Notes under the pieces: generated by a model | What the model saw: the letters and a program-made list of their open reading frames with translations, nothing else | Database searches by the model: none | What the model was told of the DNA's origin: nothing | DNA from: an uncultured bacterium | GTDB lineage: Bacteria > Omnitrophota > Omnitrophia > Omnitrophales > Aquincolibacteriaceae | Assembly (NCBI GenBank): GCA_964434115.1 | Contig: CAYSSX010000002.1 | Coordinates: 9,680 to 73,679 of the forward strand | Reading direction: 5' to 3' | Length of the DNA: 64,000 nt | In this document: in pieces, positions 1 to 64,000 of the stretch | Layout of the letters: the number at the start of each line of letters is the position of its first letter | Numbering within the stretch: the stretch's first letter is position 1 | Made by a program: the position numbers and the translations under genes

Positions 1-873
1 GAAAATCCGTTTCAGGCTTTCGCGAAACTTTCTTCCAGCTATGCGGAGCTGACAAAGGTCCGCCTTGTTTCTCTTGTTCTCATGAGCGCCGCAGCGGGGT
101 ATTTTCTGGCGCCTGATTTTCCCGGAAAGTGGGAAACTTTTTTGCACTTTCTGTTTGCGACCGGCCTTGTTGCCGGAGGATCGCAGGCCTTGAATCAATG
201 GCTTGAGAAGGATTTTGATGCCTTGATGCCGAGAACCGCATGCCGGCCTATTCCGACAGGCCGCATCAAACCCGAGCATGCGGTGCTCGCGGGCGCCGGC
301 CTTTCGTTGGCGGGACTTTTCCTGCTCTGGAAAACCTCCAATAGTCTGACCGTGATTTTGGCGGCCGCAACGCTGGTCAGTTATCTTGCTTTTTATACTC
401 CCTTGAAGCGCGTGACCTCCCTTAACTCGATCATGGGGGCAGTACCGGGTGCGATTCCTCCCATGATGGGGTGGACCGCGGTGACCGGCCGTCTTGACTA
501 CGAAGCCTGGGTGCTTTTCTCCATTCTTTTTCTCTGGCAGATGCCGCACTTTCTTGCGATTGCCTGGCTTTACCGCGAAGAATATTACAAGGCCGGCTTT
601 GTGATGCTCTCCGGAGACGGAACCAACAGCGGGCTGGTTGCCCGGCAGGCCGTGATTTATTCAGCCCTCCTGCTTCCGGTGAGCCTGATCCCCACCCTTT
701 GCGGAATGTCCGGATATATTTATTTTTTTTCCGCGCTTGGGCTCGGAATTTTTTTCCTGCGGGCAAGCGCCGCCGGACTTTCGGGTATGAATGAGAAAGC
801 CCGGCCTCTGCTGCGCGCCTCCATAATTTACCTTTCTCTGATTCTGCTGATTATGGTGGTGGATAAAGCATGA
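1..873 (+). CDS. ctaB: Protoheme IX farnesyltransferase (heme O synthase, UbiA family). 5' truncated at the window edge: frame 1 is open from base 1.
   Basis: Polytopic membrane protein with UbiA/CyoE-like motifs (..AIAWLYREEY.., multiple TM segments). The ORF extends in frame to position 1. Stop TGA at 871-873 overlaps the next ATG. Confidence 0.8.
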   Translation, partial: ENPFQAFAKLSSSYAELTKVRLVSLVLMSAAAGYFLAPDFPGKWETFLHFLFATGLVAGGSQALNQWLEKDFDALMPRTACRPIPTGRIKPEHAVLAGAGLSLAGLFLLWKTSNSLTVILAAATLVSYLAFYTPLKRVTSLNSIMGAVPGAIPPMMGWTAVTGRLDYEAWVLFSILFLWQMPHFLAIAWLYREEYYKAGFVMLSGDGTNSGLVARQAVIYSALLLPVSLIPTLCGMSGYIYFFSALGLGIFFLRASAAGLSGMNEKARPLLRASIIYLSLILLIMVVDKA

Positions 874-1844
874 GCTCAGAAAGCATGATTCAAGCGTTAA
901 ACCTCCGGCATGAATATCCGGCTTCCAAAAAACGGAAATCGCCTGTGCGCAAGGCCGCGCTTGACGGCGTGAGCTTTGAAGTGATGCGTGGGGAAATGCT
1001 CGGTCTTTTGGGACCCAACGGCTCCGGAAAAACGACACTCTTCCGCATTTTGTCGACCGCCCTTTTTCCAGCCTCCGGCGAAGTCCGCATTGCGGGTTTT
1101 GACCTTCGCCGGGAAGCCGGAAAAATAAGGGAAAGAATCGGGATTGTTTTTCAGTCTCCGAGCCTGGATGCAAGGCTGACAGTCCGCGAAAACCTTGTCC
1201 ATCAAGGATACGTCTTCGGCCTTTCCGGCAAGGCCCTGCAAACCCGATGTGATGAAATGCTGGAAAGACTGAAGCTCGCGGAGTACGCCAAAGAATTGGC
1301 CGGGAAACTTTCCGGCGGGTTGAAACGCAGGACCGAGCTTGCCAAAGGGCTCCTCCACAAACCGGAAATTCTTCTTCTCGACGAGCCCTCCACAGGCCTT
1401 GATCCCGGGGCGCGCATGGACTTATGGCGTTACCTGTCAGACCTCCGGCGCGAAACCGGAATGACTCTTCTGGTCACGACCCATTTGATGGATGAGGCGG
1501 AGCATTGCGGCCGTGTGGTTATTTTGCAGGAAGGCCGGCTGATTCGATCCGGGACTCCGGAAGAACTCAAAAAAGAAGTTTCCGGCGATGTGATCACCGT
1601 GCGCTCGCGGGAGCCCGAAGAGTTGAAAGCTTCCATGAGCCGTGCCTTCGGGCTTGAAGCGCGTTTGATGGATGGCGAGCTGCAGTTTGAACACCGCGAA
1701 GGCGCGCGTTTTATTGCCCAGCTGGTCGAAGCTTTTCCAGGCATGATTGAGGCTGTGACTTTTCGCAAGCCGACTCTCGAAGATGTTTTTATCCATCACA
1801 CAGGCCACCGTTTTTGGAATGAACCCGAGGGGGCTCACGCATGA
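870..1844 (+). CDS. ABC transporter ATP-binding protein (ABC-2/NosF-like)
   Basis: Walker A GPNGSGKTT, ABC signature LSGGLKRR, Walker B LLLDEPSTGLD. ATGA overlap with ctaB and with the downstream permease. Confidence 0.8.
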   Translation: MSSESMIQALNLRHEYPASKKRKSPVRKAALDGVSFEVMRGEMLGLLGPNGSGKTTLFRILSTALFPASGEVRIAGFDLRREAGKIRERIGIVFQSPSLDARLTVRENLVHQGYVFGLSGKALQTRCDEMLERLKLAEYAKELAGKLSGGLKRRTELAKGLLHKPEILLLDEPSTGLDPGARMDLWRYLSDLRRETGMTLLVTTHLMDEAEHCGRVVILQEGRLIRSGTPEELKKEVSGDVITVRSREPEELKASMSRAFGLEARLMDGELQFEHREGARFIAQLVEAFPGMIEAVTFRKPTLEDVFIHHTGHRFWNEPEGAHA

Positions 1845-2635
1845 ACCGCCGTGACTGGCTTTGCACTTTTTCTTTGTGGATGCGTGAAATGAAACGCTTT
1901 TACCGCCAGCCCAGCCGTGTCGTGGGCGCGCTGGCGTCGCCCTTGATGTTTTGGGTACTCATCGGCTCCGGTATTGGAAGTTCCTTTCAGGCCGGAAGCG
2001 GTCCCCGCACTCAGTCTTATCTGGAATATTTTTTCCCGGGAACCGTAATGATGATCCTTCTTTTTACGGCGATTTTTTCAACGATCTCTTTGATTGAAGA
2101 CCGCAAGGAAGGTTTTTTACAGTCCGTGCTTGTGGCCCCGGTTTCCCGGTTGAGCCTTGCGCTTGGCAAAATTCTGGGCGGAACATCGCTGGCCTTTGTT
2201 CAGGCTCTGCTTTTTCTTCTCATCGCCCCTTTCTTGGGGATCCGCCTTTCCCTTGGCGGGTGGGGCGTTGTTGCCATCGCCCTTGTCCTCAATGCTTTTG
2301 CCTGGACGGGCCTGGGTTTTCTTATGGCCTGGCGCATGCAGTCTGTTCAGGGATTCCACGCGGTCATGAACCTTCTTTTGATGCCGCTTTGGTTTTTGTC
2401 CGGAGCGTTGTTCCCCGCCGAAGGCGCACCCGGGTGGCTTCGGATCGTGATGTCGCTTAACCCGCTGACTTATGGCATGGCGGCTCTTCGCCATGCGCTT
2501 TCCGGAGGCCGGTCGTCCATTGTTTCACTGCCGCCGGAAGCCTACTCCTTTTTTATCATTACCTTTTTTGGATTATTTCTTTTTCTTCTGTCCGGGTTTG
2601 CCGCGTCAAGAAGAAGTGCGGAGGACTTACAATGA
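1841..2635 (+). CDS. ABC-2 family transporter permease (NosY-like)
   Basis: About six TM helices, ABC-2 permease size (264 aa), translationally coupled to the upstream ATPase. Confidence 0.7.
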   Translation: MNRRDWLCTFSLWMREMKRFYRQPSRVVGALASPLMFWVLIGSGIGSSFQAGSGPRTQSYLEYFFPGTVMMILLFTAIFSTISLIEDRKEGFLQSVLVAPVSRLSLALGKILGGTSLAFVQALLFLLIAPFLGIRLSLGGWGVVAIALVLNAFAWTGLGFLMAWRMQSVQGFHAVMNLLLMPLWFLSGALFPAEGAPGWLRIVMSLNPLTYGMAALRHALSGGRSSIVSLPPEAYSFFIITFFGLFLFLLSGFAASRRSAEDLQ

Positions 2636-3279
2636 ACATGGAAACAAAAATGATGAAGAGACGCTTCCTGCTGACTGTTTTTCTTCTGCCGCTTGCCCTG
2701 GTCTGCAGTTTTATTATTGCCCGCGAATGGAAGCAAAAAGTTTTCGGTTCGCAAGGCGAAAGCCTTCCGGTTTATAGTGAGATTGGATCCTTTGAGCTGA
2801 CCGAGCGCAGCGGTGCCGCGATGAGCAACCGCGATTTGCTGGGCAAGGTCTGGATTGCGGATTTTATTTTTACCCGCTGCGGCGGCCCTTGTCCCTTGAT
2901 GAGCGCGAATATGAAAAATCTTGAAACCGCCTTGACTGGCCAGAACATAAAACTTGTTTCTTTTACCGTGGATCCCGAATACGACACGCCCGAGCGGCTT
3001 ACGGTCTACGCCAGCCGCTTTGGCTCCGGCGCGGAGAGCTGGCTTTTTCTGACCGGAGAAAAGAAAACCATCCATGATTTGTCGCGCCAGCATTTCCTTC
3101 TAGGGGTCACCGAAATTCCCGAGGAAGAGCGCCAGGATTCCGAGGATGCGATCATGCACAGCACGCGGTTTGTTCTTGTGGACAAAGAGGGCCGCATTCG
3201 CGGGTACTACGAAAGCACAGAGTCCGGAGCACTTGAAAAACTGGTGCGTGACGCGAAGGCGCTGGCACAAAAACCCTGA
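2632..3279 (+). CDS. SCO1/SenC copper chaperone (thioredoxin fold, CxxxC)
   Basis: N-terminal signal/TM segment. CGGPCP motif, consistent with the SCO1 family. GGAGGA RBS upstream of ATG 2632. Confidence 0.8.
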   Translation: MNMETKMMKRRFLLTVFLLPLALVCSFIIAREWKQKVFGSQGESLPVYSEIGSFELTERSGAAMSNRDLLGKVWIADFIFTRCGGPCPLMSANMKNLETALTGQNIKLVSFTVDPEYDTPERLTVYASRFGSGAESWLFLTGEKKTIHDLSRQHFLLGVTEIPEEERQDSEDAIMHSTRFVLVDKEGRIRGYYESTESGALEKLVRDAKALAQKP

Positions 3280-3292
3280 TTAAAAGAGTTCT

Positions 3293-3706
3293 ATGGATCT
3301 TTCCGTTCTTCCATCCATCAATGCTTCCCTCAATGCCCTGAGCGCTGTTTTTTTGCTGCTAGGTTATTTTTTTATCCGCCAGGGCAAACAGCAGGCCCAC
3401 AAAAGAAGCATGCTTGCGGCCAGCAGCACCTCGCTGCTGTTTTTAATTTGTTATCTTTACTATCACGCTTACCACGGAGCCACCCGGTATCAGGGGCAGG
3501 GCGCGATCCGCACGGTCTATTTTTCAATTCTGATTTCTCATACGATTCTGGCCGTTGTGATCCTCCCGTTTATTTTAAGGACCCTGTACCTGGGCCTTCG
3601 CGGCCAATTTGAAAAGCATGCCAAAATCGCGCGCATCGTATTTCCGCTTTGGGTTTATGTCTCTGTCACGGGCGTTGTCATTTACTGGATTCTTTACAGG
3701 ATGTGA
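3293..3706 (+). CDS. DUF420-family small membrane protein (often linked to oxidase/heme operons)
   Basis: Four predicted TM helices, 137 aa, conserved-looking His/Tyr-rich stretch YYHAYHG. Confidence 0.55.
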   Translation: MDLSVLPSINASLNALSAVFLLLGYFFIRQGKQQAHKRSMLAASSTSLLFLICYLYYHAYHGATRYQGQGAIRTVYFSILISHTILAVVILPFILRTLYLGLRGQFEKHAKIARIVFPLWVYVSVTGVVIYWILYRM

Positions 3707-3710
3707 CCCT

Positions 3711-4163
3711 GTGAAAGCCGATGCCGAAGTCTTAAAGATTCTCGCGGAGGTTACCGAGGCCAGCCTTGGAACCGTTGAGGCGGATGGCCGCCCGTATGTT
3801 TCCTCGGTAGGTGTCCTTTATGAGCCCGCCCAGAATTCATTAGAAGAAACAGGACAAATCTTTCTTTTTCTCAGCGCTTTGGCCCGGCATACCCGGAACC
3901 TTGCTCAGAACCCCTCCATCAGCCTTTTGTTTTCAGCGCGGGAAGAAAAAACTCCGGTTCACGAAACCGCCCGGCTGACCGTTCAGGGGGAGGCCGCTCT
4001 TGTTGCAAATCCGGTTTGGGAACAGAAACTGCGAACAGGTTACCTTCAGCGTTTTCCGCGCTCCGAAATCTTTCTGAGCTTGCCGGATTTCCGGTTCTAC
4101 GAAGTGAGGGTCCGGGAAATTCACTGGATAGGCGGGTTTGGCAAGGCAAAAACCCTCCGTTAA
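3711..4163 (+). CDS. Pyridoxamine-5-phosphate-oxidase-like FMN-binding split-barrel protein (HugZ/PNPOx-like)
   Basis: ORF frame continues from 3609 but overlaps DUF420. In-frame GTG at 3711 lies right after the DUF420 stop. Sequence resembles the PNPOx-like family. Confidence 0.45.
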   Translation: MKADAEVLKILAEVTEASLGTVEADGRPYVSSVGVLYEPAQNSLEETGQIFLFLSALARHTRNLAQNPSISLLFSAREEKTPVHETARLTVQGEAALVANPVWEQKLRTGYLQRFPRSEIFLSLPDFRFYEVRVREIHWIGGFGKAKTLR

Positions 4164-4201
4164 AGCCTTGTTTTCAGGGCCTTTTCCGAAGGGCCGAAGC
4201 G

Positions 4202-4230
4202 TTGACACTCCCAGGCTTTGTGTGTATATT
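4202..4230 (+). promoter_or_regulatory. Sigma-70-type promoter TTGACA-17 nt-TATATT upstream of cysC
   Basis: TTGACA at 4202-4207, exact 17-nt spacer, TATATT at 4225-4230, about 80 nt upstream of the cysC start. Confidence 0.45.
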
Positions 4231-4308
4231 GACCCGTTGCCCCCTCAAGCGATTTCCAGTTTTTCCGCACGAAAAACCGAGAAAAAGCCTCTAAAGGAGC
4301 CAAAAAGA

Positions 4309-4878
4309 TTGGGCCGTTCTGTCTTCGATTGCACAGAAGTAATTGTCAATAAAGGAGTTACCCTCTGGTTTACGGGGCTTCCAAGCTCCGGAAAATCCAC
4401 GCTGGCCAGGCTCTTGGAGCGCCAGCTTAAGAAGTGGGGGCTCAAGACAGAGCTTTTGGATGGGGATGTGGTCCGTACCCATTTGAGCAAAGGGCTGGGC
4501 TTTTCCAAGGAAGACCGCGAAACAAACATTAAACGTATCGGGTTTGTTTGTCATCTTTTGACGCGGAATGGGATCGTGGCGATCGCCTCGGCGGTGTCGC
4601 CTTACCGGGAAACGCGTGATTATAACCGGCGTATGATTGGCAGTTTTGTTGAGATTTACGTCAAGACCTCCGTTGAAGAGTGCGAAAAGCGCGACGTAAA
4701 AGGCCTTTATAAAAAAGCCCGCGCCGGAGAGATCAAAGGGTTCACCGGAATTGATGACCCTTACGAAGAACCCTTGAGACCTGAGATTGTCTGTGAGACT
4801 GCAGGCGAAACCCCCGAACAGTCTGCGGAAAAAATTCTGAAACGTTTGGAAGAACTCGGCTACCTCAAGTTCGCCTGA
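4309..4878 (+). CDS. cysC: Adenylylsulfate (APS) kinase
   Basis: P-loop WFTGLPSSGKST and APS-kinase-like downstream motifs. TTG start 9 nt after an AAAGGAG RBS. The upstream part of ORF 4138.. is non-homologous and precedes the promoter. Confidence 0.75.
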   Translation: MGRSVFDCTEVIVNKGVTLWFTGLPSSGKSTLARLLERQLKKWGLKTELLDGDVVRTHLSKGLGFSKEDRETNIKRIGFVCHLLTRNGIVAIASAVSPYRETRDYNRRMIGSFVEIYVKTSVEECEKRDVKGLYKKARAGEIKGFTGIDDPYEEPLRPEIVCETAGETPEQSAEKILKRLEELGYLKFA

Positions 4879-4914
4879 GTTTTTCCGCTTGCCGGAGAAA
4901 ACGGGGAGCTTGCC

Positions 4915-5679
4915 GTGGCCGTTAAACTTGAAAATTTAGATCAGCTGAACCGGGAGTTTGAAACCAAGACGCCTTTTGAAATCGTCAGCTGGGCGATTCA
5001 GGCGTTTGCCCCGAAGATTTCAATGACATCTTCGTTTGGTCCGGAAAGCGGCGTTCTCTTGCACCTGGTCAGCCGCGTGGATCCCTCGACTCCTGTTCTG
5101 TTTCTTGAAACCGGCTACCACTTTCCGGAAACCTTGGCGTATCGCGATCAATTGGTCAGCCTGTTCGGACTCAAGAATGTCCGCGATCTTCGTGCGGATC
5201 CCGAAAAAAAAGCCAAGGTTGTGGCTGAATACGGCGGCGTGCCGTACGAAAAAAACCCGGACCTTTGCTGCCATATCAATAAAGTGGAACCGCTGCAAGA
5301 TGTGATTAAAGAATACGACGCCTGGATGAGCGGCATCCGGCGGCATCAAACAGATTTTCGCAAGTCGATTCAAATGATTGAAGAGTATGAGGGCGGCCGG
5401 TACAAGATCAGCCCTCTCGCGAATATGACCTCGCGGGATGCCTGGTGGTATATGAAGGAACACAAGATACCCCAGCACACGCTTCAGGATAAGGGCTATT
5501 TCAGCATTGGGTGCTGGCCCTGCACAAAGCCTGTTCAGTCAGGCGACGATGAACGCTCCGGCCGATGGGCAGGAAAAAGTAAAAAAGAATGCGGCATTCA
5601 CACCTTTTTGAAAGAAGTGAAACCAAAAGCCGCGGAAGAAAAAGAAAGCCCGTCACAAGATCTGGGAGCGGGACTCTAA
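4915..5679 (+). CDS. cysH: Phosphoadenosine phosphosulfate/APS reductase (thioredoxin-dependent, Fe-S type)
   Basis: PAPS reductase fold motifs (SSFGPESGVLLHL). CC..C and SIGCWPCT cysteine motifs typical of Fe-S APS reductases. GTG start. Confidence 0.8.
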   Translation: MAVKLENLDQLNREFETKTPFEIVSWAIQAFAPKISMTSSFGPESGVLLHLVSRVDPSTPVLFLETGYHFPETLAYRDQLVSLFGLKNVRDLRADPEKKAKVVAEYGGVPYEKNPDLCCHINKVEPLQDVIKEYDAWMSGIRRHQTDFRKSIQMIEEYEGGRYKISPLANMTSRDAWWYMKEHKIPQHTLQDKGYFSIGCWPCTKPVQSGDDERSGRWAGKSKKECGIHTFLKEVKPKAAEEKESPSQDLGAGL

Positions 5680-5715
5680 GCCTCGCTTTTAACCTGAGTA
5701 AATGAGGAGGAAGTC

Positions 5716-6669
5716 ATGACCCTGACCGCGAAATCAAGAACCAAGCCGCTTGTTGCCAATAACATTCTTGATCTGATCTGCAACACCCCCCTTGTGAAAC
5801 TCAACAAAGTGGTTTCCCCGGGCATGGCCAATGTCTACGGCAAGCTGGAAGGTTTTACGCCCGGCGGCAGCGTGAAGGACCGCATCGCGCTCAGCATGAT
5901 CCGGGACGGAGAAGAAAAGGGGCTTGTTAAAAAAGATACGGTGATTGTTGAGCCGACGTCCGGAAACACAGGGATTGGCCTCGCGCTTGTGTGCGCGGTA
6001 AAAGGGTACCGCTTAATCCTGACTATGCCGGAAACCATGAGCGTTGAACGCCGCCAGCTTCTGAAACGTTACGGCGCGGAACTTGTTCTTACGCCTGGCG
6101 ACCAAGGCATGAAAGGCGCGATTGCCAAGGCGAATGAACTTCTGAAAGAAAATCCGAATAGCTTTATGCCGCAGCAGTTTGCCAACCCGGCGAATCCCAA
6201 GATTCACCGTGAGACAACGGCTGAGGAAATCTGGGAAGCCCTTGACGGCAAAATTGATGCTTTTGTCGCGGGTGTCGGCACGGGCGGAACCGTGACAGGC
6301 TGCGGAGAAGTTTTCAAAAAACGGAATCCCAAAATAAAAATCGTGGCCGTTGAGCCCACGGCATCTCCCGTCATTTCAGGCGGCCAGCCCGGCAAGCACC
6401 GCATTCAGGGCATTGGCGCCGGTTTTGTGCCGGAAGTTCTGAACCGTGACGTCCTTGATGAAGTGATTAAGATTGAGGACATGGAAGCCTGGAGCATGCT
6501 CATGGCGCTTGCGGAAAAAGAAGGGATTCTGAGCGGAATTTCCACGGGTGCGAATGTAACGGCCGCGCTGAAAGTGGCCAAAGAACTCGGCGCCGGAAAA
6601 AATGTTGTGACCATCATCTGCGATACGGGCGACCGCTACCTCAGCATGGATGACCGCTTTAAGGCTTAA
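5716..6669 (+). CDS. cysK: Cysteine synthase (O-acetylserine sulfhydrylase, PLP)
   Basis: PLP-lysine motif GGSVKDR, glycine loop [10 protein letters not shown], strong GGAGGA RBS. Confidence 0.85.
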
Positions 6670-6690
6670 ATTCGAGAAGGAGTTTTGAAG

Positions 6691-7965
6691 ATGTCTTTTC
6701 TTAAAGGTTTGCGCTGCCGCGAATGCGGACGCGATTATCCGAAAGAAGCGCTTTATGTCTGTGAATACTGCTTCGGTTCTCTTGAGGCCGCGTATGACTA
6801 TGACGCGATCAAGGCCGTCTTAACCCGCGATAAAATTCTTAAAGGCCCCCAGAGCCTTTGGCGCTACCGGGAATTGCTGCCGATTGACGGGGAGCCCAAG
6901 GCTGGTTTTTACTCCGGTTTTACGCCCCTTGTAAAAGCCGAGATTCTGGGAAAAGAACTCGGCGTGAAGAACCTTTATATTAAGGATGATTCGGTTTGTC
7001 ATCCGACCTGCTCCTTTAAAGACCGCGTTGTGGCCGTGGCGCTTTCCCGCGCGAAAGAACTTGGCTTTGATACCGTGGCCTGCGCTTCGACGGGAAACCT
7101 TGCCAACTCGGTAGCCGCGAACGGCGCTTGGGCCGGCTTCAACCGGTACATTTTTATTCCCGCAAATCTGGAGCAGGCCAAGATTATTGGAACCCTGGTG
7201 TATTCACCAAATCTGGTAGCGGTGAATGGGAATTATGATGATGTGAACCGTCTCTGCTCAGAAATCGCTTCCAAATACCGCTGGGGTTTTGTGAATATCA
7301 ACCTGCGCGCGTATTACGCCGAAGGCTCCAAGACCGTAGGGTTTGAAATCGCAGAGCAGCTTGGCTGGCGCGCCCCGGACCACATCGTTGCGCCCGCGGC
7401 CAGCGGTTCCTTGATCACCAAAATCTGGAAAGCCTTAAAGGAATTCGACAAGCTGGGACTTCTTGAGAAGCCCATGAAGACAAAAATATACTGCGCTCAG
7501 GCAGAGGGCTGCTCTCCTATCTCTACGGCCATTTTGAACAAATGGGAAGTGATCAAACCCGTAAAACCCGCCACGATTGCTAAATCGCTGGCCATCGGAA
7601 ATCCTGCTGACGGTTACTACGCCAAAGATGTGATTGAACAGTCAGGGGGAGCGGCCGCGTCTGTGACCGATGATGAAATCCGGGAAGGTATTAAACTCTT
7701 GGCCCGCACCGAAGGTATTTTTACTGAAACCGCCGGCGGCGTCACGGTTGCCTCCGCAAAAAAGTTGATTGAGCAGGGGATTATTCCGAAAAATGAAACC
7801 GTAGTTTTGACCATTACGGGAAATGGTTTGAAGACCCAGGAAGCTATTCAGGATGCGGTGGGCAAGCCGGCATTGATCGAACCGAACCTTGCTTCATTTG
7901 AAGAGCGCGTGATGTCAGGCCGCAGGGAAACCAAGCCCGCACCCGCGCCAAGCACGATCGTTTAA
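6691..7965 (+). CDS. Threonine-synthase-family PLP enzyme with N-terminal Cys4 zinc ribbon
   Basis: CRECG..(12 aa)..CEYCFG zinc ribbon. PLP-Lys motif SFKDR and ThrC-like fold motifs. ATG 6691 after a GAAGGAG RBS. Confidence 0.7.
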   Translation: MSFLKGLRCRECGRDYPKEALYVCEYCFGSLEAAYDYDAIKAVLTRDKILKGPQSLWRYRELLPIDGEPKAGFYSGFTPLVKAEILGKELGVKNLYIKDDSVCHPTCSFKDRVVAVALSRAKELGFDTVACASTGNLANSVAANGAWAGFNRYIFIPANLEQAKIIGTLVYSPNLVAVNGNYDDVNRLCSEIASKYRWGFVNINLRAYYAEGSKTVGFEIAEQLGWRAPDHIVAPAASGSLITKIWKALKEFDKLGLLEKPMKTKIYCAQAEGCSPISTAILNKWEVIKPVKPATIAKSLAIGNPADGYYAKDVIEQSGGAAASVTDDEIREGIKLLARTEGIFTETAGGVTVASAKKLIEQGIIPKNETVVLTITGNGLKTQEAIQDAVGKPALIEPNLASFEERVMSGRRETKPAPAPSTIV

Positions 7966-7983
7966 TTTCCGGAGGAGAAACGC

Positions 7984-8262
7984 ATGGCCGTTAAAGTAAG
8001 AATTCCGACGCCGTTACAAAAACTCACCAACCAGAATGCCCTTGTTGAAATTCAGGCAAAGACGGTCCGTGAACTCATGGATGTTTTGGAAAAGAATTAT
8101 CCGGGAATCAAGGAACGGCTTTGTGAACCCACGGGAAAAATCCGCCGCTTTGTGAATGTTTATTTAAATGAGGAAGATATCCGTTTCCTCGGACAGGAAG
8201 AAACGGCCATCAAAGACGGTGATGAGATTTCAATTGTTCCCGCGATCGCCGGAGGGTGCTGA
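7984..8262 (+). CDS. MoaD/ThiS-family sulfur-carrier-like protein ending ..AIAGGC
   Basis: 92 aa beta-grasp-like sequence ending Gly-Gly followed by one extra Cys. GGAGGAG RBS. Confidence 0.6.
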   Translation: MAVKVRIPTPLQKLTNQNALVEIQAKTVRELMDVLEKNYPGIKERLCEPTGKIRRFVNVYLNEEDIRFLGQEETAIKDGDEISIVPAIAGGC

Positions 8263-8263
8263 T

Positions 8264-8506
8264 ATGGCAAAGAAAGCCTACCATCTTTTTTTTGAGCAGA
8301 AGATGATCAAGGAGCCGATTATGTTTCTCGTGGCCCGCGATCATAACCTTCTTTTGAATATCCGCCGCGCAAAGATTACGGCAGAGACCGGGGAAGCGAC
8401 CGTGGAGCTTGAAGGCGATGAAAAACAGATCTTGAAAGCCGAGCAGGCCTTTCGCGCCAAAGGCGTGAAGGTTGAATCCGTGTTAGGGGATATCCTGGAA
8501 GGTTAA
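8264..8506 (+). CDS. Small NIL/ACT-like domain protein (80 aa)
   Basis: Short ferredoxin-like pattern with an LLLNIRRAKI segment reminiscent of the NIL domain of methionine-transporter C-termini. Translationally coupled (TGAtATG). Weak call. Confidence 0.3.
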   Translation: MAKKAYHLFFEQKMIKEPIMFLVARDHNLLLNIRRAKITAETGEATVELEGDEKQILKAEQAFRAKGVKVESVLGDILEG

Positions 8507-9567
8507 TGATGAGTTCCGAAACAGGAGAACAAAAACAGATGATGAATTTTATAGAAGAGCTCAAGCTCCGTGTTCTTGGCGGAGGGGAAGTTACTTTGGA
8601 GGAAGCGCTTCGTCTGGTCGAAATTGAAAACGGCTCCGAAGACTTTAAACACCTTTTGGAAGCGGCCCGCGAAATCACGTTCAACTTCAATTCCGATGAA
8701 CCCGGGCTTTGTTCTCTGATTAACGCGAAAAGTTATTTGTGCGCGGAGGATTGCGGGTTTTGTTCCCAATCGGTTCGTTTTGACACCCGGGTGAACCGTT
8801 ATAAGCTCATGGGCATTGAAGAAGTGGTGGATGCGGCCAAGGCCTTTGAAAAAAAGGGGACGCAGAATTTTTGTATTGTGACGAGCGGCGGGGAACTCGA
8901 TGACGCAGAGTTTGAACAAATCCTTGAAATGTACCGCCGCCTGCAGGCCGAGACCCAGCTGAAGCTCGACGGGTCGCTTGGATTTTTGTCGCCTGACCGC
9001 GTGAAGCGTTTGAAAGAAGCGGGCGTGCGCCGCTTTAATAACAACCTTCAAAGCTCCCGGGAATTTTATCCGAACATAGTCTCAACCCATACCTATGACA
9101 AGCGTATCGAAACCCTGAAGATGCTTCAGGACGGAAACATGGAAATTTGTTCCGGCGGAATTCTCGGCATGGGGGAAACCCGTGAAGATCGTATCAAGCT
9201 TGCCTTTGAGCTTAAGCCCTACGCCCCGCATTGCCTGCCGATGAACATCTTGAATCCGAGACCCGGCACGCCCCTTGAAAATCAGCCTCAGCCCGAACCG
9301 CTTGAAATGGTGAAGACGATTGCGGTTTACAGGTTCATTCATCCCAAAGCCAATATCAAACTGGCGGGCGGGCGTGAAATTAACCTGGGAGACACGTACC
9401 AGGAAATGTCGCTTCTCGGCGGAGCCAACGGTTTGATCCTCGGCGGGTATTTAACGACGGATGGAAATCCGATCAAGGCTGACCTGGATATGCTTGAACG
9501 CACGGGTTTTCAATTGCCAAAAGCCAAGGACAGCGGCGCCCAACAAAAACAGCCGGCCGTATCCTGA
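8506..9567 (+). CDS. bioB: Biotin synthase (radical SAM)
   Basis: CAEDCGFCSQ CxxxCxxC motif and BioB-like downstream cysteines/YNHNL-like region. Confidence 0.85.
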   Translation: MMSSETGEQKQMMNFIEELKLRVLGGGEVTLEEALRLVEIENGSEDFKHLLEAAREITFNFNSDEPGLCSLINAKSYLCAEDCGFCSQSVRFDTRVNRYKLMGIEEVVDAAKAFEKKGTQNFCIVTSGGELDDAEFEQILEMYRRLQAETQLKLDGSLGFLSPDRVKRLKEAGVRRFNNNLQSSREFYPNIVSTHTYDKRIETLKMLQDGNMEICSGGILGMGETREDRIKLAFELKPYAPHCLPMNILNPRPGTPLENQPQPEPLEMVKTIAVYRFIHPKANIKLAGGREINLGDTYQEMSLLGGANGLILGGYLTTDGNPIKADLDMLERTGFQLPKAKDSGAQQKQPAVS

Positions 9568-9634
9568 AAAAGGCCGTGTCTTATTTCCCGCGGTGTTCCC
9601 TCTCGGGGAGCCGGCCGCAAGACCGGATCATCGC

Positions 9635-10369
9635 ATGACCTCAAACCTCTCCGGAAAAACCCTTCTGATTACGGGCGGCACAGGCCGCCTTGGAGAATCC
9701 CTGGTACAGCAAGCGCTTGCCGCGGGCGGGCGTGTTTTTTTTACCTGGACACAGGCTCATGAGAAAGCACGCGCCTTGGAATCTCAAGGCGCCAAAGGGT
9801 TTCAGCTCAACCTCGCGGACATGCGGAAGATCGAAGAGTTTGCCGATCTTTTGAGGACTGCTGCTCCGCGTCTCGATATTCTGGTTCACAATGCGGCCGC
9901 GGTGCGCGACAAACTTCTCCGCGATATGGAAGAAGAGGACTGGGATGAAGTCCTGAAGGTGGATTTGAAAGCCCCTTTTTTTTTGACACAGAAACTTTTA
10001 CCCGTACTTCGCACCGCGAAACCCGCGAAAGTTTTTATGCTGATCAGCCGGGCCGCGGCCCTGGGCGCTTACGGGGCATCCAATTATGCGGCGGCCAAAG
10101 CAGGACTTGTCGGGCTTGTGAAATCGCTGGCTCAGGAGTGGGGGAATGAAGGGATTCTTGTGAATGCCATCAACCCCGGATTCATGCTTTCACGGATGAC
10201 AGAAAACCTAGCCGAGGAATACCTTGAAAGAAACCGTCGTGCCAGTCCGCTGTCCCAATATTCCAACCCTGAAGAAGTGGCGCGCTTTATTCTTTATCTT
10301 TCCTCAGAGGCCATGACACAGGCAACCGGACAGGTGTTTCATTTCGAATCCCGGAGGATACCCTTTTGA
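9635..10369 (+). CDS. Short-chain dehydrogenase/reductase, FabG-like 3-oxoacyl-ACP reductase
   Basis: TGGTGRLG Rossmann motif, YGASNYAAAK catalytic Tyr/Lys motif. In-frame ATG 9635 after the bioB stop. Confidence 0.75.
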   Translation: MTSNLSGKTLLITGGTGRLGESLVQQALAAGGRVFFTWTQAHEKARALESQGAKGFQLNLADMRKIEEFADLLRTAAPRLDILVHNAAAVRDKLLRDMEEEDWDEVLKVDLKAPFFLTQKLLPVLRTAKPAKVFMLISRAAALGAYGASNYAAAKAGLVGLVKSLAQEWGNEGILVNAINPGFMLSRMTENLAEEYLERNRRASPLSQYSNPEEVARFILYLSSEAMTQATGQVFHFESRRIPF

Positions 10370-11586
10370 TGCACGGGCGCGCAGTGGTGATTACAGGGCT
10401 TGGCGTGGTTTCCCCGATCGGAGTGGGAATTCCGGCGTTTCTTGAAAGTCTGAAAGCTGCCCGCTCGGGAGAGGGGCCGATTACATCCTTTTCAGCAGAC
10501 TCTTTTCCATTCAAACGGGCTTTTGAGGTGAAGGGTTTTGACCCGCATCATCACGGACTCCAGGCTGTAGACCCCTTTATTCAGTATGCCGTAGCTTCCG
10601 CGGATGAAGCGATTCGCGATGCGGGTTTTGATTCGGGTTCCGTGGATCCCTACTCCATCGGAATCTCGGTGAGTTCCAGCAAGGGAGGGGTTCACACGAT
10701 TGACCGTTTCAAGGAACGCCTGATGAGAAATCCGAGCGCCATTTTGGGCGCGCGTGTTTACTCAAGTGCGGTTCCCAATTTTGGAGCGCAGTGGATCGCG
10801 AGACGCTGGAAAGTGCAAGGCCCGGCCAAGTGTTATGTCGCGGCCTGCGCGACAGGAACCGTTGCTGTGATTGAAGGCATGCGGATGGTTGCGGAAGGTG
10901 TTGTCGATTACTGCATCGCGGGGGCGAGCGACGCCTCAATTGTGCCTCTGATGCTTGCCGGGTACCGGAACATGAAGGCTCTTTCGAATGATGAAATGCG
11001 GCCTTTTGATAAACGGCGTAACGGCTTTCTGGTGGGGGAAGGCGCGGGAATTGTTTTCCTTGAGACCCGCGAAAGCGCAGAGCGGCGCGGGGCAGCCATC
11101 TACGGAGAGATTCTGGGGTTTGGCTATGGGAGTGATACGAGCGACATGCTTCGCTTTGATGAAAAAGAGCACGCTCTTTCCCGCACAGGCGCGGCGGCAT
11201 TGAAACGCGGCGGCCTTTCGCCCGGAGAAATTGATTACGTGAACCTTCACGGAACCGCGACGCCTACGGGAGATATTTATGAGACCCGTGAGATGAAACA
11301 GCTGTTCGGAGAAAATGCTAAAAAAATCCCCATGAGTTCAACGAAATCAATGACAGGCCACATGCTCGGAGCTTCCGGTGCGGTGGAAGTCATCGCCTGC
11401 CTTCTTGCCATGAAGCATGGTTTTGTCCCGCCCACGATCGGGCTTCATGAAAAAGATCCGGACTGCGATCTTGATTATGTGCCCAACACGGCCCGGGCAG
11501 AAAAAATTCAGAACGCCCTTTCGGTTTCTATGGGTTTTGGCGGGCATGTCGCAGCTCTTCTTCTGGGCCAAGGCCGGGGGCGTTGA
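10366..11586 (+). CDS. Beta-ketoacyl-ACP synthase I/II-like (FabF-like)
   Basis: Active-site AACATG Cys, HGTATPTGD and GHMLGASG His motifs. Start overlaps the SDR stop (ATGA). Confidence 0.85.
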   Translation: MMHGRAVVITGLGVVSPIGVGIPAFLESLKAARSGEGPITSFSADSFPFKRAFEVKGFDPHHHGLQAVDPFIQYAVASADEAIRDAGFDSGSVDPYSIGISVSSSKGGVHTIDRFKERLMRNPSAILGARVYSSAVPNFGAQWIARRWKVQGPAKCYVAACATGTVAVIEGMRMVAEGVVDYCIAGASDASIVPLMLAGYRNMKALSNDEMRPFDKRRNGFLVGEGAGIVFLETRESAERRGAAIYGEILGFGYGSDTSDMLRFDEKEHALSRTGAAALKRGGLSPGEIDYVNLHGTATPTGDIYETREMKQLFGENAKKIPMSSTKSMTGHMLGASGAVEVIACLLAMKHGFVPPTIGLHEKDPDCDLDYVPNTARAEKIQNALSVSMGFGGHVAALLLGQGRGR

Positions 11587-11587
11587 G

Positions 11588-12784
11588 ATGGCGGATTCTC
11601 CAAAAACGGAATTTCTTTTTGAACAGCATTTGAAAGAAGCTCTGCACGAGCTTGAAGACCGCGGCATGCACCGGAAGCTTCGCACCCTGAAACTGACCGC
11701 CGCTCATCAAACGATGCTGGAAGGCCGCCCTGTAACCCTTTTTTGCAGTAATGACTATCTCGGACTTTCCCGTCATCCCCGTTTGATCAAAGCCTTTCAG
11801 GACGCAGCTGTTTACGGGACCGGATCAGGAGCCGCGCGTTTAATTTCGGGATCCACTGATTTTCATGACCGGCTTGAAAAAAAAATTGCTCAATTTAAAG
11901 GCTGTGAAAAAGCGCTTCTTTTTTCTACCGGGTACCTCGCAAACCTCGGTGTGCTGAGCGCTCTGGCGGGGGAAGGTGACCTGATTCTGATGGATAAGCT
12001 TTGCCACGCGTCACTTATTGACGGCGCCAGGCTTTCGGGGGCGGCCCTCAGGATTTTTCCGCACAAGCAGTATGGGAGATGCGAAGAAATTTTAAGCCAA
12101 TCCTCAGGGTTCAGACGCCGCCTATTGGTCACTGATTCTGTTTTTAGCATGGATGGTGACATTGCGGATCTAGGCGAACTGATACGTCTGAAAGAAACCT
12201 ACGATGCTGTTTTGGTGGTGGATGACGCCCATGGCACGGGGGTGACCGGTCCGAAGGGGCGCGGCTCGTGCGAGGACCCTCAAACCGGAAAAAGGCCTGA
12301 TGTGGTGGTGGGGACCCTCTCCAAGGCCCTGGGATGCCTCGGGGGTTTTGCTGCGGGATCCGAGGCGGTGATTGAAACCCTGGTCAACAGGGCAAGGTCC
12401 TTTATTTTTGCAACCTCTCTCCCTCCAGCGGTTTGCGCTGCGGCCTATGAGGCCTTTTGCGTGGTTGAGGAGGAGCCGTCCCTGAGGGAGAAGCTTCACG
12501 CCAACATAAAGATTCTGGAGGAGGGCTTGAAAAACTCGGGTTTTGATGCGATCCTTTCCGGAACGCCGATTTTCCCGGTTATTTTAGGAGAAGAGAGGGC
12601 CGCACTCGAGGGGTCCAAAGCCCTTTTGGAATCAGGCTTTTTGATCCCCGCGATACGCTACCCAACGGTGGCCAAAGGAAAAGCCCGCCTTCGGATTACG
12701 GTCAGCGCAATTCACAGCGAAAAGGAAATTCGGAATCTGATTGATAAAATCAGGCTTATAAAAAAGCAAACTCTTCCGATATAG
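11588..12784 (+). CDS. bioF: 8-amino-7-oxononanoate synthase
   Basis: AOS-family PLP enzyme motifs (DDAHGTG, TLSKALG). ATG overlaps the KAS stop (TGAgATG). Confidence 0.8.
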   Translation: MADSPKTEFLFEQHLKEALHELEDRGMHRKLRTLKLTAAHQTMLEGRPVTLFCSNDYLGLSRHPRLIKAFQDAAVYGTGSGAARLISGSTDFHDRLEKKIAQFKGCEKALLFSTGYLANLGVLSALAGEGDLILMDKLCHASLIDGARLSGAALRIFPHKQYGRCEEILSQSSGFRRRLLVTDSVFSMDGDIADLGELIRLKETYDAVLVVDDAHGTGVTGPKGRGSCEDPQTGKRPDVVVGTLSKALGCLGGFAAGSEAVIETLVNRARSFIFATSLPPAVCAAAYEAFCVVEEEPSLREKLHANIKILEEGLKNSGFDAILSGTPIFPVILGEERAALEGSKALLESGFLIPAIRYPTVAKGKARLRITVSAIHSEKEIRNLIDKIRLIKKQTLPI

Positions 12785-12790
12785 AAGATC

Positions 12791-13561
12791 ATGGCAGGAA
12801 CGAAACAACGGCTGTCTAAAATTCGTGAGGAAGCGGGAAAGCTTTTCTCGCTTGAGAGTACCCTCCAGAAAAGCGTTACCGCGCTTAACCTCGGCGCATT
12901 GTTTGGAGTTATTTATCTCACGCTTCCCTTATCTTCCAGGGGGAAGATGGATCCCCTTCAGACAGTGATTCTTGTCATCCTCGGACTCTTTCTGGCGGCC
13001 AATTATATTCAGCATGTGGTCATGATGCGCCTTCGTGCCAAATGGGCTGAAATCGAAGAGCAGTCTTCACACGATGGCCTGACAAAGGCGTTCAACCGCG
13101 AAGCTTTTGATGACATTCTCGAAGAAGAAATGAGCCGCGCGAAGCGTTACAAGTACCCGCTCAGCCTTTGCATCATCGACCTCGATAACTTTAAAACTTA
13201 CAATGACACTTACGGGCATCCCAAAGGCGACAGGCTTCTGATGGACTTCGCCGACCGTGTGCAAAAAGCGATTCGTACCGCCGACTGTTTGGCCCGTTAC
13301 GGCGGCGATGAGTTCTGTGTGCTGCTGCCGCACACTGACCTGGTCAGCGCTGAAAAATTTCTTTCCCGGATTCTCCCTGAGATCCAAGAGTGGCTGGACT
13401 TTACTTTTAGTGCCGGTGTCACAAGTTTCCGGCCAAATGACAACAGCTTGGAATTTGTCACGCGTGCTGATCTGGCGCTTTATCAGGCGAAACGTGAAGG
13501 CAGAAACCGGATCCGCTGTTTGATTGGTGAAGATGACAGCTCTGTGGTTGTGAAGTTTTAA
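12791..13561 (+). CDS. Membrane-anchored GGDEF diguanylate cyclase
   Basis: Two N-terminal TM helices followed by a GGDEF domain with an intact RYGGDEF active site. Confidence 0.8.
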   Translation: MAGTKQRLSKIREEAGKLFSLESTLQKSVTALNLGALFGVIYLTLPLSSRGKMDPLQTVILVILGLFLAANYIQHVVMMRLRAKWAEIEEQSSHDGLTKAFNREAFDDILEEEMSRAKRYKYPLSLCIIDLDNFKTYNDTYGHPKGDRLLMDFADRVQKAIRTADCLARYGGDEFCVLLPHTDLVSAEKFLSRILPEIQEWLDFTFSAGVTSFRPNDNSLEFVTRADLALYQAKREGRNRIRCLIGEDDSSVVVKF

Positions 13562-13610
13562 TTTTTTCTTCGAATGAGTTCCTCAGACGTACCCCTCAAA
13601 TCAGGATGCT

Positions 13611-15730
<2,120 letters not shown>

Positions 15731-15734
15731 TTCT

Positions 15735-16853
15735 ATGTTTATGGAAAAAAAGAAAGTCCTGGTGGCCATGAGCGGCGGTGTTGACAGCTCTGTGACGGCC
15801 GCGCTTCTTAAAGAGCAGGGTTATGATGTGGGCGGAGCTACGATCCGCACCTGGGCTTCCAATACCTGCGCGAGCGTAAACACCCGGGCCTGCTGCGGCC
15901 TGACGGGTGTTGAAGATGCCCGGTCCGTGTGCGACACGCTTGGAATTCCTTACTGGGTTTTCAACTTTGAGAAAGAATTCAAGACCCATGTGGTGGATTA
16001 CTTCGCCTCGGAGTACCTGAAGGCCCGCACCCCCAACCCATGCATTGCCTGCAACGAGCATATCAAGTTCCGCTTGTTTCTCCAGCGCGCGCGCCAGCTG
16101 GGTTACGACTTGATCGCGACGGGTCACTATGCCCAGCTTCACCACGACGCGGCCCATGACACCTTCTCTATCTCTGAAGGCGTGGATCATCATAAAGACC
16201 AGTCCTATGTTCTTTTTCCACTCGACCGGGAAGTTCTCAGCCATTTGCTGCTGCCAGTCGGAGGATTCACAAAGTCAGAAATCCGCGAGAAGGCCAAAGC
16301 CTATAACCTCTGCGTCATGAACAAGCCTGACTCTCAGGAAATCTGCTTTATCCCGAGCAATGATTACGGCGCTTTCTTGGAAAAAGAATTTGTCCGCGAG
16401 GACACCCGAGTGCCCTTGCCCGAAAGTCTTTCCGGGGAAAAGAAAACAGGCGTGATTCGAACGAAGGACGGAGAAGTCCTCGGCCAGCATGAAGGCTATT
16501 TTCACTATACGATCGGCCAGCGCCGCGGGCTCGGCGTCGCGGCCGGCAACCGTCTTTATGTGGTCGACATTCTTCCTTCGACCAATGAGGTGGTGGTGGG
16601 AAGCAAGGAAGATATTCTGCGCCAGCATTTTGTGGCGGCCCGCATCAACTGGTTTACAAAACCAGAAGCCGAGACTTTTCAGGCACACGTCAAAATCAGG
16701 TCTCAGCACAAGAAGTCTCCCGCCACGGTTACGGTGCTTGAAGATGGCCGTGTGGAAGGTGTTTTCCATGAACCTCAGGAAGCTATCACGCCCGGTCAGG
16801 CTGCGGTTTTCTACGATGGACCCCGCGTGATCGGCGGCGGCTGGATCGATTAA
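15735..16853 (+). CDS. mnmA: tRNA-specific 2-thiouridylase
   Basis: PP-loop SGGVDSS plus conserved MnmA cysteines. Starts 5 nt after the bioD stop. Confidence 0.85.
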   Translation: MFMEKKKVLVAMSGGVDSSVTAALLKEQGYDVGGATIRTWASNTCASVNTRACCGLTGVEDARSVCDTLGIPYWVFNFEKEFKTHVVDYFASEYLKARTPNPCIACNEHIKFRLFLQRARQLGYDLIATGHYAQLHHDAAHDTFSISEGVDHHKDQSYVLFPLDREVLSHLLLPVGGFTKSEIREKAKAYNLCVMNKPDSQEICFIPSNDYGAFLEKEFVREDTRVPLPESLSGEKKTGVIRTKDGEVLGQHEGYFHYTIGQRRGLGVAAGNRLYVVDILPSTNEVVVGSKEDILRQHFVAARINWFTKPEAETFQAHVKIRSQHKKSPATVTVLEDGRVEGVFHEPQEAITPGQAAVFYDGPRVIGGGWID

Positions 16854-16873
16854 CTCTGCAGGGGAAGGCATAG

Positions 16874-18250
16874 ATGCGAGGCATCACCCTCGAAGGTAAA
16901 AAAGAATCCACCCTTATCACCTGGACGCTGAAGCGTCTGCGCAACCCTGTTCGTGTCCGCATTTCTCTCAAGCAAGGCCCGCTGGATAAAACCACGGCTT
17001 GCGTTCGTCACGATGATTTGGTCAAAGCCGGCCAGAAAATCGCGGAACCCGCCGACTCTTTTTCCGTTCCCCTGCACGCCAGTGTTTCCGGACGCGTGAT
17101 TACCGTAGGCTCATTCCCGCATCCGACCCTCGATTCCTGCGATGCTATTGAGATTGTGGGGGACGGCAAGCATGAAACCGTTCCGGGTGTGGGAACCGAA
17201 CGTCATGGGTGGGATTTGCTTTCGCCTGATTCACTGACCGCGCTGTTTCGTGAAATGGGGCTTGTGAGCCTGACGCCCGGTATGGTTCCTTTGCATGTTC
17301 TTATTGAAGATGCTCGGCAGCACAAAATCCACACGCTTGTCATCAATGCCTGCGAGCCCGAGCCGTATGTGACAAGCGATCACTCCCTGATGATGTCGCA
17401 TCCGCTTGAAATTCTGAAAGGGGCGGAACTTCTTCGCCACGCCTGCGGCGCTGAAAAAGTGATCATCGCCCTTCAGGAAGACAAGATGCAGGTGGCTGAA
17501 CTTTTCAAAAGCAAAATTTATTTTTTGAAATGGGAGAATATTGAAGTCCGGGTTCTTCCATCAAAGTTTCCGCAGGGACTTTCACTGCCGCTGCTTCACG
17601 CGCTTTTTGGTCTGAAAATAAATTTCCCCCGGGAAGCCCAGGCCGAGGAGCCGGAACAGGCCGTTGAGCTTGGCTTGGCGAAAGAGTTTCACCGTCAAGG
17701 ACTCGCGCTTCAGGCTGTTGCAACAGCCTATGCTGTCTATGAGGCCGTGGTTTTGCAAAAACCTCTTTATGAAAGACCGGTCACCGTGGCGGGGGAATGC
17801 GTGATGGAGCCGAAAAATCTTTGGCTTCCGATGGGACTCAGCCTTCAGGATTCTTTCAAATCCGCGCGGGGCTTAATGAGGGAACCCGGAAAGGTTGTGA
17901 TGGGCGGTCCCATGCTGGGTTGGGAGCAGGAAGCTCTGGAGGCTCCGATTCTTAAAGGTACGACCGCGCTTTTGGCTTTGCCGAAAGAAGTGACTTTTGT
18001 TCCTGAAGTGACTGCCTGTACTCATTGCGGACGATGCGTGGAGATTTGTCCTTCCGAGATTTCCCCTGTGATGATTACGCTTGCCGCGGAGCAGGGCCTT
18101 TATGAAGAATCTCAGGCCTGGGGTGCTCTTGACTGCATCCGCTGCGGCAACTGCACGTACATTTGTCCCGCAAAACGCCCCATGGCGGATCTCATCCGCG
18201 ACGCCCGGCAGAATCTTTTGCCGATCAAGCGCGAAAATCAAAAAGAATAA
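16874..18250 (+). CDS. RnfC-like protein with two C-terminal 4Fe-4S cluster motifs and a degenerate flavin/NADH site
   Basis: Aligns to RnfC (..LVINACEPEPYVTSDHSLM..). C-terminal CTHCGRCVEICP and CIRCGNCTYICP motifs. The canonical GGAGFP motif is replaced by SLTPGMVPL. Confidence 0.7.
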   Translation: MRGITLEGKKESTLITWTLKRLRNPVRVRISLKQGPLDKTTACVRHDDLVKAGQKIAEPADSFSVPLHASVSGRVITVGSFPHPTLDSCDAIEIVGDGKHETVPGVGTERHGWDLLSPDSLTALFREMGLVSLTPGMVPLHVLIEDARQHKIHTLVINACEPEPYVTSDHSLMMSHPLEILKGAELLRHACGAEKVIIALQEDKMQVAELFKSKIYFLKWENIEVRVLPSKFPQGLSLPLLHALFGLKINFPREAQAEEPEQAVELGLAKEFHRQGLALQAVATAYAVYEAVVLQKPLYERPVTVAGECVMEPKNLWLPMGLSLQDSFKSARGLMREPGKVVMGGPMLGWEQEALEAPILKGTTALLALPKEVTFVPEVTACTHCGRCVEICPSEISPVMITLAAEQGLYEESQAWGALDCIRCGNCTYICPAKRPMADLIRDARQNLLPIKRENQKE

Positions 18251-19590
18251 TTCATTTCCCCGATATAAAGATTTTCAGGCATGCCGTATTCTTCATGAGG
18301 GCCGCCGGCGTAAAGCTGGGCCGCCAGCGTCAGGAGCAAGTTGCTTCGGAGTTCATAGCGGAGTTCCGGGCGAAGGAAAAGGCTCGTGTCATCCATGTTT
18401 AAAATCAGCCGGTGCTCAAAGCGAAGCAGTGAGGTGATGTTGTAGCCCATCAAAAGGGCGCTGTAATTTTTCGCAAGCTGCTGGATGTCCCCGTCGATGA
18501 AGCGAGCGACTTCGTAATCGTCCGTATTTCTCCGTCCCTCACCATTAAAATGATATTCCAAAAGCCCATAGACGTTGTGCGGAAAGTTGTAGTCCGCGTT
18601 TAAAGTAAACTTGATAAAGTCCCGCCCCTGATCGACTTCCCGGTAGAGGAACTCCCCGCGGACCGCAGAACTTTTAACATTTCCCTGAAAGTCAAAGCCG
18701 AGCGCATGATCCCGCTGAATACGGCCTCCGAGAACACCCATTTCAAAACCATAAATATCCTTTGAGATGCGGCCCAAATAGCGCTGAGGGTGGAGATCGC
18801 GGCCGCGGGGTGTGTAAATAAACTGCCATTTCATGTCCGCGAAATTTTTCGCGATCATGTTGACGGCATCCACGCCATCCCGTTCTTCAAGTTCAATCTG
18901 GGTGGGGCTGAAGGGATTGAATAAGTCGGTGGGGGTGAAGAAGTGGCCGACCCCCCAGGGAATCTGCTGACGTCCGATTTCTACCGAGAAATCATTGTTT
19001 TCATAAACCACGCTGGCCCGGTACAGGCGGTGTTCATAAAGAGCGCCGTGTTCTTCGACAAGATCCTGGCTGAGATCCAGGAACTGGCGCTTTTCGCTCA
19101 GGTTGTGGGCCATCCTGAAATCCCCGGATCCGACAAAGCTCCCGAAGGACGCTCCGTGATCGTAATCCACCTTCACCGTGACCCTGTGATTTTCTTTGAC
19201 GTCCCAGGTGCTTTTGAGTTTGAGGCGGATTCTTTCCATGCTGGAGAAAAGGCTCTCTCTTTTTTCTCCTCCGGCCAAAGGATTGTCCGCAAGCTCTGGT
19301 GTGAGTCCCGTGGTTTTGGTGAAAAAGTTCAAGGTTTTGATATACCCCGAAAGGTGGGTGTCGAGGGGCGCCTCGCCGGCAAAAACCCAGGCCGGAACAA
19401 GGGCAGCAAGTGAAAGCGCCGCGGTTAACCAAAAACGAAGAGGCAGTCTTGCCGAGGGCTTTCTTTTGAGACTCCCGGAAAAATTGGAATCAAGAAGTTC
19501 GGGCACCGCGGCGGGAGAATTTTTGAGTTCAAGGGCATCGTGAAGAATCGAACCCCGTTTTAAATCTTCCCGGATTTTTCCAGGCATCAT
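18238..19590 (-). CDS. Outer-membrane beta-barrel protein (C-terminal aromatic residue), last gene of the minus-strand operon
   Basis: Signal-peptide-like segment LTAALSLAALVPAWVFA. Alternating amphipathic strands. Ends ..EMNYSF. True start uncertain (long N-terminal lead before the signal peptide). 4-nt overlap with the upstream ATPase. Confidence 0.5.
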   Translation of the reverse strand: MMPGKIREDLKRGSILHDALELKNSPAAVPELLDSNFSGSLKRKPSARLPLRFWLTAALSLAALVPAWVFAGEAPLDTHLSGYIKTLNFFTKTTGLTPELADNPLAGGEKRESLFSSMERIRLKLKSTWDVKENHRVTVKVDYDHGASFGSFVGSGDFRMAHNLSEKRQFLDLSQDLVEEHGALYEHRLYRASVVYENNDFSVEIGRQQIPWGVGHFFTPTDLFNPFSPTQIELEERDGVDAVNMIAKNFADMKWQFIYTPRGRDLHPQRYLGRISKDIYGFEMGVLGGRIQRDHALGFDFQGNVKSSAVRGEFLYREVDQGRDFIKFTLNADYNFPHNVYGLLEYHFNGEGRRNTDDYEVARFIDGDIQQLAKNYSALLMGYNITSLLRFEHRLILNMDDTSLFLRPELRYELRSNLLLTLAAQLYAGGPHEEYGMPENLYIGEMNYSF

Positions 19591-20270
19591 GAAACAATCG
19601 CTCCGTCCTGCATGCGGATCACCCGCTCCGCCCGTTCAATCATCACCGGGTCATGACTGGCGTAAACAAACGTCATGCCTTCTTTCTTATTTAATTCTTT
19701 GAGAAAATCCATGAGCGTTGCGCCGGTTTTGTGATCAAGGTTAGCGGTCAATTCATCACCCAAAACAATTTTAGGTTTGTGCACAATAGCCCGGGCAACG
19801 GCCACACGCTGCTGCTGGCCCCGGCTAAGCTCGGCAGGTCTCCGGCCGATCAATTTTTCAATGCCAAAGCGGGCGCAGACTTCCAGGGCGCGCTGGCGGC
19901 GTTCCTGGGGGCCAACCCCCTGGAGCCAAAGAACGTATTCCACATTCTCAAGAGCGGACAAAGTTGGAATAAGATTGAAATCCTGAAAAATAAAACCAAT
20001 TTTGTGCAGGCGAAGCCGCGAAAGTTTCCCTTGATCATAGCGGCTGATTTCTTCGCCGTCGAGAAAAACCTCCCCGGAAGTGGGGCGGTCCAGACATCCG
20101 ATTAAATTAAGAAGTGTGGTTTTGCCTGAACCGGAAGGTCCGCAGAAGGCAACAAAGGAACCCGCGGCGATGGAAGTCGAGACTTCCTGCAGGGCCTGCA
20201 CCGGAAGGGAGTGTCCGGTAAAAACCTTCGATAATTTTTTAACTTCGACAAGAGGCTGTGTCATGGTCAC
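19587..20270 (-). CDS. ABC transporter ATP-binding protein, LolD/MacB type
   Basis: Walker A GPSGSGKTT, LSRGQQQRVAVARA signature, Walker B at VLGDELTANLD, about 227 aa. Confidence 0.85.
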   Translation of the reverse strand: MTMTQPLVEVKKLSKVFTGHSLPVQALQEVSTSIAAGSFVAFCGPSGSGKTTLLNLIGCLDRPTSGEVFLDGEEISRYDQGKLSRLRLHKIGFIFQDFNLIPTLSALENVEYVLWLQGVGPQERRQRALEVCARFGIEKLIGRRPAELSRGQQQRVAVARAIVHKPKIVLGDELTANLDHKTGATLMDFLKELNKKEGMTFVYASHDPVMIERAERVIRMQDGAIVS

Positions 20271-21490
20271 GAATGATAAATCGCTTTAACAGGTTCCATC
20301 CGCCCCGCTTTCCAGGCCGGATAAAGACTGATCAGGGTTGTTAAACTGAGAAGCGTTAAAACCGATTGGATGACGTGTGCGGGTTCAACCCGTGTATAGG
20401 TGACAGTGCTCATGTAGGAGCGCGAGAAAGCGGCCTCAAGCTCGGGAAAGGCAATGCCGGTGACACCGAAGTAGCCCACGACCGAATAACCGGCGAGAAG
20501 CCCCAAAAGAATGCCCCAGCATTCGAGAACAATAGTTTCAAGAAGAATGAGCCCGATGATGCGGCCCGGGCTTGTCCCTAGCGCGAGCATAACACCGATC
20601 TCACGGGTTCTTTCAAAAACAGACATCAGAACCGTATTCATGATGCTGACGCCAATCACCACCATGACCGCGACGAGAATGGTTTTGATAATGGCTTCCG
20701 CCCACTGGGCCCACTGTTCCACTTCCGGTACAATTTGATCCCAGGTTAAAAGCTCATAATCTTTTTCACTGACAAAGGGACGGAACGCTTTAATAAAGGC
20801 GCTGATATGTTTTCTCGAATCCAGGCGAAAGACCATTTCATGAGTGTCCTGGCCAAGCCCCAGCAATTCCTGCGCGGATTCCAGCGTGATGTAGGCGGCG
20901 ATCTCATCCACCTGCTGGCTGCCGGTGTGAAGAATTCCGGCAATGTGATAAGAGTAGCCCGCCAGAGTTCCGTCCAAGGCTTGGGTCATGACGACCAGTT
21001 TGTCGCCCACGCCCGCTTCCATGCGCTTGGCAAGCCTTGAACCGATGAGGATAGAGCGCTTGTCCTCCTTTGTTAAGTAGGCGCCTTCCCGGACATACTG
21101 TTCAAGCTGGGTGACTTTCTTTTCCTGATCCGGATCGATTCCCATGAGAAGAACCCCGCGGGAACGTTCACTGGTCCCTAAAAGCGCCTCGCATTTCGCG
21201 CGTTCCGTGTAGGTTACAAAACCCGGAAGTTTTGAGGCGTTTTTGAGAAGGGCCTCACGGTTTGGAATAATCAGTTCGGGTGAAAGGGCTTTTTCAAAAC
21301 CCGCGGCGTGAACTTGGACGTGGCCGGTATAGAGGCGTATGACATTCTCACGCATTTGTTCATTGGTACCGTCGCTGAAACCCCACAGGAAGATCAGGGC
21401 GGCAAGGCCAACGCCCACGGCAAGAACCGTGATCACGGAACGCCGGGGGTTACGGCCGATGTTTAAAAACGCGAGTTTGAGTAAAAACAT
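20267..21490 (-). CDS. FtsX/MacB/LolCE-family ABC transporter permease
   Basis: N-terminal TM, large periplasmic domain, three C-terminal TM helices. 407 aa, typical of LolC/E-MacB permeases. Confidence 0.8.
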   Translation of the reverse strand: MFLLKLAFLNIGRNPRRSVITVLAVGVGLAALIFLWGFSDGTNEQMRENVIRLYTGHVQVHAAGFEKALSPELIIPNREALLKNASKLPGFVTYTERAKCEALLGTSERSRGVLLMGIDPDQEKKVTQLEQYVREGAYLTKEDKRSILIGSRLAKRMEAGVGDKLVVMTQALDGTLAGYSYHIAGILHTGSQQVDEIAAYITLESAQELLGLGQDTHEMVFRLDSRKHISAFIKAFRPFVSEKDYELLTWDQIVPEVEQWAQWAEAIIKTILVAVMVVIGVSIMNTVLMSVFERTREIGVMLALGTSPGRIIGLILLETIVLECWGILLGLLAGYSVVGYFGVTGIAFPELEAAFSRSYMSTVTYTRVEPAHVIQSVLTLLSLTTLISLYPAWKAGRMEPVKAIYHS

Positions 21491-22425
21491 CAGGGGTATT
21501 TTTCAAGGTTTGACTTCGTGAAAAGGGAATCAGGGATTTCTTGATCAAAGGCGGCTTCCTGAATCGTGACGGTGGTGGAGCGGTCCTTATCCTTGTGATT
21601 GGACATCTTCCACACGGTCGGGATCTCATGAGTTCCGAAAGATTTGAAATCAGAATATTCCAAGGTCCGGATGTGAACGAGCTTTTCATTAAAAAAGTCC
21701 CAGCGTACAGGCGCGGAATCTTTTTGCCGGAGCCACACCACGAGCTTTCCGTAAGTGACAGGAGCATCGGGTTTGGGAATGAGTTCAAGGCGGTAGCAGT
21801 CAAACCCATCGATCTTTTCTTCCCCGGCAACGGAACCGTCATAATCGCGGGGCATATAGCTCAGCTTCACAAAATCATCATTGGAGAAGTCGCTGCCCAT
21901 AAAATCATCAAGCATGAGTGACGGGGGGATAAGGATGGTGCGCTCCGCAGACGGCAGGTATTGCCATAGCCGTGACTGAACTCTGAGAAAGCCCTGGCCT
22001 TCCGACTTGGAAGGGGAGAGAACGCGCGCAAATGTATAATCGATGCCCTTCATCCAGACCCGGATTTTGTAATCACGCTCCCAGCGCGAAGTCTTCACGT
22101 GAAGAACAACCGTCATGTCATGCGATTTTCCGCGGAGAACCTCGTCCATTTGAGCCAAAAGTATCTTTATGTCCGGCTGCGGCTCTGCGGCAGAGGCCGT
22201 GTCTTGGGTGCTCAAGACAGGCGCATTTGGGGTAACAAGGCTGCTTTCCAAAGCAACAGCCTTAGCCTCCGGCTCTGTTTGAACCGGAGCTTGAGATTGC
22301 GTTGGAGCTGGAGCCGCCGGTGTCGGCGGAACCGGAAGAGGCTGCTGTGGCGGACGACGGAAATAAAAAAAACAGGCCGCAGCAATAGCGGCTAAGACGG
22401 CTAGCAGTAACCAATTTTTTTTCAT
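21490..22425 (-). CDS. Periplasmic LolA-like (outer-membrane lipoprotein-sorting-like) protein with a Pro/Ala/Gln-rich linker
   Basis: Signal peptide, low-complexity PPQQPLPVPPTPAAPAPTQ linker, then a beta-rich domain resembling the LolA-like fold family. Overlaps neighbouring genes by 1-4 nt. Confidence 0.45.
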   Translation of the reverse strand: MKKNWLLLAVLAAIAAACFFYFRRPPQQPLPVPPTPAAPAPTQSQAPVQTEPEAKAVALESSLVTPNAPVLSTQDTASAAEPQPDIKILLAQMDEVLRGKSHDMTVVLHVKTSRWERDYKIRVWMKGIDYTFARVLSPSKSEGQGFLRVQSRLWQYLPSAERTILIPPSLMLDDFMGSDFSNDDFVKLSYMPRDYDGSVAGEEKIDGFDCYRLELIPKPDAPVTYGKLVVWLRQKDSAPVRWDFFNEKLVHIRTLEYSDFKSFGTHEIPTVWKMSNHKDKDRSTTVTIQEAAFDQEIPDSLFTKSNLEKYP

Positions 22426-23351
22426 AGGGCCGCCTCGACTTCCTTCTTAGTTTTTATAGAAGCCGCTTGAGAGACGGTTTTTTTTCGAGAGGGAAGGAAG
22501 AATTTTAGAACAATCCATTTTTTCAGGCGCATCAAGGGACTCCGCATACCCTGAGGGTAAGTTCTTATCACTGTTTTCTGGGTCATGAGGTCGGTTTGAT
22601 AAACCGTTGGAGCAAACGCTGTTTTTCTTTTGCCCGTCAGGTGTTTGACGGCTTCGGTTCCCGTAATAGCGCCGACCAGCATAAGCCCCGGCGAAACACT
22701 TGAGGCGCGCCGGCTTCCGAGCTCGGAAGCGCGCGAGTTCATATAAGACAGGCACAGAGGGGTTGGGGACAGGCCGAAGGCGAAAGCGAAATTTTTATCC
22801 TCTTCCGAAAGTCCGGGGCGAAAGTCAAAGTACTCTTCAAAGGTCATACCTTGCGGAGAAAAAACAAGGAGCGAAGCGCCGAACCCGAGCGGACAAGAGG
22901 TGATAACAGTAAGCCCCTTTTCGCGGCTCTTGCGAAACAGAAGAAGTTTGGCCTCGAGCGCGAAAAAGTCGATGCCATCAATAACGAGGTCGGAGCCGTC
23001 AAGAAAAGAGCTGATGTTTTTCTCGTGGACACCTTCCGGAAAAAGTTCGACGTCAGCTTCAGGGTTAATGGAGAGGACCATGTCCCGAAGAACCGCGACT
23101 TTGGATTTTCCCAAAGAATCATGCGTTGCGCCGATTTGGCGGTTCAGGTTGGTCAATTCGAAGACGTCAGGGTCCGCGAATTTAAAGCGTGTGATTCCGA
23201 GGCGGGCCAAGGCCTGGGCCTGAAAACCGCCCGCTCCACCAAGTCCCGCAATGGCCACCGTGGACTGCCTTAACTTGGCCTGTTCTTCGTTGGTCAGCCA
23301 GCCAAGATTACGGTCAAAGGCCTGATCATAATCAAAAACTCCGGCAGGCAC
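22422..23351 (-). CDS. ThiF/MoeB/MccB-type E1-like adenylyltransferase
   Basis: IAGLGGAGG nucleotide-binding loop, NLNRQ catalytic motif, DxD region (LVIDGIDFF). C-terminal about 130 aa of unknown function. No CxxC pairs. Confidence 0.75.
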   Translation of the reverse strand: MPAGVFDYDQAFDRNLGWLTNEEQAKLRQSTVAIAGLGGAGGFQAQALARLGITRFKFADPDVFELTNLNRQIGATHDSLGKSKVAVLRDMVLSINPEADVELFPEGVHEKNISSFLDGSDLVIDGIDFFALEAKLLLFRKSREKGLTVITSCPLGFGASLLVFSPQGMTFEEYFDFRPGLSEEDKNFAFAFGLSPTPLCLSYMNSRASELGSRRASSVSPGLMLVGAITGTEAVKHLTGKRKTAFAPTVYQTDLMTQKTVIRTYPQGMRSPLMRLKKWIVLKFFLPSRKKTVSQAASIKTKKEVEAAL

Positions 23352-23439
23352 TGTGGTCTCCTTTAAATTAGGTATCGCAAAACGAAGCTTTAAAAAACAA
23401 AAAAGGACATTTGATAGCTTAAGGCAAGAGCCTTAATTG

Positions 23440-24576
23440 TCAATCCTTGTTTCCCATGTGCAAGCTCTCCTCAGGAAGTAAAAAACTTTCAAGAGGCCGT
23501 CTGAGGGAGCGGCCTCCAGCGGGAGAGGCATAGCCGATGCGGAAAAGCAGGATAAGTCCTTGCCAGGGTTTTAATCCAAAAAGGTAAGAGAACCGCGATT
23601 TCATGTTTTCCAGTTTTTTGCGTTGCTCGCCGGAAAGATCACGGCCATTGGTCAGCTCTGAATTAATCAGAAAAATAGGCAAAGCTTCCATGGGTTGAAA
23701 TGCAAGCCCTTGGGCTGTGGCTTCATGCCAGATGCGCTGCATGACTTCACCGCCCTGGACATAATGCTCCGGTGCTTTTCCGGGTGCCACAATAAGTCCG
23801 CAGGCCTGCGATGAGAGCATTTGCATCTTGGCGTAGAGATTAAAGGAAAAACTCATTCCCAAAGCGTTCAGGAATTGCAGGCGGTTCCAGGACCGGAGAA
23901 GCCCGAACATGAGACCCGCAGAAGGGCCGGCATCAAGACTCGTTAGCGGAAGCCCGTCACGTGTTTCCTCGGCCTCTTTATCCGAGAAGCGCATGACCTT
24001 CATAAGTTCCTGGTGAAGACGGAAAATCTCAAAACGAAGCTGGTCCGCTTCCCCGATTAAGGAGGCCATATCCCGGTAATGCGCAGTTCCTTGTTTTAGC
24101 CAGAGCAGCCGGTAACCGCGGTTGGGGTCCGATTGATTTTCCAAGGCCCGGAACACCGGGTCCGGAAGCGGAGCGGAAGACTTATAAAATTTACGGTTGG
24201 TGTGCCGCTTTTCCAGGAATTGCAAATGCGGGTGCTTATGCGCAGCGCCCGGCAGCCATTCCACGTGAATGGGTTTTAGGGGATGGTCCGTTTCCGGAAA
24301 ATAGTCGGCCCGGATGCCTGCTCCGAAAGCAGAAGCCGCAACGCGGATATTTTCAACAACTGCCCCCGCCGAAAGGTAAGGAGCCGCGTAACCCTCATCG
24401 CAGTAACTGGCAAGCAGTTCGGGATTCAGGAAAAGATCGACCCCGTTTTCAAGAATCCGGAATTTCCACGGCTGGAGGTTGTCGGCCGAAGGTGCCAAAA
24501 TACCTTTTTTTAAAATATCCAGAACCTGATTCCGGGTCAGCTTTGCATGCGCCGTTTTTTGAACTTCAGGAGTCAT
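23440..24576 (-). CDS. Two-domain nitroreductase-superfamily (FMN) protein, SagB-like dehydrogenase
   Basis: N-terminal APSADNLQPWKF nitroreductase signature. Second repeat begins at EKRHTNRKFY. 378 aa. Confidence 0.65.
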   Translation of the reverse strand: MTPEVQKTAHAKLTRNQVLDILKKGILAPSADNLQPWKFRILENGVDLFLNPELLASYCDEGYAAPYLSAGAVVENIRVAASAFGAGIRADYFPETDHPLKPIHVEWLPGAAHKHPHLQFLEKRHTNRKFYKSSAPLPDPVFRALENQSDPNRGYRLLWLKQGTAHYRDMASLIGEADQLRFEIFRLHQELMKVMRFSDKEAEETRDGLPLTSLDAGPSAGLMFGLLRSWNRLQFLNALGMSFSFNLYAKMQMLSSQACGLIVAPGKAPEHYVQGGEVMQRIWHEATAQGLAFQPMEALPIFLINSELTNGRDLSGEQRKKLENMKSRFSYLFGLKPWQGLILLFRIGYASPAGGRSLRRPLESFLLPEESLHMGNKD

Positions 24577-25832
24577 TAGGCCGCGCCCTCTTTTTTGACA
24601 TCGGTTGATTTTTCAGGGAAATCCAGGTCCGGGTAAAGCGATTGAAGAACGGCTTTATTTTTCTGAATAAGGTCCTGCTTGATGACACCCTCGAAAAGGT
24701 ATTTCGAAAACAAATCCGTGTCCCACGTCAGGTACCGGCCCAGCTCTTCAGGCGACATGGGATTGTTCAGAAAGTACAGGCCTGCCCCCTTGTGAATAGA
24801 CGCTGTCCGGATAACGTAATCAAGGTCCATGTGCATGAGAAGCGCGGGTTTTCCCTGAGCGCCCGGGTAAGAGCGCACAGGCCCCACGGCATCAAAATGC
24901 AGATAGCGGTAAAGGTCTTTGTGCTTGGGATGCATTCCGATCACGAGGTCGGTGATGCCGCCCATAGTTCTCGCATAATCAAAAAGAATTTTGAACATCC
25001 GGAAAGAGCCGGTTAATTTCTGGAAATCCGTGAGCGAGAAAGAATGGCGGGTGAAGGCCTCACCGTCAAGCGCAAGAAGTCCTACTTCGGCAAGCCTTCT
25101 GCCGGGTTTTCTCAGAGAAGCGATTTCCTCAGGGAAAATGGATTCGAGCGGCAGCCCGCAGCCAGAGTCGGTAATAAGGCTCACCGTGCCCGCAAGATTT
25201 CCATTTTTTTCGAGAAGGAAAGTCCGCGACTCCGGAAGAATACTGTAAAGCGAGTAGTGGAGGCCGCGTGAATTTTGAGCGCAGTAATTCTTCAGACGGT
25301 ATTCCCTGTAAACCAGCTCATAGGCCTTTTGAAGTTCTTCGGAAGTGACCGCTGTTCTGCAGCCGAAATTTTTCTCATTGCGTTCTGCCAGGCTGCAAAT
25401 TTTGTCAGCCATGAAATACATGATTTTTTCTTTATTGGAAAGCTGGCGAAGATTTTTAAATGCGATTCCGCATTCCATGGCCGTTTGGCCGTTGGATGAG
25501 GGATTGGCCCACACGATGACGCCTTCGAGACGCACGGTTTTTTCAATTTCCGGAAGTTTAATGTCGAGATCTACCTGGGTGCCGACAGCAACTTTGCGGT
25601 CGAGTGCGAGGCGGACTCCGTTCCGGGAGACATCGATCGAATGGGAATGAAACCAGGGAAAATTTGCGCCCTTGGGGCGGTACCGTACGGGAAGACTGAA
25701 AGAGATGCGTGCTTCCCGGCGTTTTTCAAGAAGCGGGTCAACACTTACAGGGGCAGGCTGGGTTTGACCAAAAACATTGTCTTCCAAAATCCCGATGCCC
25801 AGTTCCCAGTTCCACGCGGTGCTCAGTTTCAT
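24576..25832 (-). CDS. PilZ domain fused to GNAT-fold N-acyl amino acid synthase-like domain (FeeM/OlsB-like)
   Basis: PilZ motifs RREAR (RxxxR) and DVSRNG (DxSxxG). C-terminal about 250 aa has an N-acyltransferase-like pattern (YELVYREYRL.., acyl-HSL-synthase-like fold). First gene of the operon. Confidence 0.5.
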   Translation of the reverse strand: MKLSTAWNWELGIGILEDNVFGQTQPAPVSVDPLLEKRREARISFSLPVRYRPKGANFPWFHSHSIDVSRNGVRLALDRKVAVGTQVDLDIKLPEIEKTVRLEGVIVWANPSSNGQTAMECGIAFKNLRQLSNKEKIMYFMADKICSLAERNEKNFGCRTAVTSEELQKAYELVYREYRLKNYCAQNSRGLHYSLYSILPESRTFLLEKNGNLAGTVSLITDSGCGLPLESIFPEEIASLRKPGRRLAEVGLLALDGEAFTRHSFSLTDFQKLTGSFRMFKILFDYARTMGGITDLVIGMHPKHKDLYRYLHFDAVGPVRSYPGAQGKPALLMHMDLDYVIRTASIHKGAGLYFLNNPMSPEELGRYLTWDTDLFSKYLFEGVIKQDLIQKNKAVLQSLYPDLDFPEKSTDVKKEGAA

Positions 25833-26036
25833 GAAACCTCATTATCGGGTTCAGGGGGTTGAACGTCCCACAGGTCGCGGTTCACAAAGCGCTCAAAAGC
25901 TCCAAAACACACTTTTCTTGCTAAACTTAAGTCTACCCGCCCCTATTAGTTAATACAAGGAAGGGCCAAGGAAAAGACCTGGAGGTTGCATCTTGCATCC
26001 AGAATTGCTATTTTGAGCCATAAAAACCAGGAAATC

Positions 26037-26978
26037 ATGCCCCAAAACACCCTGAAAAACGCGCCCTATCTAAGAGCCAAAGAGACTTCCAGCCTTATGG
26101 CCTGGAAGAAAACAGCGGCCCTTCTGCCGCTCGTGGCAACGGCTGTTATCTTTTACCGGCTTCCGGGAATTTTGCTGATTTCAACGACCGTCATTTCAGC
26201 CTTGCTGGCGGAACGAATTTCCCGTTTTTATCTTCGGGCCAAGCCGTCTTTTCAAGATGGAAACTCTGTTTTAACCGGGCTTATTGTCGCATTGGTGGTT
26301 CCGGCGGGGCTTCCTCTTTGGATTGCTGCTTTGGGTGCGTTTATAGCCGTGGCCATCGGGAGTGAAGTCCTGGGAGGCCCTGGGCATTCCCCGCTGCCGC
26401 CGGCCATCACGGGATATCTTTTTCTCCTGGTGAGTTTTCCATTAGCCATGAGGCATTCCTTGGAACCCGGGTTTTTGGAGCCGGCAGCAATGCCTCTTGT
26501 CTGGCTGAAAGAAGGTGCCTTAGATGCTTTACCTGGTTGGGGTGAGATTCTTGCGCGGCCTATTGCAGGACCGATCGGAACTGTTTTTTTTCCAGCGCTG
26601 CTGATCAGCGCCGCCATTCTTATTTCTCAGCGGCTCATTTTTTGGGAAATGCCTTTTCTCTATCTTGCCGCAGCAGGCCTTGCGGCTTTTGGTTTTGGAG
26701 AAGATCCTATTTTAGTTCTCTTTTTGGGCCTGCCGATTTTTGCCGCGTTTTTTATTATTCCGGAGTCTCTGACCGCGCCGCATCACCGCCACAGTGTCCG
26801 TTTTTTCGCATTGTTTGCCGGTGTTTTAACTACGGTTCTTCGGCATGTCTCTTTCGCGTTTGATCCCGCGCTGTCGGCGATTTTTCTTTGCTCTTTCTTG
26901 GCCTCTTGGCTGGATGAAGCAGGACGTCCCGAACCGCGTAAACCGCGCCAGATATCCGGAGCAGAAAAGCCGGCATGA
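26037..26978 (+). CDS. RnfD/NqrB-like membrane subunit lacking the covalent-FMN threonine motif
   Basis: Aligns well to RnfD (LTGLIVALVVPAGLPLWIAALGAFIAVAIG.., ..ESLTAPHHRHSVRFFALFAG..). The position of the canonical SGAT reads GLPI. Start ATG 26037 with an AGGA upstream. Confidence 0.7.
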   Translation: MPQNTLKNAPYLRAKETSSLMAWKKTAALLPLVATAVIFYRLPGILLISTTVISALLAERISRFYLRAKPSFQDGNSVLTGLIVALVVPAGLPLWIAALGAFIAVAIGSEVLGGPGHSPLPPAITGYLFLLVSFPLAMRHSLEPGFLEPAAMPLVWLKEGALDALPGWGEILARPIAGPIGTVFFPALLISAAILISQRLIFWEMPFLYLAAAGLAAFGFGEDPILVLFLGLPIFAAFFIIPESLTAPHHRHSVRFFALFAGVLTTVLRHVSFAFDPALSAIFLCSFLASWLDEAGRPEPRKPRQISGAEKPA

Positions 26979-27700
26979 AGACAAAACGGAGAGAAAGTTT
27001 TTTAAAAGCAGTTTTTTTTGTGCTGTACCTGGCGGTTCTTTCTGCGGGCATTCTGGCTTCCCGGATGTTTGCCCTTCCTGAAAGGGCTCCCGTCTCTTCG
27101 GAATTGGCATGGAAAGAGGGTGTGAAAGAACTGCTTCCAGCGCATGACAACTCTCCCCTGAAGGATGTCTTTTCTCTTGATGGCCGGGAAGTGTTCCCGG
27201 CTTTTCAGATCAAAGCCCATGAGGATGACGAGGGGCAGCTGCTTGAATTTTTTGACCTTAAGGGCGTTGCCTTTCGTGTTGAAGGGAAGGGGCCTTACGG
27301 CAGCTACGACTTGCTGCTAGGAATCGACACCGAAGGACGTGTGAAAGGCGTTCGCTTGATACGGCAGAATGAACCGCGCGGGGTCAGCCTGGCGGTTGAA
27401 AAATCGGCGGCTTTTTGGGAAAGTTTTAAAGATAAAAGCCGGGAGGATTTGTCGCTCCTCATGGATGGCGGAAAAATTGTGCCGGTTCTTGGAGCCGTGG
27501 AAGTGTCCCGCCGTTATACGGAAGCGATTAAAGAGGAGATTGAAAAATACCTTGCGGCAAAGCAGGTTTGGAAAGAGCAGGCTATGGGCTCCCGCCGCTC
27601 TTTCGAAGATCTCAAAAAACTTGAAGACGCCGAAAGCCAGCCGGTTCCGGCAAACCCCGAGGAAGGAAACAATGAAGCTTTTCTCTCCCGAGTATTCTGA
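26975..27700 (+). CDS. RnfG/NqrC-like FMN_bind domain protein (flavinylation Thr replaced)
   Basis: N-terminal TM plus periplasmic FMN_bind-like domain. The canonical S/TGAT region reads LGAVEVS. Overlaps rnfD and rnfE-like genes. Confidence 0.5.
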   Translation: MKTKRRESFLKAVFFVLYLAVLSAGILASRMFALPERAPVSSELAWKEGVKELLPAHDNSPLKDVFSLDGREVFPAFQIKAHEDDEGQLLEFFDLKGVAFRVEGKGPYGSYDLLLGIDTEGRVKGVRLIRQNEPRGVSLAVEKSAAFWESFKDKSREDLSLLMDGGKIVPVLGAVEVSRRYTEAIKEEIEKYLAAKQVWKEQAMGSRRSFEDLKKLEDAESQPVPANPEEGNNEAFLSRVF

Positions 27701-28208
27701 CAATTCAGCCTCAAGGGTTTTTTTGGCCTGCGCTCCCGTGTTGTTCTTTACGGGCAGCCCGGGGGAGTCCCTCTGGCTGAGTCTCTGGATTGCGTGTGCC
27801 CTTCTCGGGATGGTTTTATTTTTTACGCTGACGGCCTTTTGGTTTTCCGCCAAAGTCCGGCAGACAGCTTTCTTTCTGGGACTCGCCGTCGTTGTGCAGT
27901 GCCTGTTTCGGATCCAGGGACTTCATCCCGTGCTGATCGCGAGTCTTTTTCTTTTGATGCCAGCGCGCCTTTTTTCTTCGGGGCAAAGAGTTCCGGTGCT
28001 CAGGCAGTCCTTTTTAAGAGCACTTTTTTTTGTCGTGGTCATGGGGCTCATCGGCGCCTTTCGGGAACTTCTTGGGGAGCGCTTTTTGGTGTGGTCTTTC
28101 CGGCTTCCCGCCGGGGCGTTTTTTCTTCTGTTTGCCGGCGCCTTTCTTTGGAAAAATCAGCCTGCGTTGAGCGGCGCAGAGAGTTCGAATCGGGAGGTCC
28201 GGGCATGA
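27672..28208 (+). CDS. RnfE/NqrD-like membrane subunit
   Basis: LxxCPxL-like N-terminal motif (RVFLACAPVLF), six TM segments. Internal ATG of ORF 27369..28208. Confidence 0.5.
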   Translation: MKLFSPEYSDNSASRVFLACAPVLFFTGSPGESLWLSLWIACALLGMVLFFTLTAFWFSAKVRQTAFFLGLAVVVQCLFRIQGLHPVLIASLFLLMPARLFSSGQRVPVLRQSFLRALFFVVVMGLIGAFRELLGERFLVWSFRLPAGAFFLLFAGAFLWKNQPALSGAESSNREVRA

Positions 28209-28720
28209 GCGAAGAAGTTTTTTTAATCATTGCCGCCGGTTTCTTTCTTTCTCTGGAGCCTGGTTCTGAACTCGGGACACCCCGGTGGACGCTGATTCTT
28301 CAGAACCGTTTCTGTGAAGCCGTTGAGATTTTTTTACATGCGGCGGTCTTAATCCTTTTTCACGAACGCTTAATCAGTCTTTTGGGGGCTGAAGAAATCC
28401 GCACCTTTTTCCCGCTTTTTTATATGCTGGGAGCCTATGTTTTTGTTCTCCTGAGAGCTAAAAGCGCGCGGTTCCTCATGCTTTCCTGGATGACCGGTCT
28501 TTTTTTTACGGGGAACCATGCCGGCCTTCGTGAGACCCTCCAGCACCTTGCAGTGATGACTGCGGCGTCCGGCGCTTCGGCCTTGCTTTTATTGTGTGCT
28601 CAAAGGCGTCAGATTTTCTCCCGCGTTCCGGCGGTGGTGAAAGGACTCCCCCAGATCTTCCTTTTGGCGGCGTTTCTCGCCCTCGCCCTCGGATCCCTTG
28701 AGGGCTTCCTCGGTTTTTAA
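28205..28720 (+). CDS. RnfA/NqrE-like membrane subunit
   Basis: Paralog of the preceding gene, hydrophobic 171 aa. Internal ATG of ORF 27794..28720 overlapping the previous stop (ATGA). Confidence 0.5.
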   Translation: MSEEVFLIIAAGFFLSLEPGSELGTPRWTLILQNRFCEAVEIFLHAAVLILFHERLISLLGAEEIRTFFPLFYMLGAYVFVLLRAKSARFLMLSWMTGLFFTGNHAGLRETLQHLAVMTAASGASALLLLCAQRRQIFSRVPAVVKGLPQIFLLAAFLALALGSLEGFLGF

Positions 28721-28764
28721 TCTTCAAACTTTTCCTTTCAAAGCCGTAAACCTAGCATAGCCCT

Positions 28765-28797
28765 TCTCTGCTGGAGAGAGCTGGTTTTCTTTTTTCC
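28765..28797 (+). terminator. Possible rho-independent terminator after the rnfA-like gene
   Basis: TCTCT/AGAGA hairpin followed by a GCTGGTTTTCTTTTTTCC T-rich tract. Weak. Confidence 0.25.
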
Positions 28798-28833
28798 GCA
28801 ATGGGATGCTAAACTTCTGATACGGAGCAAATC

Positions 28834-29907
28834 ATGAACATCGAAGGTATTCTGAATTATGCGATTGAAAGAGAAGCCTCGGATATCCACCTCAGCGTGG
28901 GGCGTCCCGCATCCGTCCGGCGTCATGGCGAGATTATCTCCATTGATGACCATGTGCTTACCGCGGAAGATACCGAAACCCTGGCCCGTGAGATCACCAG
29001 TGAAGAACAGCGCAAAAAAGTGGAAGAGGTTGGCGGTATTGATTTTGGTTTTTCGTATGGCAAAAGCGCCCGCTTCCGCGTGTCTTGTTTTAAGCAGTCC
29101 GGCACTTACGCGATGGTGCTTCGTCAGCTGCCTTTTAAATTCTATTCTTTTGAGCAGATTGGTTTACCGCAGCAATTAGCCGGCCTTCTTTCCCGTCCGA
29201 GAGGTTTGATTCTTGTGACCGGTCCCACGGGCTCTGGTAAAACCACGACCTTGGCAACGATGTTAAACTACATCAATGAGAATTTCCCCCGCCACATCAT
29301 TACCGCGGAAGACCCGATTGAGTTCGTTCACCCGCATAAAAAATCGATCATGACCCAGCGCGAAGTGGGAGAAGACGTGCCGAGCTTTTCTGAAGCCGTA
29401 ATCAAAGCGCTTCGTCAAGACCCCGACGTTATCCTTATTGGGGAAATGCGCGACATCAACACCATGGAGTCTGCTATCCGCGCTGCAGAAACGGGACACC
29501 TTGTTTTTTCAACGCTTCACACCACGGGTGCGGCGCGCACCGTGGACCGGATTATTGACGTTTTTCCGTCCCATCAGCAGACGCAGGTGCGTATTCAGCT
29601 GGCCTCAACAATTGTTGCCGTTATTTCCCAAACGCTGATTCCCCGCCTTGATGGAAAAGGGCGTACTTGTGCGTTTGAAATTATGATCGCCACACCAGCA
29701 ATCCGGAATTTGATCCGCGAAAACAAAACCTATCAAATCACCTCTGAAATTCAAACCGGGGCTAAGTACGGTATGAAGGCCCTCGATGATCATCTCAAAG
29801 ATCTTTACCAGGCCGGTATCATTGGCTATGACGCCATGATTGAGGTGGCCCAGGACCCCCGAGAACTGGCCGCGCGTGTCACGCAGCCATCAGCGGCTAA
29901 GGGTTAG
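28834..29907 (+). CDS. pilT: Type IV pilus retraction ATPase
   Basis: Walker A GPTGSGKTT. PilT-specific motifs (AIRAAETGHLVFSTLHT, Asp box, His box). 357 aa. Confidence 0.9.
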   Translation: MNIEGILNYAIEREASDIHLSVGRPASVRRHGEIISIDDHVLTAEDTETLAREITSEEQRKKVEEVGGIDFGFSYGKSARFRVSCFKQSGTYAMVLRQLPFKFYSFEQIGLPQQLAGLLSRPRGLILVTGPTGSGKTTTLATMLNYINENFPRHIITAEDPIEFVHPHKKSIMTQREVGEDVPSFSEAVIKALRQDPDVILIGEMRDINTMESAIRAAETGHLVFSTLHTTGAARTVDRIIDVFPSHQQTQVRIQLASTIVAVISQTLIPRLDGKGRTCAFEIMIATPAIRNLIRENKTYQITSEIQTGAKYGMKALDDHLKDLYQAGIIGYDAMIEVAQDPRELAARVTQPSAAKG

Positions 29908-30054
29908 TCGCTACCCATTCATTTAAAACAACTTACAATAATTTATCGAAAAATCTCAGAGGCGTCTTCTGGGGCCGGCTCGGAAGTCTGAGCCTGAAAG
30001 TGAAGATTTTTTTTGGAAAGAGTGTCCGGACAACGACTTGCCCTTAAAGAAATA

Positions 30055-30083
30055 CTTGACGTAAAAGCGTCTATCGACTATTT
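30055..30083 (+). promoter_or_regulatory. Sigma-70-type promoter TTGACG-17 nt-TATTTT, about 220 nt upstream of polA
   Basis: TTGACG 30055-30060, 17-nt spacer, TATTTT 30078-30083. Confidence 0.3.
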
Positions 30084-30306
30084 TATCGGCGCTATTCAAC
30101 GACGCAATCCCATTCATAAAGACCCACAGTCCGACTCATAATTAATCCCTGAAATCATCTCGTACTTTGAAGCTCCGAGTCGCACCTTTCCTTGTGAAAC
30201 CAAACGAATGGGTCCAATCTCAAAGTTTAAGCTGAGAGTTTATGCGTGAACGATTGACCATGAAGGCCCGGCGGTAATGGTGCCGGCAGGACTTGAAGCG
30301 CGCCTG

Positions 30307-33012
30307 ATGGAAAAGAAAAAAGCAGGAACCGCTGGAAAGCTATTTCTGGTGGACGGTCATTCGTTCTGTTACCGGGCATTTTATGCCATCCGGAATTTGT
30401 CGAATTCGCGAGGCGAACCGACCAATGCCATCTATGGTTTTATTACCATGCTCCGGAAACTGATCGACCAATATAAGCCCGACCATGTAGCCATCTGCTT
30501 CGATCATCCAAAACCGACGTTCCGGCATGATAAATATAAGGAATATAAGGCGCACCGTTCGCCGATGCCCGAGGACCTGATCGTCCAGATGGAGCCGATC
30601 AAGGATTTTTGCCGGGCTTACCGCTACCCGATTTTTGAAGCCCCGGGGTATGAAGCGGATGATGTGATCGGCACGCTTGCCAATCAAGGGGAAGAGCGCG
30701 GCTATGAGGTTTACCTCATCACGGGCGATAAAGACGCCATGCAGCTTGTCACCGACCGCATTCATATTCTCAACCCGCACAAAGACGGGTTCGTGGCAGG
30801 CCGCGAGGAAGTCAAAAAGCGTTTTGATGGACTAGGCCCGGAAAAAGTGGTTGATGTCATGGCCCTTATGGGCGACGCCTCGGACAACATCCCTGGTGTT
30901 CCCGGAGTCGGGGAAAAAACCGCGATCAAACTGATTCAGGAATTTGGTTCGGTTGAAAACCTCATCAAGTATGTGGGGCGTATTAAATCGAAGAAACAGC
31001 AGGACTTGCTCCGGAAGCATGAGGCCGACGCCCTTTTGTCTAAAGACCTGGCGCAAATTGATAAATTTGTACCCCTCGATGTTGATTGGGAGGCCATGGT
31101 TCTCCAGGCCCCCGACGAAGAAAAACTCACGGCCCTTTTGCAAAGGTATGAATTCCGGGCACTGTTAAAAGGGATGACCCCCCAGGCCCCGGCAGACAAG
31201 GCCGAACGTGATTACCGGGTTGTGAGAACGCGCGAAGATCTTACGGCTTTGGTGAAGAGTCTTGAGAAATTGACCGCGGTTAGTTTTGATACGGAAACAA
31301 CGCATCAGGATCCGATGCGCGCAGAGCTTGTAGGGATGAGCTTTTGCTGGGAGCCTTACCGGGCCTTTTATGTTCCGGTGTCTTCCCCAAAGCATCAGGG
31401 GGAAGGCCTTCCGATGCAAGAGACGCTTGAAGCGCTTCGGCCGTTTTTTGAAAAAGCCGGCCTTGAGAAGTATGGCCAGAATGTGAAATATGACTGGATG
31501 GTCATGAACCGTCACGGGGTGAAGCTCCGGGGCGTTTCTTTTGACACCATGGTTGCGAGCTATCTGATCAATCCGGTCAAACTGAATCACAATCTGGACG
31601 ACATTGCGCTGGAACATTTGGGAGTGCGCAAAATTCCCACAGAGGCGCTTCTGGGAGCCGGCCGTGATCAGGTAACGATGGACCGCGTGCCGGTTGAAAA
31701 GGTTGCTGAGTACGCGTGTGAAGACGCCGACTGTGTGTTCCGGCTTGTGCCGCTTCTTAAAGCCAAGCTCGAAGAAAAGGGCCTTACGCCCCTTTTTAAA
31801 GAATTGGAAATGCCGCTGGCCTTTGTGCTGGCGGAGATAGAGCAAAACGGCGTTTATCTGGATGTGAAGCTGCTCGCGGAATTTTCCGCAAAGGCGGGCG
31901 AAGAACTTGAAAGCCTGACGCGGAAGATCTATGAAGAAGCGGGCGAGGAATTCAACATCAACTCCACGAAACAACTCGCGGAGATTTTCTTTGAAAAATT
32001 AAAATTCCCCGTGGTCAAGAAAACCAAAACAGGTTTTTCCACGGACGTGAGTGTTCTTGAGAAGCTGGCGGAAACTTACACGCTTCCCCGGATGCTTCTT
32101 GAGTACCGTGAAAAAGCGAAGCTGAAGTCCACGTATTTGGACGCGCTTCCGGACATGGTAAACCCTGAGACCGGTGTCGTGCATACGTCCTATCATCAAA
32201 CAACGACGCTGACAGGCCGGCTTTCCAGTTCGGACCCGAACCTTCAAAACATTCCGATTAAAACGGAATCGGGAAGGCTGATCCGCAAGGCTTTTATTCC
32301 GAGGCCCCGCGGCGCCCAGAAGGGCAGACTTCTTTCCGCGGACTATTCGCAGATTGAGCTTCGGATTTTGGCCCACTTTTCGGCAGATCCGCAGTTGATG
32401 AAGGCCTTTCAGGAAGAGCGGGACATTCACAGCTTCACCGCGACGCTTCTCTATGGCGTGAAAGAAGAAGACGTGACCCGTGAAATGCGGAACGTGGCCA
32501 AGACGATCAATTTCAGCATTATTTACGGGAAAACGGCCTTCGGCTTATCGCAGGATCTTCATATTTCTATCAGTGAGGCCGATGTTTTTATCCGGAATTA
32601 CTTCGACCGCTATGCCGGCATTCGAACCTATCTGGAATCCCAGAAAGAAAAAGCCCGCGAGCAGGGCTACCTGACCACTCTTCTCGGAAGGCGCGCTTAT
32701 TTTCCAGACATCAACTCTAAGAACGGGCAGCTTCGGCAGTTTGCAGAGCGGGCCGCTATTAACGCCCCGATACAAGGCTCTGCGGCGGACTTGATCAAAC
32801 TTGCCATGATTGCCATTCAACGGGATCTTGAAAAGCGCAAGTTTAAGTCGCTCATGATTATGCAGGTGCATGACGAGCTTGTGTTTGACGGACCCGAAGA
32901 GGAAATGAAGGACCTTGAAGCGCTTGTCCGAACAGGAATGGAAAAAGCTTTTGAATTAAATGTCCCGCTTCAAGCGGATGTTTTTATCGGAGACTCATGG
33001 TACAAAAAATGA
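30307..33012 (+). CDS. polA: DNA polymerase I
   Basis: 5'-3' exonuclease N-terminus (KLFLVDGHSFCYRAFYA), 3'-5' exo and polymerase motifs (..RRAAKTINFSIIYG.., QVHDELVFD). Start could also be ATG 30277. Confidence 0.9.
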   Translation: MEKKKAGTAGKLFLVDGHSFCYRAFYAIRNLSNSRGEPTNAIYGFITMLRKLIDQYKPDHVAICFDHPKPTFRHDKYKEYKAHRSPMPEDLIVQMEPIKDFCRAYRYPIFEAPGYEADDVIGTLANQGEERGYEVYLITGDKDAMQLVTDRIHILNPHKDGFVAGREEVKKRFDGLGPEKVVDVMALMGDASDNIPGVPGVGEKTAIKLIQEFGSVENLIKYVGRIKSKKQQDLLRKHEADALLSKDLAQIDKFVPLDVDWEAMVLQAPDEEKLTALLQRYEFRALLKGMTPQAPADKAERDYRVVRTREDLTALVKSLEKLTAVSFDTETTHQDPMRAELVGMSFCWEPYRAFYVPVSSPKHQGEGLPMQETLEALRPFFEKAGLEKYGQNVKYDWMVMNRHGVKLRGVSFDTMVASYLINPVKLNHNLDDIALEHLGVRKIPTEALLGAGRDQVTMDRVPVEKVAEYACEDADCVFRLVPLLKAKLEEKGLTPLFKELEMPLAFVLAEIEQNGVYLDVKLLAEFSAKAGEELESLTRKIYEEAGEEFNINSTKQLAEIFFEKLKFPVVKKTKTGFSTDVSVLEKLAETYTLPRMLLEYREKAKLKSTYLDALPDMVNPETGVVHTSYHQTTTLTGRLSSSDPNLQNIPIKTESGRLIRKAFIPRPRGAQKGRLLSADYSQIELRILAHFSADPQLMKAFQEERDIHSFTATLLYGVKEEDVTREMRNVAKTINFSIIYGKTAFGLSQDLHISISEADVFIRNYFDRYAGIRTYLESQKEKAREQGYLTTLLGRRAYFPDINSKNGQLRQFAERAAINAPIQGSAADLIKLAMIAIQRDLEKRKFKSLMIMQVHDELVFDGPEEEMKDLEALVRTGMEKAFELNVPLQADVFIGDSWYKK

Positions 33013-33632
33013 ACTCAAAACCCGGCCGCACTTTAGTCGGGCTCACGGGTGTTTTCGGTTCCGGTAAAAGTACCGTTGCCAGACTTTTCGAACCTTTGGG
33101 TGCAGAAATTCTGGATGCGGATCGTATCGCGCACGAAGCGCTCCTTGAAGGCAGCGCGCTTTATCCCGTGCTTGCCGCCCGGTTTCCTTCCGCCGCTGAA
33201 AGCGGTGGCATGGACCGCAAAAAACTTGCGGAGATTGTTTTTTCAGATCCCGGAAAACGCCGGGAACTCGAAGCCTTGATTCATCCTTATGTCTTTCAAA
33301 GAATTGCCGAGGAAGCTGCGGACAACAGCGCTCCGGTAGTGGTGCTTGAGATCCCGCTTCTTTATGAAACGGGTTTTGATAAGAACTGTGATTTTTGCCT
33401 TGTGGTGAAAGCCTCAAGCGAAGTTCTGGAAAAAAGGCTTCGTGAGAAGGGTTTTTCACCAGAAGAAATCCGGCGTCGTTTGGAAGCTCAAATGCCGCTT
33501 GAAGAAAAAGTAAAACGCGCGGATTTCGTGATCGACAACAGCGGTGATCTCGAAGCTACACGTCAACAAGTTGAAAAAATCTGGAAAAAATTAAACAACG
33601 CCTCGAAAGGAGACGTATCGCATTATGCCTAA
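32997..33632 (+). CDS. coaE: Dephospho-CoA kinase
   Basis: P-loop [12 protein letters not shown]. Overlaps the polA end by 16 nt. Confidence 0.8.
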
Positions 33633-35016
33633 AGAAAGAACCCATCACCCAAGACGGACGGATTTTCCTCCCAAACGACCCGGCAATGGTGTCCCGCCGG
33701 CCGCCGCCGTCAAAGAAACAGCCGAGCTTGAAACAGTGAACGCAGCTGGTGAAAAAGTCATGGATGTGGCAACGCTGAAGGAGATGAAGGTCGGCGAGCT
33801 GCATGAAGTCGGGAAGAAGTTTAATGTCGGCCCGACGACGGGAATGAAAAAGCAGGACCTTATTTTTAAAATTCTCCAGGCGCAGGCGGAGCAGTCCGGC
33901 CTTATGTTTGGAGAAGGGGTTCTGGAAATCCTGGAAGACGGATTCGGGTTTCTCCGCTCTCCGAATTACAACTATCTTCCCTCACCGGATGATATTTATG
34001 TGAGCCCCAGCCAGATCCGCCGTTTCAATCTCAGAACCGGTGATTGCGTCAGCGGGCAGATCCGTCCGCCGAAAGAAGGAGAGCGGTATTTCGCACTCCT
34101 GAAAGTGGAAGCCGTAAACTTTGAGGATCCCGAGTCCATCAAGGACAAGATCCCGTTTGATAACCTGACGCCTCTTTATCCCTTGAAGCGTCTGTTTATG
34201 GAAACGCAGACGGATGAAGTTTCCATGCGTGTGATGGATCTTTTGACGCCGATCGGTTTCGGTCAGCGCGGATTGATCGTGGCGCCTCCTTACAGCGGTA
34301 AAACGATCCTTCTTCAAAAAATTGCAAACGCCATCACGACAAACTTTCCTGAATCGTATCTGATCGTTCTGCTCATCGACGAACGTCCTGAAGAAGTCAC
34401 GGACATGCAGCGTTCCGTCCGCGGCGAGGTTGTTTCCTCGACTTTCGATGAACCGGCTGAACGTCACGTGCAGGTGGCGGAAATCGTGCTCGAAAAGGCG
34501 AAACGTCTTGTCGAGCATCGCCGTGATGTGATTATTCTTCTCGACAGCATCACCCGTCTCGCACGTGCCTACAACACGGTGGTTCCACATTCCGGAAAGA
34601 TTCTCTCCGGCGGCGTGGATTCCAACGCGCTTCACCGCCCGAAACGCTTTTTCGGAGCGGCCCGCAATATTGAAGAGGGCGGAAGCCTTACGATTATTGC
34701 CACGGCGCTTGTGGACACCGGTTCGCGCATGGACGAAGTGATCTTTGAAGAATTCAAAGGCACGGGGAATATGGAGCTTCAGCTGGACCGCAATCTCTTT
34801 CAGAAGCGCATCTACCCGGCCATTGATGTGAAAAAATCAAACACTCGTAAAGAGGACTTGATCATGCACCCCGATGAATTAAGCCGGGTGTGGATGCTTC
34901 GCAAGGTCCTCAACGAACTTAATCCGGCTGAAGCCATGGAATTGCTTGTGGACCGGCTTGGAAAAACGAAAACCAATGCGGAGTTTTTGCTCGGCATGAA
35001 TAAGGGAGATAAATAA
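33625..35016 (+). CDS. rho: Transcription termination factor Rho (with an N-terminal insertion)
   Basis: Rho RNA-binding and ATPase motifs ([34 protein letters not shown]). Confidence 0.9.
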
Positions 35017-35019
35017 TTT

Positions 35020-35367
35020 ATGAAACAGGATATCCATCCCAGTTATAACGTTGTCACCGTCAATTGCGCCTGCGGAAGCTCCTTTGAAACCCGCAGCACC
35101 CTTCAGGGCGTGATTCAGGTTGACGTGTGTTCTGCCTGCCACCCGTTTTTTACCGGGAAACAGAAATTCATGGACACCGCCGGCCGTATTGACCGCTTGA
35201 AGAAGAAGTTCGGCAATAAAATCGCGGTCGCGGCTCCTGTGAAGCGTCCTATTGCGTCAGCAAAACCCGCTGCTCAGGCGTCCTCTTCGAAGCTTTCGAT
35301 CAAAGACAAGCTGAAAGCGGCTGCGGTACAGCAGAAGCCCGCTGAAGCGCCGAAAGCTGCGGAATAA
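35020..35367 (+). CDS. rpmE: 50S ribosomal protein L31 (Zn-binding type) with a 45-aa Ala/Lys/Pro-rich C-terminal tail
   Basis: [17 protein letters not shown]31 core. Low-complexity tail [22 protein letters not shown]... Confidence 0.85.
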
Positions 35368-35406
35368 TTCCGCAGCCTTGGGTTCCGAGCGAGGTTTAAG
35401 CAACCA

Positions 35407-36486
35407 GTGATTTACGCGGACAAACTGCAAAAGACCGAAAAACGTTTGGCTCAGATAGAAAATGATCTTAGCCAGCCGGAAGTGGTCAAGGATCAGGCCA
35501 GATATCAAAAGCTGACCAAGGAATTGGCTGAAATCAGGCCGCTGGTTAACGCCTATGCGGAGTTCTGCAAAGTCGAGAATGAACTTAAGGCATTGTCGGA
35601 AGAACTGAACTCCAAAAAACTCGATTCGGAAATGCGCGATTTGTACCGCGATGAAGAAAAAAATTTGAAACAAAAGCGGGAAGTTTTGGTTGAACAGATC
35701 GAAACGCTTTTGATCCGGGATGATGACCCCCGCTCAGGCCGTGATGTGATTGCGGAAGTCCGGGCTGGTACGGGCGGCGAAGAGGCCGCACTTTTTGTTG
35801 CGGATCTTTTCCGTATGTACTCCCGTTTTGCCGCAGAGCACGGGCTGACCGTCGAGGTTATGGATTCCAACCCGACGGGAATCGGCGGCTTTAAAGAAGT
35901 CATTTTTGCTGTCAGTGGTCCCAACGCTTATTCTAAATTTAAGTATGAGAGCGGGATTCACCGGGTGCAGCGTGTTCCGGCAACGGAGGCCAGCGGCCGC
36001 ATTCATACTTCTGCGGTCACTGTGGCGATCATGGCGGAAGCGGACGAGACGGAAATTAATATTGATCCCACCGAGCTGAAGATTGATGTTTACCGGGCTT
36101 CAGGTGCGGGCGGCCAGCACGTCAACAAGACTGAGTCTGCGGTTCGTATTACCCACATCCCCACGGGGGTCGTGGTTCAATGCCAGGATGAAAGGTCCCA
36201 GCATAAGAATAAAGCTAGGGCCATGCGCGTCTTAAGGGCCCGCCTTTATGAGGCAGAGCAGGAGCGGCGCCATCAGGAACAGGCTAAAGAGCGGAAAACC
36301 CAGATCGGGTCAGGGGACCGTTCCGGCAAAATCCGGACTTATAACTACCCGGATCAGCGGGTTACCGACCATCGAATCGGTTTGACTTTGCATAGCCTGA
36401 ATGATATTTTAAACGGCCATTTGGACGAAATGGTCGGAGCTTTGGAGCGTGACGAACGCAACCGAAAGCTCATGAATGCGGCCTAA
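35407..36486 (+). CDS. prfA: Peptide chain release factor 1
   Basis: PAT tripeptide (RVPATE), GGQ motif ([11 protein letters not shown]). GTG start. Confidence 0.9.
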
Positions 36487-36512
36487 ATCAAGGCGCTTTC
36501 AGGGGTTTCGGA

Positions 36513-37370
36513 ATGACCGTTGAAAAGCTTCTCCAGTGGGGCAAAAGCGAACTCGTTGTCTTGGGTCCGGAAGAGGCGAGCGCAAGTGCCGAGGTTCTTT
36601 TATCGGAAGTTCTCAGTCTCCCGAGAATTTCTTTATATTTGGAAGCGCGTCAATCTGTTTCCAATGATAAAGCTTTGATTTTTGAAAGTTTGATTGCAAA
36701 GCGGAAACAGCGGGTTCCGACCGCGTATTTGACGGGCAAAGCCTGTTTTTGGAATGAAACGCTGAATGTGGGTCCAGGCTGCCTGATCCCAAGGCCTGAA
36801 ACAGAAACCTTGGTGCAGACCTTCATTGATCACTCAGGATTTCCCCAGAACAGTTCATTTGAATTTCTGGATTTAGGGGCAGGAAGCGGGGCTATCGGTA
36901 TTGCCCTGTTACGGCACTTCCCGAATGCCCGGGCGGTCTTTGCCGATAAGTCGCCTGAGGCGCTTGCGATTGCAAAGAGCAACATCGAGCGGTATGACCT
37001 GGGCTCAAGAGCCCAACTGATTCAAAGCGATCTTTTTCAGAATTTTCCGTATTTTCTTTGGGATGTCATTTTGTCAAATCCGCCCTACTTTGAACAAGCG
37101 GATTGGAGCCATGTGGAACCTGAAGTTTTACAGGAACCTCGAACAGCTCTTGATGGCGGGCAGGATGGATTATTTTTTTACAGAGTTATCAGTTCTGAGG
37201 CCCGGAAGCATTTAAAGCCAAAGGGCTGGCTCCTTGTCGAGGTTGGACGGGGGCAGGCAAAAAAAGTTGAAAGCATTTTCCTGTCGGAAGGATTTTCCGG
37301 CACTCAAATTTTTAAAGATGATCTAAACATTGAACGGGTTGTAACAGCCCGTTGGACGGCGCATGGATAA
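36513..37370 (+). CDS. prmC: Release factor glutamine N5-methyltransferase
   Basis: NPPY motif (ILSNPPYF), SAM-binding LDLGAGSGAIG. Confidence 0.8.
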   Translation: MTVEKLLQWGKSELVVLGPEEASASAEVLLSEVLSLPRISLYLEARQSVSNDKALIFESLIAKRKQRVPTAYLTGKACFWNETLNVGPGCLIPRPETETLVQTFIDHSGFPQNSSFEFLDLGAGSGAIGIALLRHFPNARAVFADKSPEALAIAKSNIERYDLGSRAQLIQSDLFQNFPYFLWDVILSNPPYFEQADWSHVEPEVLQEPRTALDGGQDGLFFYRVISSEARKHLKPKGWLLVEVGRGQAKKVESIFLSEGFSGTQIFKDDLNIERVVTARWTAHG

Positions 37371-38628
37371 GATTGTTATTACCGGCGGACGAAAGCTGAA
37401 AGGCGAAGTTGAAATTTCGGGCGCCAAGAATGCGGCGCTTCCTATTATGGCCGCGGCGCTTTTGGCCGAAGGCGAATCGATCATTGAAAACGTTCCAGAC
37501 CTGCGTGATATTCACACGATGATCCGGCTGCTTCGTTCACTCGGAGCTAAAGCCGTTTACGAAAAGGGCCTGGTCAAGGTTAAGCCGGGAAACAGCCTGC
37601 AGCCTTTGGCTCCTTACAAGCTGGTCAGCACCATGCGCGCTTCGGTTTGCGTGATGGGCCCGCTTCTTGCAAGAATCGGACACGCCGAAGTTTCACTCCC
37701 GGGCGGATGTGTTATTGGACCGCGTCCCATCGACCTTCATTTGAAAGGTCTTGAAGCTCTTGGAGCGAAGAACGAAATTCAGCATGGGTATGTGACATCC
37801 CGTGTTTCCAAACGCCTGACGGGTTCTGAAATTTATCTCGGAGGAGCTTTTGGCTCTTCGGTTCTTGCCACCGCCAATGTGATGATGGCTGCAACTTTGG
37901 CTAAGGGAAAGACGGTTCTTGAAAACGCGGCCTGTGAGCCAGAGGTTGTCGATCTTGCTCATTTTCTTCAGAGAATGGGCGCTAAGATTGATGGCATTGG
38001 ATCTCCGCGCATTGAAATCACCGGGGTTTCTAAATTGCATGGCGCCAGACACCCGATTATTCCGGATCGCATTGAAACGGGAACCTATATGTTCGCGGCC
38101 GCGATGACGGGGGGCGATGTGTTGATTAAGAAAGTGGATCCGTCACACCAAAACGTGGTTATCGACAAGCTTCGTCAGGCGGGTGTGAAAATTGAAAAAG
38201 GGAAAAACACCCTTCGAGTTCGGGGCGCGAAAAAACTCAAACCCGTGAATGTGACAACGCTTCCTTATCCGGCATTTCCGACGGATTTGCAGGCGCAGAT
38301 GATGGCGTTGATGGCGACAACACCCGGCATCAGCGTGATTACGGAAAAGATTTATCCGGATCGTTTTATGCATGTGAGTGAACTGAACCGTATGGGCGCC
38401 AATATTTTTCTTGAGGGTCCCACGGCGATTGTTCATGGTGTTAAGAAATTAAGCGGTGCACCGGTGATGGCGTCCGACCTTCGGGCCAGCGCGGCGCTTG
38501 TCATCGCAGGCCTTGTGGCCGAAGGCACGACCGAAGTTCACCGCGTTTACCATCTGGACCGCGGGTATGAGCGGCTGGAAACAAAATTTTCTGCTCTCGG
38601 AGCATCGATTCACCGGGAGAAGGAATAA
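37363..38628 (+). CDS. murA: UDP-N-acetylglucosamine 1-carboxyvinyltransferase
   Basis: MurA N-terminus (KLKGEVEISGAKNAALPIMAAALLAEG) and length 421 aa. Overlaps the prmC end. Confidence 0.9.
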   Translation: MDKIVITGGRKLKGEVEISGAKNAALPIMAAALLAEGESIIENVPDLRDIHTMIRLLRSLGAKAVYEKGLVKVKPGNSLQPLAPYKLVSTMRASVCVMGPLLARIGHAEVSLPGGCVIGPRPIDLHLKGLEALGAKNEIQHGYVTSRVSKRLTGSEIYLGGAFGSSVLATANVMMAATLAKGKTVLENAACEPEVVDLAHFLQRMGAKIDGIGSPRIEITGVSKLHGARHPIIPDRIETGTYMFAAAMTGGDVLIKKVDPSHQNVVIDKLRQAGVKIEKGKNTLRVRGAKKLKPVNVTTLPYPAFPTDLQAQMMALMATTPGISVITEKIYPDRFMHVSELNRMGANIFLEGPTAIVHGVKKLSGAPVMASDLRASAALVIAGLVAEGTTEVHRVYHLDRGYERLETKFSALGASIHREKE

Positions 38629-38674
38629 CCCCTTTCCGGAATTTTCCGGAAGGGAATTTTTTAGGAGGTTCCAC

Positions 38675-38950
38675 TTGGCAGTCAAGATCCGACTCAAACG
38701 TTTTGGTACGAAAAACCGCGATCAGTGGCGCATTGTCGTCAGTGATGTGAAGTTTCCACGGGATGGAAGATTCATCGAGGAAATCGGTCACTATGATCCG
38801 CTTCCCGCGAATGAAGTCATCACGGTGAAAAAAGACCGCTTGGATTACTGGGTTTCTAAAGGAGCTCAAGTGACACCGACGGTGAAAAGCCTGATTAAGC
38901 GCGTTGAGAAAAAGGCAAAAAAAGCGTCCTCACCCGCAAAGAAAAAGTAA
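38675..38950 (+). CDS. rpsP: 30S ribosomal protein S16 with a Lys-rich tail
   Basis: AVKIRLKRFG S16 N-terminus. TTG start 7 nt after an AGGAGG RBS. KKAKKASSPAKKK tail. Confidence 0.8.
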   Translation: MAVKIRLKRFGTKNRDQWRIVVSDVKFPRDGRFIEEIGHYDPLPANEVITVKKDRLDYWVSKGAQVTPTVKSLIKRVEKKAKKASSPAKKK

Positions 38951-38965
38951 AGGGTGACCGCGGAC

Positions 38966-39652
38966 ATGGCGCTGCGGATTGATGTTGTGACGCTTTTCCC
39001 TAAATTTTTTCACGGTCCGCTTGGAGAGTCTATTCTCAAGCGGGCGCAGGAAAAGCGGCATGTTGAAATTGGGCTGCATGACCTGAGGAAATACACTCAC
39101 GACCGTCACAAGACGGTCGATGATAAGCCTTTCGGCGGCGGTGCCGGAATGGTGATTAAACCCGAGCCTGTTTTTGAGTGTTTGGAAGATATCTCAGACG
39201 AAAAGAGCTGGGTTGTTTTGCTTTCACCGCACGGGAAACCTTTTCGCCAGGAAAAAGCGGCGGAGCTGGCGGGCCGGCAGCACCTTATTTTGATCGCAGG
39301 CCATTATGAAGGGCTCGATTACAGAATCCACGAGCACTTGGTGGATGAAGAGATCTCGATCGGTGATTTCGTCACGATGGGCGGGGAAGCCCCGGCACTT
39401 TGCGTGATTGAAGCCGTGGTGCGGCTCGTTCCTGGAGTTTTGGGGAATAGCGAGTCTTTAAAGCATGAGAGCTTTCAATCAGGGTGTTTGGAGTACCCGC
39501 AGTACACGCGGCCCCGTGATTTTCGAGGCTGGACAGTGCCCGAAGTTCTTGTGTCGGGTAATCATAAAGAAGTCGAAGACTGGCGAAAACGCCAGGCGCG
39601 GAAAATGACGCGCGAAAAAAGACCGGATTTGGTTAAAAGGAGCGATACATGA
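38966..39652 (+). CDS. trmD: tRNA (guanine37-N1)-methyltransferase
   Basis: TrmD motifs (IDVVTLFPKFF, PFGGGAGMV, CGHYEGxD-like LIAGHYEGLD). GTG 38954 is an alternative start. Confidence 0.85.
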   Translation: MALRIDVVTLFPKFFHGPLGESILKRAQEKRHVEIGLHDLRKYTHDRHKTVDDKPFGGGAGMVIKPEPVFECLEDISDEKSWVVLLSPHGKPFRQEKAAELAGRQHLILIAGHYEGLDYRIHEHLVDEEISIGDFVTMGGEAPALCVIEAVVRLVPGVLGNSESLKHESFQSGCLEYPQYTRPRDFRGWTVPEVLVSGNHKEVEDWRKRQARKMTREKRPDLVKRSDT

Positions 39653-39966
39653 AAGCGATTGATCTTATTGAAAAAGAAGCAACCCAAAAAGAAGTGCCCT
39701 CTTTTCGCGTGGGTGACACTCTGAAAATTCACCTGAAAGTGAAAGAAGGGGACAAGACCCGTATTCAGATTTTTGAGGGTACCTGCATCCGTAAGCGCGG
39801 CCGCTCTATCAATGCCAGCTTTTCGGTGATCAAAGAAACCCACGGCGACGTTGTTGAGAAAATCTTTCCGCTTTATTCCCCGACCATTGAAAAAATCGTG
39901 GTTGTGCAAGAAGGCAAAACCCGCCGCGCCAGGATGTATCACCTTCGCAAGAAGAAGGCTTATTAA
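39649..39966 (+). CDS. rplS: 50S ribosomal protein L19
   Basis: L19 motifs (FRVGDTLKIHLKVKEGDKTRIQIFEGTCI). Confidence 0.9.
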   Translation: MKAIDLIEKEATQKEVPSFRVGDTLKIHLKVKEGDKTRIQIFEGTCIRKRGRSINASFSVIKETHGDVVEKIFPLYSPTIEKIVVVQEGKTRRARMYHLRKKKAY

Positions 39967-39978
39967 GCCGTCTTCTTT

Positions 39979-40653
39979 GTGCGGGGTCTTTTAAGACCTG
40001 GAAAAACCGAGGGGTGCATTTTGAATACGGGTACCCTTGAGCGTCTTCAAGCCTTTGATCAGGAGGCCAGGTTATCATCCCGGGGCTATCTTGCGGGCGT
40101 TGATGAAGCTGGCCGGGGCCCCCTTGCGGGTCCCGTTGTGGCCGCTGCCGTTATTTTGGTTCGCCCCTTTCCCTTTGCTGAACTCAACGACAGCAAACAA
40201 GTTTCTGCCAAAACCAGAGAATCCTTATTCCGCCGCATTCTAGAAGGCGGTCCCGCGGGGATTGGAACGGCTTCTCCGGAAGAAATAGACCGCTTGAATA
40301 TCTACCAGGCAACCCGCCTGGCCATGCGGCGCGCCGTTTTAAATCTCAGTCCCACGCCGGGATTTCTCCTTATTGATGGCACGATGTCCCTTGATCTCCC
40401 GATTTCCCAGAAAGCCGTTGTTAAAGGCGACACCCGTTCGGCTTCTATCGCCGCGGCATCTATCTTGGCAAAAGTTTACCGCGATGCCCTTATGCGTGAT
40501 CTTGATCAGAAATATCCGGGATATTTTTTTTCCCGGCATAAAGGGTATGGAACCCGGGTGCACATGGAAAGGCTCGGGGCTCTTGGGCCATCGCCCATTC
40601 ACCGTCGTTCCTTTGCGCCTGTGGCCGCATGCTGCGGAGACGCCGCGCCATGA
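39979..40653 (+). CDS. rnhB: Ribonuclease HII
   Basis: GVDEAGRGPLAGPVV catalytic motif. Start codon uncertain (several in-frame TTG/GTG candidates). Confidence 0.8.
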   Translation: MRGLLRPGKTEGCILNTGTLERLQAFDQEARLSSRGYLAGVDEAGRGPLAGPVVAAAVILVRPFPFAELNDSKQVSAKTRESLFRRILEGGPAGIGTASPEEIDRLNIYQATRLAMRRAVLNLSPTPGFLLIDGTMSLDLPISQKAVVKGDTRSASIAAASILAKVYRDALMRDLDQKYPGYFFSRHKGYGTRVHMERLGALGPSPIHRRSFAPVAACCGDAAP

Positions 40654-41048
40654 AGCGATTTGAAATCAAAAACAAAGCGCAGTTTCGGCTTTCACTTGGT
40701 GAAAGAGGGGAAATGGCGGCATGGAATTATTTGATTCAGGCGGGGTACGGGCTTGTTGAAAAAAATTTCCGCTGCCCGCTAGGCGAAGTGGATGTTATTG
40801 CAGAAAGGAACGGCCGGCTTGTTTTTATTGAGGTAAAAACCCGAAGCAGTCATGACTATGGGTGCCCCGAGGAAGCTGTTCACCCCGAAAAGCAAAGAAA
40901 GCTCATCCTGCTTGCACAGGCCTATCTCAAGGCCAGAAAAAAGGAATGCCGTATTTCTTTTGATGTGCTCGCCGTAACGTGGAAACTGCCGGAGCCTCCC
41001 CGGTTTCGTTTGATACAAGATGCCTTTGAGGTTCCCGATAGTTCTTGA
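40650..41048 (+). CDS. yraN: YraN/UPF0102 family putative endonuclease
   Basis: GE(V/I)D..A ... FIEVKTR motif typical of the YraN family. Overlaps the rnhB stop. Confidence 0.7.
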   Translation: MKRFEIKNKAQFRLSLGERGEMAAWNYLIQAGYGLVEKNFRCPLGEVDVIAERNGRLVFIEVKTRSSHDYGCPEEAVHPEKQRKLILLAQAYLKARKKECRISFDVLAVTWKLPEPPRFRLIQDAFEVPDSS

Positions 41049-41139
41049 TTGCAGAAAGGCTCTACGTATAATAGGCAAACTTCGATCAAGAAATATCGGG
41101 ACTAGCCGAAAATAGCGGGTAAGTTAAAAAAAACCTTTC

Positions 41140-42462
41140 ATGAAAAAAACACTCTACTTTCTATTGATAATCACGGCGCTGACGCTCTTCGGAGCGTCGA
41201 AAGCGTCATTTGCCGCGCAGACGACTTACGATCGTTATGCGGCCATTCCGCGCGCCACCCAAGAGAAATCATCTGCCGCCCGCATTTCCACGGAGTTTCT
41301 AACTTATCCTCTTGAACTTATACGCTGGCCAGTAAGCAAATCCCTCTATCTTACCGAGAAGTATCACCTTGATAACAAGACGCAATGGGCGTTGGACAAG
41401 GTCACGGAGCAGGGAATCACGCCGCACCTGGGTCTTTTCAGCCTGACCGGCGGGTCATTTGGGGCCGATATTGATTATGTCCGGCTTTTTCGCCAAAAAA
41501 ACGATTACCCTGACTTGGTCATGAAAAGCTGGTTCGATTTTGCACGCAACCTTCGTTTTGATGTGGGTTCTGAAATTGGCTGGCAGGATCTTGGCGGCTC
41601 CGGTGTCGGAATTTTTGGGTTTGTGGATTACGAAAGCCGTCCCGAAGACGACTTTTATGGTTTGGGACCCGACACGAGCTTTGGCGAAGGAACATCCTAC
41701 AAAATGGAAACCACTACGGTGGGCACTAAAATGACCTATGACCCCCGGCCTACGTTAGGGGCGGATATTCATTTCGATTATAAGAATGTGAATATCACGA
41801 ACGGGGAAGACGGCGGGCGCGGAATTATTGATACGACATTCACACCTGGCAGCATTCCCGGTCTTGCGGGTGATGAACTCTTGGTCGTTGGTACAGAGAT
41901 TCACCATGACACCCGGAATCAGAGAGAGCTTTCGACTAGCGGGGGGCTTCGCCGCATCGGGTTAGATTTTAATGAAGGTCTCGGAAGTTCCAGCGCGCGG
42001 TTTCTGAAGTATCAAGGAGAATTGAGTCAGTATTTTACCGTGGGTTCTCAGAGGCGTGTTTTGGCCTACCATGCGTATGGCGAATATAACGATGAGCTTG
42101 ATCATCATGAAGTTCCCTTTCATCAGATGCCGAGGCTTGGCGGATACGGGCTTAACCCGTACCTGAGCCGAACCCTTCGCGGGTATGCAGAAAACCGTTT
42201 TACTGACAACAGCGCGATTGTCCTTAATGTGGAATACCGTTACGCCATCTGGGAGAGCCGGAATTTTCGTTTGGATACAGTAGCGTTTACAGACGTTGGA
42301 CAGGTTTTCAACAAGTTTAGTAAATTCCAGTTCGGAGATTTTCGCGAAGGCTATGGCGGAGGTTTTCGTTTTAGCGTTGCCAATCACATGCTCTTTGGGG
42401 TAGAGGTTGCCCACGGAGATGAAGGAACTAATTTCTATGTCCGGTCAAATACACCTTTTTAA
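41140..42462 (+). CDS. Omp85-family (BamA/TamA/TpsB-like) outer-membrane beta-barrel protein
   Basis: Signal peptide. Conserved loop-6 LRGY motif (SRTLRGYAENRF). C-terminal ..YVRSNTPF aromatic terminus. 440 aa (short N-terminal periplasmic part). Confidence 0.55.
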   Translation: MKKTLYFLLIITALTLFGASKASFAAQTTYDRYAAIPRATQEKSSAARISTEFLTYPLELIRWPVSKSLYLTEKYHLDNKTQWALDKVTEQGITPHLGLFSLTGGSFGADIDYVRLFRQKNDYPDLVMKSWFDFARNLRFDVGSEIGWQDLGGSGVGIFGFVDYESRPEDDFYGLGPDTSFGEGTSYKMETTTVGTKMTYDPRPTLGADIHFDYKNVNITNGEDGGRGIIDTTFTPGSIPGLAGDELLVVGTEIHHDTRNQRELSTSGGLRRIGLDFNEGLGSSSARFLKYQGELSQYFTVGSQRRVLAYHAYGEYNDELDHHEVPFHQMPRLGGYGLNPYLSRTLRGYAENRFTDNSAIVLNVEYRYAIWESRNFRLDTVAFTDVGQVFNKFSKFQFGDFREGYGGGFRFSVANHMLFGVEVAHGDEGTNFYVRSNTPF

Positions 42463-44077
42463 AAAAATCCTGTTTCTTCTAGCAGGGGCAGCCCTCTTTA
42501 CGCTGCTTCCGGGCTCAAGCTATGCCCTTGAGGTCAAAGCCCAGGAAACATCTTTTTATAAAGATGTTTTTGAGCAGAATGTGTATTACGAAGGAACTTC
42601 CTACCTGCGTCTTGACCGCTTGTACCAAGCCCTTTTCAAGAAACAGGTTCAGGCCGGTGACGTCAATATTTATGATGAAGTTCCCGATTCAGAATTTTTT
42701 GTTAACCGGCATGCCCGTAAAGCGCTTTCCATTGATGAATTGAAAAAAGGTTTTCAGGAGAGCGATGGACCGGATGCTTCCGGAAACCTGAAGGTTGTAA
42801 GCGGGATCTTTGAAGGCCTGCATCCGAACTTTCTGGTCGAAGATGTAAAAGGTAACCATTACAATCTTAAATTTGATCCTTCCGACAATTTTGAACTTGC
42901 AACCTCCGCTGAGGTCATCGGCAGCCGCTTTTATTACGCGATCGGCTACAACGTTCCACAGGTCACGATCACTTCGTTTGCTTCCGGTCAGCTTGTGCCG
43001 GCCGAAGGTGCCAAAATCATTGATGATAGCGGTTTCAATAAAGCGCTAAGCGCTGAGAAGCTTGAGGAATACCTTTTGTTTCTTCCTGCAGATGCAAACG
43101 GCAGTTATCGTGCGTCTGCAACCAAGACTCTCATGGGAAATGATAAGGGATCGCTGCAGTTTTTAGGGAAGCGCCGCGGGGATTCTAACGACAACGTCTC
43201 TCACCAAAACAGACGCTCGTTGCGGGCCCTTCAGATTTTTTCTTCCTGGCTTAATAACACAGATGTTCGCCCGGGTACGACAGCGGATATTCTTGTAACG
43301 GAAAACGGGCAAGAGGTTTTAAAACACTACCTTGTAGGGTTCTCTTCTACGCTTGGATCCACGCCGAAGGGTGCAAAGCCGCCTATGCATGGCCATGAAT
43401 ACCTTTTTGATTTCGGCGAAGCAGCGAAGGCCTTTTTTACTTTAGGATTTTGGGAAAAGCCGTGGCAGAAAAGATGGCGCGAAGCAGGGGAAAAGGTTTC
43501 AGCCGCTCCCGCAATCGGTTATTTTGATAATCGGTATTTTGATCCCTCGGCTTTTAAGACGCAGCTTCCTGGCTACGCCTTTAAAGACGTGACACGGGCT
43601 GATGGTTTCTGGGCCGCTAAAATTATAAAATCATTCAAAGATGAAGAGATCAAAGCGCTTGTTGCCGCGGGACAGTTAAGCAACCAAGAGGATGCCGAGA
43701 GTCTCGCTCAGATTTTAATTGAACGCCGAGATATTATTGCCCGCTACTGGTATCGGGTTTCGAATGCACTTGATGAGTTCGAATTTTCAGGCAGCACACT
43801 GAGTTTTAAAGATCTTGCGGTCGAGGCCTCATTTGTTCCTGCCTCCGGAAACAATTATCATTTTGAAGTGATAGCGCCACAGGGGAACAAAGGAACCCGT
43901 CTCGCTTCTCTCGATTCCGATAAGCCCTCGCTGGCGATTGACGCATCCTGGTTTTCCAACAGCGGAAAAGTAAATGTATTTATCCGGACCTCCCGGCCCG
44001 GGTCAAGTGATCCAACCCCCTATGTTCTCGTGAATCTGGATGCCGAAAAAATTCTTGGCATCATGCACGAAGATTAA
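42437..44077 (+). CDS. Secreted hypothetical protein with protein-kinase-like motifs
   Basis: Signal peptide ..LLPGSSYA/LEV. Internal NNTDVRPGTTADIL followed by LFDFGEA (DFG-like) and an upstream YNLKF. Overlaps the Omp85-like gene by 26 nt. Confidence 0.45.
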   Translation: MSGQIHLFKKILFLLAGAALFTLLPGSSYALEVKAQETSFYKDVFEQNVYYEGTSYLRLDRLYQALFKKQVQAGDVNIYDEVPDSEFFVNRHARKALSIDELKKGFQESDGPDASGNLKVVSGIFEGLHPNFLVEDVKGNHYNLKFDPSDNFELATSAEVIGSRFYYAIGYNVPQVTITSFASGQLVPAEGAKIIDDSGFNKALSAEKLEEYLLFLPADANGSYRASATKTLMGNDKGSLQFLGKRRGDSNDNVSHQNRRSLRALQIFSSWLNNTDVRPGTTADILVTENGQEVLKHYLVGFSSTLGSTPKGAKPPMHGHEYLFDFGEAAKAFFTLGFWEKPWQKRWREAGEKVSAAPAIGYFDNRYFDPSAFKTQLPGYAFKDVTRADGFWAAKIIKSFKDEEIKALVAAGQLSNQEDAESLAQILIERRDIIARYWYRVSNALDEFEFSGSTLSFKDLAVEASFVPASGNNYHFEVIAPQGNKGTRLASLDSDKPSLAIDASWFSNSGKVNVFIRTSRPGSSDPTPYVLVNLDAEKILGIMHED

Positions 44078-44124
44078 GCAAGTTACGCCTCAGTATTTAT
44101 CCGACATCTTCAGGAGACAATGCC

Positions 44125-44616
44125 GTGCGCTTTCCTGAACCGCTTATTCAATCCGTGATCCAGCATGCTGAAAGCGAATACCCCAAAGAATGCTGCGGCT
44201 TTTTGCTTGGGACTTCCCGGGATGCGGCTCTCTTGACCGCGGTTGTGCCCTGCCGAAACATTCAAGATCAGCTTCACGCGGAAGATTCCCTTCGATATCC
44301 GAGAAGGGCTAGGAGCGCTTATTTCATAGCACCTGAAGATCTATTGAGCGTCGAAAGACGAACTCGTTCAGGGGATGAGCAGATTCGAGGTATTTACCAC
44401 TCCCACATTGATGCCGGGGCCTATTTTTCTGATGAGGATAAAAAGATGGCGGTGTTTGAGGGAGAGCCTGTTTACCCTGGAGTTTTTCAAGCTGTTGTTT
44501 CTGTTCTTCAGGGAAAAGCAGCCCAGGTTAAGGTTTTTCTTTGGAATTCTTCCAAAGGGGAATTTGGGGAAACGCTCACAATCGACCTGCCTTTAAAGGG
44601 ACCATCCCCGGTCTAA
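44125..44616 (+). CDS. JAB/MPN(+) (JAMM) metalloprotease domain protein
   Basis: ECCGFLLG and HSHIDAGAYFSDED (HxH..S..D JAMM motif). GTG start. Confidence 0.7.
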   Translation: MRFPEPLIQSVIQHAESEYPKECCGFLLGTSRDAALLTAVVPCRNIQDQLHAEDSLRYPRRARSAYFIAPEDLLSVERRTRSGDEQIRGIYHSHIDAGAYFSDEDKKMAVFEGEPVYPGVFQAVVSVLQGKAAQVKVFLWNSSKGEFGETLTIDLPLKGPSPV

Positions 44617-46143
44617 AGATCGATACTGAATGGCCTCTGCAATATGCGCTGCTTTGATGTCTGAAGACACTGCAAGATCCGCAATGGTTCTCGCAATTTT
44701 TAGAATTTTATAATAAGCCCTCGCCGAAAGATGTAGTTCCTTCATTGCGCTTTCTAGAAGCTTTTTGCCCTCGGAATCCGGATACGCAAATTGTTTTATT
44801 TCCTTGGGCCGCATGTAGGCATTCAATTGAAAAACACGATTGGGATAACGGGACATTTGGATTCCACGGCAAATGCGAACACGGTTTCGTATGGACTCGG
44901 AACTCTCCGCTTTTTCTTCACTTGTGAGTACCTGATAAGACAAAGCCGGAACTTCTATGTGGAGGTCAATGCGGTCTAAAAGAGGTCCGGAAATCCGGGC
45001 TTGATATTTCCGGACTTGTCCAAGCGAGCAGCGGCACGGTTTCCGCGGATCAGAAAGAAAACCGCAGGGGCAGGGGTTCATCGCCGCGACCAGCATGAAT
45101 CGCGATGGGTAAGTAACCTGATTTTTTGCCCGAGAAATGGTAACACTCCCTTCCTCGAGGGGAGCGCGCAGAGTCTCAATAACGTCTCTTTTAAATTCCG
45201 GGAGTTCATCGAGAAAGAGAACGCCTGCATGCGCCAAAGAGATCTCTCCGGGTTTTGGCCAACTGCCGCCTCCGGCCATAGCAATTGCCGAAATGGAATG
45301 ATGGGGATCCCTGAAGGGGTGCGTTTGGATAAGTCGATGCGAATCCAGGATGAGTCCGGATACGCTGTGGATTTTTGTGATTTCAAGAGACTGTTCAAAG
45401 CTCAAGGGGGGTAAAATTCCCGGAATTCTACGAGCAATCATCGTCTTTCCTGATCCCGGAGAACCTATAAAAAGGAGATTGTGCCCTCCGGCCGCGGCAA
45501 TTTCAGCGGCCCGCCGGGCAAGGTATTGACCCTTGATGTCTGAAAAATCAGGATGGGAGTCATGTGTAACGGGTGAAGCCAGCATGGAATAAGAGCCGAT
45601 CGCTGGAGAGATTACTTTTTCGCCTTTTAAAAATTCGACAACCTCCCGGAGATTGTTTGCGGGGTAGACTCGAGCCCTTTTTTCGAGGGCCGCTTCTGCC
45701 GCATTTTCGGCGGGGATCACGAAATTTCGATTTTCATGCAAAGCTTCCGAAATTACGAGGGCACCCTTAAACGGACGCAAAGTTCCATCGAGAGCAAGTT
45801 CCCCCAGGAAGGTGTAGTCCTTAAGCCTATCTGCCGGGATTTCTTCACAAGCTGCGAGAATTCCCAAGGCCATAGGAAGATCAAATGCCGGCCCTTCCTT
45901 CTTGAGGTCTGCCGGAGCCATATTGATGGTGATTTTGTCAGGAGGAAACCGGTATCCTGAATTTTTAATGGCGGAACGGACCCGCTCTCTTGATTCCTTG
46001 ACGGTTGTATCCGGAAGTCCCACAACAATAAGCTGAGGCAGACCTGCTGCGACGTCCACTTCTACCTGAACCGGATGAGCCTGGATGCCCAAGCATGCTG
46101 CGGTTTGGATTTTTGCGATCAAGAAAACCCCCTTGCATTTCAA
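44593..46143 (-). CDS. comM: YifB/ComM-family Mg-chelatase-like AAA+ ATPase
   Basis: Lon-like N-terminal domain, Walker A GSPGSGKT, Walker B LFLDELPEF, CxxC zinc motif (CPCGFL..CRC). Confidence 0.85.
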   Translation of the reverse strand: MKCKGVFLIAKIQTAACLGIQAHPVQVEVDVAAGLPQLIVVGLPDTTVKESRERVRSAIKNSGYRFPPDKITINMAPADLKKEGPAFDLPMALGILAACEEIPADRLKDYTFLGELALDGTLRPFKGALVISEALHENRNFVIPAENAAEAALEKRARVYPANNLREVVEFLKGEKVISPAIGSYSMLASPVTHDSHPDFSDIKGQYLARRAAEIAAAGGHNLLFIGSPGSGKTMIARRIPGILPPLSFEQSLEITKIHSVSGLILDSHRLIQTHPFRDPHHSISAIAMAGGGSWPKPGEISLAHAGVLFLDELPEFKRDVIETLRAPLEEGSVTISRAKNQVTYPSRFMLVAAMNPCPCGFLSDPRKPCRCSLGQVRKYQARISGPLLDRIDLHIEVPALSYQVLTSEEKAESSESIRNRVRICRGIQMSRYPNRVFQLNAYMRPKEIKQFAYPDSEGKKLLESAMKELHLSARAYYKILKIARTIADLAVSSDIKAAHIAEAIQYRSLDRGWSL

Positions 46144-46187
46144 GAATCCCTACCTATAATAAACAAATCAAAAGGCGAGGCAGGAAC

Positions 46188-46208
46188 TTTATTCATTTTA
46201 TGAATAAA
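46188..46208. promoter_or_regulatory. Perfect 9-3-9 inverted repeat TTTATTCAT-ttt-ATGAATAAA in the AT-rich divergent region
   Basis: Seen directly. Flanked by TATAAT hexamers at 46155-46160 and 46214-46219, between divergent comM and PAP2 genes. Confidence 0.3.
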
Positions 46209-46272
46209 TTATTTATAATTAAATCATATTTCCTGATTCGAGTCAATCTCTCTTCAAATAATTCCTTTTAAC

Positions 46273-46728
46273 GTGACCCCAATCGATTCCCCCTTCTCAC
46301 CCATAAGAGCTTTCTGGGCAGTGTTCCTAAGCTGGGCTCTGTCTCAGCTGACCAAGGTCATTCGCGGCATGATTCGGGAGAGGCGCTTCAACTTCAGATG
46401 GATTTTTGACACAGGCGGCATGCCAAGCTCCCACTCGGCATCGGTTGCCAGCCTGGCAACGACCATAGGCCTTTATTATGGTTTCGTATCGATGCCGTTC
46501 CTCATGGCCCTGCTTTTCACAATTATTACGATGTTCGATGCTGCGGGCGTCCGGCGCAGCGCAGGCCGGCAAGCGCAGGTGCTTAATAAGATGCTGGATG
46601 AGCTTTATCAAAAAGGGCAGTTTGCGGAAGAGAGAGTGAAGGAACTTCTCGGCCATACGCCGAAGGAGGTATTTGCAGGAGCTTTTCTCGGGATTCTTAT
46701 CGCGCTTTTGCTGTGCGGAAAAACTTAA
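46273..46728 (+). CDS. Divergent PAP2-superfamily membrane protein (DUF212-like)
   Basis: GGMPSSHSA motif typical of the divergent PAP2 / acid phosphatase-vanadium haloperoxidase-related family. GTG start. Confidence 0.65.
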   Translation: MTPIDSPFSPIRAFWAVFLSWALSQLTKVIRGMIRERRFNFRWIFDTGGMPSSHSASVASLATTIGLYYGFVSMPFLMALLFTIITMFDAAGVRRSAGRQAQVLNKMLDELYQKGQFAEERVKELLGHTPKEVFAGAFLGILIALLLCGKT

Positions 46729-47510
46729 TGCGGCCAGGTGTTCTGTTTTTGGTTCTGACACTTATAACTTCAGGTGTAGGACTGGAAAAAAAGGTTGAAG
46801 CGGCGCAGAACCAGCATGCACTAGTGGCCCGGGCGAAAGAGTATGAGAGTCAAGGTAAGCTGCTGCAGGCGCGTCAAATTTATGAAAAAATTTTGACCCG
46901 AAGCGAGCTTCCCCCCGGCCTTCGCGAAGCAACCCGTAAAAAGTATGAGCAGGTGAGCATTAAATTAATACAGTCGAAACTGGAAATGCCCGAAAGTGAT
47001 TTTTATACTGTTAAAGCGGGAGATAGTCTTTATAAAATTGCAAAGAAGTACGACACCACAATCGCGCTTATTAAAAAGAGCAATGGCCTTAAAGCCGATA
47101 CCATCGTTCCGGGAGCTAAACTGAAAGTCTTGACGGCGCCATTTTCGGTCCGTGTCGATAAGTCGAAAAACGAATTAATGCTCGATCTCGGCGGAAGGCC
47201 GTTAAAAAAATACCGTGTTTCGACAGGAAAGAATAACTCGACTCCGGTAGGCAAGTTTAAGATCACGGTGAAACTGGAAAACCCCACTTGGTATTATGCG
47301 GATGCGGTTGTTCCGCCCGGGAGTCCTGATAATTATCTGGGAACAAGGTGGCTCGGGTTTGATATTGAGGGGTATGGCATTCACGGAACCACATTTCCTG
47401 AATCGATTGGAAAACAGGAAAGTTTAGGGTGTGTCCGGATGCTGAACAAGGATGTCGAAGAGCTTTATGAGCTTGTTCCTGAAGGAACAAGGGTGATGAT
47501 TCAAGACTGA
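46728..47510 (+). CDS. L,D-transpeptidase (YkuD domain) with LysM domain
   Basis: LysM (YTVKAGDSLYKIAKKY). Catalytic HGT...GCVRM motif. Signal peptide. TAATG overlap with the upstream gene. Confidence 0.8.
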   Translation: MRPGVLFLVLTLITSGVGLEKKVEAAQNQHALVARAKEYESQGKLLQARQIYEKILTRSELPPGLREATRKKYEQVSIKLIQSKLEMPESDFYTVKAGDSLYKIAKKYDTTIALIKKSNGLKADTIVPGAKLKVLTAPFSVRVDKSKNELMLDLGGRPLKKYRVSTGKNNSTPVGKFKITVKLENPTWYYADAVVPPGSPDNYLGTRWLGFDIEGYGIHGTTFPESIGKQESLGCVRMLNKDVEELYELVPEGTRVMIQD

Positions 47511-47547
47511 AAATTAGCCGGCATGGCCCAAAAAGGATGAATCTCCT

Positions 47548-48585
47548 ATGAGCAAAAAGAAAAAAAAGATTGAGAGTGATGAGGTGGTTTTGGAAGTAAA
47601 AAAGCCCAAAACGCTTGGGACGCGCAACTTGGCAGAGGCCTGTCTTTCCTTTGAGCGTCCGGTGATCGAACTGGAAAGGAAAATCGGAGAGCTTCGTGCT
47701 TCTGCCGCCCAGGGCATTGACCTTTCAGGCGAGATTAGCAGCGCTGAAAAGAAAATGGAAAAGGCCCTTAAAGATATCTTTGACAATCTTACTCCCTGGC
47801 AGCGTGTTCAAGTCGCCCGCCATCCGCTTCGTCCGTACACCATGGATTACATCCAGTATCTTACCCGGGATTTTATCGAACTCCATGGCGATAGGCATTT
47901 TAGCGACGATAGGGCCATTGTTGCGGGATTTGCAAAATGGGCTGGAGAATCGGTTTGTATTATTGGCCATCAAAAAGGACGCGACACAAAAGAAAATCTT
48001 TTGCGTAGTTTCGGGAGCGCTCATCCCGAGGGCTACCGAAAGGCCATGCGGATTATGAAACTGGCAGAGAAATTCGGCTTGCCCATTATCTGTTTCGTCG
48101 ACACCCCGGGGGCTTATCCTGGCGTTGGAGCAGAAGAAAGGGGGCAAGCTGAAGCGATTGCCTTTAATCTTCGTGAAATGGGAGAGCTGACGGTTCCTAT
48201 TGTTGTGATTGTTATCGGAGAAGGCGGCAGCGGCGGTGCCCTTGGTATTGGGGTCGGGGACCGCGTTTTTGTTCTCGAAAACGCCTATTATTCCGTGATT
48301 TCTCCGGAGGGATGTGCCGCAATTTTGTGGAAAGATTCGGCCCGCTCCGAAGATGCCGCAAAAGCCTTAAAGCTAACAGCCCGGGATCTTATTGAGCTTG
48401 GTGTTATTGATGATATGGTTCCTGAGCCGCTCGGGGGCGCTCACCGTGACTTTGAGACCACGGCTGAGAACATACGCAGGGCTGTTGATAAGGCCCTCAA
48501 AGAGCTGAAAGAAATACCACGCAAAGAGCTGCCTAATCAGCGCTATGATAAATTCCGAAAAATGGGAATTTTCGCTTCCAAGTAG
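47548..48585 (+). CDS. accA: Acetyl-CoA carboxylase carboxyltransferase alpha subunit
   Basis: AccA motifs (FVDTPGAYPGVGAEERGQAEAIA, IGEGGSGGALG). Confidence 0.9.
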   Translation: MSKKKKKIESDEVVLEVKKPKTLGTRNLAEACLSFERPVIELERKIGELRASAAQGIDLSGEISSAEKKMEKALKDIFDNLTPWQRVQVARHPLRPYTMDYIQYLTRDFIELHGDRHFSDDRAIVAGFAKWAGESVCIIGHQKGRDTKENLLRSFGSAHPEGYRKAMRIMKLAEKFGLPIICFVDTPGAYPGVGAEERGQAEAIAFNLREMGELTVPIVVIVIGEGGSGGALGIGVGDRVFVLENAYYSVISPEGCAAILWKDSARSEDAAKALKLTARDLIELGVIDDMVPEPLGGAHRDFETTAENIRRAVDKALKELKEIPRKELPNQRYDKFRKMGIFASK

Positions 48586-48621
48586 ACCCGCTCTTAAGAT
48601 GTTTCTGCCATAAGCTGAAAA

Positions 48622-48648
48622 GGGCGCCTAACCGGCGCTCTTTTTTTA
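48622..48648 (+). terminator. Rho-independent terminator after accA
   Basis: GGGCGCC-taacc-GGCGC hairpin followed by TCTTTTTTTA. Confidence 0.5.
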
Positions 48649-48787
48649 TCCCGCCTCAAATAAGAGTACTCAAAAGCACAAAGAATCGACTTTTCCCCGC
48701 CGACCTTTAGAAATAATTCGAATTAAAACTACAACATATAGTGTCCCTGTCTATAAACGCATACTATTGATCAAGGATGCTAAAAAT

Positions 48788-48866
48788 AGTTGTAAAAAAA
48801 ACTTGACCAATGGCGATCATATTTTATAGATTGTAATTTACAAAATGTAAACTACGTATTGTAAAT
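48788..48866 (+). promoter_or_regulatory. Promoter (TTGACC-16/17-TATAGAT) plus cluster of TTGTAA/TTTACA palindromic operators in front of the lipoprotein-merR-fliA operon
   Basis: TTGACC 48803-48808. Palindromes TTGTAAtTTACAA (48831-48843) and TTTACAaaaTGTAAA (48837-48851). Further TTGTAAA copies at 48790 and 48859. Candidate sigma-28-like TAAA-N15-GGCGATCA at 48793-48819. Confidence 0.4.
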
Positions 48867-49535
48867 ATGACCAAGCTGGCTCAAATTACGATTCTTATGC
48901 TGTTCTGTGGATGCCAGGCTCTTTCTCATAAACCGGCAGTGGCTAGGGATGTTGGAGTTCTAAACCAGCAGGCCCGCGAATCCTTGGTTCGCGGGGAGTA
49001 TTTCAAAGCACGCAAGGCGGCTGAAAAAGCCCTTGCGATTGAACCTCAAAATGAGGAAAGCCGCCAGCTCATGGCAGAAGTTCTGGATGGAGAAATTTCG
49101 CGGCAAAAAGAGACTTTTGATTCAAGGCCGACAGACGAAAGTGGATCTAGCGAAACAGAAGACCAGGTCAAAACGTGGCTTGAGCGTGCCCGGGAATTAT
49201 ATCGGGGTAAACAGTATGAGGAAGCAATGGAAGCAGCTGAAAAAGTGTTCAGCTTTGATGAAAGCAATATCGAAGCCTCTGAACTTATGGATCAAATTCG
49301 GAAAGAAGTTTATTCAGAAGGTAAAACCGAATCGGTTTTCTTAAAGAAGATGTATGAGACGGAAGCTGACGAGCGAATCTTGAGATACAAGCAGGAAGTT
49401 AAAAATCAGATGTCCGAAGGGGAGTGGGGAGCCGCCAAGCTTACCGCTGAAAAGATTTTGTTGCTGGCCCCGGAAGATAAGGAAGCCCGGAACCTCTACG
49501 AACAGATTCAACAAAGAGAGGCACTGAACTCGTGA
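48867..49535 (+). CDS. TPR/coiled-coil lipoprotein, hypothetical
   Basis: Lipoprotein-type signal (LFCGC) followed by an Ala/Glu/Lys-rich helical repeat sequence. Confidence 0.45.
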   Translation: MTKLAQITILMLFCGCQALSHKPAVARDVGVLNQQARESLVRGEYFKARKAAEKALAIEPQNEESRQLMAEVLDGEISRQKETFDSRPTDESGSSETEDQVKTWLERARELYRGKQYEEAMEAAEKVFSFDESNIEASELMDQIRKEVYSEGKTESVFLKKMYETEADERILRYKQEVKNQMSEGEWGAAKLTAEKILLLAPEDKEARNLYEQIQQREALNS

Positions 49536-49783
49536 AAAGAGAAAAACTCTTCAAGATCGGGGAAGTGATGCAGTACACAGGGTTGTCGCGTCAAACCCTC
49601 CACAATTACACCTTAACAGGCCTTATTCAGGAGGCTCGCCGCACCGCCTCAGGCCACCGGCTTTATGATGAAACAGTTTTTGATCGTCTCGAACAAATCA
49701 AAATCCTGCAATCTAAGAATTATACCCTACTTCAAATTAAAAAAATTTTAGAGCAGCAAAAAGAAAAAACTAAATCATTGTAA
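49532..49783 (+). CDS. MerR-family HTH transcriptional regulator (short form)
   Basis: KIGEVMQYTGLSRQTLHNYTLTGLI MerR-type HTH. 83 aa. GTGA overlap with the upstream gene. Confidence 0.65.
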   Translation: MKREKLFKIGEVMQYTGLSRQTLHNYTLTGLIQEARRTASGHRLYDETVFDRLEQIKILQSKNYTLLQIKKILEQQKEKTKSL

Positions 49784-49808
49784 ATCATAAAACCCGGAGG
49801 AACCCCCT

Positions 49809-50588
49809 ATGCGTGAAGAAGAAATCAGAATGTGGAAGAAATACAAGCGGACAAAAAGCCAGGCTTTACGAGAAGAAATTGTGAAGAAGTATCTTTACCT
49901 TGTGAAGTATGTGGCTGGCCGCGTTGCGATTGGTCTTCCGCCGAATGTTGAGTTTAACGATCTTGTCAGCTACGGCATTCTGGGACTCTTTGACGCGATC
50001 AACAAATACGATGTGTCACAGGGAAATAAATTTGAAACTTATGCGGTTTCCCGTATTCGCGGTTCAATCATGGATGAGCTTAGAAAGCTCGACTGGGCTC
50101 CCCGTCTTCTCCGTAAGAAAGCGCGCGAAATTGAAAAAAAATGCAAAGAGCTTGAAGAAAAGCACGGGCGGATTGCGAGTGACGACGAGCTTGCGACAGC
50201 GCTCAATATTTCAACCGACGAACTGAACAGCATTTACAGTGATCTGAATTCCACGACGTTTCTTTCACTGGATGAAGTTTGGCAGAATGACGACGGGAAT
50301 AAACCGATCTCCCGCCTTCAAACGATTGAAGACTCCCTCATCACAAATCAATTCAACTATGTTCATCAGAACGAAGTGAAAGAAATTCTGGCGCAATCGA
50401 TAGACGAACTCCCTGAAAAGGAAAAGCTCGTGATCGTACTCTACTATTATGAAAACCTGACTTTGAGAGAAATCGGAGAAATTCTTGATGTTTCGGAATC
50501 TCGCGTCTGTCAGATTCATACCAAGGTCGTAACGCGTCTTCGTTCCCACCTGACGCGGAAAGTAGGCGAACTGACACTCGAAGCCTAA
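49809..50588 (+). CDS. fliA: RNA polymerase sigma factor sigma-28 (FliA/WhiG family)
   Basis: Region 2 (FETYAVSRIRGSIMDELR) and region 4 (LTLREIGEILDVSESRVCQIHTKVVTRLR) motifs. 259 aa. Confidence 0.85.
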   Translation: MREEEIRMWKKYKRTKSQALREEIVKKYLYLVKYVAGRVAIGLPPNVEFNDLVSYGILGLFDAINKYDVSQGNKFETYAVSRIRGSIMDELRKLDWAPRLLRKKAREIEKKCKELEEKHGRIASDDELATALNISTDELNSIYSDLNSTTFLSLDEVWQNDDGNKPISRLQTIEDSLITNQFNYVHQNEVKEILAQSIDELPEKEKLVIVLYYYENLTLREIGEILDVSESRVCQIHTKVVTRLRSHLTRKVGELTLEA

Positions 50589-50617
50589 GAAAACCCGTGT
50601 TTTTGTCCGGAAAATCT

Positions 50618-50644
50618 TAAGTTCATGACCTCGACCGTCGATAA
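50618..50644 (+). promoter_or_regulatory. Sigma-28-type promoter TAAG-N15-GTCGATAA upstream of flgM
   Basis: 10/12 match to the TAAA-N15-GCCGATAA consensus, 70 nt upstream of the flgM ATG. Confidence 0.45.
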
Positions 50645-50714
50645 TCGTCTTAGAATACGGTTGAAAAGTGAACTGGCTTTTTAAGATCTAACATTATTCC
50701 GGACAAAGGGTTAT

Positions 50715-50987
50715 ATGAAATTACCGAGACGTGACTTTCATTCGGGCGGGGCGTCCGCTAAGCCTCAAGGAATCCGAATTGAAAAGCCCAGCATGGAACA
50801 TTATGAAGATGAGGGGCTATGGCGGGAAGTTAGAAAATTTGCTGAATTGATTCCTTCAGAACCCGACCCGAATTTTGGCCGTGTTCGGGAAATCAAAGAT
50901 GAGCTTAAAAAGGGAACCTATTTTACTCCCGAGGTTCTTGAGGAAACAGCCGCAAGACTTGCCATTCGGTTCATGACTCGGGAGTAG
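50715..50987 (+). CDS. flgM: Anti-sigma-28 factor FlgM
   Basis: Small (90 aa) protein with a C-terminal FlgM-like helix (RVREIKDELKKGTYFTPEVLEETAARLA), immediately downstream of fliA. Confidence 0.55.
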   Translation: MKLPRRDFHSGGASAKPQGIRIEKPSMEHYEDEGLWREVRKFAELIPSEPDPNFGRVREIKDELKKGTYFTPEVLEETAARLAIRFMTRE

Positions 50988-52251
50988 CGGTCCCCTCCTT
51001 TCTCAGTTTGCAGATTTCAATCCACCTTTGAATAGCTTCAAGCGACATAAACTTTCCCCAGACAACACCATCGTTCAGAAAATTTTCCAGTATCAAAACA
51101 ATAATTCCTTGATCAATGCCCACATATTCTTCCGCCCACCAGCGTTTGTCGAGATTAAACGCATCTTTAAACCCAAAATGTCCGTAAAGCTGTTGTTGAT
51201 ACTGCTCAAAGAAAAATCGGGCCGCATTCATCGATTCCTCTGGCGTAAAAATAATTGAGGAGAGTGCCGCGTAGGGTGCGATTGTCCCATCTTGCAAGCC
51301 TTCACCCGGCTTTCCGCCATAGGCTTTGTAACCTCCTGGACCCACAGAAGCTGAAAGCCCCCAGGAATTCTCCGAATAGCTTTTAGAAATATGTCTGAAG
51401 CCAAGCGAATATTCTCTATTTGCCAAGGAGGCTTGCCGGGAGTTTTCAAAATAGTTAATTCCAGCATCATCCAGATTCCGGAAGTCAATAAATGCCTGCG
51501 GATATTGATAGGTAAAGAGACTTCCCGAATAAGAAAAGACTATTTTGCGGCCGTTAAATTCGTCCTCTCTCCGCTCCCAGGAATTCCAAACTTCGCGTCC
51601 CACGGGATGAGTGGGAGACCCAAGCGCTAATGCCTGAAGGATCAGCTGCTCGTTGTACATGTCCCAATAATAAGGAAGAAAGCCTGTTTCAGGTTTCCAG
51701 CCCATGCAGAGAAGATCGGTTCCATTAAGCATCCAGTTCCAGTCTACGCGTGCATAGAGGTCGTTAGCCATTCTTTCAATATCGGTCCCAGGGTAGTACT
51801 GGGCGGCCACTAAGGCTCCTGCGATCAGAAGTGCCGTATCGATAGATGAAGCTTCAGAGGCCCAAACCCTGCGGCCGCTTTTGGGGTCAAGGAAATGATA
51901 AAAGAAACCGCGCTCATGCTGGGCTTTGGTCAGAAGACTTTTTAATGTCTTATGAAGGTATTCACGCGCCCAGGCTTCAGGAATCCATTGATGGGAGGCT
52001 CCTATGGCAACAGATGCGAGGGAAAACCCGGTAGCCGCTATGGAAGCAGGCGAGCCGGGCCGAGAGGTGTCTCGGGTGAGGCCTGTCTCTTTATCTGAGA
52101 GGCGTGGAAAGTACTGAAAAGTATCTTTTTGTATTTTCTTGAGCAGGTCAGCATCGCGTGGTTTCAGGGGGTCCGCAAAAACGCAAGGAAGGGATAATAG
52201 AAAGCAGAGTCCAATAGCGGCAAAAGCCTTGAGGGGATCAGGAATCCGCAC
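50971..52251 (-). CDS. Secreted (alpha/alpha)6-barrel glycoside-hydrolase-like protein (glucoamylase/DUF3131-like)
   Basis: Signal peptide after GTG 52251 (VRIPDPLKAFAAIGLCFLLSLPCVFA). Acidic/aromatic-rich catalytic-domain-like sequence. The upstream part of ORF to 52686 overlaps the HAMP gene and is low complexity. Confidence 0.4.
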   Translation of the reverse strand: MRIPDPLKAFAAIGLCFLLSLPCVFADPLKPRDADLLKKIQKDTFQYFPRLSDKETGLTRDTSRPGSPASIAATGFSLASVAIGASHQWIPEAWAREYLHKTLKSLLTKAQHERGFFYHFLDPKSGRRVWASEASSIDTALLIAGALVAAQYYPGTDIERMANDLYARVDWNWMLNGTDLLCMGWKPETGFLPYYWDMYNEQLILQALALGSPTHPVGREVWNSWERREDEFNGRKIVFSYSGSLFTYQYPQAFIDFRNLDDAGINYFENSRQASLANREYSLGFRHISKSYSENSWGLSASVGPGGYKAYGGKPGEGLQDGTIAPYAALSSIIFTPEESMNAARFFFEQYQQQLYGHFGFKDAFNLDKRWWAEEYVGIDQGIIVLILENFLNDGVVWGKFMSLEAIQRWIEICKLRKEGTATPES

Positions 52252-52912
52252 TGGTCTTGAATCGGGAAAGTTCGGATTTGAGAAGGGAAAGAGCCTTTGC
52301 CGGATCAGATTCGTTTTCCCGAATAATCGTTTTGACCCGGGACAGCGATTCGTCAAGCGAGGCTGCGGAGTCATTAAAATGCCGAGCAATCGTTTGCCCC
52401 TCATCTGCCTTGCGAAGCTGTATTCGGACGCGGAGATTTCCTTTGTTGATTTCTTCAAGGGATTTATCGAGCCGGTAGAATGGGCCTGCCACCTTATGGG
52501 ACAAGAAGATCGACCCCCAGGCGATGAAGAAGAGGAGAAGCAAAAACTTCGGCAGCAGACTTTTGTTGGAGTCGTCGAGAATCTCTTTGAATACCTCTCT
52601 CTGGCGCTCACTGAGCTTTTCGGCCTGTTTGAAGAAAGAAATGGCCGACCCTTGCTGCGCGTCAGCTGTTTGGCGGGCCTCTTCATACTCGGTGAGACGG
52701 GAAGCCGTCAAAAGGTCGTTGCGCAGCCTTTCGTTGGAGAAGGCATCAAGCATGCTTCCCCAAATCCCAATATAGAGGCCAAACATCATGATGATGGTAA
52801 TGACGAGCAAGGGAAAAGTTACATAAGTCATAAAGCGGAGCTGCAAAGGCTTGTTGATCAGAAAGTGCTTTCGGCGATTGGCTGTCATGAGGGATAATCT
52901 TAAGGCAAGCAA
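52238..52912 (-). CDS. Two-TM membrane protein with HAMP domain and no output domain
   Basis: TM1, periplasmic loop, TM2, then a HAMP-like segment (HKVAGPFYRLDKSLEEINKGNLRVRIQ). 224 aa. Confidence 0.5.
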   Translation of the reverse strand: MLALRLSLMTANRRKHFLINKPLQLRFMTYVTFPLLVITIIMMFGLYIGIWGSMLDAFSNERLRNDLLTASRLTEYEEARQTADAQQGSAISFFKQAEKLSERQREVFKEILDDSNKSLLPKFLLLLFFIAWGSIFLSHKVAGPFYRLDKSLEEINKGNLRVRIQLRKADEGQTIARHFNDSAASLDESLSRVKTIIRENESDPAKALSLLKSELSRFKTSADS

Positions 52913-53027
52913 TGCCAGGTGTCAAAACCAAATCCTTGCGGAGCAGTAAGGTTTTAATCAGAAAAAGCCGAAATCCTAATCAGGGTTTAGTCATTTTTAA
53001 TCATCCGGCCAGAAGGAGTTTGGAATC

Positions 53028-54530
53028 ATGAAAATTAATGTTGTCACAATTGCTTCCCGGAAATCGCAGGCAGATCTTTTTATTGCGGGATGTTTTAATC
53101 AAGAAAAGTTGGACAAAGACCTGATTTTTTGTGAACCCGAGTTCTCATCCAGCGCCAAGGTTGCGCTTAAAAAGCATAGGTTCTCCGGGAAATTTGGGGA
53201 AACCTTGGTGAGTTTTGGCGCCAAGCTTCGGCAAGCCCCCGAAACCGTGCTCCTCGGCCTTGGGGAGAAAAAGAAATTTTTTAAGGCCTGTGCCCGGAAA
53301 ACGGCGGGGTCGCTAATTCGGATTGCGCGCGAGAGAAAGGCGCTGAAAATCCGGGTCCTTGTGACGTCTTTCGTAAGCCCGGAAGTTTCTCTTGAATCGA
53401 TAGTTCGCATTTTTTCTGAAACGGCCTTTCTTGCGGCCTATGATTTCCGGAAGTATAAAGCGCAAGGCGCGTTAAGTGAACGGAGCACTCCCGCCGTCTT
53501 AGAGCTTTTGGTCGCCGGTGCGCGGGATGTTTCGAAACTTCAAAAAGCTGCGGACGAGGGACGAAAAATAGCAGAAGGCGTCATGTTTGCCCGGGATCTT
53601 ATTAATGAACCCGCCAATGTAATTAATCCCCAAACACTTGCTGCCGCGGCCCGGAAAATGGCCGCTCAAGCCCGGGTTTCCTGCCGAATTATCGGTGAAA
53701 AAGAACTTCGGAAGCTAAAAATGGGCGGAATTTTGGGAGTTAACCAAGGCAGCCTGACACCTCCGGCTCTGATTGTTTTGGAATACGGAAAGACTTATGC
53801 CCGGCAGGGGACGACATGCCTGGTCGGCAAAGGGGTCACTTTTGATACGGGAGGCCTGTCGCTAAAGCCCGCAGGCGGTATGGAGAAAATGAAGTACGAT
53901 ATGTCCGGTGCGGCAGCTGTTCTGGGGGCGATGAAAGCCATTGCCGGGTTAAAACTTAAGCGGCATGTTGTTGTTTTAGCGCCCGCTGTTGAAAATAACG
54001 TCGCGAACAATCCTCAAAGACCCGGCGATATTATCCGTATGTTTAATGGAAAAACGGTCGAGGTTTTAAATACGGATGCAGAAGGGCGCCTCATCTTAGG
54101 GGATGCCTTGTCGTATGCTGCCCGGTTCAAGCCTAAAGCGCTTATCGACATCGCGACTTTGACGGGGATGTGTGCCGCGACTTTCGCTGATCAAGCGATT
54201 GGTTTAATGGGAACGGATGAAAAGCTGGTGTCCAAAATAAAGGAAGCGGGGCAGAAGACCGGAGAACGCTGCTGGGAACTTCCGCTTTGGGAAGAATACG
54301 GGCAAATGATTAAAGGAAAGCAGTCCGATTTGAAAAATATCGGAGGCTCTAACGGCGGGACGATCACGGCAGGTATGTTTTTGAAAGAGTTTGTTCCGGA
54401 AAAGACGGCCTGGGCGCACTTGGACATTGCGGGTTCGGCGTGGTGTGAAACTCCGCGGCATGACTGTCAATACGGGGCGACCGGCGTCGGTGTCCGCTTG
54501 TTTGTCGAACTGTTATCGGGAGGTTTTTAA
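53028..54530 (+). CDS. pepA: Leucyl aminopeptidase (M17 family)
   Basis: NTDAEGRL M17 signature and metal ligands, 500 aa. Confidence 0.9.
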   Translation: MKINVVTIASRKSQADLFIAGCFNQEKLDKDLIFCEPEFSSSAKVALKKHRFSGKFGETLVSFGAKLRQAPETVLLGLGEKKKFFKACARKTAGSLIRIARERKALKIRVLVTSFVSPEVSLESIVRIFSETAFLAAYDFRKYKAQGALSERSTPAVLELLVAGARDVSKLQKAADEGRKIAEGVMFARDLINEPANVINPQTLAAAARKMAAQARVSCRIIGEKELRKLKMGGILGVNQGSLTPPALIVLEYGKTYARQGTTCLVGKGVTFDTGGLSLKPAGGMEKMKYDMSGAAAVLGAMKAIAGLKLKRHVVVLAPAVENNVANNPQRPGDIIRMFNGKTVEVLNTDAEGRLILGDALSYAARFKPKALIDIATLTGMCAATFADQAIGLMGTDEKLVSKIKEAGQKTGERCWELPLWEEYGQMIKGKQSDLKNIGGSNGGTITAGMFLKEFVPEKTAWAHLDIAGSAWCETPRHDCQYGATGVGVRLFVELLSGGF

Positions 54531-54534
54531 CATT

Positions 54535-54579
54535 TTGACAAGGCGTTTTATTGACAGCGTTTTAGAAACACGTTAAGAT
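54535..54579 (+). promoter_or_regulatory. Tandem TTGACA -35 boxes and a TAAGAT -10 upstream of the 54655 gene
   Basis: TTGACA at 54535 and 54551. 17-nt spacer from the second to TAAGAT 54574-54579. Confidence 0.35.
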
Positions 54580-54654
54580 TCCCGGCTGTGGCTTCAAATT
54601 TGAAAATTTTATGAAACGTTAAATGATGAAGTGAATCCTTTTGGGAGGAGAAAA

Positions 54655-55119
54655 ATGAAAAATAAATTTTTGTCACCCCTGCTTGTTGTTATGACAGCAC
54701 TTTCTTTTCAGAGTCAGCCGCTTTTTGCCCAAGGGTTTCGTGAAGCTGGAGCTTCCCTCCTTCTTCCGACCTCAGGTCAAGCCCTCAATGGAGAAATCCG
54801 GAGCACCAAAACAAAAATTATGGGTGCTATCGAAATCGCCAGCGTAACCACAGCCATTGTTCTGGGGACAACGGTTGGCGGCGGTGTTGTGTGGGCCGGC
54901 CTTGGTCCGATGCTTGCGAACCGTGTTTGGAGCTCAGCGGATGCTTATCGCGGGGCTAAGCGCAAGGCGCAGGAACAGCCCATGGTCCAGGCACAGGTTG
55001 ATGAAGCGCAGCGCACCCTCGAGTATTCACGGCAGCGTCGTTTTGATCGTGAGCAGGCTCAGCGCAGTGATCTTCGTGACCGTATGCGGCAGGCCGCAGA
55101 AGTGGGTTATAACTCATAA
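54655..55119 (+). CDS. Hypothetical secreted/membrane protein
   Basis: GGAGGAG RBS, signal peptide, Gly-rich hydrophobic segment, charged Gln/Arg-rich C-terminus. Confidence 0.4.
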   Translation: MKNKFLSPLLVVMTALSFQSQPLFAQGFREAGASLLLPTSGQALNGEIRSTKTKIMGAIEIASVTTAIVLGTTVGGGVVWAGLGPMLANRVWSSADAYRGAKRKAQEQPMVQAQVDEAQRTLEYSRQRRFDREQAQRSDLRDRMRQAAEVGYNS

Positions 55120-55142
55120 TCCAGCTTCTCATCTGGAAAAAA

Positions 55143-55177
55143 AAGGCCCTCACAGTCGTGAGGGCCTTTTTTATTTA
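55143..55177. terminator. Bidirectional rho-independent terminator between convergent genes
   Basis: Perfect 11-bp stem AAGGCCCTCAC/GTGAGGGCCTT, 4-nt loop, then TTTTTATTT. A-run on the opposite side. Confidence 0.7.
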
Positions 55178-55194
55178 GGGACAGAAGCGGGAAG

Positions 55195-55887
55195 TTAGAA
55201 AGTTTCTTGCTTGGGGCCGTAGTAATCTTTCCCAAGTTCAACTTTGGGGCGTCCCTGACTGACCCGCCAATCATTCGTGTCGCGAAGGGAGTAAGCGCAG
55301 CCGCAGTATTGCTGCTGATAAAATTCTTCGTTCCGGGCGATTTTGATCATCCGCTGTGAACCATTGTCTTTTCTCCAGTTGTAATCCCAATAGCGGACAC
55401 CCGGGAAAAGAGAAGCCGCTGCAATTCCCGCGCGGGTTACCTGGTCAAAGTCTTTCCAGCGTGAAATTCCAAGGCAGCTCGTGATAACCTTGAAATCATT
55501 TTTAGACGCATATTCCGCCGTTTTTACGAAACGCATTTCGAAACACATGGAGCATCGTTCACCCCGCTCCTCATCCTTTTCGTGCCCCTTCATTTCTTTG
55601 AACCATCGCTCAGCGTCATAATCCGCATCCACGAAAGGGATTCCCAGTTTTTGAGCGTAGCGTATGTTTTCATCTTTCCGGATTTCATATTCTTGGCGAG
55701 GATGAATGTTAGGGTTGTAGAAATAAATCGTGAGTTGGAGACCAGCCTGATGCATGTCTTCGATAACCGATCCTGAGCAGGGAGCGCAGCAGGAATGGAG
55801 CAGAACTTTCTTTTCTCCTCCGGGAGGAGTTAGGGCTCTGGAGTCTTGGGCTTGCTTTGAATTCATAGGCTTTTGGAAAGAGGGCAT
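55195..55887 (-). CDS. queH: Epoxyqueuosine reductase QueH (DUF208)
   Basis: LLHSCCAPCS cysteine motif and further conserved Cys (CGCAYS). Confidence 0.8.
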   Translation of the reverse strand: MPSFQKPMNSKQAQDSRALTPPGGEKKVLLHSCCAPCSGSVIEDMHQAGLQLTIYFYNPNIHPRQEYEIRKDENIRYAQKLGIPFVDADYDAERWFKEMKGHEKDEERGERCSMCFEMRFVKTAEYASKNDFKVITSCLGISRWKDFDQVTRAGIAAASLFPGVRYWDYNWRKDNGSQRMIKIARNEEFYQQQYCGCAYSLRDTNDWRVSQGRPKVELGKDYYGPKQETF

Positions 55888-55902
55888 TTGTGCCTATAAT
55901 AA
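55873..55902 (+). promoter_or_regulatory. Possible promoter TTGGAA-18-TATAAT for the ROK kinase gene
   Basis: Seen in the divergent intergenic region. AAAGGAGAGG RBS follows at 55933-55942. Confidence 0.3.
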
Positions 55903-55948
55903 CCGACATAGTCCGCTACAGCAAGGTTCTCAAAAGGAGAGGCAAACA

Positions 55949-56860
55949 ATGAAATCTGAGGGACTAAATGCGATGTCTGGTCTGCGCCTTGGGATCGACC
56001 TTGGAGGAACAAAAATCGAAGGGGTCATTCTTGACCGCGGCAGGGTAATTCTAAGAAAGAGAATTGCTACCGAACAGGAAAAGGGCTACTTCGGAATCCT
56101 GGGCAATCTTTACCGGATCTATGAAATCATGAAAAAAGAAATCCGCGGCAGGGCTCATACGCTGGGCATCGGTACACCGGGTGTATTATCTCTTCAGACG
56201 GGAAAGCTTAAGAATTCCAATACCTTATGTTTGAACGGCCGTCTTTCTCTCGAAGACCTGGAGAGGCATTTGGGGAGGCGTTTGGCTGTAGAAAATGATG
56301 CCAACTGTTTTGCCATGGCCGAAGCGTTGCTCGGCGCAGGCAGGGGACATCAACGTGTTTTTGGAGTTATTCTCGGGACGGGCTGCGGCGGTGGTATTGT
56401 GGAAGGAGGGCGCATGATTAAAGGCCTTCAGGGACTTGCCGGAGAGTGGGGGCATATGGCAATTGACCCGCGGGGACCGGTTTGTTATTGTGGCTCACGA
56501 GGCTGCGTCGAAACTTTGATTAGCGGGGGCGGCCTGGAAAAGCTGTACCGAAAACAATTTGGAACGGCGAAACGGCTTCCGGAAATTATTACGGCGTACC
56601 GCAGGAAATCCCCGCGTGCCGTAAAGTTTGTGGGACAGTTCTTTCGTCATTTTGGAAGATCCATGGCTAATTTAATTAATGTCTTGGATCCCGATATAGT
56701 AGTCCTGGGGGGCGGTGTTTCTAATATCCGGGAGCTTTATACAACAGGTGTTCGTGAAGTGAAAAGCCGGGTCTTTGGAAATGATTTTCGGACCCCGATT
56801 GTGAAACATCAATTAGGGGATTCTGCGGGTGTTCTTGGCGCCGCGCTTCTTGGTATTTAG
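55949..56860 (+). CDS. ROK-family sugar kinase (NagK/Mak-like)
   Basis: N-terminal LGIDLGGTK. Zinc motif CYCGSRGCVE. 303 aa. Confidence 0.8.
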   Translation: MKSEGLNAMSGLRLGIDLGGTKIEGVILDRGRVILRKRIATEQEKGYFGILGNLYRIYEIMKKEIRGRAHTLGIGTPGVLSLQTGKLKNSNTLCLNGRLSLEDLERHLGRRLAVENDANCFAMAEALLGAGRGHQRVFGVILGTGCGGGIVEGGRMIKGLQGLAGEWGHMAIDPRGPVCYCGSRGCVETLISGGGLEKLYRKQFGTAKRLPEIITAYRRKSPRAVKFVGQFFRHFGRSMANLINVLDPDIVVLGGGVSNIRELYTTGVREVKSRVFGNDFRTPIVKHQLGDSAGVLGAALLGI

Positions 56861-56875
56861 TTTACAAAGGCGAGT

Positions 56876-57694
56876 ATGCGATTTTATCAATACAAAGCAA
56901 AAGACATCCGCGGGTATTCCTGCTCCGGCAGCCTAAAAGCCGAAAGCGAAGAGGCTGCCCGCCGTCAGCTTGAAGCCCGCCGTTTAACAAGCATTGAGAT
57001 TGAAGAAGACCACGAAGCTTTTTCACGTGTTTCTGAAGCAACGCGGCGGATGCCGCCCGTCCGTCCCAAGAAGGAATCGAGCATCCAGAATTTTTTAAGT
57101 TATGCTATGCCCGCGGGCGCGGCTCTTCTGGCGATATGCGGGATTCCAATCGTTATGAGTTTGGTGAGGCCGGCAGCTCCCTCGGAAACACCCGTTAAAG
57201 TTTTAGAGGCCTATTTCCATCTTGAAAGCTCCGGGCAGTTTGAAAAGCAGTACGCTCTTCTAAGTTCTGCCAGGAAAAACAGTTTTAAAAACGTCAACGA
57301 TTATATAGATAAGAGAAAACAGTCTTTATCGCCCTCGGGGCTTTCTGGCCCCGTGATCCCCGGGAAATTTTCCGGCGCTAAACAAATTGAAAAAAAACAG
57401 CGTCGAGTCCGGTATGAAGTCAAAATTTTAAGACCTTCAGGAGTCGATACCGGGGAGGCAGTTTTAACACTCTCCCGGGGAAAATGGGGAGTCGATTCCC
57501 TGCGTGACCCGGGGATTGTGAATGCCTATCTTGACCGTTTGCTTGAAAGCAGCAGCGAAACCGCAAAGCACCCGGTTCTGATTGCGTTGAAACGGGAAAC
57601 AGGCTATTCCGACCTGGATATAGAAAAGCTTCTCAAAGACCGAAAAAGTGAAAAGAAAAAACAGGAAATCGGCGGCGATACCTTCCTTCTTTAA
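56876..57694 (+). CDS. Hypothetical single-TM protein with a GspF/PilC-N-terminal-like motif
   Basis: N-terminus MRFYQYKAKDIRG..G..A.S...A...L matches the F-Y-K-A-D-G pattern of GspF/PilC N-termini. One TM helix. Lys-rich C-terminus. Confidence 0.35.
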   Translation: MRFYQYKAKDIRGYSCSGSLKAESEEAARRQLEARRLTSIEIEEDHEAFSRVSEATRRMPPVRPKKESSIQNFLSYAMPAGAALLAICGIPIVMSLVRPAAPSETPVKVLEAYFHLESSGQFEKQYALLSSARKNSFKNVNDYIDKRKQSLSPSGLSGPVIPGKFSGAKQIEKKQRRVRYEVKILRPSGVDTGEAVLTLSRGKWGVDSLRDPGIVNAYLDRLLESSSETAKHPVLIALKRETGYSDLDIEKLLKDRKSEKKKQEIGGDTFLL

Positions 57695-57780
57695 AGCGTT
57701 TAGATTTTTCCTCAGAAATTCCTTCCCTTCGCCGATAATAAGAGCAAACGCATTGATCGCTGCTTTTTTAAGGAGCTCTT

Positions 57781-58458
57781 ATGCTGGAAACTTCGCTTAT
57801 TCAAGGCTGTTGGATTGCGCTTGCCGCTTTCAGCGCTTGGTTTTTAGGCGCCGCTATCGAAAGAACAAAAACTAACCGTCAACTTCGTTCTTCCTCCCGC
57901 CGGCTTGAAGTTTTGGAAAAAGAGACAGAGGGCTACCGGAAAGACTTAGGCCTTGCCCGCGAAGAAGTTGTCACGCTCCAGAAAACCTTGGCAGGTGAGC
58001 GTGCTGCGCAGACGGAAAGCCTGCTTACTATGACTCAAACGTTTCACAAGAAAATGTTACGGACCGCAGCCTTGTTTGCGGGCGGAGGGATGGTTCTTGG
58101 CGGCATTTTATGCGGTTGGGGAGTTCAAACAAGAGCGGACCTAGAAGCCGTAAAACATTTTATGGATCTTGAGGTTCAGGTGAGGGTCGCGCAAGCGCGG
58201 GCCGAAGGGCTTGAACTCCAGCTTTCCAGCGCGAAGCAGGATTATAAACAGCTCTGGAAAAATTTTATGGAAAACCTTGAAGTAAAAACAGTCACCACGG
58301 CAAAGCTCGAAAGCCTTTTAGACCAACTTTCCTCTCGGAAGCTTAAAGGAGCCTTGGAGCTTGACGTTGAAGCCCTGCGCAAGAACCTGGAGGAGCTGCA
58401 GAGGCATGATCCCGCACAGCTTGCCGAGTGGATGCCCGTTTCCCTTACAAAGGTTTAG
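57781..58458 (+). CDS. Hypothetical coiled-coil membrane protein
   Basis: TM, coiled coil, hydrophobic Gly-rich segment, coiled coil. No recognisable family. Confidence 0.35.
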   Translation: MLETSLIQGCWIALAAFSAWFLGAAIERTKTNRQLRSSSRRLEVLEKETEGYRKDLGLAREEVVTLQKTLAGERAAQTESLLTMTQTFHKKMLRTAALFAGGGMVLGGILCGWGVQTRADLEAVKHFMDLEVQVRVAQARAEGLELQLSSAKQDYKQLWKNFMENLEVKTVTTAKLESLLDQLSSRKLKGALELDVEALRKNLEELQRHDPAQLAEWMPVSLTKV

Positions 58459-58480
58459 GGTTTAAATAGCGCAGGGATTT

Positions 58481-58900
58481 ATGATTTTTTTTCTTCTTGT
58501 TCTGGCCGGTTTTCTCACGGTGCTTTTTTACCGCTTTTCCTACCCCGCAGTTAAAATCCGCCGAAGAATCAAGGCCCTTTTTCATGATTATTTTAAAAAA
58601 AGAACCTTGAGTCCTGATCTTCCCGAAAGCCTTATCTGGAAAGATGTGGCCGCTTGCTATTTTAAAGCCCGGGGACGAGGGGAGCAGGAGGTTGCGAGGG
58701 GTGCAAGGGTTCTCGAAGAAAGCTGTGAAGATTTTATGGCAAGGCACGATGTCCTTCGTATAGAAAAAGAAAAAGCCAAAGAGCTGGCCCGGCGGATTCT
58801 TCTTTATGAAGCGGGGACATTGAAGCCCGAGGGGTACGCAGGGGCCGAGAAGGTTTATGCGGATGTTGAGAGTGCGGCCCGCGAGTTTTTTAAGAAGTAG
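58481..58900 (+). CDS. Hypothetical N-terminal-TM protein
   Basis: Single N-terminal TM helix then a charged domain. No recognisable family. Confidence 0.3.
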   Translation: MIFFLLVLAGFLTVLFYRFSYPAVKIRRRIKALFHDYFKKRTLSPDLPESLIWKDVAACYFKARGRGEQEVARGARVLEESCEDFMARHDVLRIEKEKAKELARRILLYEAGTLKPEGYAGAEKVYADVESAAREFFKK

Positions 58901-58981
58901 TGTTCCATGCTGGCAATCAAAGCATTCTCTTATTATAATAAACCAGCTTTGCCTGACACATCCCTTTCAAGGAGATCTCTT

Positions 58982-59197
58982 ATGGAAAGAATCGCTGTTC
59001 AATCCCGCGACATTGCCCTTGTTGGTTATGACTCTGAAACAACGACTCTCGAAGTCACGTTTCGTGCCGGTGGAGTTTATCAATATATCCAGGTTCCTGA
59101 AAAAATTCACCGGGAATTTCTGGCCGCATCATCCATAGGGACTTTTTTCCGGGACAACATCCGCGAGCGATATTCTTATAAGAAAGTCAGCGGATGA
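58982..59197 (+). CDS. KTSC domain protein
   Basis: Internal ATG of ORF 58907... VGYDSETTTLEVTFRAGGVYQYIQVPEKIHREFLAASSIGTFFRDNIRERY matches the KTSC pattern. Confidence 0.5.
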   Translation: MERIAVQSRDIALVGYDSETTTLEVTFRAGGVYQYIQVPEKIHREFLAASSIGTFFRDNIRERYSYKKVSG

Positions 59198-59441
59198 GGG
59201 GCTTCGGAGTCCCTTGGCATTACTGCCGTTGGTTTTTTTGTCGAGTGCTTTTTTTCGTTTCAAGGCTATTGGATTTCCTGACGGCTTCCCCAAAGCCCTG
59301 CTTTTCAGAACCTTTCCGAATCATTCCTGCGGTCGTCATCAGGGTGATGAGCCTTGGTGGGTCTTACTGTTTGGCCCAAACCCTGCGCATCCCAAGCAAG
59401 CCGTTTTTTACCGTAACGAAAGACCCTGGATTTTAATTTTT

Positions 59442-59801
59442 ATGGATGATGCGCGTCTCGTTTACTCCACAGATCCTGAAAAAAATAAAACCTGCCCCAA
59501 GTGCCGCGAACTTTTGGAGTCATGCAGTTGTAAGGCCGCGTCGGGTGTCCGGGGAGGCGTCTTTACCGTGGTTCTTAGAATTGAAAAATCAGGACGCGGA
59601 GGGAAAACGGTTACGGTTATTGACGGGTTTCCAAGGTCGGAGCCGGTGCTAAGAGACATGGCCAGAGATCTAAAATCTCGCTGCGGCTCTGGCGGCACCT
59701 ATGGCTATGGAGAAAAATTCGGCTTCGTAGAAATTCAGGGAGATAAACGAGAGCTGCTGAGAGCTTTTTTTGCAGGAAAAGGAATTCCATGCAAAGGCTA
59801 A
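59442..59801 (+). CDS. yciH: SUI1/eIF1-family translation initiation factor
   Basis: C-terminal ..VTVIDGF..LRDMARDLKSRCGSGGT...VEIQGDKRE.. matches the YciH/SUI1 fold pattern. Internal ATG of ORF 59214... Confidence 0.7.
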   Translation: MDDARLVYSTDPEKNKTCPKCRELLESCSCKAASGVRGGVFTVVLRIEKSGRGGKTVTVIDGFPRSEPVLRDMARDLKSRCGSGGTYGYGEKFGFVEIQGDKRELLRAFFAGKGIPCKG

Positions 59802-59805
59802 AACT

Positions 59806-60948
59806 ATGATGAATAGCAAGCCCCGGAATAAAGCGCACCTTGTAATCCTTCAGACCTGGCAGCGATCAAAGCTCTATCTAGAGGAAAGCGCCGAAGAAAT
59901 GAAAGAATTAACCCGGTCCGCTCTGGTGGAAGTCGTTGGAGTGACCCAGGCACATTTACTCCACCCGAGTCCCAGCCATTTTGTCCGGGAAGGAAAGCTC
60001 GAAGAAATCCGTGATGCGGCTAAATCGGCCGGTGCAAATGTGCTTTTTTTTAATGTGGATCTCACTCCCGCGCAGGCGCGCAATATTGAAAAATTTACAA
60101 AAGTACCCGCAGTCGATAGAACGGGATTGATTTTGGATATTTTTGGACGAAGAGCTCAGACAAGCGAAGGTAAGCTTCAAGTGGAATTGGCGAGGCTTGA
60201 ATATATGCTGCCCCGCCTGGGCGGGCTCGGCGTTGTTTTCTCCCGGTTGGGAGGCGGTATCGGTACCCGGGGTCCTGGCGAAACTGAACTTGAAACAGAC
60301 CGCCGAAAATTTAGAAATCGTATCAAGCGCGTTAAAGAGGAACTTGAAAAAGTTAAAAAACATCGCGAATTACTCCGGGCCGGACGCCGGCGGAGAAATT
60401 TCACGACAGTTGCTCTGGTGGGATACACCAATGCGGGAAAATCAACACTTCTCAATGCTTTGACCGGCGCCGAGTCTTATGTGGAGGATAAGCTTTTTGC
60501 GACGCTTGACACCACGACGCGAGCTCAGTCGATCAACGGGAGAAGAGATCTTCTTTTTGTGGATACCGTGGGTTTTTTGAAAGACCTTCCCCACAGCTTG
60601 ATCCGTGCATTTCATGCGACTCTCGAAGAGGTTTCTGAAGCAGATGTTTTGATTCATGTGCTGGATGTTGCTGCCCAAAGCCCCCAGGATGCAAAGGCCG
60701 CGGTTGAAAAAGTTTTGGAAGAAATTGGAGCCGGAAGTAAACCGGTCGTACTGGCGCTCAACAAAGCGGATCTGTTAAGTGAAGACGCCAAGGTGCGTAT
60801 TCAGCATGAATGGAGCGGTGGTGTGTTGGTTTCAGCACGAGAAAAGCTTGGCCTTCGGAGTCTGCTGGCAGAAATTGAAAAAAGGGTTCCAAAAGACAAG
60901 GGTGAGGCCGGAGAAAAGCTCTCAGAAATGCCGGAGAACAAAGGGTGA
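59806..60948 (+). CDS. hflX: GTPase HflX
   Basis: HflX N-domain and G-domain motifs (VGYTNAGKSTL, DTVGF, NKAD). Confidence 0.85.
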   Translation: MMNSKPRNKAHLVILQTWQRSKLYLEESAEEMKELTRSALVEVVGVTQAHLLHPSPSHFVREGKLEEIRDAAKSAGANVLFFNVDLTPAQARNIEKFTKVPAVDRTGLILDIFGRRAQTSEGKLQVELARLEYMLPRLGGLGVVFSRLGGGIGTRGPGETELETDRRKFRNRIKRVKEELEKVKKHRELLRAGRRRRNFTTVALVGYTNAGKSTLLNALTGAESYVEDKLFATLDTTTRAQSINGRRDLLFVDTVGFLKDLPHSLIRAFHATLEEVSEADVLIHVLDVAAQSPQDAKAAVEKVLEEIGAGSKPVVLALNKADLLSEDAKVRIQHEWSGGVLVSAREKLGLRSLLAEIEKRVPKDKGEAGEKLSEMPENKG

Positions 60949-62276
60949 GGCATTCTGACGAGGGCCTTTCATCCCGAACCACTGAAGCTGACGCCCGGCG
61001 TTTGCATGCCCAAATAAGGCATGCAGGAAGCATTTGGAAAGATATCCGCGGCACGACTCAACCTGCTGACCGGTGGATCGGAAACTACTTTTTTCAGCAT
61101 CGGAAAAAATTAGGATCCCGTGACAGGAGATTTTTGTCTCAAACTATCTATGGATTGTTCAGGCACCGGAGCTATCTTTCAGCTTGGGCGGCTTCCCTGA
61201 ACCGCGAGGAAGATGAAGACTGCCTGGCTTTTTTGTCGTGTTTCCTTGAGGGGCTTGTTACCGAGGAAGAGGCCCGCCACGCAGCGCCCGTGGATGCAGA
61301 AGCGTTGAATCACTTTTTGAAACGTAAAAAAGAGTTCCTCTCGTTTGTTGACCCGATCACTGAGACGAAATCGGAAGAAGAGTCTCTTGCCCTCCGCTAC
61401 TCTTTTCCGCAGTGGATTGTCAGCCGATGGCTGAGCGCCTTTGGCCGGGAAAGAGTCAAAAAACTTTTTGATGTTTTTGAAAAACGGCCGCCCCTGACGA
61501 TTCGCGCAAATCCCGTGAAAATAAACCGGGAAGCCTTAATCGAGCGGCTTAGGAAACAGGGGTTTGAGGTGACGGCTTGTCCTTTGACCCCTTGGGCAGT
61601 TGTTTTCCGGGAAAGGATCGGGATTTTTGATCTCCCGGAGTTTCAAGAAGGTCTGTTTGAGGTGCAGGATGCCGGGAGCCAGCTCGCTTGCCTTATACTG
61701 GAACCAAAACCGGGTGAGCTCATTTGGGACGCTTGTGCAGGCGGAGGAGGGAAGAGCCTTCTTTTAGGAGCGCTTCTTGAAAATAAAGGCCGTCTCGTTG
61801 CGACGGATATTCGTATGCAGAAACTGCAGGACTTAAAAAAGCGTGCCAAACGTGCAGGATTGTTTAATGTTTTTCCAGCGGATCTTTCCCGCATGAATGA
61901 AATCCGTATTGCCCAGAAAGGATTTGATAAAATTCTGGTAGACGCCCCGTGCTCTGGAACCGGAACCTTGCGCCGGAATCCGGATGCGAAATGGAAATTG
62001 CGCGAAGAAGGATTTCAAGCCCAGCAGATTGAGCAGATTAAAATTCTTGAGAGTGTGCTCCCGAGGCTGAAAGTTGGGGGGCGGGTTTATTATGTAACCT
62101 GTTCGCTTGAACAGACGGAAAATGAAGAGGTTATTCAACGGGTATTTGAAGGGCGGAGCGATTTTCGTCTTATCCCTCTGAATGGTTTTGGAGAACCCTC
62201 CGCCAGAGGATCACGGCTTTGGCCGTCTGAGGAAAATGATGGATTTTTTGCGGCGGCGGCCGAAAAAATAAAGTGA
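60945..62276 (+). CDS. rsmB: 16S rRNA m5C methyltransferase, RsmB/Sun family
   Basis: SAM motif DACAGGGGKS and catalytic DAPCSGTGTLRRNPD. Confidence 0.8.
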   Translation: MRHSDEGLSSRTTEADARRLHAQIRHAGSIWKDIRGTTQPADRWIGNYFFQHRKKLGSRDRRFLSQTIYGLFRHRSYLSAWAASLNREEDEDCLAFLSCFLEGLVTEEEARHAAPVDAEALNHFLKRKKEFLSFVDPITETKSEEESLALRYSFPQWIVSRWLSAFGRERVKKLFDVFEKRPPLTIRANPVKINREALIERLRKQGFEVTACPLTPWAVVFRERIGIFDLPEFQEGLFEVQDAGSQLACLILEPKPGELIWDACAGGGGKSLLLGALLENKGRLVATDIRMQKLQDLKKRAKRAGLFNVFPADLSRMNEIRIAQKGFDKILVDAPCSGTGTLRRNPDAKWKLREEGFQAQQIEQIKILESVLPRLKVGGRVYYVTCSLEQTENEEVIQRVFEGRSDFRLIPLNGFGEPSARGSRLWPSEENDGFFAAAAEKIK

Positions 62277-62309
62277 TATGTCTTTTTAACCCCGATTTTT
62301 AAGGAGAGC

Positions 62310-62687
62310 TTGATGAAAAAAACAGCCTTGGCACTATTGGCATTCCTTTTTTTTACCCCAGCCGTTTTTGCTTACGACACAGGACACAGCCCCGAGAGCG
62401 TTTTTAGCCGCATTGGAAAAATTGAAAAGCGCGGCTTTTTGAATGTGCTTGGATTACCTGCGGAGCTTTGGAGAACGCCGGTGGATGAAGTCCATGCGCA
62501 CCCAAAACTCTGGCCGGTGACATTCTTTCCGAGGACCGTTACAAATGTTGTTATTCGGGCTGTTTCCGCGGCTTATGACATAGGTCTTGCTCCGATTGTT
62601 CAGCCGTTCAGCGATGACACGTCTCCGTTAACGGAAGCGATGGGGCTTCCTGATTATCCCTGGCAAACCGGTGACCGTAGCTACTAA
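62310..62687 (+). CDS. Hypothetical small secreted protein
   Basis: Signal peptide ..TPAVFA/YD. 125 aa. No family recognised with confidence. Confidence 0.35.
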   Translation: MMKKTALALLAFLFFTPAVFAYDTGHSPESVFSRIGKIEKRGFLNVLGLPAELWRTPVDEVHAHPKLWPVTFFPRTVTNVVIRAVSAAYDIGLAPIVQPFSDDTSPLTEAMGLPDYPWQTGDRSY

Positions 62688-62700
62688 GGGTTGACTCTAC

Positions 62701-63099
62701 ATGCCCGTCCGATGCCCCAGCTGCGGAAAGCAGCACGATGTCACCGAGTTTGAAAGCGACCAAAAAATAAAATGCACTTGCGGCCGGGAGCTCAATATTT
62801 TTCAGCTCGAAACCGTAGAGGACTTTCTGCGGTTTTTTGAAAGTGAGTCGGAAAGAGTTAAGGCGCTTGAGATTCAGCGGGATGCAGAAGATTTATGCCG
62901 CATGATCCTTGATGAAAGATGCGCGGATGTCGACATCGATATTGCAGAAACAAAACTTAGGGAAAAAGTGCTGGCTATGTTTCCGGAAAAAATGGAAACC
63001 TATCAAATGATTTATGAAGCCCGCTTCAAACGTCTTAGAGAGCAGTTCCGCAGCCCAGGGCAAGGGTTCTCTTCAGAAGACCCGGGTCGTCCGACATGA
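62701..63099 (+). CDS. Hypothetical zinc-ribbon protein
   Basis: N-terminal CPSCG..(14 aa)..CTCG zinc ribbon then an acidic helical region. The 3' end overlaps the convergent GDPD gene. Confidence 0.35.
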   Translation: MPVRCPSCGKQHDVTEFESDQKIKCTCGRELNIFQLETVEDFLRFFESESERVKALEIQRDAEDLCRMILDERCADVDIDIAETKLREKVLAMFPEKMETYQMIYEARFKRLREQFRSPGQGFSSEDPGRPT

Positions 63100-63832
63100 T
63101 TCCATCTGCGCCTCTGCGGGCGAGGTCCATCATCAGTTCGGGGTTGTTTACGGTCCAGTAATAGACGCTCATATTTTTGTTGTGAAGCCAATCAATCCAG
63201 GATTTTTTTTTCAGGTCAAAAAATTTATTTTCAACGGGGAGAGAAGCAACCAGTTTCGAGTCCTGTTTAGGCGAACGCCGCCGAAGATAGTATTCGGCGA
63301 GAAGCCTGAAAGCGGCTTGCCGGGAAGTGAAAATCTTTGTGGCCGCAGGGATTTTTCTGAGCTCTTGAAATACGGTATCCTCTAAAGAGCCTACCGTGCA
63401 AAGATTGACAGCATTATATTTCTCAACAAGGTCTAGAACTTTCCGAGTCAGTTCAGAAGATGAAGCCTTGATTTCGATAGCGAGTTTTTTTCCAGGGAAT
63501 TCCTGAAAGATCTCCTCCAGAGTGGGAATTCCTATATTGCGCGCACGTTGGGAGAAATCACTGGATTTGGAAGGGTCAAACCAGTAGCCGGCGTCGAGAG
63601 CTTTGAGTTCCTTGAGAGAATGTTTGGCGACTTCACCCTGACCGTTTGTGGTTCGTTCCAGAGTTTCATCGTGAATGACTACGGGAAAACCATCGCGAGA
63701 GAGGTGGACATCAAATTCAACCATGTCTGCTCCGTGAGTATTAAAGGCAAGCCTGAAAGATTCCAGGGTATTTTCAGGCAGCAACGCCGAAGCTCCGCGG
63801 TGACCGATGACAAGGGGCAAGGAAGTAAGCAT
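63035..63832 (-). CDS. Glycerophosphodiester phosphodiesterase (GDPD family)
   Basis: HRGAS..PENT and VEFDVHLSRDG..VIHD GDPD motifs. Start taken at the internal Met (MLTSLPLVIGHRG). Confidence 0.8.
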   Translation of the reverse strand: MLTSLPLVIGHRGASALLPENTLESFRLAFNTHGADMVEFDVHLSRDGFPVVIHDETLERTTNGQGEVAKHSLKELKALDAGYWFDPSKSSDFSQRARNIGIPTLEEIFQEFPGKKLAIEIKASSSELTRKVLDLVEKYNAVNLCTVGSLEDTVFQELRKIPAATKIFTSRQAAFRLLAEYYLRRRSPKQDSKLVASLPVENKFFDLKKKSWIDWLHNKNMSVYYWTVNNPELMMDLARRGADGIMSDDPGLLKRTLALGCGTAL

Positions 63833-63896
63833 ATTGGCATTATGGCGGAAATAAATAAAAAGATGCAAGTTTTAACTCGTGTGCAGGAGGTTTGTT

Positions 63897-64000
63897 GTGG
63901 CTGTTGCGATCGTATTGGTTGAACCGGAAAATCCGGACAATATAGGAGCCACTGCCCGGGCCATGAAAAATATGGGCCTGCGCGACTTTCGCCTTGTGAA
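63897..64000 (+). CDS. SpoU/TrmH-family RNA methyltransferase (TrmJ-like). 3' truncated at the window end.
   Basis: GTG after a [38 protein letters not shown] matches the TrmJ N-terminus. Confidence 0.5.

Follow-up and report, generated by a model that had tools for sequence, protein, structure and literature searches.

Three tightly packed forward-strand genes occupy positions 6691-8506 of the window (the whole 64-kb stretch of DNA that was analysed), directly 3' of cysC, cysH and cysK, and encode a PLP enzyme related to threonine synthase (ThrC), a small sulfur carrier and a stand-alone NIL-domain protein. These genes and the other features discussed below are as follows.

4202..4230, + strand: promoter-like site TTGACA-17-TATATT, 11/12 consensus match, 5' of cysC
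4309..4878, + strand: cysC, adenylyl-sulfate kinase (APS kinase); PF01583, E=5e-63; PRK00889, 257 bits, cut-off 244
4915..5679, + strand: cysH, (P)APS reductase; PF01507, E=4e-43; PRK02090, 263 bits, cut-off 154
5716..6669, + strand: cysK, classical O-acetylserine sulfhydrylase; TIGR01139, 454 bits, cut-off 351
6691..7965, + strand: MetM-like ThrC-family PLP enzyme, 424 aa; PF00291 (PALP), E=2e-66
6715..6771, + strand: N-terminal Cys4 zinc-ribbon-like motif of the MetM-like enzyme, CxxC-x11-CxxC, residues 9, 12, 24 and 27
7984..8262, + strand: MetO-like ThiS/MoaD sulfur carrier, 92 aa; PF02597, E=5e-18
8264..8506, + strand: stand-alone NIL-domain protein, 80 aa; PF09383, E=2e-10
8506..9567, + strand: bioB, biotin synthase, context gene; TIGR00433, 364 bits, cut-off 225
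22422..23351, - strand: ThiF-family protein; PF00899, E=3e-42; NF006077 (PRK08223), 333 bits, cut-off 266
44125..44616, + strand: JAB/MPN (JAMM) metalloprotease; PF14464, E=1.5e-18

An earlier note on this DNA had placed a ThrC-like gene, a carrier gene and a NIL-like gene after cysC-cysH-cysK; all of these reading frames are found at the positions listed here, and profile matches confirm their families. The spacers between them measure 18 nt (MetM-like/carrier) and 1 nt (carrier/NIL), and the NIL stop overlaps the bioB start (-1 nt), so that the MetM-like, MetO-like and NIL genes are translationally packed; the MetM-like gene itself opens with an ATG 9 nt 3' of an AGGAG. Because the arrangement is also kept in related Omnitrophota contigs, it is not a chance pattern of open reading frames, and in these bacteria the operon continues from NIL to bioB and later to mnmA through overlapping stop and start codons. 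The cysC start at 4309 was inferred from 189-aa orthologs at two related loci (L003 and L010), the frame being open from 4138. The promoter-like site at 4202..4230 is a possible start of the operon; such sites are in total no more numerous in the region than in shuffles, which makes this one weak evidence. The neighbouring CysK is of the classical type, as had been supposed, its closest PDB relative being Mycobacterium tuberculosis CysK1 (2q3b, E=1e-112) and not CysM. Among the open reading frames scanned in the rest of the 64-kb window there are no met, thr, sulfite-reductase, MoeB or rhodanese genes.

By general profiles the first of the three genes would pass for a threonine synthase: its product scores 277 bits on the generic thrC model TIGR00260 (cut-off 167), matches NF006050 over residues 1-391 (293 bits) and aligns with canonical ThrC 6cgq at 193 bits. 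With the canonical enzymes 6cgq, 2zsj and 1uim it shares the fold and the PLP lysine motif at 35-37% identity, the lysine (K110, in SFKDR) being invariant in alignment A1, whereas the canonical proteins are without its first ~55 residues, where the Cys4 motif lies, and without an 8-residue insertion. With 37.7 bits on the cysKM model (cut-off 344) the protein falls outside the CysK/CysM family, and on the cysteate synthase model it reaches 83 bits (cut-off 325). The MetM-like group is set apart from canonical ThrC by 25 positions that are fixed differently in the two, and the window protein carries the MetM-group residue at all 25, which bears out the earlier view that it is no ordinary threonine synthase. 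Among the signature swaps are SFKDRVV for SFKDRGM, STGNLA for STGNTS, NLRxYYxEGSKT for NPYRxEGQKT and PxAxGS for PVGNAGN (MetM-like for canonical); the window protein keeps none of the canonical motifs KDRGM, STGNTS, NPYRxEGQKT, PVGNAGN and GNPASW, and the same is true of 90% or more of the 79 proteins in the group. As a side observation, several of the 25 signature positions fall inside motifs that are conserved across the ThrC family.

The N-terminal Cys4 ribbon, which the earlier note had singled out in this enzyme, is present: C9 and C24 are invariant in alignment A1 and C12 and C27 at least 90% conserved there, and across 79 orthologs the four positions hold cysteine in 75, 75, 79 and 63, the fourth being Asp in 13. 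It is not diagnostic, because the N-terminal ends of archaeal-type ThrC and cysteate-synthase models align with the same region, and we rejected it on that ground as a marker of carrier dependence.

A profile search from an 8-sequence alignment yielded orthologous loci in 80 species representatives from more than 10 phyla, with enzymes 55-78% identical to that of the window; the genome hits number about 600 in all. A gene for a MetO-like carrier adjoins the ortholog in 73 of the 80, so that the pairing of ThrC-like and MoaD-like genes, for which the earlier note had advised a look in relatives, is nearly always present in this sample. Immediately upstream and on the same strand, 27 of 65 scanned loci bear a SAM riboswitch (RF00162), in Actinomycetota, Chloroflexota, Planctomycetota, Verrucomicrobiota, Kiritimatiellae, Deltaproteobacteria and Acidobacteriota. 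At one locus (L069) thrB, for homoserine kinase, lies 3' of MetO under a riboswitch; at another (L082) MetO is followed by genes for an E1 and a cysteine desulfurase. A scan of the whole window gave no Rfam match of any kind, so that riboswitch control of this locus was rejected and the riboswitch is to be seen as a feature of the family and not of the window locus.

A pathway of this composition has been described in Streptomyces albulus, where MetM and MetO reportedly carry out O-phosphohomoserine-dependent homocysteine synthesis (Hasebe et al. 2024, Appl Environ Microbiol 90:e01247-24). GapMind 2026 includes MetO, Mec, MoeZ and MetM after Hasebe et al. 2024 and describes MetM as often misannotated as threonine synthase; a SAM riboswitch is also reported for the S. 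albulus pair. The window shares with that pair a gene for a ThrC-homologous PLP enzyme beside one for a Gly-Gly carrier of ThiS/MoaD type, and the routine annotation of the enzyme as threonine synthase; actinomycete and other orthologs of its enzyme also have the SAM riboswitch. By the Mec step of GapMind such a carrier has to be matured by a JAMM protease. Unlike the Streptomyces pair, that of the window has no riboswitch, lies inside a cysC-cysH-cysK...bioB operon, has no Mec/MoeZ-type gene nearby and is joined by a third gene, NIL, which goes unmentioned in the accessible literature. Between the window enzyme and its ortholog in Microcystis novacekii (L062) identity is 61%, and with a Micromonosporaceae protein it is 51%; the Microcystis homolog in turn is reported to share 51.6% identity with S. 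albulus MetM, and its neighbour 47% with MetO, so that both orthology and identity to the characterised proteins are reached only indirectly, through Microcystis.

The carrier pairing at 73/80 loci, the SAM riboswitches at 27/65 and the match to the published pair support what the earlier note had proposed, a thiocarboxylate-dependent sulfhydrylase of the ThrC family that makes homocysteine beside CysK. The system itself would then already be known, most likely as the MetM/MetO pathway, in which a thiocarboxylate serves to turn O-phosphohomoserine into homocysteine, and judging from sequence comparison the three genes probably form a module of the MetM/MetO type, for the synthesis of homocysteine (methionine), inside a sulfate-assimilation operon. 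Against this assignment count the lack of a SAM riboswitch and of a MoeB/MoeZ-type E1 in the window, the distance of the window's JAB from the operon and from module-linked JABs, the passing of the TIGR00260 cut-off for thrC, and the Microcystis homolog, which is reported to act in vitro as a threonine synthase and as a threonine deaminase and not to raise methionine in vivo. The TIGR00260 score and the Microcystis report, together with the database name 'threonine synthase' and the absence of another thrC from what can be seen in the 64 kb, would fit a gene that serves as the organism's threonine synthase, possibly bifunctional, with the carrier and NIL working for molybdopterin, tRNA thiolation or some other process. 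We consider this improbable, as the family is paired with the carrier, its riboswitches speak for methionine and not threonine regulation, the 25 group-specific positions depart from canonical ThrC, a canonical thrC occurs in the same cluster, just downstream of NIL, at three loci (L016-L018), and the window carrier adjoins neither MoaE nor thiamine genes.

The position directly after cysC-cysH-cysK also accommodates cysteine as the product, made from O-phosphoserine and a carrier thiocarboxylate in the manner of M. tuberculosis CysM/CysO/Mec and giving the cell an oxidation-resistant second route beside CysK. In the CysM/CysO/Mec+/MoeZR system an E1 with a sulfurtransferase makes the thiocarboxylate, the PLP enzyme couples it to a hydroxy-amino acid in phosphorylated form and the JAMM protease hydrolyses the adduct of carrier and amino acid; the logic of carrier, E1, PLP enzyme and JAMM is the same, the GG-Cys end of the window carrier has the chemical form of the CysO-cysteine adduct that Mec+ cleaves, and CysK/CysM-like genes do cluster with carrier, JAB and E1 at several loci (L019-L024 and L029-L031). 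M. tuberculosis CysM, however, belongs to the CysK/CysM family and uses O-phosphoserine, whereas the window enzyme is of the ThrC family and stands beside a classical CysK; its orthologs lie under SAM riboswitches, one of them co-transcribed with homoserine kinase, the fold of NIL points to methionine, and the characterised relative uses O-phosphohomoserine. Cysteine, which had been put forward earlier as one product of the module, is thus disfavoured, and we rate such a route as very unlikely.

The second gene of the presumed MetM/MetO module encodes the protein that the earlier note had read as a beta-grasp carrier of the ThiS/MoaD type, a reading that the profile check upholds (PF02597, E=5e-18; MoaD family TIGR01687, 52.7 bits, cut-off 49.5). 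Its C-terminus is IVPAIAGGC, with Gly-Gly at 8251-8256 and Cys at 8257-8259. Any tail beyond GG implies trimming, and in this respect what had been made of the GG-Cys ending (AIAGGC) stands; the terminal Cys itself is not conserved among relatives. Of the 120 closest carrier homologs 45 end in GG, 57 in one variable extra residue and 18 in longer tails, and the ending runs through GG, GG-R, GG-I, GG-K and others, and GG-Cys was accordingly rejected as a conserved signal in its own right. HcyS of Wolinella succinogenes, part of the HcyS/HcyD/HcyF/MetY protein-thiocarboxylate methionine pathway that Krishnamoorthy and Begley are said to have described in 2011, reportedly has an extra C-terminal residue too; a JAMM protease is said to remove that residue, the thiocarboxylate then being used for homocysteine. 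The Wolinella sulfhydrylase is reportedly MetY, a PLP enzyme of fold type I that sulfhydrylates O-acetylhomoserine, whereas the window enzyme is a ThrC homolog of fold type II, presumably acting on O-phosphohomoserine.

The JAMM protease that the earlier note had nominated for trimming, at 44125..44616, is real and has its motif complete (E...HSHx7SxxD). It lies 36 kb from the operon with no genomic link to it and is 23-32% identical to the JABs that are linked to such modules elsewhere; we regard it as an unlinked candidate for trimming the residue that follows GG. A JAB gene lies within 5 kb of the module at 13 of the 80 loci, 10 of these 13 having tailed carriers. The E1-like protein at 22422..23351 that had been offered alongside it does belong to the ThiF family, of which it is the sole member found in the window, but differs from the MoeB/MoeZ-type E1s that are found with the module in other genomes: it scores 53-79 bits on MoeB/MoeZ models, against 300-510 bits for module-linked E1s. 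It sits inside a separate nitroreductase/FeeM module, where the surrounding genes match other parts of fusion models of the PRK14851/PRK14852/Rv1355c type. On the grounds of its PRK08223-type subfamily and this different gene module we rejected it as the E1 of the carrier, which it probably is not. As the window holds no MoeB/MoeZ-type E1, that enzyme must be encoded outside it.

The steps of the pathway, all drawn by homology, would run as follows. MetO would be made with an extra Cys after Gly-Gly, to be trimmed by a JAMM protease for which the JAB at 44125 is the candidate; a MoeB/MoeZ-type E1 from outside the window would adenylate the exposed Gly-Gly carboxylate, and the adenylate would be converted to a thiocarboxylate with sulfur originating from the cysC/cysH branch. 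The MetM-like enzyme would activate O-phosphohomoserine, whose gamma carbon the MetO thiocarboxylate would attack, as against the addition of water in threonine synthase, and homocysteine would be formed either directly or by way of a MetO-homocysteine adduct that JAMM sets free, as in CysO/CysM/Mec. The adjacent CysK would meanwhile make cysteine from free sulfide by the ordinary route, and NIL may provide feedback at the protein level where the SAM riboswitch is absent.

The run of the Omnitrophota operon through overlapping codons into bioB and mnmA suggests one further use of the carrier, as a sulfur source for biotin (BioB), for s2U (MnmA) or for an unknown thio-amino acid, with a non-proteinogenic product for the ThrC-like enzyme; cysteate synthase is a precedent for new sulfur chemistry in the ThrC family. 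The module is, however, linked to bioB at the Omnitrophota loci L001-L012 alone, while the MetM-MetO pair recurs (73/80) regardless of its neighbours, and neither the score on the cysteate synthase model, well under its cut-off, nor any other tool result indicates another product. We hold this to be extremely unlikely.

If the assignment to MetM/MetO is right, the window adds one more case of a methionine pathway that was described only in 2024. Almost everywhere its modules still go under the labels 'threonine synthase' and 'MoaD/ThiS family protein', and one curated annotation model at least, NF006050, takes in MetM-like proteins under the former name. The MetM-like family extends beyond Omnitrophota to no fewer than seven further phyla, where it comes with SAM riboswitches, so that for many uncultured bacteria the reconstructed metabolism and the predicted auxotrophies would need revision.

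The third gene encodes an 80-aa protein with no cysteine in its sequence that matches PF09383 at 40.7 bits (cut-off 24). A sequence search of the PDB gave insignificant matches only, and it was the fold search that gave the likeness to MetN: the AF2 model (mean pLDDT 85.5; strand/helix order E-H-E-E-H-E) has a ferredoxin-like beta-alpha-beta-beta-alpha-beta fold, the one known from the MetN C2 domain, which binds methionine, and its top 11 Foldseek matches in the PDB are MetN C2/NIL domains (TM 0.76-0.83 and rmsd 1.2-3.1 A against 3tui, 3tuz and 3dhx). That this protein points to methionine metabolism, as had been suggested, is consistent with both the profile match and the modelled fold, NIL being known from the literature as a methionine-binding, regulatory domain in MetN and L-ASST. 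The PF09383 domain is shared with MetN C2 of the MetNI importer and with the NIL-ferredoxin subunit of archaeal L-aspartate-semialdehyde sulfurtransferase, both in methionine/homocysteine contexts; unlike these, the window NIL is free-standing, with neither an ATPase nor a ferredoxin partner domain, and in other species NIL extends the sulfur carrier at its C-terminus. NIL adjoins the module in 30 of the 80 species, and is missing from an 84%-identical relative whose operon is otherwise kept, so that it must be dispensable. No association of NIL with sulfur carriers or homocysteine was found in the searchable literature, and the survey of prokaryotic ubiquitin-like systems by Iyer et al. 2006 makes no mention of ThrC or methionine contexts; this recurrent partner is a new element, undescribed in the literature that could be searched.

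NIL is most likely a small ACT-like sensor of a ligand (methionine or a close metabolite) or an adaptor of the carrier, which is the least secure point of our account. NIL and riboswitch occur together at 6 loci, NIL alone at 24, the riboswitch alone at 21 and neither at 14 (Fisher p=0.002), and the carrier has a tail beyond GG at 21 of 29 loci with NIL as against 6 of 43 without it, in counts that ignore phylogeny and are inflated by ~25 cyanobacterial loci with no NIL and no tail. The lower frequency of NIL where there is a riboswitch is suggestive of NIL-based regulation. More speculatively, and in our view improbably on balance, NIL might be a previously unrecognised third MetM/MetO subunit, a methionine-sensing, ACT-like cap that controls the ubiquitin-like carrier, with methionine gating its maturation or activation in substitution for the SAM riboswitch. 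Feedback would then act through regulated processing of a ubiquitin-like protein; a NIL fused behind the carrier GG would have to be released by JAMM cleavage, and this Omnitrophota genome would have NIL as a separate gene beside a carrier with a short removable tail. The fusion of NIL to the carrier behind a cleavable Gly-Gly and the negative association with riboswitches make protein-level regulation of a sulfur-carrier pathway a testable hypothesis. Such MetO-NIL fusions occur in 6 species (one is at 7275-7790 of locus L020), with NIL behind the carrier GG and PAIAGG kept at the junction, and a JAB gene lies nearby at all five of the fusion loci that have enough contig to check.

The module lies in a run of plus-strand genes from cysC to bioB, and two genes proposed in the earlier note as its helpers lie elsewhere in the window:

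about 4309-4878, plus strand, cysC
4915-5679, plus strand, cysH
5716-6669, plus strand, cysK
6691-7965, plus strand, ThrC-family gene, 424 aa (PALP, E=2e-66)
7984-8262, plus strand, ThiS/MoaD carrier gene, 92 aa (PF02597, E=5e-18)
8264-8506, plus strand, NIL gene, 80 aa (PF09383, E=2e-10)
8506-9567, plus strand, bioB
22422-23351, minus strand, ThiF-family protein
44125-44616, JAB protein

The ORFs and families that the earlier note describes are present where it had placed them. The last five genes of the run, cysK to bioB, are separated by only 21, 18, 1 and -1 nt, and related contigs keep an identical gene order, which excludes a chance pattern of ORFs. Close homologs carry the database names Candidatus Omnitrophica or Omnitrophota. 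The ThrC-family protein contains a CxxC-x11-CxxC motif (Cys at residues 9, 12, 24 and 27), and the carrier ends in IVPAIAGGC. Past the NIL gene the operon (8506-16853) continues with bioB, a short-chain dehydrogenase (SDR) and ketoacyl synthase pair (fabG/fabF-like, possibly for pimelate synthesis), bioF-like, a GGDEF protein, bioA-like, bioD-like and mnmA; this bioB-to-mnmA order, sulfur-using functions with an embedded diguanylate cyclase, is conserved in related Omnitrophota contigs.

By model name the ThrC-family protein would be a threonine synthase: it passes the cut-off of TIGR00260 (thrC), a broad model, and its best model is NF006050 (PRK08197), an 'equivalog' model of that name that aligns from residue 1 with the Cys4 region included, while its nearest solved structures, true threonine synthases, align from residue ~55 only (about 35-37% identity). 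An exhaustive representative search revealed a broad family, its members ~400-430 aa long, alignable from residue 1 and with the Cys4 motif kept. Scanning one genome per species gave 80 loci, their enzymes 55-78% identical to the window's, across Omnitrophota, Planctomycetota, Nitrospirota, Nitrospinota, Thermodesulfobacteriota/Deltaproteobacteria, Actinomycetota, Chloroflexota, Verrucomicrobiota, Cyanobacteria, Acidobacteriota, Elusimicrobia and others. When 79 family members were set against five canonical ThrCs, 25 positions proved to be fixed differently between the two, several of them inside motifs conserved across the ThrC family (SFKDRVV versus canonical SFKDRGM; STGNLA versus STGNTS; NLRxYYxEGSKT versus NPYRxEGQKT; PxAxGS versus PVGNAGN; GNPADG versus GNPASW), as well as an 8-residue insertion. 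At all 25 positions the window protein carries the residue typical of the family. An ordinary or bifunctional threonine synthase is thus an unlikely reading despite the model names, and in three Thermodesulfovibrio/Nitrospirota loci (L016-L018, each in its own coordinates) the two paralogs are evidently not redundant, since a canonical ~365-aa thrC (TIGR00260 ~330 bits, without the Cys4 region) lies just downstream of NIL in the same gene cluster as the MetM-like gene:

L016, 1974-3101, canonical thrC
L017, 7856-8947, canonical thrC
L018, 2168-3268, canonical thrC

Two riboswitch-controlled family members, at loci L047 and L020, exceed the NF006050 cut-off of 303 (316 and 315 bits; window protein, 293 bits). 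Such matches explain the 'threonine synthase' names in databases, and NF006050 is a likely source of systematic misannotation of MetM-like proteins.

We surveyed the neighbours of the 80 loci by ORF calling and iterative HMM searches seeded with the window's proteins. A MetO-like carrier gene adjoins the MetM-like gene in 73 of the 80. Of the 65 loci scanned for riboswitches, 27, drawn from at least seven phyla, have a same-strand SAM riboswitch immediately ahead of the enzyme gene (RF00162, 52-96 bits; gathering score, 44.4), an independent line tying the family to methionine supply. Actinomycete loci such as L047 have the arrangement riboswitch-MetM-MetO; in another locus, L069, a homoserine kinase gene (TIGR00191, 241 bits) follows MetO within the riboswitch-controlled unit, and in L082 the genes after MetO encode an E1 and a class V aminotransferase of cysteine-desulfurase type. 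Beside this association with methionine, a role in another sulfur product, for example biotin, whose synthesis gene bioB is the last of the run, is the least probable of the alternatives; only marginally less remote is a CysM-like cysteine route. The neighbouring CysK is of the classical type and closest to M. tuberculosis CysK1.

The published MetM/MetO pathway to homocysteine (Hasebe et al. 2024; listed in GapMind 2026) comprises the carrier MetO, the hydrolase Mec for its maturation, MoeZ as the ligase and MetM as the synthase. A Microcystis study reports a 'ThrC' 51.6% identical to S. albulus MetM, an adjacent carrier 47% identical to MetO, and a SAM riboswitch on S. albulus metM. L062, the ortholog in Microcystis novacekii, shares 61% identity with the window enzyme, which by this indirect route is a putative ortholog of the characterized S. 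albulus MetM. Whereas S. albulus metM has a riboswitch, the window module has none: it is a riboswitch-less variant of an already published kind, inside a sulfate-assimilation/biotin operon. The earlier proposal of a thiocarboxylate sulfur-transfer module was thus largely correct, given the pairing of enzyme and carrier and the SAM regulation of the family; what the present analysis adds is the breadth, regulation and misannotation of that family, corrections concerning the Cys tail, the Zn ribbon and the E1, and a recurrent, sometimes carrier-fused NIL partner.

Other arrangements occur. Nitrospira-type loci (L022, L023, L029, L030, L038 and L051, about 4100-9200 in each) cluster the full set of CysK/CysM-like, E1, MetM-like, MetO, NIL, second E1 and JAB genes, the MetM module being flanked by two E1 paralogs. 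Several cyanobacterial loci have, 0.2-1 kb ahead of the MetM-like gene, an additional small ThiS-like ORF that is more distant and ends LIPPVSGG:

L040, 1087-1353, second ThiS-like ORF
L043, 4901-5155, second ThiS-like ORF
L054, 287-559, second ThiS-like ORF

The Gly-Gly-Cys end, singled out in the earlier note, does not hold as a conserved feature. Of the 120 nearest MetO homologs (71-100% identical, mostly Omnitrophota), 45 stop exactly at Gly-Gly, a single further residue is present in 57 (R 12, I 11, C 10, K 7, N 5, V 4, Q 3, others) and 18 have longer tails; relatives with a 90% identical MetM end GG-R, one at 78% GG-N, and one at 84%, without a NIL gene, GG. Because tails vary so among relatives, the terminal Cys is one of many disposable caps. 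In the well-established ThiS/MoaD/CysO chemistry any cap must come off before an E1 can adenylate the glycine carboxylate, so the proposed need for JAMM trimming stands, whether the cap is Cys or another residue. The JAB protein put forward for this task is present with its JAMM motif intact, but lies 36 kb from the module between unrelated genes and is only 23-32% identical to module-resident JABs of other species; it is no more than a candidate for the MetO-trimming protease.

The ThiF-family protein at 22422, by contrast, is rejected as the carrier's likely E1. It belongs to another E1 subfamily, PRK08223 (NF006077, 333 bits against a cut-off of 266), scores 53-79 bits on MoeB/MoeZ models against 300-510 bits on MoeB/MoeZ/UbaA models for module-resident E1s of other loci, and has the neighbours of a separate system. 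The two genes upstream of it (the three occupy 22422-25832, minus strand) match the remaining parts of the large fusion models PRK14851, PRK14852 and Rv1355c family: a nitroreductase-like protein resembles the C-terminal part of the PRK14851/Rv1355c-family models, and a PilZ plus FeeM-like N-acyl amino acid synthase the N-terminal part of PRK14852. By these matches the trio resembles some other, uncharacterized fusion-protein system split into separate genes, and the actual E1 is presumably encoded outside the window. The trio, a 450-aa protein, a MacB/FtsX-type ABC pair and a LolA-like protein form a ~7.6-kb minus-strand block that parts rnfC (16874-18250) from rnfD (25986-26978) and looks like an insertion into the rnf operon.

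The NIL gene accompanies the MetM/MetO pair in 30 of the 80 species (Omnitrophota, Nitrospirota, Chloroflexota, Verrucomicrobiota, Planctomycetota, Elusimicrobia and Methylomirabilota, among others), an association of which we found no mention in the literature searched; in Chloroflexota it precedes MetO. Six species have a MetO-NIL fusion of 171-190 aa with PAIAGG and a short linker at the junction, and a JAB protease is encoded nearby in each of the five fusion loci whose contigs extend far enough to tell. Free NIL proteins share a strong signature across phyla (…FP..LIKEPV……NIRRA.V….G…LEL.G…). The window's NIL has no cysteine, which disfavours a persulfide-relay role. Its AlphaFold model (pLDDT 85.5), a beta-alpha-beta-beta-alpha-beta unit, best matches in the PDB the C2 domain of the E. 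coli methionine importer MetN (TM 0.76-0.83, including a selenomethionine-soaked crystal form), followed by the ACT domains of SerA, SerB2 and PheA; in MetN, NIL is described as a methionine-binding regulatory domain, and a similar role has been hypothesized for an archaeal homocysteine-forming enzyme. NIL and the riboswitch show a negative association across the 65 scanned loci: 6 have both, 24 have NIL alone, 21 the riboswitch alone and 14 neither (Fisher p=0.002). Carrier tails extend beyond Gly-Gly in 21/29 loci with NIL versus 6/43 without (p=9e-7). These statistics ignore shared ancestry and are both inflated by ~25 cyanobacterial loci with neither NIL nor tail. Absence from one close relative marks NIL as an accessory component, perhaps, at moderate-to-low confidence, a small subunit that senses a ligand or serves as an adaptor at the carrier step. 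Related architectures are a MetO-E1 fusion (L019, 7235-8302), again joined at PAIAGG, and a protein of 183 aa with two NIL domains in tandem (L041, 10481-11032).

We envisage that sulfate would be activated and reduced via CysC and CysH, with later reduction steps encoded elsewhere, and that CysK would make cysteine from the sulfide. Once a JAMM protease had trimmed MetO, a MoeB/MoeZ-type E1 would adenylate and thiocarboxylate it, and the MetM-like enzyme would use this MetO to turn O-phosphohomoserine into homocysteine, NIL perhaps adjusting this route to methionine status.

Elsewhere in the window, ORFs of 556, 450, 272 and 225 aa gave no hit in Pfam (E<=1e-3 to 1e-5), nor did the 556-aa ORF in an NCBIfam search:

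42407-44077
18238-19590, minus strand
56876-58458

The 556-aa ORF sits between an Omp85-family gene, upstream of it, and the JAB gene, which follows directly. GC content drops in the last third of the window (~42000-64000), from about 0.51-0.55 to about 0.46-0.50.

What the first reader, a model, noticed from the sequence alone, without database searches (positions are those of the whole stretch)
18238..25832. Seven-gene translationally coupled operon: PilZ-acyltransferase fusion + two-domain nitroreductase + E1 adenylase + LolA-like/MacB-like ABC/OM-barrel export set
On the minus strand, seven ORFs run head to tail with 1-4 nt overlaps and a single 88-nt gap. In order they are: a PilZ-GNAT (N-acyl amino acid synthase-like) fusion; a two-repeat nitroreductase-superfamily protein; a ThiF/MoeB/MccB-type E1 with an intact GxGxxG and NLNRQ; a LolA-like periplasmic protein with a Pro-rich linker; an FtsX/MacB-type permease; a LolD/MacB-type ATPase; and an outer-membrane barrel. 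No YcaO partner is present, so this is not a canonical TOMM cassette. The combination suggests a c-di-GMP-gated pathway. An N-acyl amino acid (or small acylated molecule) would be made, its carboxylate adenylated by the E1 enzyme, modified by an FMN oxidoreductase, and then handed to a Lol/Mac-like envelope exporter. I cannot place this gene combination in any described pathway.
Basis: partly seen in the sequence, partly recalled or inferred. Interest (0 to 1): 0.8.

Follow-up and report, generated by a model that had tools for sequence, protein, structure and literature searches.

The report
Acyl-amino-acid lipid operon with its exporter
This seven-gene operon from an uncultured Omnitrophota bacterium joins a recently described three-enzyme pathway, which turns a fatty-acylated amino acid into an oxazolone-type lipid, to a cyclic-di-GMP sensor domain and a dedicated four-protein exporter to the outer membrane; the chemistry is known, but the sensor-plus-exporter packaging has not been described.

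Summary
Seven minus-strand ORFs span 18238-25832, with 1- or 4-nt overlaps and one 88-nt gap, and all seven domain calls hold.

For genes 1-3 that is wrong. [quoted passage not shown]

Three features differ from the described clusters:
- An N-terminal PilZ domain with intact c-di-GMP-binding motifs is fused to the synthase. Only the reverse domain order has been reported.
- A translationally coupled export set follows: a LolA_like carrier, a single MacB/LolC-type permease, an ATPase, and an 18-strand outer-membrane barrel. I show the barrel to be a remote DUF1302 relative.
- The host is Omnitrophota.

The seven genes recur in the same order in three related MAGs and rearranged in a fourth. The synthase-plus-exporter core recurs with swapped tailoring enzymes or an MMPL pump, and without PilZ in a Thermodesulfobacteriota MAG.

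Best reading: a c-di-GMP-gated lipoamino-acid envelope or surface lipid with its own Lol-like exporter. The product, the gating and the transport are all inferred. I rate it a new variant of a known kind, of moderate interest.

The parts
25833..25985 (-). 153-nt divergent intergenic region between g1 and rnfD. It is the presumed promoter region of the operon.
   Evidence: Sequence read. The sigma-70 consensus scan found no site here and nothing above chance in the whole region, so the promoter is not identified.
24576..25832 (-). g1: PilZ-N-acyl amino acid synthase fusion (418 aa).
   Evidence: Pfam FeeM E 4.7e-35 and PilZ E 2.8e-14. PDB FeeM 2g0b E 1.6e-12, with g1 E249 aligned to the FeeM catalytic Glu in the 'LAEV' motif. 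E249 is invariant in 25 homologues.
25437..25727 (-). PilZ domain of g1 (residues 36-132), carrying RxxxR (R38, R42) and DxSxxG (D67, S69, G72).
   Evidence: for the domain. In one search, R38 and R42 are at least 90% conserved, and S69 and G72 are invariant.
24825..25328 (-). FeeM/NAS catalytic domain of g1 (residues 169-336).
23440..24576 (-). [quoted passage not shown]
   Evidence: NCBIfam PRK14851 E 8e-64, Rv1355c family model positions 365-718 E 1.5e-60, and Acg family E 4e-42. The AF2 model has pLDDT 93.9. Its best PDB match is the Acg homologue 2ymv over the full length, E 6.7e-16, TM 0.70/0.80. R124 and R128 (RHTNRKF) are invariant.
23352..23439 (-). 88-nt g2-g3 spacer with a Shine-Dalgarno sequence (AAGGAG) 7 nt before the GTG start. 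It also holds a weak hairpin (AAGGC-TCTT-GCCTT) and a T-run.
   Evidence: The terminator scan did not flag it.
22422..23351 (-). g3: ThiF-like ATP-dependent adenylating enzyme, predicted cyclodehydratase (309 aa). It carries GxGxxG (G36-G41), NLNRQ (68-72) and DGID (125-128), has only two cysteines and no CxxC zinc motif.
   Evidence: Pfam ThiF E 2.9e-42. NF006077 333 bits (cutoff 266). The ThiF halves of the ThiF-nitroreductase fusion models score PRK14851 266 bits and PRK14852 218 bits, against at most 92 bits for ThiF, MoeB or TcdA models. The best solved relative is TcdA, an oxazolone-forming t6A dehydratase.
21490..22425 (-). g4: LolA_like (PF17131) periplasmic lipid-carrier candidate. 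It has an N-terminal hydrophobic signal or anchor and a Pro-rich linker of about 80 aa.
   Evidence: Pfam LolA_like E 1.1e-49, residues 129-309. Sequence.
20267..21490 (-). g5: type VII ABC permease (MacB_PCD periplasmic domain plus FtsX transmembrane domain). It is a single gene, so presumably a homodimer.
   Evidence: Pfam FtsX E 4.4e-18 and MacB_PCD E 9.3e-16. lolCE TIGR02212 scores 132 bits, below its cutoff of 362.
19587..20270 (-). g6: ABC ATPase of the LolD / MacB / DevA type.
   Evidence: ABC_tran E 2.5e-31. LolD TIGR02211 scores 204 bits, below its cutoff of 307.75. DevA scores 188 bits.
18238..19590 (-). g7: outer-membrane 18-strand-type beta-barrel, a remote member of the DUF1302 kind. 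The signal-peptide-like segment lies at about residues 48-71.

Best explanation
The operon encodes a self-contained system for making and exporting a lipoamino-acid-derived lipid.

Proposed steps:
1. g1 N-acylates an amino acid from acyl-ACP or acyl-CoA. By analogy the amino acid is probably aromatic. The N-terminal PilZ domain makes this first committed step responsive to c-di-GMP.
2. g3, a ThiF-like enzyme, adenylates the free carboxylate. The amide oxygen then attacks and closes a 5(4H)-oxazolone ring.
3. g2, an Acg/TyzC-type flavin oxidase, introduces the alpha,beta double bond. The result is an unsaturated N-acyl oxazolone or, after ring opening, an N-acyl dehydro-amino acid.
4. The amphiphile partitions into the inner membrane. 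The g5 (two copies) / g6 (two copies) type VII ABC machine extracts it, hands it to the LolA_like carrier g4, and g4 delivers it to the DUF1302-like barrel g7 for insertion into, or release from, the outer membrane.

Shown here: gene order and coupling, domain identities, conserved catalytic and ligand-binding motifs, predicted folds, and recurrent co-localisation in other genomes.

Inferred by homology: every chemical step, the identity of the amino acid and acyl chain, the c-di-GMP effect, the direction of transport and the cargo.
For: (1) The trio matches the experimentally characterised pathway architecture.
- FeeM-fold synthase with its catalytic Glu conserved.
- g3 scores 266 and 218 bits on the ThiF halves of the ThiF-nitroreductase fusion families, against at most 92 bits on ThiF, MoeB or TcdA models.
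- g2 covers the whole FDO half of the Rv1355c (TrzS) family model, E 1.5e-60, and folds like Acg.
- NCBIfam PRK14852 is a natural fusion of all three.
- Fused ThiF-FDO ORFs lie beside FeeM genes in L025, L050, L051 and L052.
- The biochemistry of the homologues is in PMC10404671, PMC12856293, bioRxiv 10.1101/2020.06.11.147165 and PMC12596934.

(2) The PilZ motifs RxxxR and DxSxxG are intact and conserved across the family. An independent NAS-PilZ fusion, Nas354, makes N-acyltyrosines (PMC4897644).

(3) The export set is linked to the biosynthetic genes.
- Overlapping stop and start codons run through g3-g7.
- The full seven-gene set is kept in L001, L005 and L024, and rearranged in L008.
- L054 has two PilZ-FeeM genes and ThiF facing NTR, ABC, FtsX, LolA_like and DUF1302.
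- L002 keeps PilZ-FeeM, ThiF, LolA_like and DUF1302 but swaps the ABC pump for MMPL and the FDO for radical-SAM and lyase genes.
- L004 keeps PilZ-FeeM with LolA_like, FtsX, ABC and a g7-like gene, with AMP-ligase and SDR tailoring instead.
- L034, from another phylum, has ABC, FtsX, LolA_like, DUF1302, ThiF and NTR divergent from two FeeM genes.

(4) g7 is a confident barrel with an Occ/AlgE-like fold and is a remote DUF1302 homologue. DUF1302 barrels are known to pair with LolA-superfamily proteins (PMC13499233, PMC6394551).

(5) A computationally predicted analogue exists in Borrelia: a type VII ABC, a LolA-like protein and an outer-membrane barrel proposed to move a non-polar ligand (PMC13078400).
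Against: - No product, binding or transport data exist for any member of this Omnitrophota family.
- I could not align g2 or g3 directly with TyzC, TyzB, OxzB or TrzS, because those sequences were not retrievable. Placement in their exact clade rests on NCBIfam family models.
- The characterised FDO step needs O2 (PMC10404671, PMC12856293). Related clusters occur in Desulfospira and Thermodesulfobacteriota MAGs, lineages I know as anaerobes. The window does encode heme o synthase and SCO1/SenC, which point to a haem-copper oxidase.
- In stieleriacine-type producers no oxazolone has been seen despite ThiF being present (PMC12479983), so the end product may be the open dehydro form.
- Co-localisation is not universal. 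About half of the 25 distinct PilZ-FeeM loci showed no LolA_like gene within the available flank. Many of those contigs are short, but L055 and L056 are true stand-alone copies.
- No diguanylate cyclase or phosphodiesterase gene lies in the window.
Confidence: 0.6

Rival explanations
1. The chemistry starts the same way but ends differently. The ThiF-generated acyl-adenylate or oxazolone is only an activated intermediate. The exported molecule is an open-chain N-acyl dehydro-amino acid (stieleriacine- or thalassotalic-acid-like surfactant or signal), or a conjugate formed when the activated carboxylate is captured by another nucleophile.
For: Producers of N-acyl dehydrotyrosines carry the same NAS, ThiF and nitroreductase trio, yet no oxazolone was detected in them (PMC12479983, read). 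Oxazolones are hydrolytically labile and need special quenching to be seen (PMC12856293). N-acyl tyrosines are surfactants and are found in supernatants (PMC4897644).
Against: In the three reconstituted systems (OxzAB, TyzACB, TrzAS) the oxazolone is the product. Nothing in the operon encodes a hydrolase or a second transferase.
Confidence: 0.2
2. The two halves are functionally separate. g1-g3 make an intracellular or freely diffusing lipoamino acid. g4-g7 are a housekeeping Lol-like lipoprotein or other hydrophobe transport system that merely shares a transcript.
For: The best NCBIfam models for g5 and g6 are LolCE and LolD. The g7 family (97 hits at E <= 0.001) and the g2 family (203 hits at E <= 1e-5) returned more hits than the g1 family (67 hits at E <= 1e-5). 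Some PilZ-FeeM genes stand alone.
Against: g5 and g6 fall far below the LolCE and LolD equivalog cutoffs (132 vs 362 bits; 204 vs 308 bits). g4 is PF17131, not canonical LolA. The exporter stays with FeeM/ThiF genes through rearrangements, strand changes and pump swaps (ABC to MMPL), and across two phyla. That pattern is hard to explain without a functional link.
Confidence: 0.1
3. The system works inwards or as detoxification. The barrel, LolA_like protein and ABC take up or expel an exogenous hydrophobic compound, as proposed for some DUF1302/DUF1329/RND sets, and g1-g3 modify it.
For: DUF1302/DUF1329 genes give fitness phenotypes on fatty esters in Pseudomonas, and the AmeABCD set is linked to monoterpene tolerance.
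Against: From general knowledge of the class, type VII (MacB/LolC-type) ABC machines are extractors or exporters, not importers. FeeM-type synthases build N-acyl amino acids from cellular acyl donors (PMC10404671, PMC4897644). No catabolic genes are present.
Confidence: 0.05
4. This is a peptide or protein modification system (MccB/PaaA-type RiPP, TOMM-like, or E1-type conjugation/defence) with an ABC exporter.
For: g3 shows superfamily-level similarity to MccB, PaaA and E1-E2 defence proteins. The nitroreductase fold is also used by TOMM dehydrogenases.
Against: - Those matches are weak, at most about 50 bits and Rossmann region only, against 266-333 bits for the ThiF-FDO families.
- No YcaO, no E2 or JAB, and no ubiquitin-like or precursor-peptide ORF is present. 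The 88-nt gap encodes nothing longer than 6 aa.
- g3 lacks the CxxC zinc motifs of protein-activating ThiF/MoeB.
Confidence: 0.03

Closest known systems
TyzACB of Mycobacterium tuberculosis (N-acyl tyrazolone pathway; PMC10404671)
   Same: [quoted passage not shown] The sizes and split architecture match g1 (catalytic part), g3 and g2.
   Different: TyzA has no PilZ domain and is transcribed divergently. The neighbouring transporter is an MmpL (mmpL9), and its involvement is untested. The host is an actinobacterium with a mycomembrane.
OxzAB of Pseudoalteromonas rubra and TrzAS of mycobacteria (bioRxiv 10.1101/2020.06.11.147165; PMC12856293)
   Same: The chemistry is the same: acyltransferase, then ATP-dependent cyclisation and flavin-dependent desaturation. 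g2 aligns over the whole FDO half of the Rv1355c/TrzS family model (E 1.5e-60). g3 matches that model only over profile positions 90-225 of its ThiF half (E 5.5e-18).
   Different: In those systems ThiF and FDO are fused into one protein, and there are two genes only, with no regulator domain and no exporter. Fused versions also occur in relatives of this locus (L025, L050, L051).
N-acyl dehydrotyrosine clusters (stieleriacines, thalassotalic and kyonggic acids; PMC12479983)
   Same: They combine NasY-type NAS, a ThiF family protein and a nitroreductase family protein in operon-like order with overlapping ORFs. They occur in Planctomycetota, which with Omnitrophota belongs to the PVC group (my own knowledge).
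   Different: They have methyltransferase tailoring, and no PilZ or exporter is reported. Their product is the open-chain dehydro acid.
Nas354 / Nas343 metagenomic N-acyltyrosine synthases (PMC4897644)
   Same: A NAS domain is covalently joined to a PilZ domain. The catalytic Glu is conserved. The authors proposed c-di-GMP regulation of N-acyl amino acid synthesis.
   Different: The domain order is reversed there (N-terminal NAS, C-terminal PilZ), so the two fusions are apparently independent. Those genes sit in proteobacterial-like DNA, without ThiF, FDO or exporter neighbours. Regulation was never tested.
DUF1302 / DUF1329 (LolA-superfamily) / RND sets of Pseudomonas and Castellaniella AmeABCD (PMC13499233; bioRxiv 10.1101/2020.07.04.188060; PMC6394551)
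   Same: An 18-strand Occ/AlgE-like outer-membrane barrel is paired with a LolA-superfamily periplasmic protein and an inner-membrane pump. A role in moving hydrophobic molecules is proposed. The L002 variant of this locus uses exactly DUF1302, LolA_like and MMPL.
   Different: Here the pump is a type VII ABC, not an RND. The carrier is PF17131, not DUF1329. The barrel is too diverged to pass the Pfam DUF1302 threshold (11.7 vs 23.2 bits). Here a biosynthetic cargo pathway is co-encoded.
LolCDE-LolA-LolB lipoprotein pathway, the Borrelia BBJ23-29 cluster (PMC13078400), and MacAB-TolC / DevBCA-HgdD
   Same: An ATP-driven type VII ABC extracts an acylated molecule from the inner membrane and hands it to a LolA-fold carrier. 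The single permease gene resembles LolF and BBJ27 homodimers. The Borrelia set likewise adds an outer-membrane barrel.
   Different: The Lol equivalog cutoffs are not met. There is no LolB. There is no membrane-fusion protein and no TolC-like duct, so this is not a MacAB or DevBCA tripartite pump. The barrel is DUF1302-like, not Omp85. The cargo is predicted to be a small lipoamino acid rather than a lipoprotein.

Membership tests
N-acyl oxazolone / N-acyl dehydro-amino-acid gene clusters (OxzAB, TyzACB, TrzAS type) | [quoted passage not shown] | tested here: met
   Pfam FeeM 121 bits. 2g0b E 1.6e-12, with E249 aligned to the FeeM catalytic Glu. E249 is invariant in A1. There is a 1-nt overlap with g2.
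N-acyl oxazolone / N-acyl dehydro-amino-acid gene clusters (OxzAB, TyzACB, TrzAS type) | A ThiF-like enzyme adjacent or fused to the FDO, of the clade found in ThiF-FDO fusions rather than the sulfur-carrier E1s. | tested here: met
   g3 scores 266 bits on PRK14851 and 218 bits on PRK14852 (fusion families), against at most 92 bits on ThiF, MoeB or TcdA models. It is 40% identical to the ThiF halves of fused ORFs in L050 and L051. It has no CxxC zinc motif.
N-acyl oxazolone / N-acyl dehydro-amino-acid gene clusters (OxzAB, TyzACB, TrzAS type) | A flavin-dependent oxidase of the nitroreductase superfamily: single chain, two lobes, Acg-like. | tested here: met
   NF005901 (Rv1355c family) positions 365-718, E 1.5e-60. 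Acg family E 4e-42. The AF2 model's best match is the Acg homologue 2ymv, TM 0.70/0.80.
N-acyl oxazolone / N-acyl dehydro-amino-acid gene clusters (OxzAB, TyzACB, TrzAS type) | Functional residues shown by mutagenesis in TrzS: the ThiF adenylation Asp (D217), and FDO Arg540 and Gln651. | tested here: inconclusive
   g3 has GxGxxG, NLNRQ and DGID motifs. g2 has invariant R124, R128, R196, R346 and R359. No residue-by-residue alignment to TrzS could be made because its sequence was not retrievable.
N-acyl oxazolone / N-acyl dehydro-amino-acid gene clusters (OxzAB, TyzACB, TrzAS type) | The product is an N-acyl oxazolone or dehydro-amino acid. | not testable with these tools
   This needs expression and LC-MS.
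PilZ c-di-GMP receptors | RxxxR and (D/N)xSxxG motifs in a PilZ beta-barrel. | tested here: met
   Pfam PilZ 53.7 bits (cutoff 22.5). R38/R42 and D67/S69/G72 are present and conserved across 25 homologues.
PilZ c-di-GMP receptors | Binds c-di-GMP and changes the output activity. | not testable with these tools
No GGDEF or EAL gene lies in the window.
LolCDE-LolA lipoprotein sorting system | LolC/LolE, LolD and LolA equivalogs. | tested here: not met
   lolCE TIGR02212 132 bits against a cutoff of 362. LolD TIGR02211 204 bits against 307.75. There is one permease gene only. g4 hits PF17131 LolA_like, and canonical LolA is not among its Pfam hits at E <= 0.01. No LolB is present.
MacAB-TolC / DevBCA tripartite pumps | A membrane-fusion (HlyD-type) adaptor and a TolC-type duct alongside the MacB-type ABC. 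| tested here: not met
   None of the seven products carries an MFP or OEP domain. g7 is an 18-strand-type barrel, not TolC-like.
DUF1302 (PF06980) outer-membrane barrels | Matches the Pfam model; 18-strand Occ/AlgE-like barrel; encoded next to a LolA-superfamily protein and an inner-membrane pump. | tested here: inconclusive
TOMM / YcaO azol(in)e cassettes and E1-E2 defence systems | A YcaO cyclodehydratase plus precursor peptide; or an E2/JAB partner with an E1. | tested here: not met
   No such domain was found among the operon genes or the roughly 40 flanking window ORFs that were scanned. PADLOC gives only hits of at most 50 bits to the E1 Rossmann region.

The most novel reading that the evidence does not exclude
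Omnitrophota, and some Thermodesulfobacteriota, possess a modular envelope-lipid system. A c-di-GMP-gated N-acyl amino acid synthase feeds interchangeable tailoring cassettes: ThiF plus FDO; radical-SAM plus lyase plus ThiF; or AMP-ligase plus SDR. The product is moved to the cell surface by a previously uncharacterised class of trans-envelope lipid exporter, made of a LolA_like carrier, a DUF1302-type barrel, and a type VII ABC or MMPL pump.

This would give the first defined cargo for the orphan DUF1302/LolA-like transporter class, which is also conserved in Pseudomonas. It would also give the first case of second-messenger control of a lipoamino-acid or oxazolone lipid, possibly with an FDO that works without O2.
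Probability: 0.35. Interest if true: 0.65.

Novelty: new variant of a known kind. Interest (0 to 1): 0.5.

Why it matters
The physiological role of bacterial N-acyl oxazolones and dehydro-amino-acid lipids is an open question. The authors of the TyzACB/TrzAS work say so explicitly (PMC12856293).

This operon hard-wires that chemistry to two informative partners. One is a c-di-GMP sensor, which points to control by the biofilm/motility lifestyle switch. The other is a trans-envelope lipid exporter, which points to an outer-membrane or surface destination. Together they give a concrete, testable hypothesis about where the lipids go and when they are made.

It also gives a candidate cargo for LolA_like/DUF1302-type transport sets. 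These are widespread, including in Pseudomonas aeruginosa, but have no assigned substrate.

Finally, it is one of few interpretable specialised-lipid loci in Omnitrophota, a phylum I know only from uncultured representatives.

Tried and rejected
- Rfam scan of the whole window: no RNA family, so no c-di-GMP riboswitch.
- Sigma-70 promoter and intrinsic terminator scan of 17900-26200: counts equal to shuffled expectation (4 vs 4.8; 16 vs 13.4). No operon boundaries can be claimed from it.
- Base composition: the operon (GC 0.51-0.52) matches its flanks, so there is no sign of recent horizontal insertion. The flanking synteny (bioD-mnmA-rnfC | operon | rnfD-rnfG ... pilT-like) is conserved in L001, L005 and L024, so the 'mobile island' idea was dropped.
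- Defence-system reading (E1-E2/CBASS-like): only generic hits. Rejected.
- RiPP/TOMM reading: no YcaO and no precursor ORF. Rejected.
- Canonical Lol system: cutoffs not met.
- Foldseek against AFDB50 was unavailable.
- Literature searches for PF17131/LolA_like, and for Omnitrophota together with acyl amino acids, returned nothing relevant. None of the 12 papers shown of the 85 hits in the NAS-plus-LolA/FtsX/MMPL search combined a NAS with such an exporter.
- I could not retrieve the TyzA/B/C, OxzA/B or TrzS sequences. The top 120 homologues of g2 contained no named mycobacterial protein. Clade membership therefore rests on NCBIfam models.
- The search of protein representatives was not used, because its output carries no names or genomic context and would not have changed the verdict.

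Full report

| Gene | Coordinates | Length |
|---|---|---|
| g1 | 24576-25832 | 418 aa |
| g2 | 23440-24576 | 378 aa |
| g3 | 22422-23351 | 309 aa |
| g4 | 21490-22425 | 311 aa |
| g5 | 20267-21490 | 407 aa |
| g6 | 19587-20270 | 227 aa |
| g7 | 18238-19590 | 450 aa |

Reading the junctions gives TAATG, an 88-nt gap, ATGA, TGATG, GTGA and ATGA. That is a 1- or 4-nt overlap everywhere except g2/g3. In that gap an AAGGAG Shine-Dalgarno sequence sits 7 nt before the GTG start of g3.

**Context.** The rest of the window is ordinary chromosomal housekeeping DNA. It holds sulfate assimilation and biotin synthesis genes, mnmA, polA, coaE, rho, prfA, murA-like, trmD, rnhB, accA and others. Its GC content matches that of the operon.

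The operon lies on the opposite strand between rnfC (TIGR01945, 305 bits) and divergent rnfD/rnfG genes. This odd split, with the same flanking genes, is conserved in three related contigs: L001, L005 and L024. It is therefore an old, stable arrangement and not a recent island.

The closest relatives of g1 are almost all from Candidatus Omnitrophota MAGs. The nearest species representative is 90% identical. The window is therefore most likely Omnitrophota.

**Genes 1-3.** Pfam and NCBIfam confirm every call.

- g1 is PilZ (residues 36-132) plus FeeM (residues 169-336). It matches the FeeM crystal structure sequence (2g0b, E 1.6e-12). Its invariant E249 aligns with the catalytic glutamate of FeeM and Nas354 (PMC4897644).
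- g3 is a ThiF-family protein with GxGxxG, NLNRQ and DGID motifs and no CxxC zinc site. It passes the NF006077 equivalog cutoff. It scores 266 and 218 bits on the ThiF halves of the two NCBIfam ThiF-nitroreductase fusion families, against at most 92 bits on ThiF, MoeB or TcdA models. Its nearest solved relative is TcdA, which itself makes an oxazolone ring by ATP-dependent cyclodehydration (PMC12596934).
- g2 covers the whole flavin-oxidase half of the Rv1355c family model (E 1.5e-60) and the Acg family model (E 4e-42). Its AlphaFold model (pLDDT 93.9) superposes over its full length on the Acg homologue 2ymv, the single-chain two-lobed nitroreductase fold.
- NCBIfam PRK14852 is a 989-aa natural fusion of FeeM, ThiF and nitroreductase, and all three proteins match it.

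**What the trio is.** A literature search shows that this trio is a described pathway:

- OxzA/OxzB of Pseudoalteromonas rubra (bioRxiv 10.1101/2020.06.11.147165).
- TyzA/TyzB/TyzC of M. tuberculosis (PMC10404671).
- TrzA/TrzS, where TrzS is Rv1355c (PMC12856293).

In these systems the acyltransferase N-acylates Tyr, Phe or Trp. The ThiF enzyme performs ATP-dependent cyclisation to a 5(4H)-oxazolone. The nitroreductase-superfamily flavin-dependent oxidase (FDO) performs an O2-dependent alpha,beta-desaturation. The same three genes mark N-acyl dehydrotyrosine (stieleriacine, thalassotalic and kyonggic acid) producers (PMC12479983).

The statement that no described pathway fits is wrong for genes 1-3.

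**The PilZ fusion.** The RxxxR (R38, R42) and DxSxxG (D67, S69, G72) motifs are present and conserved in 25 homologues, so the domain looks competent to bind c-di-GMP. A NAS-PilZ fusion has been published (Nas354 and Nas343, which make N-acyltyrosines). There the domain order is reversed, and regulation was only proposed (PMC4897644). The N-terminal PilZ arrangement found here is a separate family, seen almost only in Omnitrophota. Gating by c-di-GMP is a reasonable but untested inference. No GGDEF or EAL gene lies in the window.

**Genes 4-7.**

- g4 is a strong PF17131 LolA_like protein (E 1.1e-49), placed behind a hydrophobic N-terminus and a Pro-rich linker.
- g5 is a MacB_PCD plus FtsX permease, and g6 is its ATPase. 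Their best models are LolCE and LolD, but far below the equivalog cutoffs (132 vs 362 bits; 204 vs 308 bits).
- There is no membrane-fusion protein, no TolC and no LolB. The set is therefore neither canonical Lol nor a MacAB or DevBCA pump.
- g7 had no family hit. Its homologues (97 clusters, mostly Omnitrophota hypotheticals, none with a Pfam domain) gave an alignment that folds confidently into a beta-barrel (pLDDT 88.9).
- Profile-profile comparison shows g7 is a remote homologue of DUF1302. The probability is 98%, with E about 1e-13, against three bona fide DUF1302 proteins that occupy the same gene position in related loci. They share a GRQQIPWG-type motif.
- Published work describes DUF1302 as an 18-strand Occ/AlgE-like barrel that pairs with a LolA-superfamily protein (DUF1329) and an RND pump, with function still unknown (PMC13499233; bioRxiv 10.1101/2020.07.04.188060; PMC6394551).
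- A Borrelia cluster was recently predicted, in silico only, to move an unidentified non-polar ligand. It has a homodimeric type VII ABC, a LolA-like protein and an outer-membrane barrel (PMC13078400).

**Is the exporter tied to the biosynthesis?** Comparative evidence says yes:

| Locus | Arrangement |
|---|---|
| L001, L005, L024 | The seven genes in identical order (g1 57-90% identical) |
| L008 | g1 convergent with g2-g7 |
| L054 (=L010) | Two PilZ-FeeM genes and ThiF, facing NTR, ABC, FtsX, LolA_like and DUF1302 |
| L025 | Five PilZ-FeeM paralogues, fused ThiF-FDO genes, and ABC, FtsX, LolA_like |
| L002 | PilZ-FeeM, ThiF, LolA_like and DUF1302 kept; FDO replaced by two B12-radical-SAM genes and a beta-eliminating lyase; ABC pump replaced by MMPL |
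| L004 | PilZ-FeeM with LolA_like, FtsX, ABC and g7-like; tailoring by AMP-ligase and SDR |
| L034 (Thermodesulfobacteriota MAG) | ABC, FtsX, LolA_like, DUF1302, ThiF and NTR, divergent from two PilZ-less FeeM genes |

A link that survives strand flips, gene shuffling, pump replacement and a change of phylum is good evidence of a shared function.

It is not universal. Of 25 distinct PilZ-FeeM loci, 12 show a LolA_like gene in the available flank. Many of the remainder are short contigs, but L055 and L056 are true stand-alone genes beside sigma-54 two-component systems.

**Most likely mechanism.**

1. g1 makes an N-acyl amino acid under c-di-GMP control. The amino acid is probably aromatic, by analogy and because the L002 variant carries a tyrosine-phenol-lyase/tryptophanase-family gene. 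This is a weak inference.
2. g3 adenylates and cyclises it.
3. g2 desaturates it.
4. The resulting amphiphile sits in the inner membrane. The g5/g6 type VII ABC extracts it, the LolA_like g4 carries it, and the DUF1302-like barrel g7 passes it into or through the outer membrane.

My confidence by step:
- about 0.8 that genes 1-3 perform OxzAB/TyzACB-type chemistry;
- about 0.6 that g4-g7 export its product;
- about 0.5 that c-di-GMP gates it;
- about 0.6 overall.

The main caveats:
- No experimental data exist for this family.
- I could not align directly to TyzB, TyzC or TrzS.
- The end product may be the open dehydro acid rather than the oxazolone (PMC12479983).
- The characterised FDO step needs O2, while related clusters occur in Desulfospira and Thermodesulfobacteriota MAGs, lineages I know as anaerobes. 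The window does encode heme o synthase and SCO1/SenC, which suggest a haem-copper oxidase.

**Rejected readings.**
- RiPP, TOMM or E1-conjugation/defence: no YcaO, E2 or precursor, and only hits of at most 50 bits to the Rossmann region.
- Housekeeping Lol system: cutoffs not met and wrong carrier family.
- Mobile island: composition and synteny argue against it.
- Riboswitch control: no Rfam hit.

**Novelty and score.**
- The core chemistry is known.
- A PilZ-NAS fusion has a precedent in the reverse order.
- LolA-like/DUF1302-type sets are known as orphans.
- I found no description of their union in one translationally coupled operon, of its modular variants, or of its Omnitrophota distribution.

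I rate it a new variant of a known kind, interest 0.5. It is useful because it proposes a destination and a regulatory input for a lipid class whose function is openly unknown. It also proposes a cargo for an orphan transporter class.

Noticed in passing
window 16874-18250 (+), 25986-27700 (+), 27369-28720 (+): An Rnf-like cluster is split by the operon. rnfC passes its NCBIfam cutoff. rnfD (115 bits against a cutoff of 207) and rnfG-like (28-45 bits) are highly diverged. The two membrane ORFs that follow have no Pfam or NCBIfam hit, and no recognisable rnfE, rnfA or rnfB follows. The same split is conserved in L001, L005 and L024.
   Followed up: partly
window 18238-18250: The 3' ends of g7 (minus strand) and rnfC (plus strand) overlap by 13 nt, in convergent orientation.
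   Followed up: no
window 82-873 and 2632-3279: Heme o synthase (TIGR01473, 245 bits against a cutoff of 210) and a SCO1/SenC copper chaperone flank an ABC-2 transporter. This suggests a haem-copper terminal oxidase in a phylum I know mostly from anoxic habitats. It bears on whether the O2-dependent oxidase step is feasible.
   Followed up: partly
L002 1253-12003 (GCA_023818545.1, Omnitrophota): A variant cluster: PilZ-FeeM, two B12-binding radical-SAM proteins, ThiF, a beta-eliminating lyase (tyrosine phenol-lyase/tryptophanase family), LolA_like, DUF1302 and MMPL. It probably makes a differently tailored lipoamino acid with an RND-type exporter.
   Followed up: partly
L004 8465-18661 (GCA_016196545.1, Omnitrophota): Another variant: a PilZ-less FeeM gene divergent from PilZ-FeeM, then a VitK2_biosynth (MqnA-like) gene, an SDR, an AMP-binding ligase, LolA_like, FtsX, ABC and a g7-like barrel. 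A GGDEF gene lies at the edge of the locus.
   Followed up: no
L034 1-8576 (Thermodesulfobacteriota MAG): ABC, FtsX, LolA_like, DUF1302 (79.7 bits), ThiF and a nitroreductase cut by the contig end lie divergent from two FeeM genes that lack PilZ. The same biosynthesis-plus-export logic therefore occurs in a second phylum.
   Followed up: yes
L025 (five copies), L010/L054, L014-L019 (two copies each): PilZ-FeeM genes occur as tandem paralogue arrays of two to five copies. This suggests several acyl or amino-acid specificities feeding one tailoring and export set.
   Followed up: no
L055 and L056: Stand-alone PilZ-FeeM genes lie beside GAF histidine kinase and sigma-54 response-regulator pairs. 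L056 also lies about 9 kb from EpsI/exosortase genes. From my own recollection, N-acyl amino acid synthases have been linked to PEP-CTERM/exosortase systems.
   Followed up: no
L005 9992-11674: In the 90%-identical species representative, the g1 ORF runs on into the g2 region and only about half of g2 is matched. This looks like a frameshift or assembly error in that MAG.
   Followed up: no
window 41140-44077: An Omp85-superfamily gene (41140-42462) is followed by an overlapping 556-aa ORF (42407-44077) with no Pfam hit. It may be another uncharacterised envelope pair.
   Followed up: no
window 23352-23439: The only intergenic gap in the operon contains a small hairpin (AAGGC-TCTT-GCCTT) and a T-rich run before the g3 Shine-Dalgarno sequence. 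It might uncouple or attenuate expression between g1-g2 and g3-g7. The terminator scan did not flag it.
   Followed up: partly

What the first reader, a model, noticed from the sequence alone, without database searches (positions are those of the whole stretch)
16874..28720. Rnf-like gene set (rnfC ... rnfD-G-E-A) with all canonical flavin/NADH motifs degenerate, no rnfB, and split by the convergent operon
The RnfC-like protein keeps both 4Fe-4S motifs, but the GGAGFP NADH/FMN motif reads SLTPGMVPL. The RnfD-like protein aligns well to RnfD, but the SGAT flavinylation site reads GLPI. The RnfG-like FMN_bind domain has LGAVEVS in place of SGATxTS. No RnfB-like polyferredoxin follows rnfA (pilT follows instead). 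rnfC is separated from rnfDGEA by the 7.6-kb minus-strand operon. The rnfC stop (18250) overlaps the stop of the convergent OMP gene (18238). This looks like a flavin-less, possibly repurposed Rnf-derived membrane complex flanking the biosynthetic/export operon on both sides.
Basis: partly seen in the sequence, partly recalled or inferred. Interest (0 to 1): 0.65.

Follow-up and report, generated by a model that had tools for sequence, protein, structure and literature searches.

The report
Cofactor-stripped Rnf complex, split by lipid genes
A rare group of uncultured bacteria related to Candidatus Omnitrophota keeps, under purifying selection, a full set of Rnf respiratory-pump genes (C, D, G, E, A) that has lost every flavin site, the membrane iron-sulfur site and the ferredoxin-input subunit, so it cannot be the ion pump it would be annotated as and probably does something new.

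Summary
Window 16874-18250 encodes an RnfC-like protein, and 26037-28720 encodes RnfD-, G-, E- and A-like proteins. No RnfB is present. A 7.6-kb minus-strand operon separates the two parts.

Cofactor sites, checked against three solved Rnf complexes and one canonical operon:
- RnfC has lost the glycine-rich FMN loop (GLGGATFP reads SLTPGMVP) but keeps both [4Fe-4S] motifs.
- The FMN-bearing Thr of RnfG is Val.

This is not an artefact or decay. Ten loci from independent assemblies, with RnfD identity down to about 25%, show the same losses, and dN/dS is about 0.08-0.12. RnfC is the best conserved subunit and has new invariant cysteines. In the deepest branch RnfG shrinks to a transmembrane stub of about 38 aa.

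The intervening operon is an inserted tyz/oxz-type N-acyl-amino-acid/oxazolone lipid cassette (PilZ-FeeM, nitroreductase, ThiF) plus a LolA/MacB-type exporter. One sub-lineage lost it again, leaving rnfCDGEA contiguous.

Verdict: a new, conserved variant of Rnf that cannot run ferredoxin:NAD+ electron transfer. Its function is unknown. My best guess is an Fe-S-capped membrane module with a non-pumping role.

The parts
16874..18250 (+). RnfC-like subunit (458 aa). The NuoF-like FMN loop is lost (SLTPGMVP) and two [4Fe-4S] motifs are kept. It is the best conserved subunit of the family, with family-specific invariant Cys43 and Cys309.
   Evidence: Pfam and NCBIfam hits, alignments to solved Rnf structures, motif table, conservation analysis.
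18238..19590 (-). Last gene of the inserted operon (450 aa). No family match; presumed outer-membrane component of the exporter. Its 3' end overlaps rnfC by 13 bp.
   Evidence: No Pfam or NCBIfam hit. Conserved at the same position in L007 and L009.
19587..21490 (-). ABC ATPase (19587-20270) and MacB/FtsX-type permease (20267-21490).
   Evidence: ABC_tran 2.5e-31; FtsX 4.4e-18 and MacB_PCD 9.3e-16.
21490..22425 (-). LolA_like periplasmic lipid/lipoprotein carrier-like protein.
   Evidence: PF17131, 1.1e-49.
22422..23351 (-). ThiF-family adenylating enzyme, TyzB/OxzB-N-like cyclase.
   Evidence: NF006077, 333 bits against a 266-bit cut-off. Role taken from PMC10404671.
23440..24576 (-). Nitroreductase-superfamily flavin-dependent oxidase, TyzC-like / C-terminal half of Rv1355c.
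   Evidence: (NF005901 1.5e-60, NF011424 8e-64). Role taken.
24576..25832 (-). PilZ domain fused to a FeeM-type N-acyl amino acid synthase (TyzA/OxzA/NasY-like). Transcribed divergently from rnfD.
   Evidence: FeeM 4.7e-35, PilZ 2.8e-14.
26037..26978 (+). RnfD-like subunit (313 aa). The FMN Thr is replaced by Met. The acidic residue at the position of A. woodii D249 is kept as Glu. Pro and Arg of the 'P-H-x-R' motif (TAPHHRH) are invariant in the 9 distinct family sequences; the His is Leu in L019-L021.
26975..27700 (+). RnfG-like subunit (241 aa). The FMN Thr is replaced by Val. There is no Pfam FMN_bind hit. It has a charged C-terminal tail.
   Evidence: no Pfam family; NF045876, 7.6e-12, below cut-off.
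27672..28208 (+). RnfE-like subunit (178 aa). The first cluster Cys is kept. The segment carrying the second Cys and the Na+-site backbone is deleted (about 11 aa).
   Evidence: Pfam Rnf-Nqr 6.7e-4, profile positions 10-170 of 174; best solved-structure hits are RnfE, E 0.077.
28205..28720 (+). RnfA-like subunit (171 aa). It is about 30 aa shorter at the N-terminus and has neither cluster Cys.
   Evidence: profile against solved RnfA, 3.2e-7; NqrE, 3.5e-5.
28834..29907 (+). PilT-type ATPase. It is the next gene after rnfA in each of the ten family loci that extends that far. Any functional link is unproven.

Best explanation
What it is (shown): a vertically inherited derivative of the Rnf ferredoxin:NAD+ oxidoreductase, with subunits C, D, G, E and A in canonical order and no RnfB. 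The electron wire has been removed.
- The RnfC FMN loop is gone.
- The covalent-FMN threonines of RnfD and RnfG are gone.
- Three of the four cysteines of the intramembrane RnfA/E [2Fe-2S] cluster are gone.
- The two [4Fe-4S] clusters of RnfC are the only recognisable redox centres left.

The set is conserved and under purifying selection in a rare clade that includes a Candidatus Omnitrophota MAG.

The split between rnfC and rnfD comes from an old insertion of a tyz/oxz-type N-acyl-amino-acid/acyl-oxazolone lipid cassette (PilZ-NAS, FDO nitroreductase, ThiF). In this lineage the cassette was extended by a LolA-like/MacB/ABC/outer-membrane exporter.

How it works (inferred, low confidence): it cannot couple ferredoxin oxidation to NAD+ reduction and ion pumping. 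It most likely survives as a non-pumping membrane module. The strongly conserved, neofunctionalised RnfC Fe-S protein would act as a redox sensor, or as an electron entry point to a riboflavin/quinone-type site on RnfD. It would sit on an RnfD/E/A scaffold, with RnfG dispensable.

The confidence of 0.6 blends about 0.85 for what it is with about 0.3 for how it works.
For: Homology:
- RnfC scores above the TIGR01945 cut-off.
- Against solved Rnf structures: RnfC 5e-67, RnfD 1e-31, RnfG 8e-7, RnfA profile 3e-7. RnfE is the weakest, at 0.077 for its profile, with a Pfam Rnf-Nqr hit at 6.7e-4.
- The gene order is C-D-G-E-A.

Cofactor loss:
- Residue-level alignments are, and an 11-sequence motif table is.
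- The residues map onto T153(RnfD) and T164(RnfG) of C. tetanomorphum (PMC9588780).
- They also map onto C25/C113(RnfA), C25/C108(RnfE), T185(RnfG) and N123/D249(RnfD) of A. woodii. Mutating any of these abolishes activity and growth (PMC11889175).
- There is no RnfB or other polyferredoxin motif in the 64 kb.
- No rnfB gene adjoins the rnf genes in any of the ten loci, which carry up to 10 kb of flank; flanking genes of L007, L008 and L019-L021 were identified by synteny, not domain-scanned.

Not decay:
- dN/dS is 0.08-0.12 for D, G and A. E has pN 0.14 against saturated pS.
- ORFs are intact in independent assemblies.
- RnfC has 91 positions invariant across 9 divergent members, including new Cys43 and Cys309.

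RnfG is dispensable: it is reduced to a transmembrane-only mini-ORF of about 38 aa in L019 and L020.

Insertion history: the neighbour-joining tree combined with the layouts.

Cassette identity: plus PMC10404671 and PMC12479983.
Against: - No biochemical data exist.
- Non-covalent flavin binding in RnfD or RnfG cannot be excluded from sequence alone.
- The acidic residue that binds riboflavin (D249 equivalent) is retained, so a short redox path may remain.
- Evidence for RnfE homology is weak on its own (E 6.7e-4 to 0.08).
- Only one canonical operon plus three solved complexes were used as comparators.
- I could not inspect the rest of the genome. A canonical rnf, rnfB or apbE elsewhere is neither shown nor excluded.
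- The proposed sensor/scaffold role rests only on which residues stay conserved.
Confidence: 0.6

Rival explanations
1. It is still a working Rnf pump. Flavins and an Fe-S or iron centre are bound non-covalently or through non-canonical ligands, and ferredoxin input is supplied by an rnfB encoded elsewhere.
For: RnfC scores above the rnfC family cut-off. The gene order is canonical. The acidic riboflavin ligand of RnfD is kept. Omnitrophota papers routinely annotate 'a conserved Rnf complex'.
Against: Single substitutions at each of these sites (cluster Cys, RnfG Thr, RnfD N123/D249) abolish activity in A. woodii. Here all are changed together. The RnfE half-helix carrying Cys108 and the Na+-site backbone is deleted, and RnfG is lost outright in a sister branch. 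The FMN loop of RnfC carries acidic residues in place of Gly-Gly in most members. No rnfB lies next to the rnf genes in any of the ten loci.
Confidence: 0.06
2. It is a shortened cytoplasmic-side redox module. Electrons enter the RnfC [4Fe-4S] clusters from a soluble partner and leave through a riboflavin or quinone bound at RnfD, as in the last step of Na+-NQR. There is no transmembrane electron transfer or pumping, and G, E and A are structural remnants.
For: All eight cluster cysteines are invariant across the family, and RnfC is its most conserved subunit. The D249-equivalent acidic residue is kept in all members. NqrA/NqrB provide a precedent for a remodelled RnfC/RnfD pair (PMC12174285). 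The window carries UbiA and SCO1 genes, which hints at a quinone/oxidase chain.
Against: The second riboflavin ligand (N123) is not conserved: P/P/P/P/N/S/Q/H/Q, read from the alignment and the sequences. No donor or quinone site can be identified. Purifying selection also acts on E and A, which pure remnants would not need.
Confidence: 0.25
3. The Rnf-like set and the inserted lipid/export operon form one functional system. For example, the Rnf-derived membrane complex could energise or scaffold export of the N-acyl lipid.
For: The cassette sits between rnfC and rnfD in five divergent lineages (window, L007, L009, L013, L015), and PilZ-FeeM lies upstream of rnfD in L012. It is transcribed divergently from rnfD across a shared region of about 200 bp.
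Against: L008 and L016 (nested within the clade) and L019-L021 (basal) keep the Rnf-like set without the cassette. The same three enzymes work alone in Mycobacterium and Pseudoalteromonas, and homologous gene clusters occur in Planctomycetota. The exporter has its own ABC ATPase. The whole region, from bioA to prmC, is a frozen syntenic backbone, so adjacency carries little weight.
Confidence: 0.1
4. The genes are decaying pseudogenes or an assembly/annotation artefact.
For: Family scores are very low for G, E and A.
Against: ORFs are intact in ten loci from independent samples. dN/dS is about 0.1. There are family-specific invariant residues. The same split layout appears in separate assemblies.
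Confidence: 0.02

Closest known systems
Rnf complex (RnfABCDGE, Na+/H+-translocating ferredoxin:NAD+ oxidoreductase; solved for C. tetanomorphum 7ZC6, A. vinelandii 8AHX, A. woodii 9ERI)
   Same: There are homologues of five of the six subunits in the canonical C-D-G-E-A order. RnfC has the same domain set (RnfC_N, NuoF-like, SLBB, 2x[4Fe-4S] ferredoxin domain). RnfD aligns over nearly its full length. The C-terminal halves of RnfA and RnfE keep signature motifs (REILG-like, GLP...LALA).
   Different: There is no RnfB. The RnfC FMN loop is lost. The covalent-FMN Thr of RnfD and RnfG are lost. Three of four [2Fe-2S] cysteines are lost, with deletions in RnfE (about 11 aa) and RnfA (about 30 aa at the N-terminus). 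D, G, E and A all score below the family cut-offs. RnfG is reduced to a transmembrane stub in one branch.
Na+-NQR (NqrABCDEF)
   Same: It offers an evolutionary precedent. It derives from a duplicated rnf operon that lost rnfB, and its RnfC homologue NqrA lost all redox cofactors (PMC12174285).
   Different: NQR keeps the whole membrane cofactor chain ([2Fe-2S], two covalent FMN, riboflavin) and gained NqrF as an input module. Here the membrane chain is lost, the RnfC Fe-S clusters are kept, and no NqrF-like gene is present.
'NQR/RNF-like' flavinylation-associated systems (Meheust et al. 2021, PMC8238504)
   Same: They reuse an RnfD/NqrB-type membrane domain outside the classical complex.
   Different: Those systems are defined by ApbE-flavinylated FMN-binding domains and an NqrF-type NAD domain. 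This set has neither a flavinylation motif nor an NAD-binding input domain.
tyzACB / oxzAB acyl-oxazolone and N-acyl-dehydrotyrosine (stieleriacine-type) clusters. This comparison applies to the inserted operon only.
   Same: It has the same three enzyme types: a FeeM-type N-acyl amino acid synthase, a ThiF-type cyclase and a nitroreductase-superfamily desaturase.
   Different: The synthase carries an N-terminal PilZ domain. In this lineage the cluster is followed by a LolA_like/MacB/ABC/unknown 450-aa export set. The product is unknown.

Membership tests
Rnf complex (ferredoxin:NAD+ oxidoreductase) | RnfB polyferredoxin input subunit encoded with the operon | tested here: not met
   mnmA lies upstream of rnfC and pilT lies downstream of rnfA. 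The only CxxCxxCxxxC motifs in the 64 kb are the two in RnfC. No rnfB adjoins the rnf genes in the ten related loci, which carry up to 10 kb of flank; some flanking genes were placed by synteny only. The rest of the genome could not be inspected.
Rnf complex (ferredoxin:NAD+ oxidoreductase) | RnfC: NuoF-type glycine-rich FMN/NADH loop (G-x-G-G-A-x-F-P) | tested here: not met
   The loop reads SLTPGMVP in the window and DEAMVP, DDDGIP, EEGVP, TDPLMEP or similar in relatives.
Rnf complex (ferredoxin:NAD+ oxidoreductase) | RnfC: two [4Fe-4S] motifs, and a family score above cut-off | tested here: met
   CTHCGRCVEICP and CIRCGNCTYICP are present. TIGR01945 scores 305.4 bits against a 245.95-bit cut-off.
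Rnf complex (ferredoxin:NAD+ oxidoreductase) | RnfD: threonine carrying covalent FMN (T153 in C. tetanomorphum) | tested here: not met
   The residue is Met in AAMPL, and no Ser or Thr occurs in the loop. It is M/F/H/P or deleted in relatives. TIGR01946 scores 114.6 bits against a 207-bit cut-off.
Rnf complex (ferredoxin:NAD+ oxidoreductase) | RnfG: FMN_bind domain with flavinylated threonine (S/T-G-A-T) | tested here: not met
   The site reads LGAVEVS. There is no Pfam FMN_bind hit. TIGR01947 scores 27.9 bits against a 102-bit cut-off.
Rnf complex (ferredoxin:NAD+ oxidoreductase) | RnfA/RnfE: four cysteines ligating the intramembrane [2Fe-2S] cluster (C25/C113 RnfA, C25/C108 RnfE in A. woodii) | tested here: not met
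   Only the first Cys of RnfE is kept, in 6 of the 10 family sequences tabulated. The RnfE second-Cys segment is deleted. RnfA has neither Cys.
Rnf complex (ferredoxin:NAD+ oxidoreductase) | RnfD riboflavin ligands (N123, D249 in A. woodii) | tested here: inconclusive
   The D249 equivalent is kept as E or D in all members. The N123 equivalent is Pro in the window and varies in relatives.
Rnf complex (ferredoxin:NAD+ oxidoreductase) | Fd:NAD+ oxidoreductase activity coupled to Na+/H+ translocation | not testable with these tools
   This needs purified complex or membranes.
Na+-NQR | NqrF (FAD/[2Fe-2S] NADH-oxidising subunit) and a cofactor-free NqrA | tested here: not met
   No NqrF-like gene is in the locus. 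The RnfC-like protein keeps its Fe-S motifs and matches the NqrA model only at 30.6 bits against a 450-bit cut-off.
tyz/oxz-type N-acyl amino acid / acyl-oxazolone cluster (inserted operon) | Co-located FeeM-type N-acyl amino acid synthase, ThiF-type enzyme and nitroreductase-superfamily FDO | tested here: met
   FeeM 4.7e-35, ThiF 2.9e-42 and NF006077 above cut-off; Rv1355c-family C-terminal half 1.5e-60. The definition comes from PMC10404671 and PMC12479983.
tyz/oxz-type N-acyl amino acid / acyl-oxazolone cluster (inserted operon) | Product is an N-acyl (dehydro)aromatic amino acid or oxazolone | not testable with these tools
   This needs chemistry.

The most novel reading that the evidence does not exclude
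An entire respiratory ion pump has been converted into a redox-dead (or Fe-S-only) membrane machine with a new job. It would be the whole-complex analogue of the RnfC-to-NqrA cofactor loss. A neofunctionalised RnfC carrying new invariant cysteines would be its active part. It may act as a redox- or O2-sensing gate or transporter, and conceivably works with the invariably adjacent PilT ATPase.
Probability: 0.45. Interest if true: 0.85.

Novelty: new variant of a known kind. Interest (0 to 1): 0.68.

Why it matters
A recent review states that the cofactors of the Rnf/Nqr membrane core are strictly conserved (PMC12174285). A conserved lineage that discards all of them yet keeps the proteins under selection is a natural experiment on what the scaffold can do without electron transfer, and on how pseudo-enzyme complexes arise.

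There is also a practical consequence. Automated pipelines would call this an 'Rnf complex', because RnfC passes the curated cut-off. Metabolic reconstructions of Omnitrophota invoke Rnf for ferredoxin/NAD+ balance and ion-motive force. For this clade that inference would be wrong.

The work also identifies a PilZ-fused, exporter-linked tyz/oxz-type lipid cluster in an uncultured phylum.

Tried and rejected
- The search for related loci with broad RnfD-like alignments failed for lack of a conserved stretch. Narrower alignments worked.
The single-sequence AF2 model was too poor for a fold search (pLDDT 56), so none was run.
- hhalign against a single canonical RnfE gave only P=0.0095.
- Cluster look-up returned no names or accessions.
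- Rfam found nothing at 12-31 kb.
- Promoter and terminator scans of the divergent intergenic region and of the rnfA-pilT spacer gave nothing above chance.
- The closest canonical RnfD hits (P0155, P0158) lie in unrelated synteny. In-situ degeneration from a canonical operon could therefore not be shown.
- I first read the conserved acidic residue at the 'ATDY' position as evidence for a retained ion path. The A. woodii work assigns it to riboflavin binding, so I dropped that argument. Likewise the RnfA/E Na+ site of that model is largely deleted here, which weakens a simple 'ion channel relic' reading.

Full report
**Anatomy**

ORF listing and family scans give this gene order on the plus strand:
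- bioA 13611-14978, bioD 14993-15730, mnmA about 15639-16853.
- An RnfC-like gene, 16874-18250.
- Seven minus-strand genes, 18238-25832.
- RnfD-like 26037-26978, RnfG-like 26975-27700, RnfE-like 27672-28208, RnfA-like 28205-28720.
- pilT 28834-29907, followed by polA, coaE, rho and further housekeeping genes.

RnfC passes the curated rnfC cut-off (305 against 246 bits). RnfD (115 against 207 bits) and RnfG (28 against 102 bits) fall below theirs. RnfE and RnfA are barely detectable with single sequences.

**Homology of the weak subunits**

- A profile of six RnfA-like sequences hits solved RnfA at E 3.2e-7 and NqrE at 3.5e-5.
- The RnfE-like protein matches Pfam Rnf-Nqr over profile positions 10-170 of 174 at E 6.7e-4.
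- The RnfE-like profile's only two hits among 177,635 distinct solved-structure sequences are RnfE chains, at E 0.077 and 1.2.
- Together with the canonical C-D-G-E-A order and the shared C-terminal motifs, I accept both as RnfE and RnfA homologues. RnfE is the weakest link.

**Cofactor sites**

Alignments to the three solved Rnf complexes and to one canonical metagenomic operon (L003/L004) are. They show:
- RnfC: GLGGATFP reads SLTPGMVP, while CxxCxxCxxxCP is kept twice.
- RnfD: TTATPL reads PAAMPL. The Met falls on Thr153 of C. tetanomorphum, the residue that carries FMN (PMC9588780).
- RnfG: ITGATITS reads VLGAVEVS, with Val on Thr164.

The [2Fe-2S] cluster of RnfA/E is ligated in A. woodii by C25/C113(RnfA) and C25/C108(RnfE) (PMC11889175). 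Here only the first RnfE Cys survives. The 11-residue stretch around the second RnfE Cys is deleted, and that stretch also holds the Na+-site backbone and the gating residue L103. The RnfA-like protein is about 30 residues shorter at its N-terminus and has no Cys at either position.

In A. woodii, mutating any one of these sites abolishes activity and autotrophic growth. Of the two riboflavin ligands in RnfD, the acidic one (D249) is kept as Glu, but N123 is Pro.

No RnfB-like gene is in the window. The two RnfC motifs are the only CxxCxxCxxxC motifs in any frame. The ORFs of 180 aa or more outside the finding that I scanned showed no polyferredoxin and no ApbE.

**Is it real and selected?**

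An exhaustive HMMER search of 1.84 billion representatives found only 13 proteins at E<=1e-30. The best hit was 50% identical, so the family is rare.

Context look-ups and collection scans gave ten loci from independent samples:
- L007 (73% RnfD identity), L009 (55%), and L008 and L016 (50%). L008 is labelled Candidatus Omnitrophota.
- L013/L014 and L015 (about 30%).
- L019, L020 and L021 (about 25%).

All show the same losses. Against L002, dN/dS is 0.08 for D, 0.08 for G and 0.12 for A. For E, pN is 0.14 against saturated pS.

RnfC is the slowest-evolving subunit, at 41-86% identity. It has 91 positions invariant in nine divergent members. These include all eight cluster cysteines and two new family-specific cysteines, Cys43 and Cys309, where the canonical protein has Val and Ser.

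In L019 and L020 RnfG is reduced to a transmembrane-only mini-ORF of about 38 codons, and the RnfD loop that would carry the Thr is deleted.

This pattern indicates remodelling under selection, not decay.

**The split**

The intervening genes are:
- PilZ-FeeM (an N-acyl amino acid synthase).
- A nitroreductase-superfamily protein matching the C-terminal half of Rv1355c.
- ThiF (NF006077, above cut-off).
- LolA_like, a MacB/FtsX permease, an ABC ATPase and an unassigned 450-aa protein.

The first three are the enzyme set of the tyzACB/oxzAB acyl-oxazolone pathway and of N-acyl-dehydrotyrosine (stieleriacine-type) clusters (PMC10404671, PMC12479983).

Distribution across the family:
- L013 and L015 carry only these three genes between rnfC and rnfD.
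- L012 has PilZ-FeeM upstream of rnfD.
- The window, L007 and L009 carry all seven genes.
- L008 and L016 have contiguous rnfCDGEA.
- L019-L021 also have contiguous genes.

A neighbour-joining tree of concatenated C+D+E+A places L008/L016 as sister to L009, inside the split clade, and places L019-L021 basal. The most parsimonious history has four steps:
1. Cofactor loss came first.
2. The three-gene cassette then inserted once.
3. The exporter genes were added later.
4. The whole insert was lost in L008/L016.

The 3'-end overlap of rnfC with the convergent gene recurs in every split locus: 4-13 bp from the coordinates. The Rnf-like set persists without the cassette, and the cassette's enzymes work alone in other phyla. 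I therefore treat the adjacency as historical rather than functional.

**Mechanism**

What is shown: the canonical electron path can be interrupted at every station except the RnfC clusters. That path runs RnfB, then [2Fe-2S] of RnfA/E, then FMN of RnfG, then FMN and riboflavin of RnfD, then the RnfC Fe-S clusters, then FMN of RnfC, then NAD+. Ferredoxin:NAD+ oxidoreduction and redox-driven pumping are therefore excluded on present knowledge.

What is inferred: function now centres on RnfC, given its extreme conservation, retained clusters and new cysteines. RnfC would be docked on an RnfD/E/A scaffold.

I see two live options:
- An Fe-S sensor or regulatory cap on a non-redox membrane module.
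- A short cytoplasmic-side redox path from the RnfC clusters to a riboflavin/quinone-type site on RnfD. The D249 equivalent is conserved. A 'P-H-x-R' motif appears next to it; its Pro and Arg are invariant in the family, while the His holds only in the window-to-L015 clade (Leu in L019-L021).

I cannot discriminate between them. pilT directly follows rnfA wherever the locus extends that far, but so does the whole polA-coaE-rho backbone, so no link is claimed.

**Comparison and novelty**

The set is Rnf-derived but fails most of the defining cofactor features of Rnf. It is not NQR either, since it has no NqrF and RnfC keeps its Fe-S clusters. NQR is the nearest precedent, because it also lost rnfB and its NqrA lost all cofactors. 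However, NQR keeps the membrane chain that is lost here.

I found no description of such a cofactor-less Rnf. Omnitrophota studies simply list 'Rnf'.

I rate it a new variant of a known kind. It would interest bioenergeticists and is directly relevant to metabolic annotation of Omnitrophota.

Noticed in passing
window 24576-25832 (-), and 12791-13561 (+): The N-acyl amino acid synthase of the inserted cassette carries an N-terminal PilZ (c-di-GMP receptor) domain. A GGDEF diguanylate cyclase gene sits just upstream of bioA, and also in L015. This suggests c-di-GMP control of N-acyl lipid synthesis. The stieleriacine paper does not mention PilZ.
   Followed up: partly
window 18238-19590 (-): The 450-aa terminal gene of the export operon has no Pfam or NCBIfam match, yet it is conserved in L007 and L009. 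It is presumed to be the outer-membrane partner of the LolA_like/MacB/ABC set.
   Followed up: no
L019 about 9838-9954; L020 about 9843-9965: Between rnfD and rnfE lies only a mini-ORF of about 38 codons. It encodes the RnfG transmembrane helix without the FMN-binding domain. The RnfD loop that normally bears the FMN Thr is deleted in the same loci.
   Followed up: partly
window 16874-18250 (RnfC-like residues 43 and 309): Two cysteines are invariant in nine divergent family members where canonical RnfC has Val and Ser. Together with the conserved Cys160 they could form a new metal or redox site where FMN used to sit.
   Followed up: no
P0016, P0021, P0026, P0029, P0030 etc.; L017 2322-3149: About 60 of the 150 nearest RnfD representatives have no [AGSC][TS]P[LIMV]-type flavinylation motif (crude regex, includes the family itself). 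Many are short (255-300 aa) and probably orphans; only P0030 had its context checked. P0030 follows YdjC and Amidohydro_2 genes with no other Rnf subunit nearby. The RnfD fold seems to be reused widely outside redox complexes.
   Followed up: partly
window 82-3279 (+): UbiA-family prenyltransferase, an ABC-2 transporter pair and SCO1/SenC lie together. This is the kind of set linked to haem-copper oxidase assembly, and it hints at an aerobic respiratory chain in this organism. That would fit the O2-dependent TyzC-type desaturase.
   Followed up: no
L022 5390-11860: This locus holds a canonical-looking Rnf with the unusual order rnfC-G-D-E. It lies next to a MamF/MmsF (magnetosome) gene and a protein of more than 2057 aa.
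   Followed up: no
window 42407-44077, 56876-57694, 57781-58458 (+): Three sizeable ORFs (556, 272 and 225 aa) have no Pfam match. The first follows an Omp85-family gene.
   Followed up: no
window 15639-16853 (+): The listed mnmA ORF starts at a TTG that overlaps bioD by about 90 bp. The Pfam match begins at residue 38, so the true start is probably downstream.
   Followed up: no
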